A DNA stretch of 64,000 bases from Azolla caroliniana (taxonomy: Eukaryota > Plantae > Polypodiophyta), in NCBI GenBank assembly GCA_043228905.1, contig JBHGNT010000009.1:10230001-10294000 (forward strand), written 5' to 3'. This document shows, piece by piece, positions 1-64,000 of the stretch. Numbering within the stretch: position 1 is the stretch's first letter; each line of letters starts with the position of its first letter. Position numbers and translations under genes: made by a program. Under the pieces are notes generated by a model. The model was not told where the DNA came from. It was given only the letters and a program-made list of their open reading frames with translations, and searched no databases.

Positions 1-974
1 CGTCTTCGGCATGGTGAATTTGAGTCGGATTCCCTTCGACTGGTAGTACTCCTCGAACTACCCCCGATATTCTCCTCTATTGTCTGCTCGAACCGCCTTC
101 AGCTTCTGACCGGTTTCTCTTTCCACTCTCGCGTGGAGCTCCTTGAAGATAGACAACACCTGATCCTTCGTCTTCAACAGTGAGACCCACAACTTCCGGT
201 TGTGATTGTCTATGAACGTCACGAAGTACTGCGATCCGGCATGTGACTTTGTGTCGCCTTGACACATCGGTATGCACTACTTCCAGTGGTGCATTCCGTC
301 TCATCAGTGGTCTTGACCGGAAGGAGGTTCGGTTTTGCTTGCCGGCCAAGCAATCGATGCACTTCTCAAGTTGCACGTCCTTCACTGGAATGAGATTGTC
401 TTCGGCAAGTCTTCTCATCCCCTTCTGGCTCATGTGGCATAATCTCTTGTGCCACAACTCACTGACAATATCAAATGCTACGTTCACTTCTTCCCAGAAT
501 ATCTGGGCCTGCATCAGGTACAATGTGTTGATCTTCCAGGCTCGAGCCACAATCAAGATTCCCTTGCTGAACTTCATAACTCCGTTCTGGATGCTACATG
601 TGTAGCCTTCATCATCTAGCCGACCGGCTGATATCAGGTTCAACCGAACCTCCGGAATGTGTCGGACATCCTTCAACAACAACTTGCATCCGGTTGATGT
701 CGTCATCAACACATCTCCTATGTCGACAATTCGGCATGTAACTTCATTCCTCATCCGGACACAACTGTGATCTCCGACTATGTAGGATGAGAAGCATTTC
801 CGGCTTGGTGTTAGGTGGAACGATGCTCCGGAAGCGACAACCCACGTTGTCTCCTTGCCGACAAGGTTTAAGTCATTCTCCTTGGCAATGAGCATCGGTT
901 GTTCTTCACTTGTCATGATTGCTGACGTTCCCTTCCAATTCAACCCTTTCCGGTCCGAATAGTTCCTCTCCAAA

Positions 975-1306
975 TGTTACCCGTATAGGTATACGGGAGG
1001 GTTAAGTGTAACGTGAAAGGTGTAATGTGGAATATGAAATGTGAATGTGTGAGTGTGTGAGTGTTAGGTGAGGTAAGTAGGTGTACCTACATCCATTCGG
1101 CTTTTTGTAAAGATCTTATATAAATCCTCACTCATGGGGCATGAAAATAGGGAATATTGAAGTTACCCACAAACTGTGTCTGTCTTGATTCTCTCTCTCT
1201 CTCTCTCTCATTCGTTCTCTCTGTGCATCTCATCTCTCCTCTCACACTCAAACCCCCTTGGGAGGGGGGTGGAACCGATCTTGGCTCCACCCCCCACCCA
1301 TAAACA
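975..1306 (-). repeat. 3' LTR of the 975-4104 element
   Basis: Direct repeat of 3747-4104, differing mainly in (CT)n length (26 bp) plus a few substitutions. Confidence 0.93.
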
Positions 1307-1869
1307 CATGGCATGCCCTACGGCCTACCCCTCTTGAGAAGAAGTCTATCTCTCCTTTTCCCTCTCCATCACTAATCTCTCTGTCTCCTTCACTGCGTGT
1401 TTGTGTCTTTGTGTTAAAAAGTGGTGTGTATGGACTCTCTGTTGAGAGCCAATCTGCGATGGCAATGGAGATTTCTCTTGCTTTTATTTCTAATGTATCT
1501 AAGGCCTGATGGACAGGGCCTTTCAATCCCCATTTCCCCATTTTGTTACTCTCTCTGCAAAAAACCCTAGCTACCCCAGAGTTCATCTCTACGTGTTTAG
1601 CTCTCTACGTCTCTAGATGTTTGTCTATGTTGTATGTGTGCATCTTCGGCCTTCTCTCCGTACTGTGGATCTCCAACTTAAACATGGAGGCTTTCAAAAG
1701 GAAGCTAGACACAATCATGGGAGTGAATCGCAATGGAGAAGTGAAGGTCGTGAAGAGGAAGTATTATGTAACAGTTCTTTTCCAACTCATGAAAAATGGA
1801 CTTAGGAGCATGTTGGAAGAATATGAGGAAGCAAAAGAGAAAGGGAACAAAACAGAAACGTAATCCAAG

Positions 1870-2870
1870 AGCCGACTGAGGAAGTGTTGGCTGAGAGATG
1901 GCCTGGAAAGCAGCTGAGAAGAGTTCAAGCCAACTGAGAACTAGAGAATTCGGCTGAGACAGCCGACCAGATAGGGTTGGCCCTACAGATGGTTTGACGG
2001 ACGAAGATGATCGGCGTCCGACAGTCAACCAGACACAGAAATAGCCACAAATAAACCCAGACCAACTAAAAGAGAGTGTCGAGATGCGGCCGAGAGCCGA
2101 ACGTCAGTCCAGACGTGGCCAAGTAGCTACCAAGAAACGACCGAGAGCCATCTGCGCATCGCTGCGAGATATGGTCGATTGACAGCTGAGACGTAGCCGA
2201 GAAAGCGGCTGAGAAGCCGAAGCCGAACCACGACCACGAGAAGGCCGGACAGCGGCAGAGAGTACGGCCGAAGTCCCGTAAGTGGCCGGAAAGTCACGGC
2301 CAAACAGAGAACTGGCCGAGCCCATCGAATAGTAGCGGCCGAACCGACCGAGTGATGGCCAAGCGAGAGACCCTGCGTGACGGCCGAGACAAACCGTGAG
2401 TACGGCTGAGAAATGTGGCCAAGAGTCGGCCAAATGACGGCCGAGAACAGTGCGAGAGTTGGCCAAGTGACATCAGAGAAAGGCAGACAGCGACGGCCAA
2501 CAGTATAGCACGGCAAATAAATGGCCGAGATATGGCCAAGACACGACTGCGAGAGGGCCGAGAAGCAGAGAGTCGGCCCAAGCATGGCGGAGAAAACGGC
2601 CAAGAAGCCGAGCAATGGCTGAGTGTTAGCCAATATATGGCCGAGAGCGACAACTGAGCACTGAGAATAGGCCGAGAGACGGCCCAACAAGAGCGGACGA
2701 GGGACAGTCGGCCAAGCACTAGCACGGCTGCCAAGATAGCCGAGAGCCAAGCGACGACCGTGGACGGCTACTACCGAGAAAGGCGACGGCCAAACAGATG
2801 ATGGGGGCCATCAAACAAAGAAAGTCGACAGACAGGCCACGGACAACCGGCCAGCTGGCTGATGAACAGA
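1870..2870. repeat. GC-rich degenerate array of (C/T)GGCCGAGA / GGCCAA motifs
   Basis: Dozens of short GGCC-centred motifs at irregular spacing of roughly 15-30 bp. Confidence 0.8.
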
Positions 2871-3727
2871 AAATCAGGCTGACAACCACCAAAAAGAAGT
2901 AAAGAATCAAGAACAAGAAGAGGAAGAAGAAGTGGAGCCATGGAAGCTGCAGTGGTTGCTGTAAGCAGATGAAAACACGAAGACAAACAAAACAAAGAAC
3001 AACACACAACAAGAGACGAAGGTAAGGAAAACGAAGATAGAGCATTAGAAAGACGATGAAGAAGAAGAAAGGACCTACATAGAGAGACAAACAGACATTC
3101 GATTGAGACAACCCGGATGGAGCAGGAGATGACTGAACCAAGAAAACTAAAGAAGAAAGGAAGAAGAAGAAGACAAAGCATTGTTTCTGTCGCAACAGAG
3201 ATGGAAGAGAAGGAGAAAAAAGAAGAGCAAAGTTGAAAGAATGAAGAAACCGAAAACTAAAAAGAAGAAGAGAAAGGGAAGGGCATCACCGAGAATTTCA
3301 AAAGTTTGAGGGCACGATGGAAAATTTCAAAAACCAAACTGAAGAAAGTTAAAAACAAAAAAAACATAAGTGTAGCTATTAAAATTTCAAAAATTGAGGC
3401 TACGACATAGAAGTTCGGAAACCGAATGGCTCAAAACTCATTACCACTCCCAATAATGTAGAAATACATATATATATATATATACACCCACAATCTTTTT
3501 AAACCCTTAATGACTTTATCACAATGGACGAGCCGATTGGTGTATGATCCAATCGTGCGTTATGCTGACAGAACGAGAAGGTTTGTGTCAAGCCAGCTCC
3601 GATCGAAGTTATCGATCGTCAAGAAGTGTTCCGGTCGAGGGATTTTCGACCGTCGAGAGAAGAGCGTTGAAGTTTCCGGTCAATAAGTTTTTGGCATGGG
3701 CTTTGTGGGATCGACGTGCAACGCACT

Positions 3728-3744
3728 GTCCCACGGGCGTGCCA
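3728..3744 (-). promoter_or_regulatory. Primer-binding site, tRNA-Arg(UCU)-like
   Basis: TGGCACGCCCGTGGGAC 2 nt after the LTR end; matches the recalled plant tRNA-Arg(UCU) 3' end with a 1-nt gap. Confidence 0.75.
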
Positions 3745-3746
3745 GG

Positions 3747-3959
3747 TGTTACCCGTATAGGTATACGGGAGGGTTAAGTGTAACGTGAAAGGTGTAATGT
3801 GGAATATGAAATGTGAATGTGTGAGTGTGTGAGTGTTAGGTGAGGTAAGTAGGTGTACCTACATCCATTCGGCTTTTTGTAAAGATCTTATATAAATCCT
3901 CACTCATGGGCCATGAAAATAGGGAATATTGAAGTTACCCACAAACTGTGTCTGTCTTG

Positions 3960-4010
<51 letters not shown>

Positions 4011-4104
4011 CGTTCTCTCTATGCATCTCATCTCTCCTCTCACACTCGAACCCCCTTGGGAGGGGGGTGGAACCGATCTTGGCTCCACCCCCCACCCATA
4101 AACA
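3747..4104 (-). repeat. 5' LTR of the 975-4104 element
   Basis: Direct repeat of 975-1306; adjacent to the PBS. Confidence 0.93.
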
Positions 4105-5512
4105 CCGAACCCTTCTTCGAATCGGCACTATCGGTTCCTTTCTCTTTCCGGAAATGTCGACAGTTCTTCTGGAAGTGCCCTGGCTTCCCACAATAGAAAC
4201 AAGTAGGCCTCCCCCTTGACTTTGACCTCGTCCTCGATTTGTCCCGGTTTTGGGGACTCCGATACTGGCCTCTTTCCCTGTTTTGGTCATCTTCCATGAC
4301 TAAGGCCTTCAGATCGGTTCCGGACTCCTGGTCCTTCCAGCGAGCTTCTTCATCTAGCAAGCTAGGGACAACTGCTTTCCTTTCGGCCCAGTGTTGCCCA
4401 ACGTGACAAGTAACGTCTCCCAACTATCCGGGAGGGAACCGAGTAGGAGCAATGCGAGTACCTCATCCATGAGAGGTACTTCCAATGAGGTGGGTTGGTG
4501 TATTAGCCCCTAGAAGGCATTCATGTGCTCCACCATACTGGAGCTGTCTTGGTACCAGAGTCTTACTAACTTCCGGAATACCAAAACCCGATTAACGACA
4601 TTTTGTTCTGGAACATGATGCCGATCTTCTCCTAGAGTTCATGAGCCTTACTTTCTTCATTGAAGTTGTTGTACAGGTTCATGTCGATGAAGCACCGGAT
4701 GTACGCCGTCATATTCATGTGCATCACCTCCCATGTTGTGGCATCGACCTTATCCAGTTTCTTGTCCCCGAACTGTACCGACAACCAAAGATCTTTAACT
4801 ACTAGCATGTCCCTCATCTTCGACTTCCACACCGAGTAGTTGGAGCCGGTGAGCTTGAACATGCCGCCAAATGACTCTTCCATTTCTTGTGTTGTTCGCT
4901 CTGATACCAGTTTCTAAGGAACTAGTGCGAAAGTATTGCTTGGCCACAACTGAGTCTCAAATCACTTTATGAAGGACCAAACACAGAAATGGGAAATAGG
5001 TATGATGAATGCACGTACACCAAACAATGATAAAGAACACAAGATGTTTACGTGGGAAAACCTAATCAGGAAAAACCACGGGAGCCCATGGACTCCGAAC
5101 TATCACTATATGAGAGGAAATACAAAGTGGAAACACAGAGGCAACGACCTACTACTCGCGATCTTCGCCAGACGGTGGTTACAACAGAGAGTGCTCGTAG
5201 CTACTCTCACGCTCTCTCTCTCTCTCTCTGTACAACAATAATAATGACAACAACCTGTGATTGCCCTAAGTCATATTTATACTCATATGACCTTAGGGCT
5301 ATTTACAAATATAGCCTTAATGGGCTTACTCTAACATATTTACACATATGTCCTTGGATCTGATTTGCACCAGATCTATCCGGATCCACTCGATCTGGTT
5401 TCCGGGTCTCATCCGGAACCCTTTCGGATCTGGTTTTGCTTCATACGACTCGTTCGATCTGGCTCCTCCAGTTCTCATCCGGATCCCATCTGGAGGGACC
5501 GAATTCCCAACA

Positions 5513-7469
5513 GTTCAACATGCTAGAAGCAAGACCAATCGGCTCTGTGTTGCTGACCAACTGTAAGGTGAATGCAAAGCAATGCCTGAGGGGAGAAAGA
5601 AAAGGATGAGATGAGGAAAGTACCATATGCTTCCGCTATCGGTAGTCTAATGTATGCTATGGTCTATACGGGACTGGACATAGCATTTGTTGTGGGAGTA
5701 GTAAGTAATCTAGGACAAGAACACTGGGCGACTGTTAAATGGATACTCAAGTATTTAAAGTGCACCTCAAGGGTATGCCGAAGGTATGGTGTCAGAAAAC
5801 CTATGCTCGAACGGTTTACCAATTCAGACATGTTGGGGGATGCAAACTCAAGTCGATCCACTTCAGGGTACATGATGACGTATGTAGGGGAAGCAGTTGT
5901 TGGGAAATAGGTCCCTTCAGATGGGAAGAGAAGAGCTGGGTTGATGAGAAACCGAAATTGAGGATATAGCCAACTCAGGAGAAAATATTTGTAAATAGTC
6001 GAAATGTGCCCCATGTGGGCTATGTATGTAAATAGCCATAAAGTTGTATAAGTATATATACAACTAGGGCAAACATTAGTAAAGTGTAGTTGATCATTGT
6101 TGTAAAGTTAGAATGAGGAAGTTGCCTCTATAACTATGAGTGAGCGAGCGAGCGAGAGAATGAGAGTGTAACTCTATAGCCGTCTGTCAGACGAAGGAAA
6201 ACTCAAGGTCGTTGCCTCTGAGTTTGTTATTTGTACTTCTCTCTTCCATAGTGATTCTGTTTCTCGAGGTTTGTGGAACCCCGTGGTTTTTCCTTTTTCG
6301 GATTCTCCACGTAAAACATCTGGTGTCTTTGTTCTTGCCTTTTTGTCTTCATGTTTTCAGTTTGTGTACTAGCTCTATTGTTTTTGCATCCGAATACAAA
6401 CATGTAACCGGTTGTGGCCGGTTGATTTTCAACAACAATGTCGTGGTAGTCATGATTTCAGAAATCTGTGGCCTTGTCGATCATAGAGGAAGAGTATATG
6501 GCAATGGTAGAGGCCGGCAAAGAGTTGAGTTGGATGAGAATTTTTCTTAGTGAGTTGGGAATGAAGCAAAGGGAGTTCTTGCTTCATTGTGATAGCTAAA
6601 GCGCCCAAGAATGCCACGTACCACTCCTGGACCAAACATATATAGAGGAGGTATCACTGGTTGCAGGAGAAAGTGGAAGAGGGAGGTATTACCCTTGTGA
6701 AGATCCGACATGCTCACGAAGAACCTACCGATGGACAGAGTCAGAGTTTGTTGATAAAGGATAGGACTAGCCTACTCTACCCACATGAGTGAAGGGGGAG
6801 TTTGTTAGGAATATGTCCCTCCTATAGGAGGAACTGACTATTCGACTACATTAGAGACGGCAATCGAAGACAAGGAGTAGCCAACTAGTTGGGCCGAGAG
6901 CTAACAATTGATAACATGAAGACTCAACTTTGAGAGAGTCGATTGGGGGAGTCCACAGTGGGGTGAGTCCACGTCGAGGACACGACTGACTAGTTGGGCC
7001 GACCGGATGGTCGACGACAAGGTCGACTAGTCGGGTTGACTGGACAATCACCATAGGAGTCGGTTGATCAATTGCTATTATTAGTATAATAATAGGATTG
7101 AAAGTAGTAGAGGTTACATTTGTAAATATCCCATTCGGTGTATATGTATAAATACACTTAGGGAAATACTTTAGTTACTTAGAGTAGTAGAGAGTAGAAC
7201 AGAAAGTGGAGAACATAGTGAGAGGAAGAGTGAGAGGAAGCGGTGCCATAGTTAAGTGAGCTCAGACGCCAAGAGCCCTATGCGGCTGATACACTCTGTA
7301 TAGAGAGTGTTGTATTGTGGTCTCCTCTTGTATTTCCTTTTGTATAGTGGAAGATCCGTTCTCCCGTAGTTTCCCCCATTTAGGGTTTCTACGTAAATAC
7401 ATGTGCATTGTGTATTTTGTTTCTTTTCTATTTCCGTGTTATTGTACGAATCAGAGTCAATCTTTCTCA
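5513..7469 (+). mobile_element. Ty1/Copia B 3' portion (RT C-terminus, RNase H, PPT, 3' LTR)
   Basis: VPYASAIGSLMYAM and RSTSGY motifs; degenerate AVSW.S..QKSVALS RNase H resumes at 6440; PPT GAAGGGGGAG at 6791-6800; LTR TGTTAGG...CTCA at 6803-7469. Confidence 0.85.
5898..6434 (+). mobile_element. Solo LTR inserted in Copia B RNase H
   Basis: TGTTGGG...TCAACA termini; flanks GCAGT/ACAAT (TSD with two G>A changes); host coding sequence is contiguous across it. Confidence 0.75.
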
Positions 7470-7499
7470 TAGATCCAAGTCTAAAACCCCATCATCTCC

Positions 7500-10385
7500 A
7501 TTATAGTTTGATTCATCCTTTTTGCAAGACCATTTAGTTCAGGGCTCTTAAGCATTGTATATTCGAGTTTTATGCCTTGGGTCTTGCAATACTCCTTGAC
7601 TTGTCCTTTGTATTCGCCACCATTGTCGGTTTGGATAGCCTTCAACTTCCTTCCGGACTCTCTTTTTTACCTCTGGCCTGAAATTCCTAAAGGACTGACA
7701 ACACTTGGTCTTTTGAATTTGGCATGAAAGCCCACAACTTTCTATTGTAATTGTCAATGAATGTTACAAAATACTATCCACTACGATGCGATGGAGCATC
7801 CACGTAACATACATATGTGTGGACCAGTTCTAATGCACATTCTCTCCTTTTTGGTGGTCTTGAGTGAAATGCAACTTTGTTTTGCTTTCCGACCAAGCAG
7901 TTGACACATTTCTTGAAGTGAAACCCTTTTACTTCTGGAAGGAATTCCTTCTCGGCTAGGATATGCATGCCTCTCTCGCTCATGTTACAAAGCCTCTTAT
8001 GCCATAGCTCTCCACTTGAATCGACTGCCACATTTGCTTCATCCTTGCACAACTTGGCATGCATCACATATAGTGTCCCCTGTTTATGTGGTCGGGCCAC
8101 TATGAGACTCCCTTTGCAGAACATCCACATACCACTTTGAAAACTACCATTGTAGCATTCATTGTCCAATCTTCCAGTCGATATCAGATTCAGTCTGATA
8201 TCAAGTACATGTCAAACAACCATTAGGGTCGGTCTACAACCAGTTGATGTTGTCAGACATACACTTCCAATGCCATCTATATTGCATGCTCAATTATCTC
8301 CCATCTTTACACAGCCATTGTCACCTGTTGTGTAAGATGAGAAACATTCTCTCGAGGGAGTTATTTGGAACGATGCACCGGAGTCTATCACCCAAGTGCA
8401 TTCTTCATTTGCAAGCTTTACATTGGCTTGCTTGCAAATGAACAAGAGTTCTTCTTCACTCATAGCCATGGCTAAAGTGCCCTTCTCCTCAGAAATCTTT
8501 CTAGGTTCGACATCGTTCTAAGCACCTTTGTCTTTCTTAAGGTGACAATAGTCCTTCTTGAAGTGTCCAAGTTTTCCGCAGTAGAAACATGTGAAATTTC
8601 CTCTGGACTTGGACCTAGCATGAGACTTGTCTCTCTTTTGTGGACTTCTATGCTTGCTCCTTCCTTTGAAGGGATGTTGTGCCACATTTGCGTCCGATTG
8701 GGACAGGACACCCTTGTCCTTCCTTCTTGTCTCCTTGTTTAGGATACTTGTCTTCACCACTTGTAAAGACAAGTTTTCTTCTTGGCACGAGGAACTAAGA
8801 GACACCACCAGGTTCTCCCAGATCTCTAGCAGGGTACACAATAGCAACAATGCTTGTAGAGCGTTGTCTAAGGGAAACTTGGTTGCCGCAAGTTGATTTA
8901 CCAACCCCATGAAGGTGTTGATGTGTACAACTATGCTTTCTCCATATTTGTACTTCAATCTCACAATCTTTTTCATCAGAGAAGCTTTGTTGAGGTTACT
9001 TTTCCTCTCGTACAATTTTGATAAGTTATGCCACATTTCGAGGCACAGAGAGACACCACCAGGTTCTCCTAGGTGTCTGGTAGGGTACAAAACAACAACA
9101 AAGCTTAGAGAGCGTCATCTAGGGGAAACTTGGTTGTCGCAAGCTGATTTACCAACCCCATGAAGGTGTTGATGTGTACAACTATGCTTTCTCCATCTCT
9201 GCACTTCAATCTCATGATCTTTCTCATCAGAGAAGCTTTGTTGAGGGCACTTTTCCTCTTGTACAACCCTGGCAGTATTAGTCCTGGGCTAGACTTAGCC
9301 ACTAACACAAGGTATTCCCTTTCGGAATACATATCCAAAGGGATGGTTGGAGATATGTATTGTGATTCTCACTCACACACTTATCAATATCCAGTTACTT
9401 TCCAGATCACTTTTCGAAACACTTACAACATACCCGGCACTCAAATACACGCGTAAGATAATGAATGCTAGCACAAACGGCAAGGATACAAGATGGATAC
9501 AAGAGAGACAATAAGATAGATAATAACGTATTAAACTTGCATTACTTTTGTATTCATTACAATCCAAAATGGTGCCTCATCCGGCTACCGAATACAAAAC
9601 AGTACGGATTTGGATTAATACAACTATCTAGATCCGTCATTTCCTTAATAGTATTTATCTATAATATAATATTATTATCCGACATTAACTCTTCCCGATC
9701 CACACCTCCGCCTCCAAATCATACTCTTATAGGCCAACAGACAATTTATGCCACATTTCATAGGCATTTGTGTCGTTAGCCACATGCTGTAGAACACTCA
9801 CGTCTACACACTAATTGATTGTGACCATTGCCTTCCTATTCACGAGTTTCCACTTGGACTCCAACACCCCTGTGGGTATTTCACTATTGTGTATCGGGTC
9901 TTATAGGTGTTTGATTATTAGAAGATATTCCATCTTGATCTTCCAATTTGAGTAGCTGTGTGAGTTCAAGACTATCATTCCTAGAAAACCGCTCACAGCT
10001 CCTTCCATTCTTGCACCTCAAGCTTTGATACTAGTTTGATGAGTTTAGCACCGTAGATTTATGAGAAAGATAAAATCAAAAGATGTACAGAACAGAAAAC
10101 AACAAAACACAGAGAATACACAGTACACAATATTTACGTGGAAACCCTAAAACAAAGGGAAAAACCACGGGCAACAGATCTGCACTTTACAATAGAGATA
10201 CAAGAGGAAAAAAAAGATTACAAGAACTCTGTAATATCAGAGTATTCACCACTTAGGGTTTTACAAGAGTGTCACTCACTCTCATGCACTCTCTCATTGC
10301 TACCTATACCTTGTTGCACTCGATTGTTCAACACAGTTCTACTACTTCATCACTATAGAGTTTGCCCTAACTCCACATATTTATA
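7500..10385 (-). mobile_element. Degenerate Ty1/Copia C (partial 5' LTR, PBS, gag, PR, integrase)
   Basis: Decayed iMet PBS TAGTATCAAAGC at ~10022-10033; gag with CFYCGKLGHFKKDYC; LWHKRLCN GAG-pre-integrase (7774-8169); related to Copia A. Confidence 0.85.
8797..9266. repeat. Tandem duplication of ~220 bp of Copia C gag
   Basis: 8797-9015 recurs at ~9048-9266; both encode LNKASLM.KI.RLK..DGESIVVHINTFMGLVNQLA. Confidence 0.85.
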
Positions 10386-10431
10386 GATGGGAATAAGTTA
10401 TTACTAGATAATAATAATAATAGCCAACACA

Positions 10432-10448
10432 TGGCACACCCGTGGGAT
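10432..10448 (+). promoter_or_regulatory. Arg-type PBS of a second Tat-like element (plus strand)
   Basis: AACA-CA-TGGCACACCCGTGGGATAATGCATTGCACGTCGA matches the PBS and leader of the 975-4104 element. Confidence 0.7.
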
Positions 10449-10642
10449 AATGCATTGCACGTCGAATCCACGGGTCAACTCCTTTGTTCTTCGTCGAGTA
10501 TGTCGAGAATGCTTTGGTTGAGTGTTTCAAGTGGCTCCTCTTTCGTTCTCGTTTGTTGCTGCATCCCTGGCTCCTGCTACTTCTCTTGTGGCTCTTGTTC
10601 AAGCCCCGTTCTCTCCATCTCTTACTGCTGATCCGACTGCTA

Positions 10643-11826
10643 CTATGTGGAAGTCCTTGGCTCCGGATGTTGCTCTTCATCACTTATGTTTATATGTTCT
10701 GCTTTTTGCTCTGCTTCCTTCCTCCATCGCTCCCGCTCATAGCCTTCCAACTGTAGTGTCACCCATAGTTCATCATCTTCAAATCCGCAGATTAGCTTCT
10801 GGACGACATCTAATTGTGTTTCGGCCAGGGTATAAAAATCCTCTGACAACTCTTCTTGGATGGTGACTATACTTTCTTCGTCCATCTTGTAGAAGTTGTC
10901 GCCGGCTTTCTTCTTGTTTTTGGCATCTGCCTGGAGAACTTGGAGCTTAGCCACCCGTTTGGACCACTGATTCCATACCACCATGGAGCAATCGTCTATT
11001 TTCGTTTTCATCCAATCCCTCCAAGCTCTGAAGATCATCTGGATGCGGTTGATGCCCATTTTGAACTTTTCCTCCGTGGCCTCTTTTTCTTTCTTCAACC
11101 GCTTGATTATTGTTGTCGTGGCCATTGCTTGCACTTCATAATTATTGATCTCGGTTTGGTATGTCGTTTGAACTTTCTCCAATACCACCTTTGAGCATTC
11201 AATTATTTGGTTTTGCATGTCAAGCATCTCCGATCACTCCTTAGCCGCGTCATTCAACAATTGTGTCATTCTTTCTTCCAATAATTTCTCTTGTGTTGTC
11301 AACGCCTTCGTGTTCTCCTTTAGTTCCGCATGGGTCTCTTTAAATTTGTCTTGCTGCTGGTCGTACTCCATCTCAAGCTTTTTATGATCCTGGTACAACT
11401 TGTCAAAATCCTCCGGTTTTTGCTTAAGTTGTCGGTTTACTTGTGATCTCAACCGATCGTTCTAGTCCTTATGTTGTTGGAGTTCCTCCTTAAGCCGTTC
11501 TATCTCTGTCTCACCCATTCTCCAGAGTTTATCCCTATCCTACTACAACATTTCTTTCTCCTCCTTCAGCCGGTTCATGTTTCTCTACAATCGTCGGAGT
11601 CCATATTCTATTCTCCGATTTTCTTCTTCGCCTGTCCTCTGTAGTTTTTTTTCTCTTTCTTTAAGTGTCGTTTGCATGACACATTCATCCTTCAACGTGT
11701 CAATTTACTTTTCCAATTCACGCTCTTTTTCCGGTGCTGTGCTAGCAACTGGGTCTTTCTCTTTCTCCGGAGCCTCTTCTTGTATTTTCTTTGGTTCAAC
11801 CAACTCCGACTTTGTTCTAGCCCATG
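10643..11826 (-). pseudogene. Degenerate coiled-coil ORF (E/K/Q-rich), probable retroelement accessory ORF
   Basis: Consecutive stop-interrupted ORFs (11234-11452, 10643-11227) with heptad-like composition, antisense to the PBS at 10432. Confidence 0.5.
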
Positions 11827-13730
11827 TGTTACAAGCATGACCATATAAATCCTATGGTAAGTTTTACCATAGTATTCTATACAAGTGGATAAAGTGTAAG
11901 GGTTAAACGAGAGTGTAAAGAAGGGAAGGATTACTTTTAATCCTTGGGATTGAGACAACCCATTAAGGCCAAGTGTGAACTTGCTTGGGGACCTTAGGTT
12001 TGGCTATAAATATGAGGCCTAGCTACCCTCATTTGATACCTTATCGACTACATCGAGACTTTGTCCTTGTGGTGGATCCAACTCTTGTAGCGAGCGCGCC
12101 AGTACTAGGTACGACTCGATGCCATGGCGGTGGTATGGGAAGCTGATCGAGGCTCGAGTCCGTCTCGATCCCTTCAATTATGTTGTAATGTTTTCATAGA
12201 TTCAATTATGTTGTAGTGGTAACAATTGGTTGTATAAAACGTATACATATGTGTATGAGATCAATACCTCATTTGACATAAATATGTTATGTGATTTGTG
12301 TCGTATACGTACGAGGTTAATACCTCAATTGTGTCTTATGTTCACATCATATGTTACGTATGCGTATGAGGTCAATACCTCAATTGTGTATTACGTTCAC
12401 CCTTATTTTGGATGTTTCGTGTGCATAGAGGCTATATGCCTCAATTACGTATCTCAATTACATCATTCGTTGGCTATGTGATGTTATGAATTTTTTAATA
12501 TATGCATATGTAATCACGTGTATGCATATTTAATCATATACATGTGATAAACATAAATATGTGTATATTAGTGTTTATTATGTGATTTTGTATATCGAAC
12601 GTTGTCCTTTTCGGGGAAAGGATATTGGTGGCCCTCCTCACATTTTTGTGAGAATGGTGTAGTCACCATCCTTTTTCAATAGTCTTTTTTGTTGTCATCC
12701 CCGTTGGTCACTTCGATTTTGCTACGCATTATAACGAAATAATCATAGCCACAATGATGTTGAGAGCGTAGGGCTTGACCCACTTCAAGTGAGGTCGCTC
12801 ATATGACACACATCCAACATCCCTCCCTTGTTACATGGTTATGATGCCACCATGAGATCATCATTACGGAAGGCATTCGTAATGATGTAACCATGTGATG
12901 GGCCACGTGGGCTGATTACGAAAAGGGGGCTCGTGTGGCTTGACCATTAGGTTCTGCTTTGGGGTATGTCATCGTATTGATGAGACTTGAGGTTGGGTAA
13001 TGTACCAACATAGTTTTCTTGTAAATGAGGGCGAAATAAGGTTTCTAGACACATGTTTTCTTTAAAAAAACTTATATGGGAAAATGCCTTCACATATCTC
13101 TCATATGTATAAATATTAAACATTCAAAAGGAGCAAACAATTTGGTTAGCTCAGGTATTTAATGGCTTTGTTCTCAAGGTCTTGAGTTTAAATATGACTA
13201 ATACTATACAACATTATTGATACATAAGACTATAAAATATGTTTGGACTTAGATCTAAGTGCACTTCGGGGTCCTCATAATAGGAGTTAAAGATCCGAAA
13301 CCACATGGGTGGGCACAGAGAGATAGTTTATTGTTAACATTTTTTCATCTATAAACTATTTATGCCGCGAACATACATGGTTGAGCCTCGGGGAGACGCC
13401 ATAAAAAAATCGATATAGAGATCAGGGAAATACATTCATTTGTCACCCCCATGGTTTTTAAAACACCTTTGTGTTACCATAGTAACCTGATCTTGAACCT
13501 CATCTCATACGTCTAGAGGCGTATTGACGTGAGATAGTGATATCAATTAATGTTTGCCCATGATATGTTTACATCAGACATGATGTTATGACTATTTGTT
13601 AGCCCTTATCCTATTTCTTTGCTTGAAATTATCATTCAATGGCTCATAATAACGACCCAATGGCTTTCGCACAAGCGGAAGGAATTCAAGGAAATCCTCC
13701 TAGGCCAATCCCCATTGAGTCATATTTATA
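11827..13730 (+). mobile_element. Truncated second copy of the chromovirus family (partial LTR, 5'UTR, gag start)
   Basis: 11827-12175 is the reverse complement of the 24158/41598 LTR family; 12180-13580 matches 39940-41400 inverted; gag start MAHNNDPMAFAQAEG at ~13639 vs MAQNNDPMSSAQAEG. Confidence 0.88.
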
Positions 13731-14649
13731 TCCTTATCTCAAGCTTACATTAGGATCTAGCTCTAACAAAATGTTTTCCTGAATGACCAATAATTCTTTG
13801 GCCCTTCCCAAAATTCTTCTTCTAAATTTCAGATACGGCTCCGGGCCTCCTCCAACTGTGTGGTCACCTCCGTCAATTGCTCCTTCTATGTGGGCCGACT
13901 GAACAATTCCTTGTTGTGAAAGTGTGTTTAGAATTAAATCCATTGAACATTAGAAGAGTATAAGGCATGGTGCATTCACATTTGGAGGCTAAGAACACGA
14001 ACCAAGACCTTAAGAAGAAGTCAAAAGTAAAAGTTAGAGACATAGAGAAAAGTAAAAAGAGAAAAAGCGGGCCACCCAAAAACAGTCTAAAAGAAATGGT
14101 CATAACTCTTTTGTTTGTCATGCAAATATGGTTTAAAATCTTTGTAAAGAGAGTTTTCTGTATATTTCTAAATGTCTAAATTTGGAGCTCGGATGAGGGA
14201 GATATGACGATTAGAATGTCGTTGTGTGATAAGTGAAAATAGGAGATAGAAAGCTTCTAAAACAGCATGAAAAAATGAGGAAAGAGAAAGAATAAGAAGA
14301 TTATAAAAGGGGGAAGAAGATTATAAGAAGTGAGATGAAGGAGTCTTAGAGGGGGCATGATCTTAGTAATGGGAAGAAGGAAGCATAGTCGAAGGAAGAA
14401 CGAGATTAAGGTAGAATAGTGAAAAACATTTGTCGGTTTGAGTGATTAGAACTAAGAAGTTCTTTGGTTTTTTAGTTCAATATGGTGTTTATTCCCTTTG
14501 TATTGACTTGATTGTGGAATATTATAACATTATTATCTCTTTCTGATCTTCTTGAGTCTCCCTCACTAAATCATAGTTACCTTGGTCTATATAATCTATT
14601 ATAACTCACAACTCCATCTAATTGGTTTGGTCAAGCCCTCATATTGTGT

Positions 14650-15700
14650 ACGACTATCCTTTGTCTTATACACTCTATCACTTGCGTTCCTCTTCCACCC
14701 ATTCAGCTACTCCGACAACTAGCTTTCCCAACCATTCTAATACTTGTCGGTAGGTTCCATGTTGGGCGAGTACAACGAACTACTGCACTACTTCCGGCAA
14801 CTCCCTTTGTGCATTCAACAACAAGCTTTGTATTACCAGTTCCTTTTCTGTTACCAATTTCCGTTTCGGTCTTCCTTGATTCTCTGGCTGATGCTCCTCC
14901 TAATTCGTCTGTTGTTCACTATGACTTGTTTGCGTCGCTTTCTTTGGCTCCGGTTTTGGCTGAACCGTCTCAACCGCTTCTGGTCGTTGTGGTTCTACAC
15001 GCTCCTCTATCCTCGACCCCACCACCGCTGAGTAGGCAATCGGTGTACTGTCCACTTCCGGACCCGATCCATTCCCATGCTGCTCATCCTGATGTTTTCT
15101 AGGACATCTCTAGAGGAGTTTTTCTTCTTCCTCCTCTTTTGCGGTCTCCTCGTGTGCTGTATCTACGAGTTCTTGCTGCTCTTGCTTGGGTTATCTTTCC
15201 TTTGTAGCGGAATCCAAATGGGTTTCGCCGGTGTGGCTGTTTCTTCTCTCCTTGGTTCTGGCACCGGTTCTAATCGGCGGGATGCTTCAGCCACCCATCC
15301 GGGGGTGTGCTTGGCAAGTAGCTGTTGCCGTTTTGATGGTTGTTGGGGTGTTGTCTTTGGCCGGGCCGTCTTCTTTGGCTTGATGATGGGTTGTGGTGGT
15401 GTGAGAATTTTATGCCACTACGTGACTCCGGTCCATGCCTTCTTAACGTCTACAACTGCGGCTATCATTATCCGAAGGGAGTCTGCAACGATTAAGGGTC
15501 AATCCACCCGTAAGGATTCAAAAGATGCGATGATAAAGCCCGCTATGTTCTTTGGCATGGTGAGTGGTCGGGGATGCACAAACTTATTTCATGCAATAGA
15601 ACGTTTTCTCCTCCCTGCATTTGGTATGCTTTGCTTGCAATGGATAACCCCAAAATAATCGGTCAGAATATTTGTGGAGGGATTCTCGATCGACTATAAT
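14650..15700 (-). pseudogene. Degenerate ORF, possibly the N-terminal part of the 10643-11826 accessory ORF
   Basis: Minus frame MPKNIAGFIIASFESLRVD*PLIVADSLR... followed by a P/K/E-rich tract, with in-frame stops. Confidence 0.35.
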
Positions 15701-16039
15701 CCCTATAGTTTATTAATTTTTTAGTTTTCCTATTGTTGTGAGGGTTTCCTTTGAATTCATGATCACAATGCTCCATCTATTTGAATGTTGGTGCAAAACA
15801 TAGGATGGGGAGAATGGTGACATTAAAGGCAATAACATGAGCGCACAAAAACCCCATGTTCCACAATGTGTGCCCAAATTCAAAATTGTATTCCTATATT
15901 TAGTTCCCCATAATAAGTTATCTGTATATTTAAGATTTGTCATTTTAGGTATATGTTAGCAATACTAGTGTTTACATTCCCATGCTTTCACCCCGTAACC
16001 AAACTTTACTTCTTAATTCTCCTCCAAACCATGCAATAT

Positions 16040-18300
16040 CTAATTACTCATTTCCCATTCATGCCTTAGCCTTACTTGTAGGTTGCACAATATACATCTA
16101 TGTGTCATTGTCGAGTTGGGACTATTAGAGTCTACACTAGTATATATGTACTCCCATCTTTATTCTCGCCACATCATTAGGAGTCTAGTTGAAATTTTGT
16201 ATAAAATCTAAATTTCCGTTTCATGGAAAAGAGGTATTTTCCCCTTCTCCTTTTTATGGAGTAGAATAACTCTCTTTTTCTCTCTCTCTTAATGAACCAC
16301 GAAAACCATACACATCAATACATAATAGAGCCCATCCCGTTATCTACCATTCAAACCATTGATTCCATGTGACTTAGCTCACATGCATTGCGATGTGAGA
16401 CAGGGCGTTGCGGCACAAGTGATGAGAGTGGTGGCTATGCACACTTTGCCCTAAATAAGTTTGAGAGTCTAAGTATCACACTTTGATACAATGCGCTGCC
16501 TTTGATCATATTCGACCATGATTTCCACATATCTTCACCAAGCCCAATCCTTGCACGAATTTCTCTCACAACCACAATGTACACTCTCGATTGCAACATT
16601 CACTGGTAAAGTTCTTGAACATTGAGAGTCGCTACTCACTTTCACACGTATCACGTGAAATGTAATATATTTGGTCTCGTAGTTCATATTTTACTTCCGA
16701 AGACGATAATAGAATCTGTCTTTGTCTCTGTCTCTGTCTCTCCCTCTCTAGATGGAATGCAACATGCTTCATGATGCATCACTAGATTGCTTTAAGGCCT
16801 TTTTGCAATGTCAATGTATCATGACATGGGACAAATGTGGAGGCTCACGCGTCACACATTATACTACACATGTTGCACCTAACTACAAAACCACCATATT
16901 CTTCGTGTCCAAAACCATTGTTTAACTTTCCATGAAACTTAGCTCACATGCATTGTGGTGTGAGATAGGTTGTTGGGGCACAAGTGATGAGAGTGGTCGA
17001 CTATGCACACTTTTTCGTAAACAAGTTTGAGAGTCTAAGTATCACACTTTGATACAATGCTCTGCCTTTGATCATGTTCGACCATGCTTTCCACACATCT
17101 TGGACCAGGCCCAATCCTTGCACAAATTTCTCTCACAACCACTATGTGCACCCTCGATTGCAACATTCATTGGTACAATTCTTGAACATCAAGATTCACT
17201 ACACACTTTCACATGTATCATGTGAAATGTAATATTTTTTGTCTCATAGGTCATATTTGACTTCTGAAGATGATAATAGAATCGATCTATCGATCTAACT
17301 ATCTATCTCTCTCTCTCTCTCTCATGTTTGATCATTTCCTAAAACATGTACGAAAGAAAAATGTCCAAATACAACAAATAAAGATATGGCCACACAAGAA
17401 TGAAGAAAGTCTAATGCAAGGATCTATGTGTAAACAAGACACATGGAGAAAGTCCACATAGAAGAATATTGTATGGACCCCCAACATTCCCAACATGCAT
17501 TATGGGAGAAGGATCAAACTATATATACTCGAATCCCATTATTAATCAAATGTTTAAAAAATAAATCTAATATTATGTTCTCTTTTAGATTAAATACATT
17601 ACTTTTTGTGCACAATCTAGAATCCCTAGGCATGCATTTCATTATCCTAAATGTGAACATTCGAGATCCATAATATAGCCATGACTTATAAACATATATG
17701 TCCACCATGTGCTTGCTTTCTTCTTGTTGCATCCCAAGTTTTTTATGATTTCTTCTTATTGGCATGGCTTTAAACAACCTTACAATCAAAACAATTCTCT
17801 TTTTTGTTAAATGTACATAATTTCTGTTGAACAATTTAGATTTTTTAGAAAATGATCTGGGCGCTTTAAACTCATGTAACCATCCCTACATTCTGGTGGT
17901 CATAGTCGATTTGATATTGGCAAGCGTAGTGTAGTAGCACAATCCCCTAAATTGAGAGAGGTCATGATTTTAGTGCACTTTCTAAATGGCAAGCGTATTG
18001 CATCAGCACAATTTCCTAAAATTGAACAAAGCCATCACAACCTCAATTATATATTTGTTCATTAAATAGATTGTTTACCCCATGTGATGGCCTTTGAAGA
18101 ATAGTCACTCCATCTTGCTTTGCAAATCAAAATTGAATGCATGTCAATGGTACAAAAACCTTAAAATAGGGCAAAAACCAAGTGATCAAATAATGGCAAC
18201 ACTCGTGTGGAGGGCAAAGAAATATGGAAGAACTAGACGAAAATGAAAGATATTAGTTGCAAAGAAATATAGAAGAACTAGAAGAAAATGAAAGAGATTC
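16040..18300 (+). repeat. Diverged copy of the GASA upstream region (49080-50185)
   Basis: 16040-16290 aligns by eye to 49080-49335 and 17330-18300 to 49350-50170, in the same orientation. Confidence 0.85.
16350..17300. repeat. Two direct copies of a ~390-bp unit (16352-16740 and 16912-17300) between (CT)n tracts
   Basis: CTTAGCTCACATGCATTG...GAAGAYGATAATAGAATC is repeated; absent from the homologous site at ~49335. Confidence 0.85.
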
Positions 18301-18308
18301 TCTCTCTT

Positions 18309-18351
<43 letters not shown>

Positions 18352-18679
18352 TTTCTTTTATTGTAATTAGGTTACTGTAGTGGTAACTTGATAACATTAG
18401 AAGAATTGTGTCTTAGGTTCGAAACCCAATTTTCTCACCTCTCTATTATATACTTCATCTCTCTCTCTCTCTCTCACCCCTCTCAAATTAAAAATTCATA
18501 TTAGCCCGAAGAGTAAGCCGAGGTTCAAATATAATTATATGATTTCCAAATGTAATGATTTTGTCGAAATCTTTTTCTTAATCGTGAAAATGACAACACA
18601 ATGGATGTTACATGCAATTGTGACTTGAAAGTTCCGGAAATTAAAAATGATATGCATTTGATTCTTGGGTAAAAACATT

Positions 18680-19500
18680 GAATTGGAGCATATGGATGTG
18701 AAGATTCATTTCTTCATGGGGTTCTTGAGAAGGTTTTTATGGAGTAGCCATTGAGTAAGGAAGAAATGGTTCTTTGGTAAAAGAAGAGTTTATATGATTT
18801 GATGCAACCTACTTGACAATGATACTAGAAGTTCAACTTGTTTATGAAGTAAAAGTGATTTCATCACCAGAAGTAAGGAAGAAATGGTTCTTCGGTTGAA
18901 GGAAAGTTTATATGATTTGATGCAAGCTACTCTACAATGATACTAGAAGTTTAACTAATTCATGAAGTAAAAATGATTTCATCGCAACAATGAAGATTCT
19001 TGCTCTGATACGAAGAGATTCAACATAACAAATCCTTGCTCATCATGGGGAAAATCAATGGAGGAAATTTAGATTTTTGAAGCATGAGCTAGGCCAACAA
19101 TTCAAGTGGTGAAGCATGTAGATCACCCAAACTGGGAAAAATCAATGTATTCACTTGCCTAAAGAAGATTGCATCAACAATGTCAAGACTCTAGGGATGT
19201 TTATCCCTACCTAGATAAAAGTAAGCAAGGAACACTGCCAAAGTTTGATTCCACTAAAGAACAAATGGGGAATATGTGTTGGGTGTGGAGGAGTAGCTTC
19301 ATGTGGAATCATGAGTTGAAACAATGCAAAGAAGTCAAAGGCATCGTATGATATATGAGTAATATTAGGAACCAATGCCTTAACTTTGGTTAGGGTGAAT
19401 CCATGGTAAGTAAAGTATTTAGATGTAGACTATGCTAACATGGGAAAATAGCTCCACGTTTGTAGGTAGCGTGCTCTCACGGAGGTGAAGAGTTCAAATA
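18680..19500 (+). pseudogene. Highly decayed Copia RT relic
   Basis: ELEHMDVK..FLHG motif at ~18680-18720; ~120-bp internal tandem duplication at 18755-18985. Confidence 0.6.
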
Positions 19501-19940
19501 TGCCCAAAGGTATCAACAATAGTAGTGAGTGGTTATGCATGTTTAATTATTTTGAGTGTGTACACATGCACATTCTTCTTTGCTTGTTTGTGGGCTTGAA
19601 ATAGGTGTGTATGTGCATTGAACTGTATAAATATTGTACATTTATATAAATGGGTGTATGCAATAATTGTACATAATTACATAAGTCATGTTACAGTATT
19701 TTATTGTACATCGATAAGTGGTTCGTATTATATATGCAATGGTATGAGGGTGGTGCGCATACAAAATTGTGTATGAACGTGTCTATAAAAATCTTATAGT
19801 ATGAACGTGTCTGTAAAATGATGTACGTAAATGTATAATGTCCGTGTATATTAGTGTGTCTGTAGGTATGTATATCATAGATGTGTATATGTGTGTATAA
19901 GTAAGTGAATATGTGTGTTAATGTGTATATGGGTATATGT

Positions 19941-22781
19941 GCGACGTGTCTATTAGCTAGCAAATCATAAATAGGGCCGACGAGGGAATTGCCGCCATGG
20001 ACAATGCAGGTCGCTCAACTAATGGAGTGTGCAATCTGCACCGTCTAATTTGGAATAAAAAAACGTGCAATAAAAAAATCAATGAGAGGTTGCCCAACTC
20101 CGAGTCCTTGGTCGCCCAACCCTATTAGTAGCCACCCAATTGCCTATTGTGGTCATCCAACCTACCTAACATAACGTGGTCACCCAACCTACCTAATGTG
20201 GTCTCCCAAGCTACCTAACATAAGTGGTCACCCAACCCACCAATGAAGTTTGGTCACCCAACCAAATTTAATTGTGGTCACCCAACCGACGTGTGGTCGC
20301 CCAACCCATCAAGTGTTGTGCCTTGCCCAACCAAGCAATTCACGTCGCCCAACCGCATGTATCCCCAGCCAAGTTTGGTCGCCCAACCGACCAAGCAGGT
20401 CACCCAACCGACGTGTACAAAACCCTGAAACCTGTCATTTTCTTGTATTTTTTCAAATGAGATTGTCAAGGTTTTTTGTCGGGAAAGGTTTTCAAGCAGC
20501 CAGTCATCGACTGCATCCATTCACCACATTTGCCATTGCCACCCATTTATTTCGTAAACTTGTATGTATTTTACTTGTTTCAACTTTTTCTGTAAATTGT
20601 TTTTGGTGTAGGTCATATTTTTCATGTTGAGGGTTTAGGGTTTTGCAAGGTTGCTTGCTTTCAGAAAATGTTTAGGGTTTTTCTTGATTATGGATTATTG
20701 GTTATTTAGGTTTTCGGTGGATTTATATTGAGAATCAACCTCAACTTCCCTAGTGTAGGAACACAACTTAGTATATTCAAGTATGTGAACACCCCACCTC
20801 CTAAATATAGTAACTAGTGTGTCATTGAACCTTAAAGGTTCTATCACACGTATATAGTGTAGTTAAGTCTCTACCTCTCTTTAGTAAGTGGTGATTGTAT
20901 AGAGAGAAGGTGACTACATAAAACACCTTTCTCCTACTCCTTGTAACTGGTTGGTTGTCTTACTCTCGTTAATACAGTTGTTTTCTTGTATAACTCTCTC
21001 TCTCTCTCTCTCTCTCTCTGCTACACACACACACACACACACACACACATAAACACACATATCTCTTTTGCTGCACAGAATCATATCCGATTCTTTACAA
21101 TTTATGATTAGTTTTTTTGTGTATCATATTTTTCATGTCAAGGGTTTAGGGTTCAGGAAAATGTTTAGGGTTTTGCACGATCACTTGATTTTAGAAACTG
21201 TTTAGGGTTTTGCTAGATTATTGATTATTTAGGGTTTTGGTTGATTTATGATTAATTTTTTTAGTGTAAATCATATTTTTCATGTCAAGGGGTTAGGGTT
21301 TTGGTTGATTTATGATTAATCTTTTTGGTTTAAATTATATTTTCCATGTCGAGGGTTTAGGGTTCGGGAAAATGTTTAGGGTTTTGCTTGATTATTGATT
21401 TCAGAAAATGTTTAATAGGGTTTTTCTTGATTATTGATCATATAATATTTATTATTTATTATTTATTATTTATTATCTAGGGTTTTGCTTGATTTATGAT
21501 TGTTTCTTTTGCTTGATTTAGGCTTTACCTGATATACTTGATTTTAGATTTATGCTTTTACTTTATTAAAGATAATATTGGGTGTGCTTGAGTACTTATT
21601 TCAAAAAATGTTTGATTTTTATTTACGATTTTGTTCGATTTCTATATGTTTTCTTTTGCTTGAGTTAGGTTTAGATTTTGTTTGATTTTGAATTTTTGCT
21701 TTTGCTTGATCGTGTAGATGACTACCAAGACCAAGTACAAAGAGTCGCTTCTTATGTAAATATGAACCTTTAATGCTTTTTTAGTGTTGGAGGATTAAAT
21801 CTTTGGATTAGGTCATAACATGTGTTTATTTGGTGAAATAGTGGAAAAAGGCGGGCATATCCACTAAAGAGGGTGGTGTGTCAACCAATACACAAAAGAC
21901 ACAACACTCATCCAATGTGTCCACACCACCTAGACAGAGACGACCCAAAATGCAAGTTAGACGGAAGGAGGTGGAGTCGGTGAAAGATGTTGTCCCATTA
22001 ACATGAGATTCAGATGACATCGCACCAAATTTGGCCACGGTAAAAATTGGAAGTGCCAATGCCATCAGATTGTGGATCCAAACACCAGACAAACAGTTTG
22101 TTAGGTTTTTGATTTGGAATATAATTTGTAAACTTTTAGATTTAATGGTCACAGCTTGAGTCAAATTGCATGCATGTTTCTTTGAAACAGGTAACATCTT
22201 ACATGTTGAAGGCTTGATCTCGTCTTTGACGTTGTGGATTAAGATCTTCAGACGATGTGCAAGGATGGAGAAATGGCATCCACATGGACCATGCCATTAT
22301 TCACCATGTGGATGGGGTATACCTCATGTTTTGGTTGGATCTCAAGTTTTTTAAGTCAAGTAGTACTTAATTTTTTGTTGGATCTCAAGTTTTTGTTGTT
22401 CATCTCAAGTTTTTGATGTCAACTAGTACTCAAGTTTTGGTTGAATCTCAAGTTTTTGATGTGTCAAGTTTTTGTTGTTTATCTCAAGTTTTTAAATCAG
22501 GTCACCCAACCTATTCTAGTGGTTGCCCAACCTATTACTCAATTGGCCCAACTTATTATTAGGTTGCCCAACCTATAATCAAGTCACCCAACCTGGAATA
22601 ATCAGAGTTGGGCGATTAGATGTGGTTGGACGACCTCTGGCAACTTTTCTTTTGCGCGTTCTTTTTTATCTAAATCGGACGGTGCTGATCTCATGCGTCA
22701 TCAATTTAGCGACCTACATTGTCTGTGACAACGATTCCCTGACCAATCATATTTATGATTTGGTGGCGGATAGACACGAGC
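19941..22781. mobile_element. Non-autonomous TIR DNA transposon (MULE-like)
   Basis: ~160-bp imperfect TIRs (19941-20100 vs 22620-22781); flanks GTATATGT/ATATATGT; subterminal GTCACCCAACC arrays; no transposase ORF. Confidence 0.75.
20726..21099 (+). mobile_element. Copia solo LTR nested in the TIR element
   Basis: T(A)TTGAGAATCAA...TTCTTTACA termini match the Copia D LTR (51571-52037); perfect TSD ATTTA. Confidence 0.8.
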
Positions 22782-24157
22782 ATATATGTGTGTATAAGTA
22801 AATGAATGTGTGTTTTAATGTGTATATGGGTTTGGGTTTATGTAAATTTTATAAGGATCCAATGAGAACTTTAGGACAAAGGTTCTATTAGTCTACGTGT
22901 AGAATTTGTTGAAAAATGAGGGGTATTTTGGGGAGTGTCAAATTCTCCTATTTTCTCTTGCTCTCCTTCATGCAATTAGACAAACATTTATGACATTCCA
23001 CAAAGGACCTTTAACTTCAAGTAAAAGGGATTGCTTGAATCCAATCCTTCGGGGTTTACCTAAAGGCTTTGACCTTTGGGTAATGGGATTACCCTAAAAT
23101 CTTTGTCTATCCCTCCATGAATATTTTTATTTGATGTGAATGCGAGCGCCGGTTAATTGAAAATTGCGGATGAGGATTCTCAACAATTTGTCTTTTTATT
23201 ATAAAATTCACACTGGTACTCGAAATTCTTAGTAGCAATTTTGGACGTGTTCCTTGCATAATCCTTTAGAGATGGCACATCAACCAACTAGACAACAGAT
23301 CGTTTCAATTTCGTATATTGTGAATTTGGCAACTTTATGTATGATTCTCACTTGGTGCTCAATTTTTAGAGTTGAAAATTTTGTTTAGACTCTTGACGAA
23401 TTTCGAATTATAAGGGTACAATTACAATCGTTTCATCAAAATCATAAATTCTAATACATGAAAGTGAAATTCTTTTTTGCAATTTTCCCCTTCTTATTTG
23501 TACTCTATGCAACATTATAAAGAAACATGAAGGGAAAATTTTTGTTGCCTATATTTAGAGCAACTTGCCAAAATTTAGGAAGCTATTAACAATTAGTATG
23601 GGGCACTGACAAGAATTACATGCATTGAAACCTTGAGTGCTTCTCTTGGCACCACATGTCTCATGTGCACCAAGCTAACAAAAAAACAGTCACCTAACAC
23701 AAACTTTGACACTAGTGATCCAAGAGAGCATACTCCAAGGTGTATATCAAGACAAAATGGTTGTAAACCTTGATGAAGAAGATGTTTGGTGTGTATTACA
23801 TGCAGAACCATACTGATCATGAGATAGGTTTTCTGTAGCTCCCCTAATCTTATGGTGAGCTCCTTGTTGTGAAGTAGGAAGGCTTCATAATGCAAATCCA
23901 CAAAAAGATAAATCCATATTGTGTCATTGTTTTTAGTTTTTAAGATAATGACACAATAGGTGTGGAAGTGTGGGGTTTAAGTACTTGGCATAATGGCTTA
24001 GGCTATATTTGTGGTTAGGAGTGGTCCTTTTTTTGAGATGGGATATGTAAACAAGAAAAAGAAAAAGCTAAATATACGTGAGACACCATGATAAGAATAG
24101 AGAAAGGTATATGAAGCTCCTTCCACAAGAAAAATAGGGGATTACTTGGACTATGTG

Positions 24158-24612
24158 TGTTAGAGACATAGACTAATGTAAGCATTAGATAAGGATAGAA
24201 TATAGATCTAGATAGAGAGGAGAGAGAGAAAGAAGGGTGCCGATCCACCCGACCACCCCCGAGCGAAGGGATCAAGACGGACTCGAGCCTCGATCAGTGT
24301 CCCATACCACCGTCGTGTCGTCGAGTCGTACTTGGTGCTAGTGCGCTCGCTACAAGAGTTGACCCACCACAAGACAGAGTCTCGACGTAGTCCACAAGAT
24401 GATCAAATGAGGGTAGCTAGGCCTCTTATTTATAGCGATACCCAAGGCCCCCAGCCATGTTCACACTTGGCCTGATGGGTTGTCTCAATCCCCAGGATTA
24501 AAAGTAATCCTCCCCTTCTTTACACTCTTGTTTAACCCTCACACTTATCCACGTGTATAGAATACTACGGTAAATTCTCACCACGGGATATTATATGGTC
24601 ATGCCCGTAACA
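24158..24612 (-). repeat. 3' LTR of chromovirus X
   Basis: TGTTAGAGAC...CCCGTAACA direct repeat. Confidence 0.95.
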
Positions 24613-25060
24613 TACACCCCCTCTTTAAAACATTGCACTCTTGCAATGGAAAGTTAGGAAAGTTAGTTCTGAGAGTATTTTCACGTTCCCATGTGGCATC
24701 TTTTATTGATTTATCCATCCATTTTATTTTAAATTCTCGGATTTCTTTAGTATGTAATTTTTTTGTTTTAACATCAAGAATTCTTTCTAGTACATGTGGT
24801 TTAGAAGATAATTCTTCAGAAGTAACCACAGTTTCAGTTGTAGTTGTATTGTCGCCAGAACCTAGAAGTTCTTTTAGACGACTCACATGAAAAAATGGAT
24901 GAATTTCAACACGATCGGGAAGAGCGAAACGATAGGTTGATGACCCAATACGTTTGAGGACTGTAAAAGGTCCACAAAACCGTGGGGCTAACTTAGCGCA
25001 CTTACCCTTAGACAATGTCTTAGAATTGTGAGGTACACGTAAAAATACCTTCTGTCTAGG
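24613..25060 (-). pseudogene. Integrase C-terminus (GPF motif) plus chromodomain of X
   Basis: KLAPRFCGPF, IHPFFHVSRLK and ERILD...FKIKW...DATWE motifs. Confidence 0.9.
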
Positions 25061-28000
25061 GTTTTATTCCGGAATCGTGCTTCTTGTTGTCAGCCTATTG
25101 CTTCCGCTATGTCTTCCGATCCTACCTCCAGTTGTCGTATCCGGACCGCAAGTAGTTCTTCCTGGCTCATCTCTTCCTTGCATGGTAGCATTGTCCATGT
25201 CGCGATTGTGGTTTCTGTCGGCATTACCGATGCTTGTCCGGTCATAAGTTCTGCCGGCATGTAACCGGTTACAGAGCTATGCGTCGTCCGATCCGCCCAT
25301 AGTGCATACGGAAGCATCTTTGGCCAATCCTTCACCCTTCCATTGCATGCCTTCGCAAGTGCTTTGCCAATCGGACTATGTCCTCGTTCGATCTTCCCGT
25401 TGGCTTCCGGATTGTATGCCGTTGTCAATGTTAACCGAACTCCATGTTTAGTGAAGAATTCCTTAGCTTTATCAGAGTCGAGTTCTCCCCGATCCACAAT
25501 CACTTGTCCTACGCACCTGTACCTGCAAAACACTTCTTCCAAAAGGAATTGGCATACCGTAGAACACGTTTTCCTCCGTAGCGCCCCACCTTCTACTTGG
25601 TTTGTGAGATCTTCCCGAGCTAACACCAAGTACTTCTTTTGTCTGATCCCAGTTGGCATGGCTACAATGTCGACCATCCATTTGAAGTTGATTGTCGGCG
25701 AGAATGTCGGATGTAACTCATCTCGGTGTCGAACTCTAGAGTAGATTTGACACTTCTCGCAACTTTCCGTGAACTCCGCGACATCTTTGTACATATTTTT
25801 CCACCAATATCTTTGCTTGATCTTCCCAAATGTTGCCCATGTTCCCCGATGTCCAGCCCAATCAGATTCGTGAAATTCGAACATTACCTGGTTTCGTTGT
25901 TCTTTTGTCCCGACTACTCGAAGTGGTATGCCACCCGGTCTTTTCGGCTCCCTCCATAAAAATCCATTTTTCAAGAAGAACTTTCAGACTTGCCGTTTCT
26001 TACTTCGGATGTCGGCTCTCTTCTCTTTATTGTCCGATGATTCCTCAATTTCTCATAGCATTTTCCCGATCAACAAGCTTTCTCCCTCGTATTCTTCTTC
26101 CCGGAATTCTTGGATTACGTCCACCCAGCATATGTCCTCCGAAGCAAAGTAGTCTTCGGAAACTTCTTCATTATCAGATTTGGTTATGTCATCTCTGAAC
26201 CGTGCCCTTGATAGCATATCCGCTACAGCGTTGTCTTTTCCAGAGATGTGTCTTACCTCCGGATTAAGTGACTTAACATATGCAATCCATCTTAGCATAG
26301 CCACATTCGGTTGCAAATCTTGAATAAATTGGAGAGACCCATTCTTCTTCGGAACCGTAAACCATCGATTTGAGTACGGGGCATTTCATGGCTCTAGAAT
26401 CCCCATCGCCACCTTCTCCTTGAGCAAGTCGATGATTTTCGGAATATGCACCCGTGGCACCGGAATTGGCTTCAAGTTCCACGGCACATGGTCAATCGTG
26501 AAGATCACCATCGGCTTCACTATCTTCGGGTCAACGCATCCTATTTCTTTCGATGTAAATGCAAATGCTCTCCCATGTCGCTCTAGAATCCCACGGAATC
26601 ATTCTTCTTCATTCTTTAATAGGAACCCACCTCCACCAATCCGAAGTTTCTTCCGGGTCTCATCCGTGAAGGCATGTCCGATATCCATAGACTTCCGAAG
26701 TGTCGGATCCCCCGAGACTTCTTTCCTCTTTTGTTCGCTATCTGCGGGTAACGGTCTCACGGCCGGTTTCACTTTCTTCTCCACGGTCTTGTATTTCGTA
26801 CTTACCATTGCTTCTTCATTGCGGAGCGCATCCGGCCCCATTTTCACAATGATCTCGTACATCTCGACCGACTCCACCGGAATTACCCGGTTTCCCTGGC
26901 TTGTATCTTCCATGAGCTCTTCAAGCCGTTGTAGTGTGCTCCCATAGAACACCTCTTCGACTATTCCCACGATATCTTCGTCTTCTTTTATTATTGATGC
27001 CAACTGTAACTTATCCTTCACTTTTCGGTATTCTTTCTTCATTCCTCCGGTTACGGCCGTGTACGTGGATGCCCCATTTGGACCGATTCGTACTTGTTTT
27101 GCACCGAGAGGTTTCTTCCTGTCTGGGGTATCAGGGCTTCTCGGACTATCACTTCCCCACTCCGCAACAGTCCGCTCTAAAAATACATTCTTGTTTGGGA
27201 CAAGAGCTCTCTCTTGTTCCTTTCATGATTTGCTGGCACCGTTAAGAATTGGACGGATTTCCCTCCGTTTTGGCTCCGAATTCGTGCAAAAGCCGCACTG
27301 CTATCGAGCACCTTCGTCTCCATCCATGATGCCGTGATAAAAGGTTGCTCGAGGATCACGGAGTGTGAGACCTTGTCTTGTACGAAGAAATTTTGGTCGA
27401 TCTCGACATCCCCGATCTTCACCGTCACATCTGGACAAGCCGCAAATAGATCTTCCATTGCTTTAGTGGCCGCCCGGATCTTCCACCCATGATTCCTATT
27501 AATAGGCCACTTACCCTTCCGGTAGAATTCCTTGATCATCAAGTTTATCTCCGATCCGCGATCAATCAATGCTAGCACGGGTTCTTTGATGTTACCGATT
27601 CGGACCGGAGTCTCCGTAGTTGCGCGTGCCCAGTGTGGCTTTGTGTAGTGAGAATTTGGTATTTCGTCCTCCAATTCGGTGTCATTCATTAGAACGTTAT
27701 TTGCATTCACCCTTGGTGCGTTCTCCTCCATACTTTGCCTTTTTCTCTTCACGAGATCCACAAGAAGATCGTGGAACTCCTTCTTCGCTATTCCGAGTAA
27801 TTCTCGAAGCAAAAAATCTACCCGGCTATCGAGGATTCTCTCCTCGAACACCTTTTTCAAGTCCGTTTGTTGTTCGATGTCCGAGGCGAGCTTGAATGCC
27901 AGAATCATCTTTTCTTTTCCCTTACCTCCGGAGTTCCAACTTTCCAGTGTCTTTGATGGACCGGCTGCCTCATCTGCTTCTCATGTATAACTTCATGCAA

Positions 28001-30105
28001 TTGGCATAAAGCAAACACGCTATTCTTATCGACGGGGCACTCCCATCCCATAGCTTCCCGGATGCCTTCCGCGGTGCTTCGGATCTCGTTAGAGTGGGTT
28101 TTCTCAGTGTTTTCTAGCACCTCCGGCCAAAAAGACACCTTTGCTCCCGATGACTCCCTGACACGTATTCCCGCAATTGTCACGTAATTGTTCTTCGCCG
28201 CTATTTCCTCCTCTAGGACCTTCTTCATGCCGCCTTTTCGGAAGTTTGGTCGGAGCGGCTTCCGAGAGTCCATCAAATGAATCCGATTTCCCTCGTAATA
28301 GATAAGATCCTGTCGTAGCGCTTCCTTGTGCTCGTGGCAATCCCTTCGATCATGTTCGGTGCTATCGCACCATATGCATCGACGGTCCATATACTTGGAA
28401 CTTGTGGGACGGTCATTCGACTTCTTCACTATCTCGATTTTTAGATTCTCCATCTCCTTCAGCAAGTGCTCCACGTAGTTGCGTCGATTCCCTTCTCAGT
28501 TGTAGCTTCCCGAGCCCACGGTGGATGGTCTTCCGCTCCGGATCTCGGTTTCGGAATCGTTTTCGAAACCCTCTTTTCTTCATTGGCAAGTCATTGCCCC
28601 CTCTTTGTGTATCACCCGATGATATCCCACACGTTTTCCCATGTTTCGAGGCCGCTCTCGGTAGTCGTGTCCTCTAGAAGCACTCCAAGATCCTTCTGGT
28701 CCCGGACGTCTACGGCTCGTAAGAATATGATAACTTTGTCCGGTGCGAGGATAGCTTGATCTCTCGCAGAAAACCTCCCGAATTGACTTTCGAATGACGA
28801 AAACACATCGAGGACCTTCATCCCCTTGTCCGGCGTTTCTACCCAATCCTCGAATCCTCTTCGCGTTGCCCTGGAGGAGTCCTCGATAGCGAACGTGGTC
28901 TTTAGCCCCTCTTCAAACGCTTCCCACGTCGGATTTTGTTGTCGTAGCCCGTGGATACTTGCTTGAAGCCCGTCGGTGGCCACCCGGTTGAAGGATGCCA
29001 CTTGCAGTCCTTCCGAAATCCCGCACCGTAGCATTTCCGCCTTGTAGTCCCGAAGATAGCGTGATACGTCCTTTCCGTTGCACGAGCCGCTCTACTGCCG
29101 CCGCTATCTCCGACATCGCACGTTGTTCCTGAAGCATCCGCTCGAACATCATCATGATGGTGTTAGCCTCCGGTTGATTTTCCATCTCCTTGCCACCCGT
29201 GTTCACGTCGGTTCACCACATGTGTCGTGCCTTTTGGCTCCGGATCGTTGCGTGAGTCGGGGGGGAACCGTTGAGGTTTTGGACTAGGAGAAAGAAGAAT
29301 ATGAGATAAGGCTCCTTATGAATCGATTGCAAGAAAGAGAAATATTTGAAAGAAGATATGAACCTCGTGAATCCCACGAGTATAGTGTATTAATTGATAC
29401 TTAGAATGTAAGAGAGAAATAGATGGAAAAAAATTGTGAATCCCACGAATATATTAGATTGATCCAAATCCTTGTAAAATAATCAACAACCTCTATACAT
29501 CTTTCTCTCTTCCTTATATAGTGTTGGAAGAGTCTAAGTTTATCACATGCAAGCATCATGCTTTTCCTATCTTTAGTTTTCATGCACACTGCATGTGCAT
29601 GATTAGCTTTCTATCTCATCTTTTCTTTTAACTCGAGTGTCTATGCATGAATAAGTTTTTGTACCATGCATGTCTAGAAATTTTACATGGGATAAAGTTT
29701 AGTATAACTTTAAAATTCATAATACGCTAGTATAATGATAAGGCTTAACATTATTAACATGGAGGTGCAAGGTTCGATTCTTGCCCTATGCATGTAATAT
29801 ATAATTTTATACTTTCTTCTATTTACAAATATGTCTCTTCATGTGGTGAGAAACTCTCACCGGCCTTCTTCATCCGGCTCTTGCCGGTTTTCTTTATCCG
29901 GTTCTGACCGGATCCTCCTCACCGGTCCTCTTCGTCCGTTTCCCACCGACTCTCACCAGCCTTCTTCATCCGGCTCTTGCCGGGTCTCCTTACCGGTTTC
30001 GGTCCTCACCAGTTCTTCCTTCTGGTTCTCACTGGGTACTCCATATCCTATCCGGAGAAACCAAAAATGTAATTTTTCACGTAGTGTGCGGATTACACTA
30101 CGACA
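25061..30105 (-). mobile_element. Trp-primed Gypsy Y' (3'-truncated, internally deleted)
   Basis: 5' LTR 29223-30105 (TGTCG...CGACA); PBS at 29202-29218; gag-PR and pol fragments homologous to Y; RT core deleted at ~26312; 3' end lost at ~25061. Confidence 0.92.
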
Positions 30106-32380
30106 ACGCGTTTGACCTTTTAGAAGATCAGTAAACGGCGTCATCAATTAGGAGTAATTACGATGGGATTTTTGCAAAAACCCGACTAAACCAAGGAATG
30201 ATCAAACTTCTCGAATGTTCTGAAGAGTGGGCCATAACTTGATTTTCTCGATGCGAGAAGGATCAATTTCAACTTCTCGTTCGGTGATGAGATGTCCAAG
30301 ATAAGTAATTGATTTCTTGAAGAACTCACATTTTGAGATCTTCGCATAAAATTGTTTGTCACGCAATGTTTGTAAAACAAAGCGGACATGTTTAGCATGT
30401 TCTTGTAATGTATGACTATAAACTAAATATCATCCAAGAAAATAATGACAAATTTTCCAAGTTGTTCTCGGAAAATGTCATTCATTTCTTGTTGAAATGT
30501 AGCCGAAGCATTGGTCAAACCAAAAAGCATAACCAAAAACTCATAATGGCCATAGCGCATATGAAATGCCGTTTTAGGAACATCATCCTCACTTATACAA
30601 ATTTGATGGTAGCCAGTACAGAGATCAAGTTTCGTAAAATACCGAGCTCCCTGGAGACGGTCAATTAGATTGTCGGCCTGAGGCAATGGATACAAATTCC
30701 TGATCGTCACTTTATTCAAGCATCGGTAATTAATACACATACGCCATGTGCCCTCTTTCTTTTTAACCAAGAGAACTGGTGCACCCCATGGAGATTTACT
30801 ATAACGTATATAACCCATTCGTAAATAGTCCTTGAGTTGCTTAGATACCTCATCCTCTTCGGATCAACTTAAGCGATAAGGAGGTATACTTATTGGTGCA
30901 GTGCCAGGTACAATATCTATACGATGGTCTATATTACGTTTAGGGGGTAACGCATCTGGTAGTTCACTTCAAAAAACATCACGAAAATCATTTAAGATTT
31001 CATCAAGTTGTTGTTGTTCAAAATATGTTAATTGAACCGAGACATTATTGATATTGTAAACGTGAATGTCTGGATCAAGTACTCAATAAAATAGAGTAGA
31101 ACAAGACAACTCGGATATTGATGGAGAGGAACAATCGAGAGGGATTGTTTTTTACACATTGAATAAATTGAGTACAGTCGTTCAGTAAAAATGTAATTGA
31201 ATGATGAACCCAATCAATAGATAAAGAAGAGCTTTTATTATAGAACCAGGGATAACCCAGTATTACATCAATGGTACAAAGATTCATTACATGGAAGTCT
31301 ACTTCCTCTATATAAGTATCAATAGAAATTCATAATGAATGAATCGCCCCGTTGATGTATTGTACTCTTCCATCAGCCAAGTGCACCATATAGGTGTGAT
31401 CACTTACGGTGGATTGGATTCCCTATATCTGAACCAAATGATCATTCACAAAGTTGTGTGAGCTTCCCGAATCAAATAAAAATTGTATGGGAGATCCATT
31501 GATATACCCGTTTGCACGTAGTAAATCATTGGGACCCAATACATAGTGAGGGAAAGAACATTGACAATTACTTAAATGATGTGTATAGACCTGAAGGACA
31601 TTAGGAATCTGACCTTTATGGTCTACAGTTTTAGCTTTGCTGTCGTGCTCTTTTCGTTGGAGCTTTCGACATTGCTCTTTGGTATGACCCTTCTTTTTGT
31701 AGAATACGCAAAAAGGATGTTGTCACATACAATCGTGATCCATGAATTCGTTGGGTGTCTTGCGTTTCCCAGCGAATTGCGACTACTTAGTCCCGGGTGC
31801 TTCGTTGAGTTTATTGTGGTCCTTCTTCGAAGTGCGTTGATAGCGAAAAACTATTTCAACGGCCTCTTCGAAGGATTTTGGATCCTTATCGTGCACTATC
31901 CAATGATAATCCAAATTGGGGATGACATTGACAAAAGAAGCTATTAACCAATTGTCCCCTTCTAGACCCGATTTTTGGATTTGGGTTCTAGCATGGTGAA
32001 CATTGTCTTCTAGTGAAGAAAATTTCCTGCTAGAGAGGTTCATTAAAGCTTGAGCTGCCTCAGTTCGAGAGGGAGGTTGTAGAAATTGGCCCTTAAAAAC
32101 TGTGACAAAATCTGTCCAGGTATTGGGCAATTTCCCCAAAGTACGAAGCCCACACCACTAGGCGGCGGCCTTACCCCCTAGTTCTCGGTCGACATATGCA
32201 ATCTTTGTACTATCTGGCGTGGGATAGAGCTCAAAATGAGACTCCCATCGGCCCAACCACATGCAGATTGCTTCTTCAGTTCTTTCCTTTTTTTCTCCCC
32301 TAAATGGCTAAACGACAAACGATGGTTCACCCTGTTGCTCATCAGGTTTATTAGTCTCACGTTGTAAACTAATGACACGT
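30106..32380 (-). pseudogene. Degenerate gag-PR-RT of X
   Basis: Retrotrans_gag TWTDFVTVFK (31783-32139); protease LFDSGSSHNFV near 31470; [15 protein letters not shown]...[13 protein letters not shown]...IFLDDI (30423-30818). Confidence 0.9.
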
Positions 32381-33226
32381 TGTCGTAGTGTAGGTTGCAC
32401 ACTATGTGGAAATTATATTTTTGTCCCTCCGGATAGAGAATGGAGTGCTCGGTGAGAACCGGAAGAAAACGGCATACCGGCAAGGAGGAAAACGGCATAC
32501 CGGCAAGGAAGAAAACGGCATACCGGCAAGGAAGAAAACGGCATACCGGCGAGGAAGAGCCAGATAAAGAGACATAAATGTAAAAAAAAAAGGAAATACT
32601 CACTACTGCGCAAGGCGTGATTCGAACTCTACACCTCCACGTAGCCAAACCTCAACTTTACCATTATGCTACCTTACCTTTAGTGTTCTATAAATAGATT
32701 TAATAACTATAAGTCCTTTATTTGCGCCTACCTTTATTAAAAGGTAAATCATGCATTTTTAGAGAGCGTGAATATTTTATAGAAAAACGCAAGCAACTAA
32801 AAAAGTGACTCATGCACATCTAGCGTGCATGAGCACTATATTTAGCAAATAAAAGCAAGGATTAGAAAGGCATCACATGCACATTTAGTGTGCATGAACA
32901 TATGAGAAAAAGCATGTAGCTATGCTTAGTCTCTCCCATTACTATATAAGGATGGGGAGCACATTGTAGTTTTTGTTGATTATTTGGATTAAGTATTAAT
33001 CAATACAAAAATTATTCGTGGGATTCACGATTTATACATCTACTTCTCTCTTAACACCCTAAGTACCAATTAATATAGTATACTCGTGTGATTCACGAGT
33101 TTCTTATCTTTCTCTTCGCTATTTATTCATAATTAATCTCTATCTCACGAACTTCTTTCTCCTAGTCCAAGACCTCTGTGGTTCCCACCCGACTCACGCA
33201 ACGATCCGGAGCCGAAAGGCACGACA
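32381..33226 (+). repeat. 5' LTR of Y (4 copies of 23-bp GAAGAAAACGGCATACCGGCAAG)
   Basis: TGTCGTAGTG...GGCACGACA direct repeat. Confidence 0.96.
32607..32678 (-). ncRNA. tRNA-like / Pol III promoter cassette inside the Y LTR (also ~39098-39169; homolog ~29722-29792)
   Basis: A-box TAGCATAATGG (32671-32661); B-box GTTCGAATC (32627-32619) 44 nt later; acceptor-like GTAAGG/CCTTGC pairing; T10 run downstream (32591-32582). Confidence 0.55.
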
Positions 33227-33230
33227 CAGT

Positions 33231-33248
33231 TGGTGAACCCGACGTGAA
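33231..33248 (+). promoter_or_regulatory. Primer-binding site for tRNA-Trp
   Basis: TGGTGAACCCGACGTGAA is the reverse complement of the recalled plant tRNA-Trp 3' end (TTCACGTCGGGTTCACCA). Confidence 0.88.
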
Positions 33249-33264
33249 GACGGGTGGCAAGGAG

Positions 33265-35304
33265 ATGGAGGCTCAACAAGCTAACAATATGATGGCGATG
33301 TTCGAACGGATGCTTCAAGAACAACGCACGATGTCGGAGATTTCGGCATCAGTAGAGCGGCTCGTGCAACGCAACGGGCAATTTAATGGTAAGGATGTGT
33401 CGCGATATTTGCAGGACTACAAGGCGGAGATGCTCCGGTGCCGGGCTTCGGAAGGACTGCAAGTGACATCCTTTAACCGGGTGGCGACCGACGGGCTTCA
33501 AGGGAGTATCCACGGGTTGCAACAACAAAATCCGACGTGGGAAGCATTCGAAGAGGCGTTAAAGACCACGTTTGCCATCGAGGACTCCTCCAAGGCAACG
33601 CGGAGGGGATTCGCGGATTGGGTGGAAACGTCGGGTAAGGGGCTGAAGGTCCTCGAAGTGTTTTCGACATTCGAAAGTCGGTTCGGGAGGTTGTCCGCGA
33701 GAGATCAAACTATTCTTGCACCGGACAAAGTCATCATGTTTTTGCGAGCTGTGGACGTCCGGGACCGGAAAGATCTCGGAGTGCTTCTTGAGGACACGAC
33801 CACCGAAAGCGGCCTCACCGAAACATGGGAAAGCGTGCGGGATATCATCGCGCGGTACACGAAGAGGGGGCAATGGCTTGCCAACGAAGAAAAGAGGGTT
33901 TCGGAACCGATTCCGAAACCGAGAACGGGACTGGAAGACCATCAACCGAGGGCTCGGGAGATTACGGCCGAGAAGGGAGTCGACGCGTCTACGGTGGAGC
34001 AGCTGCTGAAGGAGATGGAGAATCTAAAGATCGCGATGGTGAAGAAGTCGGATGACCGCCCCACAAGCTCCAAATATACGGATCGACGGTGCATATGGTG
34101 CGATAGCGCCGAACACGATCGGAGGGATTGCGACGACCATAAGGAGGCGCTACGACGGGATCTCATCTACTACGAGGGAAACCGGATTCATTCGATGGAC
34201 TCTCGGAAGCCACTCCGACCGAACTTCCGGAAAGGCGGCATGAAGAAGGTGCTCGAGGAGGAGTTAGCGGCAAGAAGCAACTATGCGACAACCGCGGGAA
34301 TATGTGTCGGGGAGTCATCGGGAGCGAAGGCGTCTTTCTGGCCGGAGGTGCTAGGAAACACCGAGAAAACCGACTCCAACGATATCCGAAACACCGCGGA
34401 AGGCGTCCGGGAAGCTACGGGATGGGAGTGCCCTGTCGACAAGAATAGCATATACGCCCTGTGTCAATTACATGAGGTGTATGTGGACGAGAAACGACGG
34501 CGCACGGAGGATGCGGCCGGACCATTGAAGATACCGGAAAGCTGGAACTCCAGAGGTAAGGGAAAAGAAAAGGCGACTCCGGCATTCAAGCTCGCCTCGG
34601 ACATAGAACAACAAACCGACTTGAAAAGAGTGTTCGAGGAAAGAATCTTGGATAGCCGGGTAGATTTTTCGCTGCGGGAACTACTCGGAATAGTGAAGAA
34701 GGAGTTTCACGATCTTCTCGTGGATCTCGTGAAAAGGAAGAGACAAAGTACGGAGGAAAATGCTCCAAGGGTGAATGCAAATACCGTTTCAATGAACGAC
34801 ACCGAAGTGGAAGGCGAAATTCCGAACTCCCACTATACAAGGCTACACTGGGCACGTGCGACTACGGAGACTCCGGTCCGAATCGGCAACATCAAAGAAC
34901 CCGTGCTAGCATTGATTGATCACGGATCGGAGATCAACTTGATGTCCAAGGAGTTCTACCGAAAGGGGAAGTGGCCTATAAACACCAACCATGGATGGAA
35001 GATTCGGGCAGCCACGAAAACGACAGAAGACCTATTTGTAGCTTGTCCGGATGTGACGGTAAAGATCGGGGATGTCGAAATTGACCAAAATTTCTTTGTG
35101 CAGGATGAGGTTTCACATTCTGTCATCCTCGGCCAACCCTTTATCACGGCTTCACGGATGGAGACGAAGGTGCTCGATAGTGGTGCGGCTTTTGCGCGAA
35201 TTCGGAGCCAAAACGGAGGGAAATCCGTCCAATTCCTAACGGTGCCGGCAAATCACGAAAGGAACAAGAGGGAACTCTTGTCCCAAGTGAGAATGGATTT
35301 TTAA
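33265..35304 (+). CDS. gag: Gag-protease polyprotein of Y
   Basis: Open frame; CX2CX4HX4C knuckle CIWCDSAEHDRRDC; aspartic protease ALIDHGSEINLM...VILGQPF. Confidence 0.92.
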   Translation: MEAQQANNMMAMFERMLQEQRTMSEISASVERLVQRNGQFNGKDVSRYLQDYKAEMLRCRASEGLQVTSFNRVATDGLQGSIHGLQQQNPTWEAFEEALKTTFAIEDSSKATRRGFADWVETSGKGLKVLEVFSTFESRFGRLSARDQTILAPDKVIMFLRAVDVRDRKDLGVLLEDTTTESGLTETWESVRDIIARYTKRGQWLANEEKRVSEPIPKPRTGLEDHQPRAREITAEKGVDASTVEQLLKEMENLKIAMVKKSDDRPTSSKYTDRRCIWCDSAEHDRRDCDDHKEALRRDLIYYEGNRIHSMDSRKPLRPNFRKGGMKKVLEEELAARSNYATTAGICVGESSGAKASFWPEVLGNTEKTDSNDIRNTAEGVREATGWECPVDKNSIYALCQLHEVYVDEKRRRTEDAAGPLKIPESWNSRGKGKEKATPAFKLASDIEQQTDLKRVFEERILDSRVDFSLRELLGIVKKEFHDLLVDLVKRKRQSTEENAPRVNANTVSMNDTEVEGEIPNSHYTRLHWARATTETPVRIGNIKEPVLALIDHGSEINLMSKEFYRKGKWPINTNHGWKIRAATKTTEDLFVACPDVTVKIGDVEIDQNFFVQDEVSHSVILGQPFITASRMETKVLDSGAAFARIRSQNGGKSVQFLTVPANHERNKRELLSQVRMDF

Positions 35305-35358
35305 AGCGGACTGTTGCGGAGTGGGGAAGTGATAGTCCGAGAAGCCCTGATACCCCAC
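35295..35358 (+). promoter_or_regulatory. Predicted -1 programmed ribosomal frameshift signal
   Basis: G_GAT_TTT immediately before the gag-PR stop; 5-nt spacer; 11-bp stem 35307-35317/35329-35339; loop GTGGGG complementary to CCCCAC at 35353-35358; -1 frame is open into pol. Confidence 0.75.
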
Positions 35359-38300
35359 ACAGGAAGAAAACTCTCGGAGCAAAACAAGTACGAATCGGCC
35401 CGGATGGGGCATCTACGTACACGGCCGTAACTGGAGGGATGAAGAAACAATACCGACAAGTGGAGGATAAGTTACGGTCGGCATCAATAATAAAAGAAGA
35501 CGAAGAAATCGTGGGAGTGATCGAGGAAGTGTTCTATGGGAATACACTACAACGGCTTGAAGAGCTTGCGGAGGATAAAAGCCAAGGGAACCGGGTAGTC
35601 CTGGTGGAATCGGTCGAGATGTACGAGATCGTTGCGAAAATGGGGCCGGATGTGCTCCGCAAAGAAGAAGCAATGGTAAGTACGAAATACAAGACCGTGG
35701 AGAAGAAGGTGAAACCGGCCGCGGGACCACTACCCGCCGATAGCGAACAAAAGAAGAAAGAAGTCTCGGGAGATCCGACACTTCGGAAGTCCGTGGATAT
35801 CGGACATGCCTTCACAGATGAGACCCGGAAGAAACTTCGGATCAGTGGAGGTGGGTTCCTCTTACAAGAAGAAGAAAAACGGTTTCGAGAGATGTTGGAG
35901 CAACATGGCAAAGCATTCGCGTTCACATCGAGGGAGATCGGATGCATTGATCCAAAGATAGTGGAGCCGATGGTGATTTTCACGATTGATCATGTACCGT
36001 GGAACCTGAAGCCGATTCCGGTGCCACGGGCGCATATTCCGAAAGTCATCGACTTGCTCAAGGAGAAGGTGGCGATGGGGATTCTAGAGCCATCAAGTGC
36101 TCCGTACTCAAATCGATGGTTTACGGTTCCGAAGAAGAATGGGTCACTCCGATTCATCCAAGACTTGCAACTGGTGAACAAGGTCACGATCCGGAACTCG
36201 GGAGTCGGTCCGATAGTGGACGAATTCGCGTAAGCTTTTGCCGGACGTGCGATATACTCCATCGGGGACCTATACTCGGGGTATGATCAATTCCAACTAG
36301 CTGTGGAGAGCCGAGACATCACTACCATGCGGACACCGATAGGACTAGTTCGAATGTGCACACTACCACAAGGAGCGACAAACTCGGTTGCACATATGAT
36401 GAACGCGATGAACAAGGTGCTTCGAGATTGCATCCCGGAGATAACGATGCCGTTTCTAGATGACATTCCGATGAAAGGATGCGCGGTGGAAGAAAAAGAT
36501 GAGACTATGGATGATCGGGGATGCCGAAAGTTCGTGGTCGACCATATTCATGATTGCGAGAAAGTGTTGCGAAAGCTAGAAGATGTGCACCTAACACTTT
36601 CCGGGGAGAAATCGGCATTCGGGCAAGAAGAAATATTGGTGGTCGGACATCTATGTGGACCCTACGGCCGAAGACCGTCACCAACAAAGATCGATGCGAT
36701 TCAAGCTATGAAGGAAGTATGTGAGTCAACATCGGAAGTCCGAAGGTTTCTGGGTGCGTGTGCATTCTATCACATATGGATTCCGCACTATGCACATATA
36801 GCGGACCCGCTCTATCACTTGTTGCGGAAAGGTAAGAAATTCGAGTGGAAACCGGAACACACTAAAGCCATGAGGAAGCTCAAGAAGACACTATGGAGGG
36901 CGGAATCACTTAGGAAGCCAAGCTACGAGCGGCCAATCATAGTAACGGTTGATACAAATCCAACCGGTATCGGGTGGGTCATCAATCAAGCCGACTCGGA
37001 TGGTTCGCGGTATCCGATCCGATTTGGAGCAAAGGTCCTCAATGAAAGGCAACGCGGATATGCACAAGTCAAAAGAGAATTGTGGGGAGTCGTGTCGGCG
37101 ATAAAATCGGATCGGGATTATTTGATCGGAGCTGAAGTGGTGATCGAGACGGATTGTCTTCCGATACTCGGGATGATGCGGTGTTGTACGATACCGGATG
37201 TGGCTATGCTAAGGTGGATTGCATATGTCAAGTCACTTAATCCGGAGGTTCGACACATCTCGGGGAAGGACAACGCGGTAGCGGACATGTTATCGAGGGC
37301 GCGGTTTGAAGACGACATAACCGAATCAGATAATGAAGAAGTTTCTGAAGACTACTTCACGTCAGAACACATATGCCGAGTGAACGTGATCCGAGAATTC
37401 CGGGAAGAAGAATACGAGGGGGAAACCTTGATGATCGGGAAGATGCTACAAGAGGTCGAGGATTCAACCAATGATAAAGAAAGGAGAGCCGAGATCCGAA
37501 GGAAGAAGAGGCAAGTCCAAAAGTTCTTCTTGGAAAACGGTTTAATATGGAGGACGCCGAAAAGACCGGATGGGATACCACTTCGAGTAGTTGGGACGAA
37601 AGAGCAACGAAACCGGATAATGTCCGAGTTCCACGAATCCGATTGGGCTGGACATCGAGGAACATGGGCAACTTTTGTGAAAATCAAGCAAAGATATTGG
37701 TGGAAGAACATGTATAAAGATGTCGCGGAGTTCACAGAAAGCTGCGAGAAATGTCAAGTCTACTCCGGGGTCCGACACCGAGATGAGCTGCATCCGACAT
37801 TCTCACCGACAATCAACTTCAAGTGGATGGTCGACATTGTAGCTATGCCGACCGGGATTGGACAAAAGAAATACTTGGTGTTAGCTCGAGAAGATCTCAC
37901 AAACCAAGTTGAAGGTTGAGCGCTTCGGAGGAAAACGTGTGCCGCGGTGTGCCAATTTCTTTTGGAAGAAGTGTTTTGTAGGTACGGCTGCGTAGGACAA
38001 GTGATTGCAGACCGGGGAGAACTCGACTCGGACAAAGCTAGGGGATTCTTCGCCAAACATGGAGTTCGGTTAACGTTGACAACGGCCTACAATCCGGAGG
38101 CCAACGGGAAGATCGAACGAGGACATAGTCCGATCGTGAAAGCACTTGCGAAGGCATGCGACGGAAGGGTGAAGGATTGGCCACAAATGCTTCCGTATGC
38201 ACTATGGGCGGATCGGACGACGCATAGCTCCGTGACCGGTTACATGCCGGCAGAACTCATGACCGGACAAGCACCGGTAATGCCAACGGAAACCGCAATC

Positions 38301-38906
38301 GCGACATGGACAATACTACCGTGGAAGGAAGAGATGAGCCGGGAAGAACTACTAGCGGTCCGGATACGACAACTGGAGGGAAGACCGAAAGATGTAGCGG
38401 AAGCGTCACGCCGACAACAAGAAGCACGGTTCCGGAACAAAAGCCGGTTCGACACAAAGCACCGACTACGACCGAGGAGGATTGAAGAAGGAGATTGGGT
38501 GATCGTCTATGATAGTAGCTTGGACCATCAACATACAACGATGCGGAAATTCGCGAAAAGGTGGTTCGGGCCGTACGAGGTTCGGCAGGTCTTCGACAAC
38601 GGGACGTACCGACTGTCCGAGTTGGATGGAACAATACTACGAGTGCCTATAGCCGGGAAGCGGGTGAAGATTTTCAAGAAGCGGACCGACGACAAACCTT
38701 ATGTGATCCAAGTCGAGGCCGACAACGAGGAGCAATCGGACGAAGACCACAATGATGCGGGAATCGAAGAAAGTGGATTACAACTCATAGTCGACATAAG
38801 GGGAGAATCGGAGGAAGCTTCGGATGAAGACGGATACGAAGAATCAAGAACTTCGGCACATACCGGAGGATGTGCGGGTTTGGAGGGGGCGAGTGTCGTA
38901 GTGTAG
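35295..38906 (+). pseudogene. pol: Pol (RT-RNase H-integrase) of Y with two in-frame stops
   Basis: Single frame with TAA at 36231 and TGA at 37917; LPQGATNS, FLDD, RNase H, H..H/C..C zinc finger, NGKIER and GPY motifs; acidic tail, no chromodomain. Confidence 0.92.
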
Positions 38907-39717
38907 GTTGCACACTATGTGGAAATTATATTTTTGTCCCTCCGGATAGAGAATGGAGTGCTCGGTGAGAACCGGAAGAAAACGGCATACCGGCAAGGAG
39001 GAAAACAGCATACCGGCAAGGAAGAAAACGGCATACCGGCAAGGAAGAGCCGGATAAAGAGACATAAATGTAAAAAAAAAAAGGAAATACTCACTACTAC
39101 GCAAGGCGTGATTCGAACTCTACACCTCCACGTAGCCAAACCTCAACTTTACCATTATGCTACCTTACCTTTAGTGTTCTATAAATAGATTTAATAACTA
39201 TAAGTCCTTTATTTGCGCCTACCTTTATTAAAAGGTAAATCATGCATTTTTAGAGTGCGTGAATATTTTATAGAAAAACGCAAGCAACTAAAAAAGTGAC
39301 TCATGCACATCTAGCGTGCATGAGCACTATATTTAGCAAATAAAAGCAAGGATTAGAAAGGCATCACATGCACATTTAGTGTGCATGAACATATGAGAAA
39401 AAGCATGTAGCTATGCTTAGTCTCTCCCATTACTATATAAGGATGGGGAGCACATTGTAGTTTTTGTTGATTATTTGGATTAAGTATTAATCAATACAAA
39501 AATTATTCGTGGGATTCACGATTTATACATCTACTTCTCTCTTAACACCCTAAGTACCAATTAATATAGTATACTCGTGTGATTCACGAGTTTCTTATCT
39601 TTCTCTTCGCTATTTATTCATAATTAATCTCTATCTCACGAACTTCTTTCTCCTAGTCCAAGACCTCTGTGGTTCCCACCCGACTCACGCAACGATCCGG
39701 AGCCGAAAGGCACGACA
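38894..39717 (+). repeat. 3' LTR of Y (3 copies of the 23-bp unit)
   Basis: Direct repeat of 32381-33226. Confidence 0.96.
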
Positions 39718-41597
39718 ACGTGCCTGAAGAGCACTTTGAGATTGCCGAAGTTCAGTCATCTGTTGAGCGGTGAAACTAAGGTATTGGGTTATTTGCGAAA
39801 AATACATCTCAATGGACATTTGTCCAGGAGGATTCCCTTGAGTTCCTTCCGCTTGAGCAGATGACATCGGGTCGTTATTTTGAGCCATTAAATGATTATT
39901 TCTGGAAAAGAAATAGGATAAGGTTAGAGAGATAGTCATAACATCATGTCGTGATGTAAACATATCATGGGCGAACATTAATCGATATCATTATCTCACG
40001 TCAATACCCCTTTAGACATATGAGATGAGGTTCAAGATCAGGTTACTATGGTAACACAAAGGTGTTTTAAAAACTATGGGGGTGACAATTTAATGTCTTT
40101 CCCTGATCTCTATATCAATTTTTTCATGGCGGCTCCCTGAGGCTCAACCATGTATGTTCGCGTCATGAATAGTTTATACACGAAAAAAATGTTAACAATA
40201 AACTATGTTTCGGTGCCCACATATGTGGTTTCGTCTCTTTAATTCCTATTACGAGGACCCTGAAGTGCACTTAGACCTTAAGTCTAAACATGTGTTATAA
40301 TCGTATGTATCAACGATGATGTATGGTCTTGGTCATATTTGAACTCGAGACCTTGAGAACAAATACATTAAACACTTGAGCCAACCAAATAGATTGCTCT
40401 TCTTTGAATGTTTAATGGTTAATGCGTATAAGAGATATGCAAGGCATTTGCCCATATATGTTTTTTTAAAAGAAACATATATGTCAAGAGTCCTTATTTC
40501 GCCCTCATTTACTACAACTATGTTGGTACATTACCTAACCTAAAGTCTCGTAATTACGATGGCATACGCCAAAGTGCAACCTAATGGTCAAGCCAAATGA
40601 GCCCTCTTTTCGTAGTAGGCCCATGTGGCCCATCACATGGTCACGTCATTACGAATGCCTCTCGTAAGAATGATCTCATGGTGGCATCGTATCCATGTAA
40701 TGAGGGAGGGATGTTGGATACGTGTGTCATAGGAGTGGCCTCACATGAAGTGGGTCAAGCCCTACGTACTCAACATCATTATGGCTATAGGCATTTCTTT
40801 ACGTAACGAAATATTGAAGTCACCAACGGGGATTTCAACAATAAAAAATTGTTGAAAAAAGGGATGGTGACAACGCTATTCTCACAAAAATGTGAGGACG
40901 GCCACCAAGATCCTTTCCCCAAAAAGGAAAACATTCGATTTAAAATCACGTAATAACTTATATATACATATGTATATTATCACATATATACGATCAACTA
41001 CGTATACACGTGACCACATATGCCTATATTAAACAAACTGTTATATTTAATGGCCAAAAATGACGTAATCGAGATACATAATTGAGATACGTAATCGAGG
41101 CATATACCTCTACGCACAAGAGACATACAAAAATAAGGGTTAATCGTAATACACAATTGAGGTATTGACCTCTTACGCATACAAGATCAAACGCATATCA
41201 TTTACAACGAATCAAGGTATTGACCTCATACGTAAACGTAAGATATGTTTGTGAACGTAATACACAATTGAGGTATTAACCTCGTGCGCTACGACACTCA
41301 TCACATATTCAATATACGTCAAATGAGGTATTGACCTCATACACATATGTAAACGTTTTATACAACCAATGAATTACCACGACAACATCATTGAATTAAT
41401 GAAAAAAAATCTACATATTAACCATACACATGATTAGATGGGAGAAGAAAAAATAGACAAAAAAAACAAGAAATATTACCGAAGTTCCTTTATTGATCCT
41501 TGTCTGCATGAAGGCCGATCGCACGTAGATTGATCGCCATCATCAAGAACGCAAAAGACAACAAAAGAAACATTAGAAAATGAGCTATGATACCAAC

Positions 41598-42052
41598 TGT
41601 TAGAGACATAGACTAATGTAAGCATTAGATAAGGATAGAATATAGATCTAGATAGAGAGGAGAGAGAAAAAGAAGGGTGCCGATCCACCCGACCACCCCC
41701 AAGCGAAGGGATCAAGACGGACTCGAGCCTCGATCGGCGTCCCATACCACCATCGTGTCGTCGAGTCGTACCTGGTGCTAGCGCGCTCGCTACAAGAGTT
41801 GACCCACCACAAGATAGAGTCTCGACGTAGTCCACAAGATGATCAAATGAGGGTAGCTAGGCCTCTTATTTATAGCGATACCCAAGGCCCCCAACCATGT
41901 TCACACTTGGCCTAATGGGTTGTCTCAATCCTGAGAATTAAAAGTAATCCTCCCCTTCTTTACACTCTTGTTTAACCCTCTCACTTATCCACATGTATAG
42001 AATACTACGGTAAATTCTCACCATGGGATATTATATGGTCATGCCCGTAACA
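41598..42052 (-). repeat. 5' LTR of chromovirus X
   Basis: Direct repeat of 24158-24612; adjacent to the PBS. Confidence 0.95.
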
Positions 42053-42333
42053 ATGTGAGTAGTGGTTGCGTAGCTATGGGGAAGGGGAATGACACATGTT
42101 AATCAAAAAAATTTAGAAGGCTCTACTAGAGGCATACGAAGTATCTCTAGATTCCTCTAAGTGAGGCAAATCTATTGAACTTTATTTCACTCAAATCGGA
42201 GCTATAGCAAGGTAGATATAAGCCTTGCAAGATTAGTGGTTGATAAAGAAGAAACCTTGGTATTTTGAAAGTTCTGAGGACAATTGGTGAATCCTTATTC
42301 CACATTCTTTGTCTTAAAGTTTATCAAGCATAT

Positions 42334-43374
42334 TGTGAAATGCACATAAGAGATGAAAACCAGCCTAATTAGCGTCTTACTTCTTACTCAATTTATAGTT
42401 CATACAAAGGTACCCATTTGGGTTTGCTTAGCTAAAAAGGGTGTGCTAAAAGGGTGGCACAAAGGCACACATGCACACAACATTCCCCCCCTGAGAGAAA
42501 CAAGGAGGTTTACAACATGGGGAAAGGACGGGGGTCAGAAGATGGGCCTAGGGTGGCATGTTGGCACTTGGTTTGGAATGGGCCTCAATGGACGATTCTG
42601 GTGGGACGCCCATACAGTGCTCGAAAAGGGTTTATTCGTGCGGCAACCTCATGCTTGAGGGTCTTGTTGAGGCGTTTGGTGAGGCCATTGGTGTGAAGAT
42701 GGTATGAGGACATAAACACCTCCTAGACACCTAGTTGAGCTGGAACGACGTTGAGGACATCCCCGTGAAACTGGAGACCCTGATCAGATAATAGTTGGAC
42801 GAGGCTAGTGATGGAAAACGAGCTAGCAATTGGCGAAGAAACATCAATCGCTCTTGTGGACTAAGGGCCACCTGGACTTGGCTGAGGTGGGGGACAGGAG
42901 GGCTATCATGTAGGAGGGGGATCAGGGGAAGATCAATTGGCAAAGAAACATCAATCGCTCCCGTGGACTGAGGGCCACTTGGACTTGGCTGAGGTGGGGG
43001 ACAAGAGGGCTATCGTGTAGGAGGGGAATCAGGGGAAGATCAATTGGCGGAGAAACATCAATCGCTCTTGTGGACTAAGGGTCACCTGGACTTGGTTGAG
43101 GTGGGGGACACGAGGGCTATCGTGTAGGAGGGGGATCAGAGAAACTCGTGGGACAAGAAGTTAGTGAGCAACCTAAGGTGAGGGGGAAGAGGTGGATGCT
43201 TGAACGTGGGGGACTGGTACCCCGCATCTCCACCAATATGTGAAGTGCACATAAGAGATCAAAACCAACCTAGTTAGCTTCTTACTTGTTACTCAATTTA
43301 TAGTTCATACAAAGGTACCCATTTTGGTTGGCTTCACTAAAAAGGGTGGCACAAAGGCACACATGCACACCACA
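42334..43374 (-). mobile_element. TRIM (miniature LTR element) with tRNA-Ala PBS
   Basis: TG..CA direct repeats at 42334-42482 and 43239-43374; TSD ATAT; PBS TGGTGGAGATGCGGGGTA at 43218-43235; PPT AGGGGGGGAA at ~42483-42492. Confidence 0.88.
42827..43140. repeat. Three tandem ~107-bp units inside the TRIM
   Basis: CAATTGGC..AGAAACATCAATCGCTC... starts at ~42827, 42934 and 43041. Confidence 0.9.
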
Positions 43375-45525
43375 ATATTTGTATCACAAAGTATTCATTT
43401 GTTCTTCAACTCTCCCTATTGAATTGTTTGTTTCGTTGACTATTACCACATTCTTATTATTTGTATATCTTATTCGGTATAGTTTCTCTTAGTCCTGTTA
43501 TATTCTTACATCTATATCCCATTCCAATTCCTAGGTCCTAATATTTTACGGTTAGTTTTACGCTTTTAGCTATCTATAGTATTTTCCTTGTTTGTAGTTG
43601 TGGTCAAAATATTTTGAAAGGCGGTGACCCCTTCTAATCTCTTCACCAACCCTTATTCACATACTAAACTAATTTTTAGCTTGATAGTAATTTTGGTTAT
43701 ATTTATAGGTCATATTAATGATTTTGCATAAAGCACTATGATAATTACGCTCATATTATATTATTTATATATAAAAAAACAAATAAAGAAATGAAACATA
43801 TGAGTAATGATGCATTTGAACATTTTCCTCGGAATACCATTTATAATAAAGCTTACCATGTAGCCTACATTCATTAAATGACAAATTGTTTTATATGAAC
43901 TCATATTAGATAAAATCAGCCAAGAAATCCACTACATGTGCACCACATGGCTTGTATGCTAGAGCCTCCCGTTACTATAAAAGGAGAAGGGAGTATGCTC
44001 TCAAGCTATAGCATGAGATATATCGAGAGATATGTTGTGGAGAGAGATAGAAAAAAAGATGAGATAATAAAGAATCTTTAATATATGAAATGGCAAAGGT
44101 TCAAGTTTTTTTTTCCCAAAATGAAGTTACTTTCCCATTAGTTAGGAAGGATTATTACAAAGAGACTGTACAAGGAGGCTTATACACAAATCGGGGAATC
44201 TCCCTCCGATCAAGTTCAAGAAAATGAGACTACTTACATAGCCTTTCGGATTGACTACTTAAGGTAAGTAGATACCTATAGCTAAAAATGGTGCCCTTCA
44301 GTGTTGACTAGTACAAGCCAACTCTTGGGGCCTACGACGAAGGGAGGGTGGTAGGTGAGTCGGAAACAACTAGCGTGGGGGCTAGTAGTTCCACCTTGGA
44401 CCACTTCCTCCTTGTGCCACCATAGGCGTGTTCCGCCATTTCTGCCAAAAGCGCAAACGGGCAGTGACCACATCATTGGAATGGCTGCAAAACTCGTCCA
44501 ATTGCCCTCGTAGGCAGCTGATAAGCACAAAGGTTCAAGTCTTACCTCACATGGTGTTGACAAGTATTTCCTTATTTAAAGATTGTAGTTTACTTTTAAG
44601 AAAAAGAAGAGTGGGTGGATGATTTGTGATCGATTACCTTGCAAGAAAAAGGGGAAAGGTTTGAAACTATCTTGACACAACGGTCACAACCACTTAGTTA
44701 ACTCTAACATGGAAATATTATAGATTTTTTACATTTTCTCATATACCATTTTTGAGTTTATTTCTTTATTTCTTATCAATTTTTCTTTACTTCGTCTTAA
44801 CTTCTTGCCTTTTCATCCAAAATCTCAGTGATTCCTTTCTCACTTTCATGTTATCTTTTGTGCGAGCAGTGATATACGTCTATGTGAGCAACAATAAGCT
44901 TTTGTGCGAGCAACACCATCACAACATGTGGGTTGATTGCAAACGAACAGAGGGTATGAATTGAATTAGAGTTTTACTACAATGTGAGGTTACTAATAAG
45001 TGTGATATCCTTTGATCACTTCACATGAAATTGTCAATTGTGAACACACTAGGGCCTAAGGCTTTTTCATGTATGAGAAAGGTCGTTACCTTCTTATCTA
45101 GGGAGGTTCAAGTTATGTTGAGAACTATGTCATGTGTCAATGACTCTTATTACTTAGCACGTGTGATCCTCGCGGAACCCAAGGGTACAACTCACATCAA
45201 CATTCAATGATGTAAGGCATCAACCCACATGTCAACATTCAATGATGTAGGTGGTCTATCTCATGTCATTGTTGAGGAATAATTAGGTGGTCTAGCACCC
45301 TTTTTTCTTTTTTTGGTTTTTAATTCTTTATGTTTTGCTTAACATTTCATATGACTCGAGCACTCCTATTTTCTTACTTTGTTCTATAACTCCTTTTGCT
45401 TAAATAATTACTTAGACTCTAACAATTAATATCAAAGTACACTAATTTTGTATCATGTTTTTACTTGCTTTTTTTGCAATTCCTAGAGACAAAAATAAGG
45501 CACAACCTCTCGATACGAAAACAAG

Positions 45526-45568
<43 letters not shown>

Positions 45569-46219
45569 ACAATGACACTAATTGAATTGTTGCATTCTTC
45601 ATCTTGTCCCTACTTTAACATCGTTTGCTACACCCTTAAGTGATATATTTGGACAATTGAGCTCAACGACATTGTTTTTTCCTCACTTCTTGACAAACTA
45701 CAATGGTTTTTCATCTTGATCACATCTTCAGCTTAGGGTTATAACACCCCAACAAGAACGACAATTGATTGTGATATTAATTCAAAAGTGTGGTTAGTAT
45801 TGTTGAGTTCACAAGGATTCCATTTTATGTGATCACTTCACACATAGTTCCCATTTTATGCCAACATCCATGGACCAATTGATATCCAAACTATATAAAG
45901 GCCTCTAGCGTCACATTAAGAGTAAGGGGAAAATAAGATACTTATTAGACATTAGAAATTCTCATAATATACATATTTGTGTGGACTAAGAAAATGTAGT
46001 TAATAGATGCATCCACTAAACAATCTAAGTTACAAAAATGTGTTGATTAGAAAATTTACTAATAAATGTGTCCATTAAACAATCTAACGTAATTCAAACT
46101 TAATGATTTAAAAGCTAAAACCATGTTTCTCCCACAAACCTTCAATAGACTAACAAGATAAGGAACTACGCAACAAAAATTCCTTGTCTAGCAAACTCAA
46201 AGAATCATTAGATTAGATT

Positions 46220-46370
46220 ATCTTGTTGTGGATCCCATAAACAAGTATACAAAACATCATGTTATGAAAAACTATAAGCAACTTCAAGAACAACTATCTT
46301 GTTGTGGATCCAATATACAAGTATACAAAACGTCGTGTTATGACAAACTATAAGCAACTTCAAGAACAAC
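46220..46370. repeat. Tandem duplication of a ~75-bp unit
   Basis: TATCTTGTTGTGGATCC...GCAACTTCAAGAACAAC occurs twice. Confidence 0.85.
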
Positions 46371-47793
46371 TAATGTAGGTATACTCTTTGATTTGTATTT
46401 CTCACATAGCCCACTCCCATGCATAGGTTTGATCACATTTTTAATTAAAAGATTGTTGGTTTGTATCAAGAATAATAGGTTTACACGAAGAAGTGTGAAA
46501 CTCAATCCCATTGTTCTCCTCTTTCCTTATGAAAGTGAAATAATTGGGCATGTTGGCAATGTGCTATTCATTATATTCAATTTAATCATATAAGATCGAT
46601 CGTTGGTCACACTTCAATCACATAAGTTCTTGGTTTATATAAAAAATAATAGCTTTGGTAAAGAAGTTCAAAACCCAATGCCACATTTCTTAACTTTCCT
46701 TTCGAAAGTGAAATAATAGGGCTTGCTAGGAATGTGGCATTCATTATCTTCCTTTCTAAAAGATTACAAATCTTTTCAATATCATATGCATACCGCACAC
46801 ATTTCAAGTAGTTCAAGACATGTGCCATTATCTTTCTTTCTCAAAGATTACAATCTTTTCCATATCATATAATGCACACATTCCAAATAAAATAAAGAAT
46901 GTTGAATAGGTCCCAACCTAACCTCTTCCCTGTTCTTCATGGAGTGGGTATTTGTAGGATCAAGGAAGAAGGTTAATGCACATACTTTGACATTGTTTAT
47001 CTAGGAAGTAGCACTCTCAAACACAATGTAAAGAAAAGGAGGCTCCACAGAATCCCATTATTGTCATCCCAAATTAGGTCCAACAAATTGGCTTAACAAG
47101 ATTTGATGTACTAGTAAGGTGGCCGACTCACTACTGGAATTGTGTAGATTAAACCAACTTCAAGTTCAATATGCCCTAAAACATTAGTAGGGTCATGGCA
47201 GTCATTTGGTTCTATGGACAAACATAAAGGTCAACAAGATTGGAAAACATAAAATGTGTTGCATGCGTGGGACGAAAGCTATTAAAATCCTATCCGACAT
47301 GTGTATATCTTAGCCCAATATGCCCTTTCCAAGGGGTGTCCCTCCCCATTGTTGGAAGATACATGGATTGATCATGCAATGCCAAAAGAACTCTTAGAGA
47401 GCTTCCCAAGGAACTTGCATATTTGGTCACTCTTGAAGTCAAGAAAGGTAGGGGGCTGCCATTAGAATGGACCAATTCCTTTTCTACAGACACAATTTAA
47501 GCAACACCATCGTTAGAACCCCCCGGATCTCTAACCTTCTTTCTCAGACATAAAAACACGAGAGACCTCGATCCATGTTTTGAGTTCATAAACAAGAACA
47601 TCCATTATTGAAAAACAAAACAAAAAGAGGCCCAGTGGGACAAAAGAAGACATCATCACACTGGGTACAGCAAAATGAGACACCATTTGCATTTGTCTGT
47701 ATGTATTAACACACCCTAACTCTTAAGTAATCCATGGCTGAAAGGGGGCTAGCTACTCCCATGGACCTGTTACTAATAGCTTGAGGAATGAGG

Positions 47794-48051
47794 CTAAGGG
47801 CATTTGCTAGTGCCTTTGGAGTTCTTGAGGGAGGCATAGCAGGGGCACACCTCCTTGTTGCCGACTGTACCAGGGGGCACACATTGGCACTGGTTGCAGC
47901 AGATCATGCAGTAGCGAATGCAGCGCTTCGCGACCCCCGCGAGGCTGCACCGAACATTGCAGCTGCCAGGGCAATCTACACCAAATTCATCATCATCAAG
48001 AGCAATGTAATCACTTGCATTTGAGACTAGAAGAAGCACATGTATAGATAG

Positions 48052-48104
<53 letters not shown>

Positions 48105-48296
48105 CACATACATACACATACAGAGATGGATGAGAATTTTACCCATGGGTAGCAGTATGCGGCTCAGGGGACCGAATCGCGGTGTCACAGCCGATGCCTG
48201 AGCTACAGGGATGGGAGACCATTCTGAAGTAGTCAGCATTATTAGGGTTAGGAGGAGGAGAGAAGCCATGGCCTTCATGGTAGGAGGAGGAGCCAT
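47794..48296 (-). CDS. GASA: GASA/Snakin gibberellin-regulated cysteine-rich secreted peptide, 128 aa; exons 48296-48143 and 48026-47794
   Basis: Hydrophobic signal peptide ([15 protein letters not shown]); phase-1 GT-AG intron 48142-48027 containing (GT)n; complete 12-Cys GASA domain ending [17 protein letters not shown]. Confidence 0.93.
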
Positions 48297-48360
48297 TGCA
48301 CAGAGAGAGAGAGAGAGAGAGAGAGCATTAGGAAATTGGTGTGTAGTGGAAGAGAAGGGC

Positions 48361-48366
48361 TTTATA
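48361..48366 (-). promoter_or_regulatory. TATA box of the GASA gene
   Basis: CTATAAAG about 65 bp upstream of the ATG, followed by a (CT)n leader. Confidence 0.6.
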
Positions 48367-50184
48367 GCCTTCTCGATATTCTGTTCGTACGGTAGCATTT
48401 ATGAGAAGTATTGAATAGAGACTTGTGTTTATTTTATTTTATTTGGGGGCTTTTTTCTTCTTCTTTTTGTTATTTATATATATATATCCTGTGAATATGA
48501 CAGACATTCAATTTTTCTCCTTTTTTGTCTGCCATAAACGTTCGTCCCATTCCAAGAGCTCACAATCTTACACAAAAACAGAACAAAAAGGACAGAAACA
48601 TAATAATTAGTAAATAATAAATAATAACACTATTGATGAGCTGGCAATTACACCCCATCAACAACTACACATACATACATGTTGATGTCACACATGATAT
48701 ACATGCATACATATGGTAGAGTAATGAAGAAGCATCTCTCTCTTAGGAACAAGAGCCTATAGGGACCATTTTCTTAGGGGTGATCAGTTTTACAGTCCGA
48801 TAAACTTTGTAATCATGCTTGTACAACATGAGACTTGCTCTCCTCCCATCTATATCCAATTATGTATGTAGGTTGTCATCCTTCTCATGGCTTAGCTTTA
48901 TTTATTAGCTCTATACCACTACAATGACTTTGTAAGAAAGCTTGTTGGATGTGTCAATGTAACACTTGCTTCTCTTCCCAACTATCCAATCTCTAAGATG
49001 CCAACCCCCCCGCCCCACCTCCCTCCTCAAATGCCATAACCAAACTTTATACCATGGCTCTCCTCCCAACCATTCACCATGTAACTACTCATTTCCCTAG
49101 GTTGCACAAATAATCTCAAGCCTCTATATACATGTAACATATATGTGTCGTTGTCGAATTGGACTATTGGAGTCTACCCTAATATATATGTACTCCCATA
49201 TTCATTCGGACCTCATCATTACAATTTAGGAGTTTAACTATTGAATGTTTTTACAAAATCTTAATTTCCCTTCCATGGAGAAGAGGTCCCTTCCCATTCT
49301 CCTTTTTATTCAATGTAATGGCTCTCTATCTCTCTCCTGCAGCATGCCTTCTCATTTCCTAAAACATGTACAAAGAAAAATGTGCAAATAAACGGAACAA
49401 AGATATGGCCACACAAGGATGAAGAAAGTCTAATGTGAGGATGTATGTGTAAACAAACACATGTAGAAAGTCCAAATAAAAGAAGATTTTATGGACTCCA
49501 AAACTCCCAACATCCACTGTGGGAGAAGGATCAATATATACTCGAATCCCATTATTAATCAAAAGGATTTTTTAAATGTATTATTATGTTCTCTTCTAAA
49601 TTAGTTCCATTACTCTTTTGTGCACAATCTAGAATACCTAGGCATACATTTGATTACCTTAAATGTAAGCATTCAAGATCCATAATGTAGTCATAACTTA
49701 TAAGCATACATGTCTACCATGTGCTTGCTTTTTTCTTATTGCATCCGAAGTTTTTCTACGATTTCGTCTTATCGGTATGCCTTTGAAAAGCCATTAGAAC
49801 TCATGTAACCATCCTTGCAATTTGACATTTATTGTCAGTTTGATCTTGGCAAGCCTAGTTGGTGGCGAACATTTACCTAAATTGAAAGATGTCATTACTT
49901 TAGTATTATTTCTTCATGGCAAGCCTATTGTAGCAACTAACTTTGAACATAGCCATCACAACTTCAAATATATATTTGTTCATCATAGATACCCTGGCCC
50001 ATGTGACAACCATGAAGAATAGTTGTTCCAACTTCAAATTTGGATGCATGTGAATAGTGCAAAAAACTTAAAATAGGACAAAAAGTTAATTGATCAAATA
50101 ATGGCAACACCCAAGTGGAGGGCAAAGAAATATTGAAGAATGAGACGAAAATGAAAAAGTATAGTTACTCTCTCTCTCTCTCTT

Positions 50185-51570
50185 CATAAAAGCACACAAT
50201 TATGTTAATTGTATGTAAAATCCACTTAGTTACAACACTTCTTAGTCTCCTCTACCTATAGGCTACAATATGCCTATGTATGGAGAGGGACGTCCTGTAA
50301 TGCCATTAAAAATCTTGAATATGCATTTGAGGAAATGATCCCCACATGCTCTAACATCCAAAAATTCCACATGAGAATACCTTTCAGCTTCTTTATATAG
50401 GCTTTCATCCCATGTCTATTATCAAACATGAAAGCATTACATATATTCCAATTGTGTTGTAGTCCCCAATAACGTAAAAGTTGGAACAATGTCTCCATCT
50501 CATCATTTGAACCATTTTGAACATATTGAGAAAAAACCCATTGTTGAGGTCTCAAACAACAACGGGTTAAAACTTCGCAAATGTTCGATAAGTACTTCCA
50601 AATGGTATACGCTATAGAACATTTAATGAACTTATGTGTACTATCCTCCAATGGAACGATGCAAAAGAAACAAGTGCCAGACCCTAGTCCTTGTCGCTTT
50701 AAGGCCAAACCTAATGGGAGCCCACCAATCCATATGAATACCTTTGTACGCAATGGTAGTTGGGAATCCCAACCACCTTGTAATATTTTCCACCACCTTG
50801 AATCTGACTTACATACATTCCACAACTTCTCTGCTTTAGGAAATAGCCAAGATAATGATGTCATTGCATGATGATACAATATATTTGTAGTGACCTGCAT
50901 CAAGCGTGTACCTCTTGTAACTGCCAATCCACACAAGGTGCAACATTTGTTTTCAATGGCAAAGATCCTTGCAACAATTGTATATCTTGTAATTTCTTTC
51001 AACTACATCTTCCAAATATACAATCCCCAATCGAAATAAACGATTGAATTGAGATCTCAACATCTCTTTCCCATGCCAAAACAACACTCGAGAAGAAACA
51101 AGAAATTCATTTTGTAATGAATTATAAGATTCTCGATCACTTGATGGTCCCCACTCAAAAAAAGATAATGCATCTTGCCATGATCTTACCAAATATTATC
51201 CACATATAGAATGTCGAATCTTTAGAGGAATACTTCCATTAAGTAATGACCACCAGGATGCTTGAATCTTTGTTTTCCTGTGCACCAATCTGTCATTCTC
51301 AATAAAATATTGCATCATAGATATCCATAGTTGATCTTGTTGACATATATCTCATAATAATGCAAAACTACTAGCCATCAAATGCATTTCCAAATCCAAT
51401 ATTGCTGCACCACCTAACCTTTTGGGAGTAGTCAAATGATCCCATGAAATCCATGTAACTCCCATCATTTCTCCCTTTCGCCATAACATGAGTCGAATAG
51501 GTTGTAACATGTTTTGTAATGCCTTCTTAGTCCAAGGTAGTAATGATAAAAAATATAATAACATGGGTAT
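50185..51570 (-). mobile_element. L1-like LINE ORF2 3' relic (zf-RVT)
   Basis: WISWDHLTTPKRLGGAAILDL and LPLRTKVFIW...CFFC...EDSTHKFIKC motifs; frameshifted. Confidence 0.85.
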
Positions 51571-53156
51571 TGTAAAGAATTGATGGTGATTCTTGTGTAG
51601 CGGAATAGATGTGCGTTATGTGCGTATATGTGTGAGAGAAAAAGAGAGGAGAGAAAAGAGAACTCAAGATAGATATATGAGAGGAAAATGGAATACTCAA
51701 GAAGAAGGTGTATATTTCACAAGTAGAATAAGATTTACAAAATGTAGCATAACAAGGAGTCACAACCGACTTAGAATGAAGTATGAGGAGGGTGCTTTAT
51801 ATAGAGCCACCCTCTCTCTTCATTAACTAACTACAACAACCACTCTCTCTCTTGGGGAATGTGAAGACTCATAGTCATGGGGAATATGTAACTCATTAGT
51901 TATGTGTCAGAGAATATGATTCTATGACACATAGTTAATGTGTAGAGAGTAGTGGTGTGACTCTTGACCTTTGAGTAATCATAGATTCTCAATAGGTGTG
52001 TTCACACGTTGCACTATGTTGAGCTTGATTCTCAACACGTCTCCTCAAGCTCAACTCGGGTCGGTTCCTCGGATGGTATCCGGTTCTTGCTTGTACTCCC
52101 CCTCAAGCTTGGCAAGTCACGGATCGTTAATCCAAGGTCTGACATGAATTGCCGAAGCCTGTCGGCTCCTAAGGCTTTGGTGAAGATGTCGGCCGTCTGA
52201 AGATTCGTGTTGATGTGTTGAAGGTCGACATCTCCGACCTGTACGCACTCTTGAATGAAGTGATAGTGCACTTCAATATGCTTTGTGCGTACGTGGAACA
52301 CCGGGTTTCGAGCTAGATATATACTGGTCATGTTGTCTCAGTAAATGGGAGTTAGATCCTTGATGGGGACGACCAGATCCTTCAAAATCCTCTTGAGCCA
52401 TACGGTTTCACATGACGTTACGGTTGCGCCCCTGTATTCGGCCTCCGTACTCGAAAGAGCTACGGTTGGTTGCTTCTTGCTACTCCATGAAATTGCTCAG
52501 CTGCCAAGGGAGAAGACAAAACCAGAGGTTGATTGTCGATCGGCTTTGTAGCCGGCCCAATCGGCATCCGTGTACCCTTCGAGTCGAATTGGTGTGGCCG
52601 ATGCATAGAGGATGCCGTAATCCATTGTGCCACTCACGTATCATAATACTCGCTTAGCACAATTGAAATGGATATCTCGTGGAGTTTGCATGAATTTAGT
52701 AAGGAGGCCAACTGAATAGTTGAGGTTGGGTTGAGTGATCGTGAGATAGATGAGGCTCCCGATCAGTTGTCGATATTGAGTCGGCTCGCACTCGTCTATG
52801 CCGAAGTCGGCATCTAGTTTGAGGTTTTGATCAAGAGGGGTTGACACAGATTTGCACTCTGTCATCTCGAACTTGTATAATAAGTTGAGAATGTCGTGCC
52901 GTTGAGAGATCATAATGCCGGTCAGAATCCAAATTACTTCGATGCCTAGGAAGTAATGAAGCTCCTTCATGTCTGTCATCTCGAATTTGTTGCAGAGGAG
53001 GGATTTCACCTTGTTGATGTCGACCAAATGCTCACCTGCAATAACTAGATCATCCACGTATAGGATGATGATAATCAGGCTTCTAGAGTCGTTTCGTACA
53101 TAGAGGGAGTTGTTGGATTTCGACATTCTAAAGCCGATTTGATGAAGATATTGTGT
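51571..53156 (-). mobile_element. Ty1/Copia D 3' portion (RT, RNase H, 3' LTR 51571-52037)
   Basis: LYVDDL RT motif; NPVFHVRTKHIEVHYHF and QTADIFTKAL RNase H motifs; LTR TGTTGAGAATC...TTCTTTACA. Confidence 0.9.
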
Positions 53157-56100
53157 TGTCGTGAAGAATTTCGGCTAGAGGCGGAAACCGGGAAATATTG
53201 GCTACATCGGCGGGGTGCACCATATGCACTCACCCTCGTATAATTGTGTGAATAATAGGAGTTAAGTCAGGCCGAAGAATCCCATGTAAATCGGGATTTA
53301 TCCCACATTGTAACGCATCCCTCTCCTTGTTCTATAAAAGGAAGGGATGGTCCCTTGTAGAAGGGTTGCCCATTTTGAGTCTTAAGGGTATACCGTTTGT
53401 GTTTCTTTCGAGGGTTAGCTACATTCTTTCTCTTCTTCGTTTCTTTCTTGCTCCTTCTCGAGGAGTCGAGCAGGAGCTATGACGGCAACCTGTTAGGTTA
53501 GTTTCTCTTCTTCTGTGCGTAGCCGGCTCGCGGCCGAGGTGGTATGCCCCCCCCCCCCCCGTTGTAGGTTGCTTCTGCTTGGCCCTGTGCAAGACCCCGC
53601 TCGGCGCGATGAGCTCGAGAGATCCCCAACGGTGGCTTGGTGGCAGACTGCCGTTGTGACCTAGCCTACCTCAGTTCGAGTTGGAGTAGGAGTTGTAACT
53701 CACTCTTGTAATCATATATATATATATACAAGGTTGTGCATATTCGTGTCTCTGTCAGTGTTGGGTGCTTTCCCTTCCCTGTGTTTCCTGTACATAAGAG
53801 GTGTGCGTTGTGTCGTGTTGCGCGCGTGTTCTCGCCCTCTCTTCCTCTCTCGTGTTTGGTAGCCACCGGTACACGTCCGGAATCGCTTTGGTTCGCGCCA
53901 CCACCAGCGCAGCCGGGACCGGAGAGAAGTCGGCTTCCTACGCTCCATCACTCCCTAGTCCAAGACCCCCGTGGTCCCGCCCCCTTCTATACGCAAGCGC
54001 GAAACTTCGCGACATCTTTGGTGAACCCGACGTGAAGGGCGGCAAGGGAGCATGGAGTCAGAAGATGATGATCTCACGGAGATGGTGGCCGAAGTGGTGT
54101 TGGAGTCTGCACGAGTGGTGATGAGGTGAGAAGCAGCGCAACAAGCGGTTGAGCGAGTGGTCGAAAGAGTCGGCCGTTTCAACGGGGACAAGGTCCCATT
54201 CTACTTGAAAGCCTACAACGCGGAAATGGAAGTGCGTGGCGTAGACGAGGCGTTGAGGCTGGAGTTCTTCTGTCAGGTCGTAGCTATCCGAATGCATGTG
54301 GAAGTAAAGGAGCTCCGTGAGGCTCATAGTTTGTGGGAGGCCTTCGAAGAGGCGCTCCTGAAGGCATACGGAGGGCGGCCGAAAGGCCGGGGAAGACGTG
54401 ACTTCGACCAATGGATATTGTCGGCGAAGACCCACCGGGGCGCAATGAAGGCGTTCCAAGAGTATGAGCGGCGGCTTGCTCGACTCCCGGAGCGGGAACA
54501 AGGTTTGGTGGGGGTGGAAAAAGTCCTGTTGTTCGTTAAGTCGATCGACTGAGCGGAATGGGAGGCCATCGGGATTGAGCTCGAAGACCAGGACGGAGCG
54601 AATGGCCTCACCAAGGACTGGTCGAAGGTCGGAAGGGTGTGTCAACGGTTAGATGATGAGTGAGCCGAGAAGGCTAAGAGGAAGGTGCGCGACGACGTGC
54701 CATCACAGCAGGAAGAGGCCGAATGGCAAAGAGAGTCGGCAAGGGTCGGCGTTGGGGCCAGGATTGCGGAGGCGTACGCAGCTCTCGAGGTGATGCTTGA
54801 GGAAGAGGAAAGATCGAGGCCGCAAGCCGAGACCGAGGAGACGGACATGCCCCACGTAATGGCAGAAGACAGGTACCCCGGTACCACGGGAGAGGGTGTG
54901 GAACATAACGCCCTCTCTACTTGTGGAGAATTGCCGACCGAGGACAAGGTCGGGAGCGGAAAAGAGCCCTCCACGCGGATCCCGGAGACTCCGGTGGTCG
55001 AGCCCGTGTGCCGACATGAGACCGAAGAGAAGGAAGGCGCTGACGAGGAGTCCTGACACGATGCCAGCGAAGAAGGATGGGAAACGGCCTGCGAGGAGGC
55101 CAAGGATGGAAGCGACACGGAATGATCGGCATTCCGATTCGGATGGAGCGTGATCCGGATGTGGATGACTCGACCGAAACCGGCCTAAGGCGTGAAAGAC
55201 CAGTGACGGGTTATAGAGCCCGATCGGTAGGGCTCGGTTCGGTACGATAGTGCCAGCGCGGAAGAGGGTGTGAAACAAATCGCCCTCTTTTACATGAGGA
55301 CACAAGCCGGCCAGGCGAAGGCTGCAGATCAGGAAGCTAATGATCGAGGTTGCGGAGAGAGACCGACGGGTTTTGGACACCGCTGCTCGAGACTCCGGAC
55401 ATTGGAGAATCAAGTGCAGGCGGCACTTGATCGATTGACGTCCAGATACTTCTCACCGAACGTGCTTGGGGAGCGGTACCCCGAACGAGCGTCCGCAAAT
55501 CATTACGGGACGGAAACACCACGTCTTATCCGGAGACTCAGGCAACCGGCAACGAGCGCCGGCGTGAGACCTGGAGAGATGGGAGATGGAGGCGGGTACG
55601 CGAGAAGGAGAGCAGCGACGAGTTCGGGAGGAGTACAAAGGATGAAGAGGAGAACAAAGACCGGTCCTACGGAGGTCCTCACACCGATACGGCTGTCGGC
55701 CCGAGTGCCGACGTGAGTCCTACAGGAGAGATCGATGGCGACAGGAGAACGAGACCCGGCAATCCAGAGAATGACGAACGAGAACCGGGCAGAGTGGACT
55801 TTCGGATAACCGTTCCAGGAGGGAGGAAGAGGAGGCCTAAGACGAGGCTGGGAACACGGTACGTCAATACCACGGGAGAGGGTGTGGAGCGAGCCACCCT
55901 CTCAGCTTGCGAAAGAATGATGACCTAGGATAAGGGTCAGAGATACGATGAGCCCGAGGAGGATCCTTCACACTGGATCCGGAGACTCCGGCGGTCGGCC
56001 TGAGAACCGGTGTGAGACCTAGAGTGACGATCGGTGGCGGTGAGGGGACGAAGGCAAAGAGCTGCGGGCGGGCAAACCGAGGTCCCACGAAGATCCTCAC

Positions 56101-57907
56101 ACCGACCCGGCGGTTGGCCCGAGAACCGGAGTCCGGTCCTATGGGACCCTCACACCGATCCGAAGACTCCATAGGAAAGGATGATGGCGGCAGGTGAATG
56201 TGTTCAGACGACGGAAAGCAGAGAAGGAAGGTATCAGGCCGGTGAAGCGGCTACAAACCAAATCGGACCGACGGGCAAGGTCACGGGAATAAGGGAGTCC
56301 GGTCCTACGGGATCCCCACACCAAACCAGAGACTCCGGCAGTTCAGCCAACGTGGCAACATGAGACCGAGAGAGAAGGTTGGTGGCGGCGGGAAACGAAA
56401 CCCGGCAAAACGAAGGCGGGAACTGGCTACGCGGAAGACACGAGGAGAGTCGCGGAGGACTCCGGCAAAAGACACCCGAATTTCGGCAAGCAGAGAAACG
56501 GAGTCCGGTCCTATGGGACCCTCACACCGATCCGAAGACTCTGGCAGCGGGCTAACAAGAGTCGGCATGAGACCTAGGGAGAAGGACGGTGGCCGTAGGG
56601 AACGGGACCCGACGACACGAGATAGCGGGTCGGGAGTCGGTAAGACAGGGGCGGATGAAGTGCGAAACCCTTATCGGCCGGTTACAGTTTCGGAAGAAGC
56701 CAGTAGGGGCAAACATGGGGAGGTGTGTCGGGCCGGAAAGGCACACCTGGGACGGAACTAGAGTCTCGCGAGTGGCCATCGTGGGCCGAAACGAAGCGTG
56801 ACTACGGGACGGTGTTCGGCACGGGCGGTGCCGAATAAAGGAAGCGGAAGACGGCACATGGGAGGTGCCGGAAACGAGGTGACGGGTGCATAGTGGACTG
56901 CACAGGGTTGGAGTGAAGGGATGACAAGGGAGTCCGGAGGAGGATCCTCCACACCTGCTTCGTAGATCTCAGCAAGACAATCAGAGTAATGATGACTGAC
57001 ACGGCAAGCCCGGGATAACAAATTGGTGGGGGCGAGGGGACGACGACAAGGTGAAAGACTTAGGACCTGTTGCAGCAGCGCAAGACGGAAAGGGCCAAGC
57101 AGGCTACTACGGGGTGTTCCTCGGATGCGGACGACACCGGTATGCAGATGAGCGGCAATCCACGATCTGGCCCGGAAAGGGGCCGACAAGGCATGCAAAG
57201 AACCAGAGTGCGGCACAGGCAGCGCCAAATGACGGACGAATGGTCAACGGAGGCCAAGTGGGCCACTACGGGCGTTCCTCAAGCGGAGGACATCGGGCAT
57301 ACAGCGGAGAGTGGGGTGTGCATGCGGCCGAACAAGGGCCAACGGAAGTACGCGTACTACGGAGATCACGACAAAGGACCCATTGACGGGTCAAACGAGC
57401 CTACGGGGAGGTAAGCGCGAACGAAGAATCGAAGCCGACGGTTCAAACCGGCAGCAAGACGAGATGCGGATGACGGAAGACCGGTTGCTCACTGGCCGAA
57501 ACCTCTCACCCTTCGCCGGATTTGGCACGTACCGGTGGACGTGCGGTTTGGTGGGGGCGGATGTCGTGAAGAATTTCGGCCAAAGGTGGAAACCGGGAAA
57601 TATTGGCTACATCGGCGGGGTGCACCATGTGCACTCACCCTCGTATAATTGTGTGAATAATAGGAGTTAAGTCGGGACGAAGAATCCCATGTAAATCGGG
57701 ATTTATCCCACATTGTAACGTATCCCTCTCCTTGTTCTATAAAGGAAGGGATGGTCCCTTGTAGAAGGGTTGCCCATTTTGAGTCTTAAGGGTATACCGT
57801 TTGTGTTTCTTTCGAGGGTTAGCTACATTCTTTCTCTTCTTTCGTTTCTTTCCTGCTCCTTCTCGAGGAGTCGAGTAGGAGCTATGACAGCAAGCTGTTA
57901 GGTTAGA
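53157..57907 (+). mobile_element. Non-autonomous Trp-primed LTR element Z (gag remnant only); 3' LTR truncated by the assembly gap
   Basis: 5' LTR 53157-54014 (TGTCG...CGACA); PBS TGGTGAACCCGACGTGAA at 54019-54036; gag N-terminus RFNGDKVPFYLKAYNAEM; PPT TTGGTGGGGGCGGA; 3' LTR from 57562. Confidence 0.9.
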
Positions 57908-58007
57908 NNNNNNNNNNNNNNNNNNNNNNNNNNNNNNNNNNNNNNNNNNNNNNNNNNNNNNNNNNNNNNNNNNNNNNNNNNNNNNNNNNNNNNNNNNNNN
58001 NNNNNNN
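57908..58007. other. Assembly gap (100 N)
   Basis: Run of exactly 100 N. Confidence 0.99.
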
Positions 58008-58029
58008 AAGGTGTATCAACGCAGAGTAC
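58008..58029 (+). other. Probable residual SMART/ultra-low-input amplification adapter
   Basis: AAGGTGTATCAACGCAGAGTAC at the contig start shares GTATCAACGCAGAGTAC (17 nt) with AAGCAGTGGTATCAACGCAGAGTAC. Confidence 0.8.
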
Positions 58030-58469
58030 GGACACACCAAGCGCGGACTAAGATGGAGCACGGATGATGAGGCTACGATGGAGCGATGACTGAATGACAC
58101 AAGAGCATAAAGATAGAGATGAAGATTAAGGAGATAAGATTGGGTGAAACGAGTATACTAGATTGATATGTCCATGATTGGCGTTGTTCACCTTGAATTC
58201 CTTCAAGGTGAACTCAACTATTTATACTAAGTGGCATGCATACCTGTTGCACGCATGTGATACAATAGAGCATGTAGGCAGTAGGTACGCATGCATGTGC
58301 CAAGTGTAAATAATACAAGGGAGAAATTATGCACATGATGCTAGCTAAAACCTACAATGAGGAAGTATATACATGATTATATGTTAGATGTGTGGTTAAC
58401 ACATAACACTCGATTATAACTTGGTCATGTCAAGAGTTCGAATCTTGACATAGAGTGGCAGCCTCCACG

Positions 58470-59690
58470 TTCGTTGTGAGATGTGCAATGCTTTTTAGGC
58501 TTCGCCAATTTCTACCGCAAGTTTATACAGGATTACTCAAAGCTTATTCTGCCTCTCACACAGCTTACCAAGAAGGACAGTTGTTTGTTTGGTCTAAAGA
58601 AGCGGACACGACTTTTGTGAGTCTTAAGAAAGCATTTACATCAACTCCTATTCTTGCTCATGTTGATCCGGAAAAATCGTTCATCATTGAGGCAGATGCG
58701 TTGGATTTCGCCCTAGGTAGCATTTTGTCACAACAAGGCGATGATGAAAACCTACATCTTGTGGCTTTCCACTCACGCAAGTTTAACGCCGCCAAAATCA
58801 ACTACGAAATACATGACAAGGAGCTATTAGCAATAGTGGACTTTTTTACACAATAAAGGCATTTTTTAGAGGGATCTTCTCATCAAGTCACCGTATTCAG
58901 TGATCACAAAAATCTTGCCTACTTCCAGAATGCTCGTGTATTAAATCGACGTCAAGCTCGGTTCCTCACTCGTTTTAACTTCAAAATTACATATTGTCTT
59001 GGGAAGCAGCAATGGAAGACAGATGCGTTATCACAATGCTCGTATCTAGCACCGTGTCCCGGTGGGCCAACATTCAATAATCAGAAGCAAGTAATCCTAG
59101 GACCGACATGACTGCAGGCAACATGGGTTTTCGATACACCATTGGATTCCCACATTATTGATACCATATGTGAAGACTAGAAGACAGACGCTTTTGCTCA
59201 AGCCATTCTAGCACAAATTGATCCCTCTCGAGCATATTGTTCACAGTTGCAACAACCACATATGGACTATCGACAATTAGAATATCATGATGGATTACTA
59301 TTCTTTAAGAAACTCTTGTATGTTCCTAATGGTTCTTGTTGCCTTCAAGTAGTCCAAAATTATCATGACACATATACAACGAGGCATTTCGGTAGTGCTA
59401 AAACGTTGGATTTAGTACAACGATCATTCTGGTGGCCTTATATGCGATGATTTGTCGAAGACTATGTTTGGACATGTGATACATGTTGTAGAGCAAAGAT
59501 GCCAAGACATTGTCCATATGGTTTATTGGAACCATTACCAATTCCAAGCAAGCCGTGACAATCCATTTCTCTAGATTTCATCACAGATCTTCCAGTTTCA
59601 AAGGGATTCAATGCGATCTTAATAGTAGTAGATCAATATACGAAGATGGTACATTTTCTGCCTTGTACTAAGGAAATCACTAGTGAAGAT
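58470..59690 (+). pseudogene. Ty3/Gypsy (chromovirus-type) RNase H-integrase relic
   Basis: [43 protein letters not shown] and [11 protein letters not shown] motifs, with stops. Confidence 0.88.
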
Positions 59691-59714
59691 AATGACCTCC
59701 CTGATAATATCATC

Positions 59715-59835
59715 AACGACCTCATTGGCTACCACTTTGGTTGATACTTATGCAAAATGTGGCTCAATCGAGAGAGCTAGACAGGTTTTTGATAAATTAC
59801 ATGTTAGAGATACAATCTCCTGGACTTCATTGATT
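59715..59835 (+). pseudogene. Single PLS-type PPR repeat fragment
   Basis: [35 protein letters not shown]. Confidence 0.8.
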
Positions 59836-59924
59836 GTGTTTGAAAGACTACCCAAAGAAGAGAATCACATGTTAGAGATACAATCTTTGTTAGCAGTTGG
59901 AGAGAATCACATCTTTGTCAGCAA

Positions 59925-60655
59925 TTGGAGAGATTGAAGTCAACCGATGAAGGTGGATATTTGAGTATTCCATGGCTTTGCCAAGCTATGGAAGAAGTGG
60001 TTCTTTCTACACATGGATATGTAGAGGCATTTATCCCCGATCTTCAACAGGCTCTTGTAGAAGGTGATTTCAAATGGTTAGATGAGTACTTAGATGACAA
60101 TGTTAAGCTTCTTGACATTTGCCGAACTCTCCGCAATGCCATCTCAGATATAAAAACCTACGATTCTTATGTTGATCTAGATATACATAACTTCTCACCA
60201 CATATAGTTGGTTATGAACCTCACCTGAGAAGATCTAAAAATTCTCTTCTTAGATGCATTGAGGCCTTAAAAAGGAAAGAAGAGGAGATGAATCAAATGG
60301 GTCAAAGAAGATCTAAGCTTGAGAATTGTAGCTCTATGTTGAGAAGAATGGGTGAGAAGTTACATATGGAAAATCTGAAGAAGCAGTTGAATGCTTTGAA
60401 AAGATGCAATCTAATGGTATCTTCCTTGATATTGTTACATTTATAAGCATTCTCAAAGCATGTTGCAACTCAGGATCAATCAATGAAGGCCAAGTAATGC
60501 ATTGTGAGGTTGAAAGAAGGGGTTTTCTCTGAAGAAGAAGAAATCTTTGAAGGACATCCATAATATCCTACATCGCCATGGATAGGAAGCTTCGAGAAGG
60601 TGTCGCTGGAGCTTTCTAGGTCAGTAGAGAGGTGTTGCCGTGTGAAGAGATGGTA
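59925..60655 (+). pseudogene. BPS1/ROH1-like (DUF793) gene fragment
   Basis: LSIPWLCQAM...WLDEYLDDNVKLLDIC motif; no N-terminus; frameshifted 3' part. Confidence 0.65.
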
Positions 60656-60849
60656 AATTGGGGGAGGAAATTCTTGATGATGATGGTGATGGTGGTGGTG
60701 GTGACGAGGCAGATGTCGAAGAGGAAGATGAGTATGGTGAAGATGATGATCAGGACGATGGATATGACGAACAGATGGGGATGTGGAGGGTCGAGGGGGA
60801 TATGATTTATGATGTATTTTGAGAAATAAAAGTGGTATAAATAAATTGG

Positions 60850-61049
60850 TCAAAATAGGTATATAGTGACATTATGGTAAATAAGTTTAGGTTTAAGGGT
60901 ATTTTGGTAAATATACCTTGTATATTTGAGTGTATATTTACTTTATAGAGTGTATTTTTTTGGACATAGGGGTAGTTTGGTAAATTTGGAACTTCCAGGG
61001 GCATTATGGTAAATAGACAAACTTCTAGGGGTATCCTAGTACTTTTCCC
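60850..61049. mobile_element. MULE-like terminal repeat (right end only)
   Basis: Repeated GGGTATTTTGGTAAAT-type motifs ending ...ACTTTTCCC, abutting a truncated Y LTR. Confidence 0.55.
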
Positions 61050-61656
61050 AAATATTTACAAATCCATGTAAATAAACTAGAACTTTACCATTGTATTAAC
61101 TTATCATAAGTGTTATAAATATAGATTTAATAGGCATAAGACTTTTATTGATGCCTACCTTTATTAAAAAGTAAATCATGCATTTTTTGAGTGCATGAAT
61201 ACTTTATTTACAAGAAAAATATAAACCAATAAAAAAATACTCGTGCACATCTAGCGTGCATGAGCACTAGATTTAGGAAATAAAAGTATAGTGGAAAAAG
61301 CAACTCATGCACATTTAGTGTGCATGAACACTTTAGAAAAAGGAAGAAGCTATGCTTAGTCTCTCCCATCCTTATATAAGGAGGAGAGAAAGATGTATAT
61401 GGTTGTTGATTATTTTGTAAGGATTGACCAATATATAATATATTCGTGGGATTCACGAATTTGTCATCTAAATTGTCTCTTACTATCTATATATTGATTA
61501 AATACACTAAACTCGTGGGATTCACGAGATTCATAACTTTCCTCTCTTTCTACCTATTCATTACTTGCCTTATCTCATATTCTTCTTTCTCCTAGTCCAA
61601 AACCTCAGTGATTCCCACCTGACTCACGCAACGATCCGGAGCCGAAAGGCACAACA
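61050..61656 (+). mobile_element. 5'-truncated Y-family LTR (solo or 3' LTR)
   Basis: Aligns to 32630-33226; ends CGAAAGGCACAACA; not followed by a PBS. Confidence 0.88.
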
Positions 61657-62258
61657 ATGTGTCCTCTTTAGATTTCCCCAAAATTTAGCACATGCATGTG
61701 CTTTCTCTTGGGTTTGGAGAAATTGTTGAGTAACTTCCCATATTCTTCTCTTTCTTTGAATAAGCCTTTTATACTCATGCAAATGCTTTTGGTAATTTTC
61801 TTTATCCTTAACTACATCAAAAACCATAAGGCACTTTCAAGCTTCACCACATTCTTTATCAAACCATTTTTTCCTAAATTTCTTGGTGCATTTTCAAGAT
61901 GTGCAGTTGCCCGAAAAATATTTGTTTGTACAAGAGAGAAAGACTTTCTTAAAAGCTTCACATTTTCATTCTAGTGTGGCACCATGTTGTATTTATGTCA
62001 TTTGTAACCTATCCTCAACCATCTTAGAATACATGGGTGTTCGCTTAAGGTTCATGCTCAAGTGTGGTTGTTTATTATCTTCAATGGACTTCTCACAATC
62101 AAACCTATGCATACATTTGAGATCAATACATAAAGCCCTATGATCGGATTATGGTGTCCATTCACCAAGTGAGAATTTATGTATACGATCCAAAATACCT
62201 TCGGAGAGTAGCACATAGTCAATCACACTATTTCCGTTGTGTTTTCTACATGTAAAAC
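61657..62258 (-). mobile_element. LINE ORF2 relic (AP-endonuclease C-terminus and linker)
   Basis: DYVLLSEG...SDHRALCIDL at ~62110-62225, followed by a basic helical linker. Confidence 0.65.
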
Positions 62259-62850
62259 TGTCAAAGTTAATATGCAGAAGCTTTGACAAACTGGTTCACC
62301 CGTATAGCAACAGAAAGAGTATAGGTTTAATGGAAGCTTCAAAAAACACAGACAGACAGAGAGTGGGAGAGATAGAGAGAGCAAAATAGCATAAACTAAA
62401 TTCAAAATAATAACACTTTGTACATACAAATGTCCTACAGAATACTTTTTATACAAGTCCTTAAAAGGACTGACATGTACTTCAATGCTCACTAACTCCA
62501 AGGAATATGCCTATGTACTAGGGTCGGACCGTAGGCTCCAACGGCCTACTGGTTCTCACTATTCCGAAGTATGATCTCGTTCTTCGGTCCGACTCTAGGT
62601 TTCGGATACCGATATATCCAAACACCTATCCAGTTCTTTGTTCCAGATACCGATCTGGCTCTGGCTTACTCAACCGATCCGGATCTGGTTGAGCTTGCCC
62701 GCTCAACACTCCCTCTCAAGCTCAACTTGAAGTTGGACCGCTATGTGTGTCCACTGGTCCTTTCCTCCGAATCCTCGTGGCGTCTTCCCGCCTTGCTCGC
62801 ACTCCTTGACTCGTTCGATTTCGCTTCCCACGACCCATCCGGTTCTGCGT
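62259..62850 (-). mobile_element. Copia E 3' end (LTR ~62259-62708, PPT)
   Basis: TG...CA LTR; PPT TTGAGAGGGAG adjacent, resembling the Copia D 3' end. Confidence 0.6.
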
Positions 62851-64000
62851 TGTCGTGCCTTTCGACGGAATTCATAACTAGACTTATCTCGTATTCTTCA
62901 TCTTGTAGTTCAAAACCCCAACGGTTCCCACCCGACTCACGCAAACGATCCGACACTGAAAGGCACAACACAAGTGGTGAACCCGACGTGAAACACGGGT
63001 GGCAAGGAGATGGAAAATCAACAAGAAGCTAACAATATGATGACAATGTTCGAGTGGATGCTACAAGAACAACGCGCGATGTCGGAGATTGCGGTGGTAG
63101 TAGAGTGGCTTGTGCAACGAAACGGGCAATTCAACGGGAAGGATGTGTCACGTTATTTACGAGACTACAAGGCAGAGATACTACAGTGCGGAATATCGGA
63201 AGGATTGCAAGTGACATCCTTCAATCGGGTGGCTACGGACGGGCTTCAAGGGTGTATTCACGGGTTACGACAACAAAATCCGATGTGGGAAGCGTTTGAA
63301 GAAGCGTTGAAGACCACGTTCGCTATCGAGGACTCTTCCAAGGCAACACGGAGGGGATTCAAAGATTGGGTACAAAGGCCGGACAAGGGGCTGATGGTCC
63401 TTGATGTGGTTTCCGCATTCGAAAGTCGATTCGGGAGGTTGTCCACGAGAGATCAAGCTATCCTCACATCAGACAAAGTGATCATGTTCTTATGAGCTGT
63501 GGACGTCCAGGACCAGAAAGACCTTGGAGTGCTTCTAGAGGACACGACTACTGAGAGTGGCCTCACCAATACATGGGCAAACATGCGGGACATCGCCGTG
63601 CGATACACAAAAAGGGGGCAATGGCTTAGTAATGAAGAAATGAGGGTTTCAGAACCGATTCCAAAACCAAGATCCGGATTGGAAGACCATCAACCATGGG
63701 ATCGGGAGACTATGACCGAGCAGGGAATTGATTTCAACCACGGTGGAGCAGTTGCTGAAGGAGATGGAGAATCTGAAAATAACAGTGGTGAAGAAGTAAG
63801 AAGAGCGTCCCACAAGTTCCAAGTATATGGACCGTTGGTGCATATGGTGCGATAACACTGAACATGATCGAAAGGATTGCGATGAGCACAACGAGGCGCT
63901 ATGATGGGATCTTATCTATTACAAGGGAAATCGGATTCATTCGATGGACTCTAGGAAGCCACTCCGGCTGAACTTCCGAAAAGGCGGCATGAAGAAGGTC
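62851..64000 (+). mobile_element. Degenerate Y-family copy Y'' with a 120-bp 5' LTR, truncated by the window's right edge
   Basis: LTR 62851-62970; Trp PBS at 62975-62992; gag homologous to Y from 63010, with stops and a frameshift. Confidence 0.9.

Follow-up and report, generated by a model that had tools for sequence, protein, structure and literature searches.

Element Y and the module in its LTRs

The window, by which we mean the whole 64-kb stretch of DNA that was analysed, contains a Phygy-type Gypsy element, here called Y, which occupies 7.3 kb (32381-39717) and encodes gag and pol in a coding body of 5.7 kb (Table 1). Its two LTRs differed by 4 substitutions across 823 aligned positions, plus indels. 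A TATA-like box was kept in the LTRs of Y and of a sister element on the minus strand (Y') and in a third family LTR, which is truncated; the window also contains a fourth 5' end, at 62870. The primer-binding site of Y is presumably of the tRNA-Trp type. The gag and pol frames overlap at 35181-35304 with pol in the -1 frame, which suggests a programmed frameshift, and pol terminates within the 3' LTR, at 38906.

Phygy has been described as a non-chromovirus Ty3/gypsy lineage specific to Physcomitrella (Neumann et al. 2019, PMC6317226). Compared by description with the part of that account available to us, Y is likewise short, its coding sequence fills the interior, its primer-binding site is of a non-Met tRNA type and it is flanked by an NCGN duplication (ACGT); the domain order was gag-PR-RT-RH-INT in a compact interior, and a domain search found no chromodomain in the pol frame. 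Target duplications of the form NCGN were present in 15 of 27 candidate flanks from the window and the fetched loci, with several others NTGN or NCAN. Named relatives were proteins of Riccia, Adiantum, Ceratopteris and Calypogeia.

In the U3 of both Y LTRs, antisense to the element and ~270 nt upstream of the TATA-like box, lies a module with the A box and B box of a tRNA-type Pol III promoter. The boxes are separated by a 32-nt spacer, which we take to correspond exactly to tRNA positions 20-51 given a variable loop of five bases, and the distance from T8 to G53 is 44 nt. The preliminary description had reported an antisense A box, a B box, this 44-nt distance and a run of T10-11 in both Y LTRs, and the coordinates bear this out. 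It had also reported the same layout and a GCAAG/CTTGC hairpin in the diverged LTR of Y', and both were recovered there (29728-29781 on the plus strand). The long T run stood for both LTRs of Y and failed beyond them, the run in Y' being only T4. The third LTR retains the A-box half alone, and MITE-like AT-rich DNA (60790-61056) takes the place of its 5' part, with the breakpoint in the module.

Table 1. Features of element Y, its sister Y' and the truncated family LTR in the window
Feature	Position	Strand	Remarks
5' LTR of Y'	29222..30105	-	Y' lies on the minus strand
Module of Y'	29721..29815	+	antisense to Y'; A box 29728-29738, B box 29771-29781
Target-site duplication of Y	32377..32380	+	4 bp, ACGT; second copy 39718-39721
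5' LTR of Y	32381..33226	+	termini TGTCG...CGACA
tRNA-type Pol III module, U3 of Y 5' LTR	32582..32678	-	predicted unit ~88-91 nt
T10 run, candidate Pol III terminator	32582..32591	-	~15 nt beyond tRNA position 73
B box AGTTCGAATCA	32618..32628	-	tRNA positions 52-62
AGGT	32633..32636	-	tRNA positions 44-47
A box TAGCATAATGG	32661..32671	-	tRNA positions 8-19; 0 mismatches against TRGYNNARYGG
TATA-like box CTATATAAGG	32942..32951	+	predicted Pol II promoter of the Y LTR
gag-protease frame (stop to stop)	33166..35304	+	DUF4100
Primer-binding site	33231..33247	+	common to the whole clade
pol frame	35181..38906	+	RT, RNase H, integrase; interrupted by two in-frame stops
Polypurine tract	38882..38893	+	
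3' LTR of Y	38894..39717	+	
Second module copy, Y 3' LTR	39072..39169	-	A box 39162-39152, B box 39119-39109, T11
Truncated family LTR	61057..61656	+	broken within the module
A-box remnant, third LTR	61098-61088	-	A-box half alone retained

A consensus scan of the window returned 5 matches, against 1-4 in each of 10 dinucleotide shuffles; this barely exceeds chance, so the window alone was not decisive. One match-like arrangement, a free A box and B box 32 nt apart at 18373-18426 (+), lies between microsatellites outside any recognised LTR, lacks AGGT and is unlike the Y module in sequence. The remaining LTRs of the 64-kb window were without a module, among them a second Phygy-type LTR pair of ~345 nt (53157-53501 and 57562-57906), the second copy of which runs into N. 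Elsewhere in the window we noted degenerate telomere-like GGGTTTA repeats within a ~70-nt repeat family (20600-21400) and a BPS1/ROH1-like frame (59844-60446) whose best named match was from Adiantum nelumboides at 63 %, which makes a fern the likely host. The U3 of Y 3' of the module (32740-32900) holds repeated CATGCAC...GTGTGCATG palindromes, a candidate Pol II enhancer motif, which are also present in the distant LTRs L035 and L053.

Occurrence of the module among relatives of Y

Of 221 confirmed metagenome loci, the best 80 by alignment of the integrase C-terminus were taken as relatives, with the module ignored in the choice. They were scanned for the consensus TRGYNNARYGG followed by GGTTCRANYCC with a spacer of 28-40 nt allowed. 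Within 1000 nt downstream of the polypurine tract, the fetched relatives gave 20 matches in 49.3 kb, compared to 1.15 in shuffled sequence, and all 20 had a spacer of 32-33 nt; upstream sequence of the relatives held 9 matches in 204.8 kb, two of them in nested LTRs. A second scan, in which each cluster of LTRs was scored by a matrix trained on the other clusters, gave bimodal scores, with 18 of 46 LTR clusters at 19.8-33 and the remainder at or below 12.9; the best of 12 shuffles per cluster scored up to 19.9. Here the spacer was 32-33 nt in 33 of 35 matches (25-45 allowed). When B boxes were located first, a weighted 23.5 of 43 best A boxes fell at an offset of 32-33, and every other offset received 2.3 or fewer. 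The A and B boxes thus stand at class I tRNA spacing, as they would in a tRNA gene.

The columns conserved among 29 distinct modules were those of a tRNA. G18, G53, T55, A58 and C61 were invariant (29/29), T8, G19 and A44-G45-G46-T47 were each present in 90 % or more, and the complete AGGT, which lies outside the search pattern, was found in 25. Of the 29, 20 were followed by a run of T4 within the next 40 nt and 3 by a run of A4; the combination of A box, B box and downstream T run is the layout of a type 2 Pol III promoter. In both orientations the flanks tracked the strand of the module itself, being A-rich upstream and T-rich downstream, which is the layout reported for plant tRNA genes (in the part of PMC13437025 available). 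Antisense orientation, proposed earlier as a defining trait, did not hold across the family, as 22 distinct modules were antisense and 7 sense. Four LTRs (L039, L068, L053 and L055) carried two or three modules each, and of the 23 modules whose LTR has a recognisable TATA box, 21 lay upstream of it.

The module is distributed widely and patchily. Among complete LTRs, 8 of 14 carried it and 6 did not; other LTRs scored as lacking it whose sequence stops at 1100 nt or at a contig end may be incomplete or interrupted. Two LTRs (L007 and L019) are broken in their first 35 nt, of which L007 was excluded from clustering and L019 is counted among the 28 clusters without a module. On the integrase tree, which omits L036 and L019 as their integrase sequence is short, carriers occupied about nine separate branches (ten with the borderline L011), mixed among non-carriers. 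The possibility raised at the outset, that the module is a one-off insertion in a few copies, is contradicted by its presence in 18 of 46 LTR clusters and about nine lineages. Near sisters also differed in its presence (L049 with and L059 without; L051 with and L046/L047 without), and this, together with the 6 of 14 complete LTRs that lack it, indicates that the module is dispensable. The integrase ends and LTR starts of L049 and L059 are near-identical, the middles of their U3 regions are unlike, and the U3 of L049 contains a long array of short repeats.

All carriers came from one series of assemblies, and none of the five loci from other sources (L033, L037, L061, L076 and L081) carried the module, so the breadth described here is one of element lineages and not of many hosts. 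By comparison of DNA contigs, the family was abundant in three organisms. No relative was found among viral contigs, and the prokaryote genome contigs yielded two stray plant-like contigs, both without the module. Loci L081 and L082 are Phygy-like plant retrotransposon contigs in a cyanobacterial genome bin and are probably host contamination.

Outside the LTRs of this family, an antisense module was seen at ~1770-1825 (-) of L046, near the start of the 3' LTR of a nested, chromodomain-bearing (Tcn1-like) element whose chromodomain (1512-1694) lies ahead of the module. In L019, a foldback repeat (~1530-2120) holds three near-identical modules with a spacer of 33 nt, two of which face each other over a long palindrome; related palindromes occur in L001.

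Conserved boxes and a lost tRNA fold

Selection was examined on 11 orthologous LTRs of the Y clade, picked and aligned by homology with the motif ignored and sharing 546 positions common to all. The longest gap-free run in this alignment was 61 columns (32671-32611), beginning at the first A-box base and ending 7 nt beyond the B box, and the runner-up was 23 columns. None of 63 gap events fell between the boxes, where ~6 would be expected if they were spread evenly. Columns with transversions made up 4 of 22 in the boxes and 137 of 281 in the flanks (Fisher p=0.004), and 7 of 18 in the spacer, from which the boxes taken alone did not differ significantly (p=0.14); as the LTR rows are related, these p values overstate independence. 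The expectation that the boxes would be better conserved than their flanks was therefore upheld by the gap-free run, the absence of gaps and the deficit of transversions.

Between lineages, identity was 62 % and 73 % in the two boxes, and 37 % at positions 20-43, where chance gives 28 %. Three further LTRs resembled those of the window chiefly at the module. L004 is 92 % identical to Y across 5.45 kb of the interior, and in a BLAST search its LTR matched the window at the module only; that LTR, of 477 nt, is otherwise wholly unlike that of Y, which may reflect LTR replacement within the family or chimerism of the contig. Two loci from distant branches of the integrase tree, L035 and L053, had the module as their best match to the LTR of Y'. 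One position of the B box, C56, was T in 5 of the 11 Y-clade LTRs, one of them on a high-coverage contig (L003). CpG decay after insertion would give this change, and many copies are on that account probably methylated and dead.

The fold of a tRNA, in contrast to its promoter, was not retained. ARAGORN called no tRNA on the Y or Y' module under default or relaxed settings, and Rfam returned no tRNA-family match for the window, two short stretches and 12 loci. Pairing in the canonical register over 29 modules averaged 2.0/5 in the anticodon stem, 3.1/5 in the T stem and 2.7/7 in the acceptor stem, the level of shuffled sequence; the D stem alone showed a slight excess (2.17 against 1.74 of 4; 4 of 500 shuffles). 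RNAalifold produced no consensus structure across modules, and covariation was lower than in shuffles. A tRNA identity for the module was accordingly rejected, the cloverleaf being gone, and with it went the suggestion of a tRNA-like fold. The acceptor-like pairing described earlier is real in Y (4/7 canonical pairs), though as a trait of the family it hinged on letters peculiar to Y (Y' 1/7, mean 2.7/7) and was discarded. The predicted Y RNA folds no better than its shuffles (z -0.85). Some families have strong local hairpins (L049, z -4.7; L001, -3.5; L057, -3.4), and no hairpin common to all modules was found. The predicted 91-nt RNA had no stretch of at least 9 nt complementary to the primer-binding site or the interior of Y, in agreement with the earlier statement that the module is not a self-supplied primer.

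Boxes and spacing that are kept while the cloverleaf is lost point to a selected tRNA-type promoter, not to a tRNA. The earlier proposal of a tRNA-derived A/B-box module retained in U3 was in this respect supported, and the module is very probably a tRNA-derived promoter that has been retained better than its flanks.

A possible docking site for Pol III factors

Our preferred reading, to which we assign a probability of roughly 0.45, is that the module is a fold-less tRNA-type promoter in U3 that serves as a DNA docking site for TFIIIC and TFIIIB and prevents silencing from closing the LTR's Pol II promoter. The module would have descended from tRNA genes or from the tRNA-derived heads of SINEs; TFIIIC and TFIIIB would dock on it in U3; and the docked factors, acting as a barrier or as a booster, would leave the adjacent Pol II promoter accessible once the element has inserted at CG sites that can be methylated. 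Judged from the duplications, insertion at NCGN is insertion at such sites. The short transcript of ~90 nt would be a throw-away by-product, and the module an optional accessory that coexisting families would acquire, exchange and lose. A role as DNA is suggested by the conserved boxes and spacing, the free body, the occurrence in both orientations and in tandem, and the fixed position, with the LTR edge on one side and the TATA box on the other. Of the two roles proposed in the preliminary description, the insulator or platform fits better than the antisense small-RNA gene. TFIIIC tolerates variable spacing between A and B boxes, so that the exactness of the spacer and the retention of AGGT go beyond what binding alone would explain.

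These last two features are among the arguments for an RNA product that matters, in which a Pol III RNA of ~90 nt would act as a decoy, as a small-RNA precursor or as an antisense regulator acting on the 3' U3 of its own element, comparable to the Pol III units of foamy-virus U3. The A box, the exact spacing and the terminators are all retained, as transcription would need, and so are AGGT at 44-47, G18/G19, T55 and A58, which are marks of tRNA at the RNA level too; several families (L049, L001 and L057) fold well, and an antisense copy made from the 3' LTR would be complementary to genomic RNA. We nevertheless consider this explanation unlikely, since the body of the module has no common fold or sequence and the Y unit folds at the level of shuffles, and since the existence of sense modules means that antisense pairing is not general. 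Somewhat less probable still is that the modules are passengers, tRNA-derived SINE-like pieces common in the genome that fell repeatedly into A/T-rich U3 regions and were copied along. Their patchiness on the tree, their two orientations and unlike bodies, the decay of the B-box CpG in many copies and the module in the LTR of the chromodomain element nested in L046 all favour it; the look-alikes outside these LTRs, one in the window (18373) and three in L019 among the window and fetched loci, all unlike Y's in sequence, are also what a passenger origin predicts. Against it, 30 of 32 modules lacked a flanking duplication of at least 8 nt and the remaining two cases were overlaps of tandem copies, although old and decayed SINE insertions would escape this test, and a SINE body and tail were absent. 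Moreover, ~30 modules in ~45 kb of LTR contrast with one free copy in the 64-kb window, the spacer is intact though the stems are erased, the orthologues show a deficit of indels and transversions, and 21 of 23 modules lie upstream of the TATA box.

Two other explanations appear very improbable. The boxes might be a landing pad that draws Pol III-targeting retroelements and steers later insertions to U3, and a few breakpoints do coincide with the A box or lie close to it (L015, L018 and L022); these junctions, however, have no element terminus, inspection of the window and 82 integrase-match loci found no insertion upstream of any module, and the Y clade itself targets NCGN. Equally, the boxes might merely resemble those of a tRNA and belong to another DNA-binding factor or a Pol II enhancer. 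Enhancers normally lie in U3 and the B box is near-palindromic, but the invariant columns are exactly tRNA G18, G53, T55, A58 and C61, at class I distances.

Several known systems resemble parts of this picture. The closest is Helenus (TRIMp3; Kojima 2024, PMC10886601), which like Y has a tRNA-derived sequence in both LTRs, conserved near boxes A and B and mostly a non-functional tRNA; according to the available portion of that paper it is not a primer, and a SINE insertion into the LTR was proposed as its origin. Helenus is non-coding, 311-1263 bp long, and its promoter is thought to make the template, whereas Y has gag-pol, 7.3 kb and a TATA box. Those Helenus LTRs of the supplement that were inspected carry it in sense; here most modules are antisense, T runs follow them, some occur in tandem, and their presence is optional. 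The template-making placement of Helenus was thus not what we found, the module of Y being antisense, as are 22 of the 29 distinct modules, with T runs downstream. Modules that mostly point outward and are followed by T runs, in an element with a coding body and its own TATA box, cannot make template. The same paper remarks that Repbase contains 'not a few LTRs' similar to a part of a tRNA, in an analysis limited to elements <1000 bp, and undescribed coding carriers may therefore already sit in Repbase.

The TRIMs Cassandra, which is known in ferns, and Ajax also hold the Pol III promoter of a small-RNA gene inside the LTR, as summarized in PMC10886601, though theirs is a 5S (type 1) promoter in a non-autonomous element with an LTR-to-LTR transcript. 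Foamy virus is an autonomous LTR element with Pol III miRNA units in U3 that have A and B boxes and T-run terminators and can be deleted (Kincaid et al. 2014, PMC3993851); in the part of that study available, its units are hairpin miRNA precursors demonstrated by sequencing, whereas the plant modules are predicted from sequence, keep strict tRNA geometry and have no conserved hairpin. In fission yeast, TFIIIC-bound boxes act as heterochromatin boundaries, and the IR B-box elements, at which TFIIIC limits the spread of heterochromatin, are the nearest parallel to the action proposed here; as described in the accessible text (PMC7464478) they are host chromosomal and transcription-independent, whereas the present module would be a mobile cassette with an A box and a terminator, whose role is predicted. 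The part of the Phygy description available to us (PMC6317226) makes no mention of a Pol III module, and the openly accessible literature searched yielded no account of modules of this kind in plant LTR elements that code for protein.

In summary, Pol III promoters in LTRs were already known (Helenus, Cassandra and foamy virus), and the present carriers differ from Helenus and Cassandra in being coding. Those of tiny non-coding elements make the template, whereas selected modules in large coding elements, in either direction and free of RNA shape, point to a different job. A broader reading, which we regard as possible but doubtful, is that coding fern LTR elements of at least two unrelated lineages (Phygy-like and chromodomain-bearing) repeatedly recruit and exchange a minimal tRNA-promoter cassette, a portable device by which TFIIIC and Pol III of the host would protect the element's own Pol II promoter against silencing. 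The L049/L059 and L051/L047 loci provide natural pairs with and without the module. More than 7,500 tRNA genes have been reported for Azolla (in the part of PMC13578239 available), and it may be speculated that LTR-borne look-alikes could inflate tRNA gene counts in ferns. If the LTR promoter is held open in this way, the transposon would be borrowing the Pol III machinery of its host against silencing, a strategy undescribed for plant transposons in the literature searched, and very many TFIIIC sites would lie scattered across large fern genomes.
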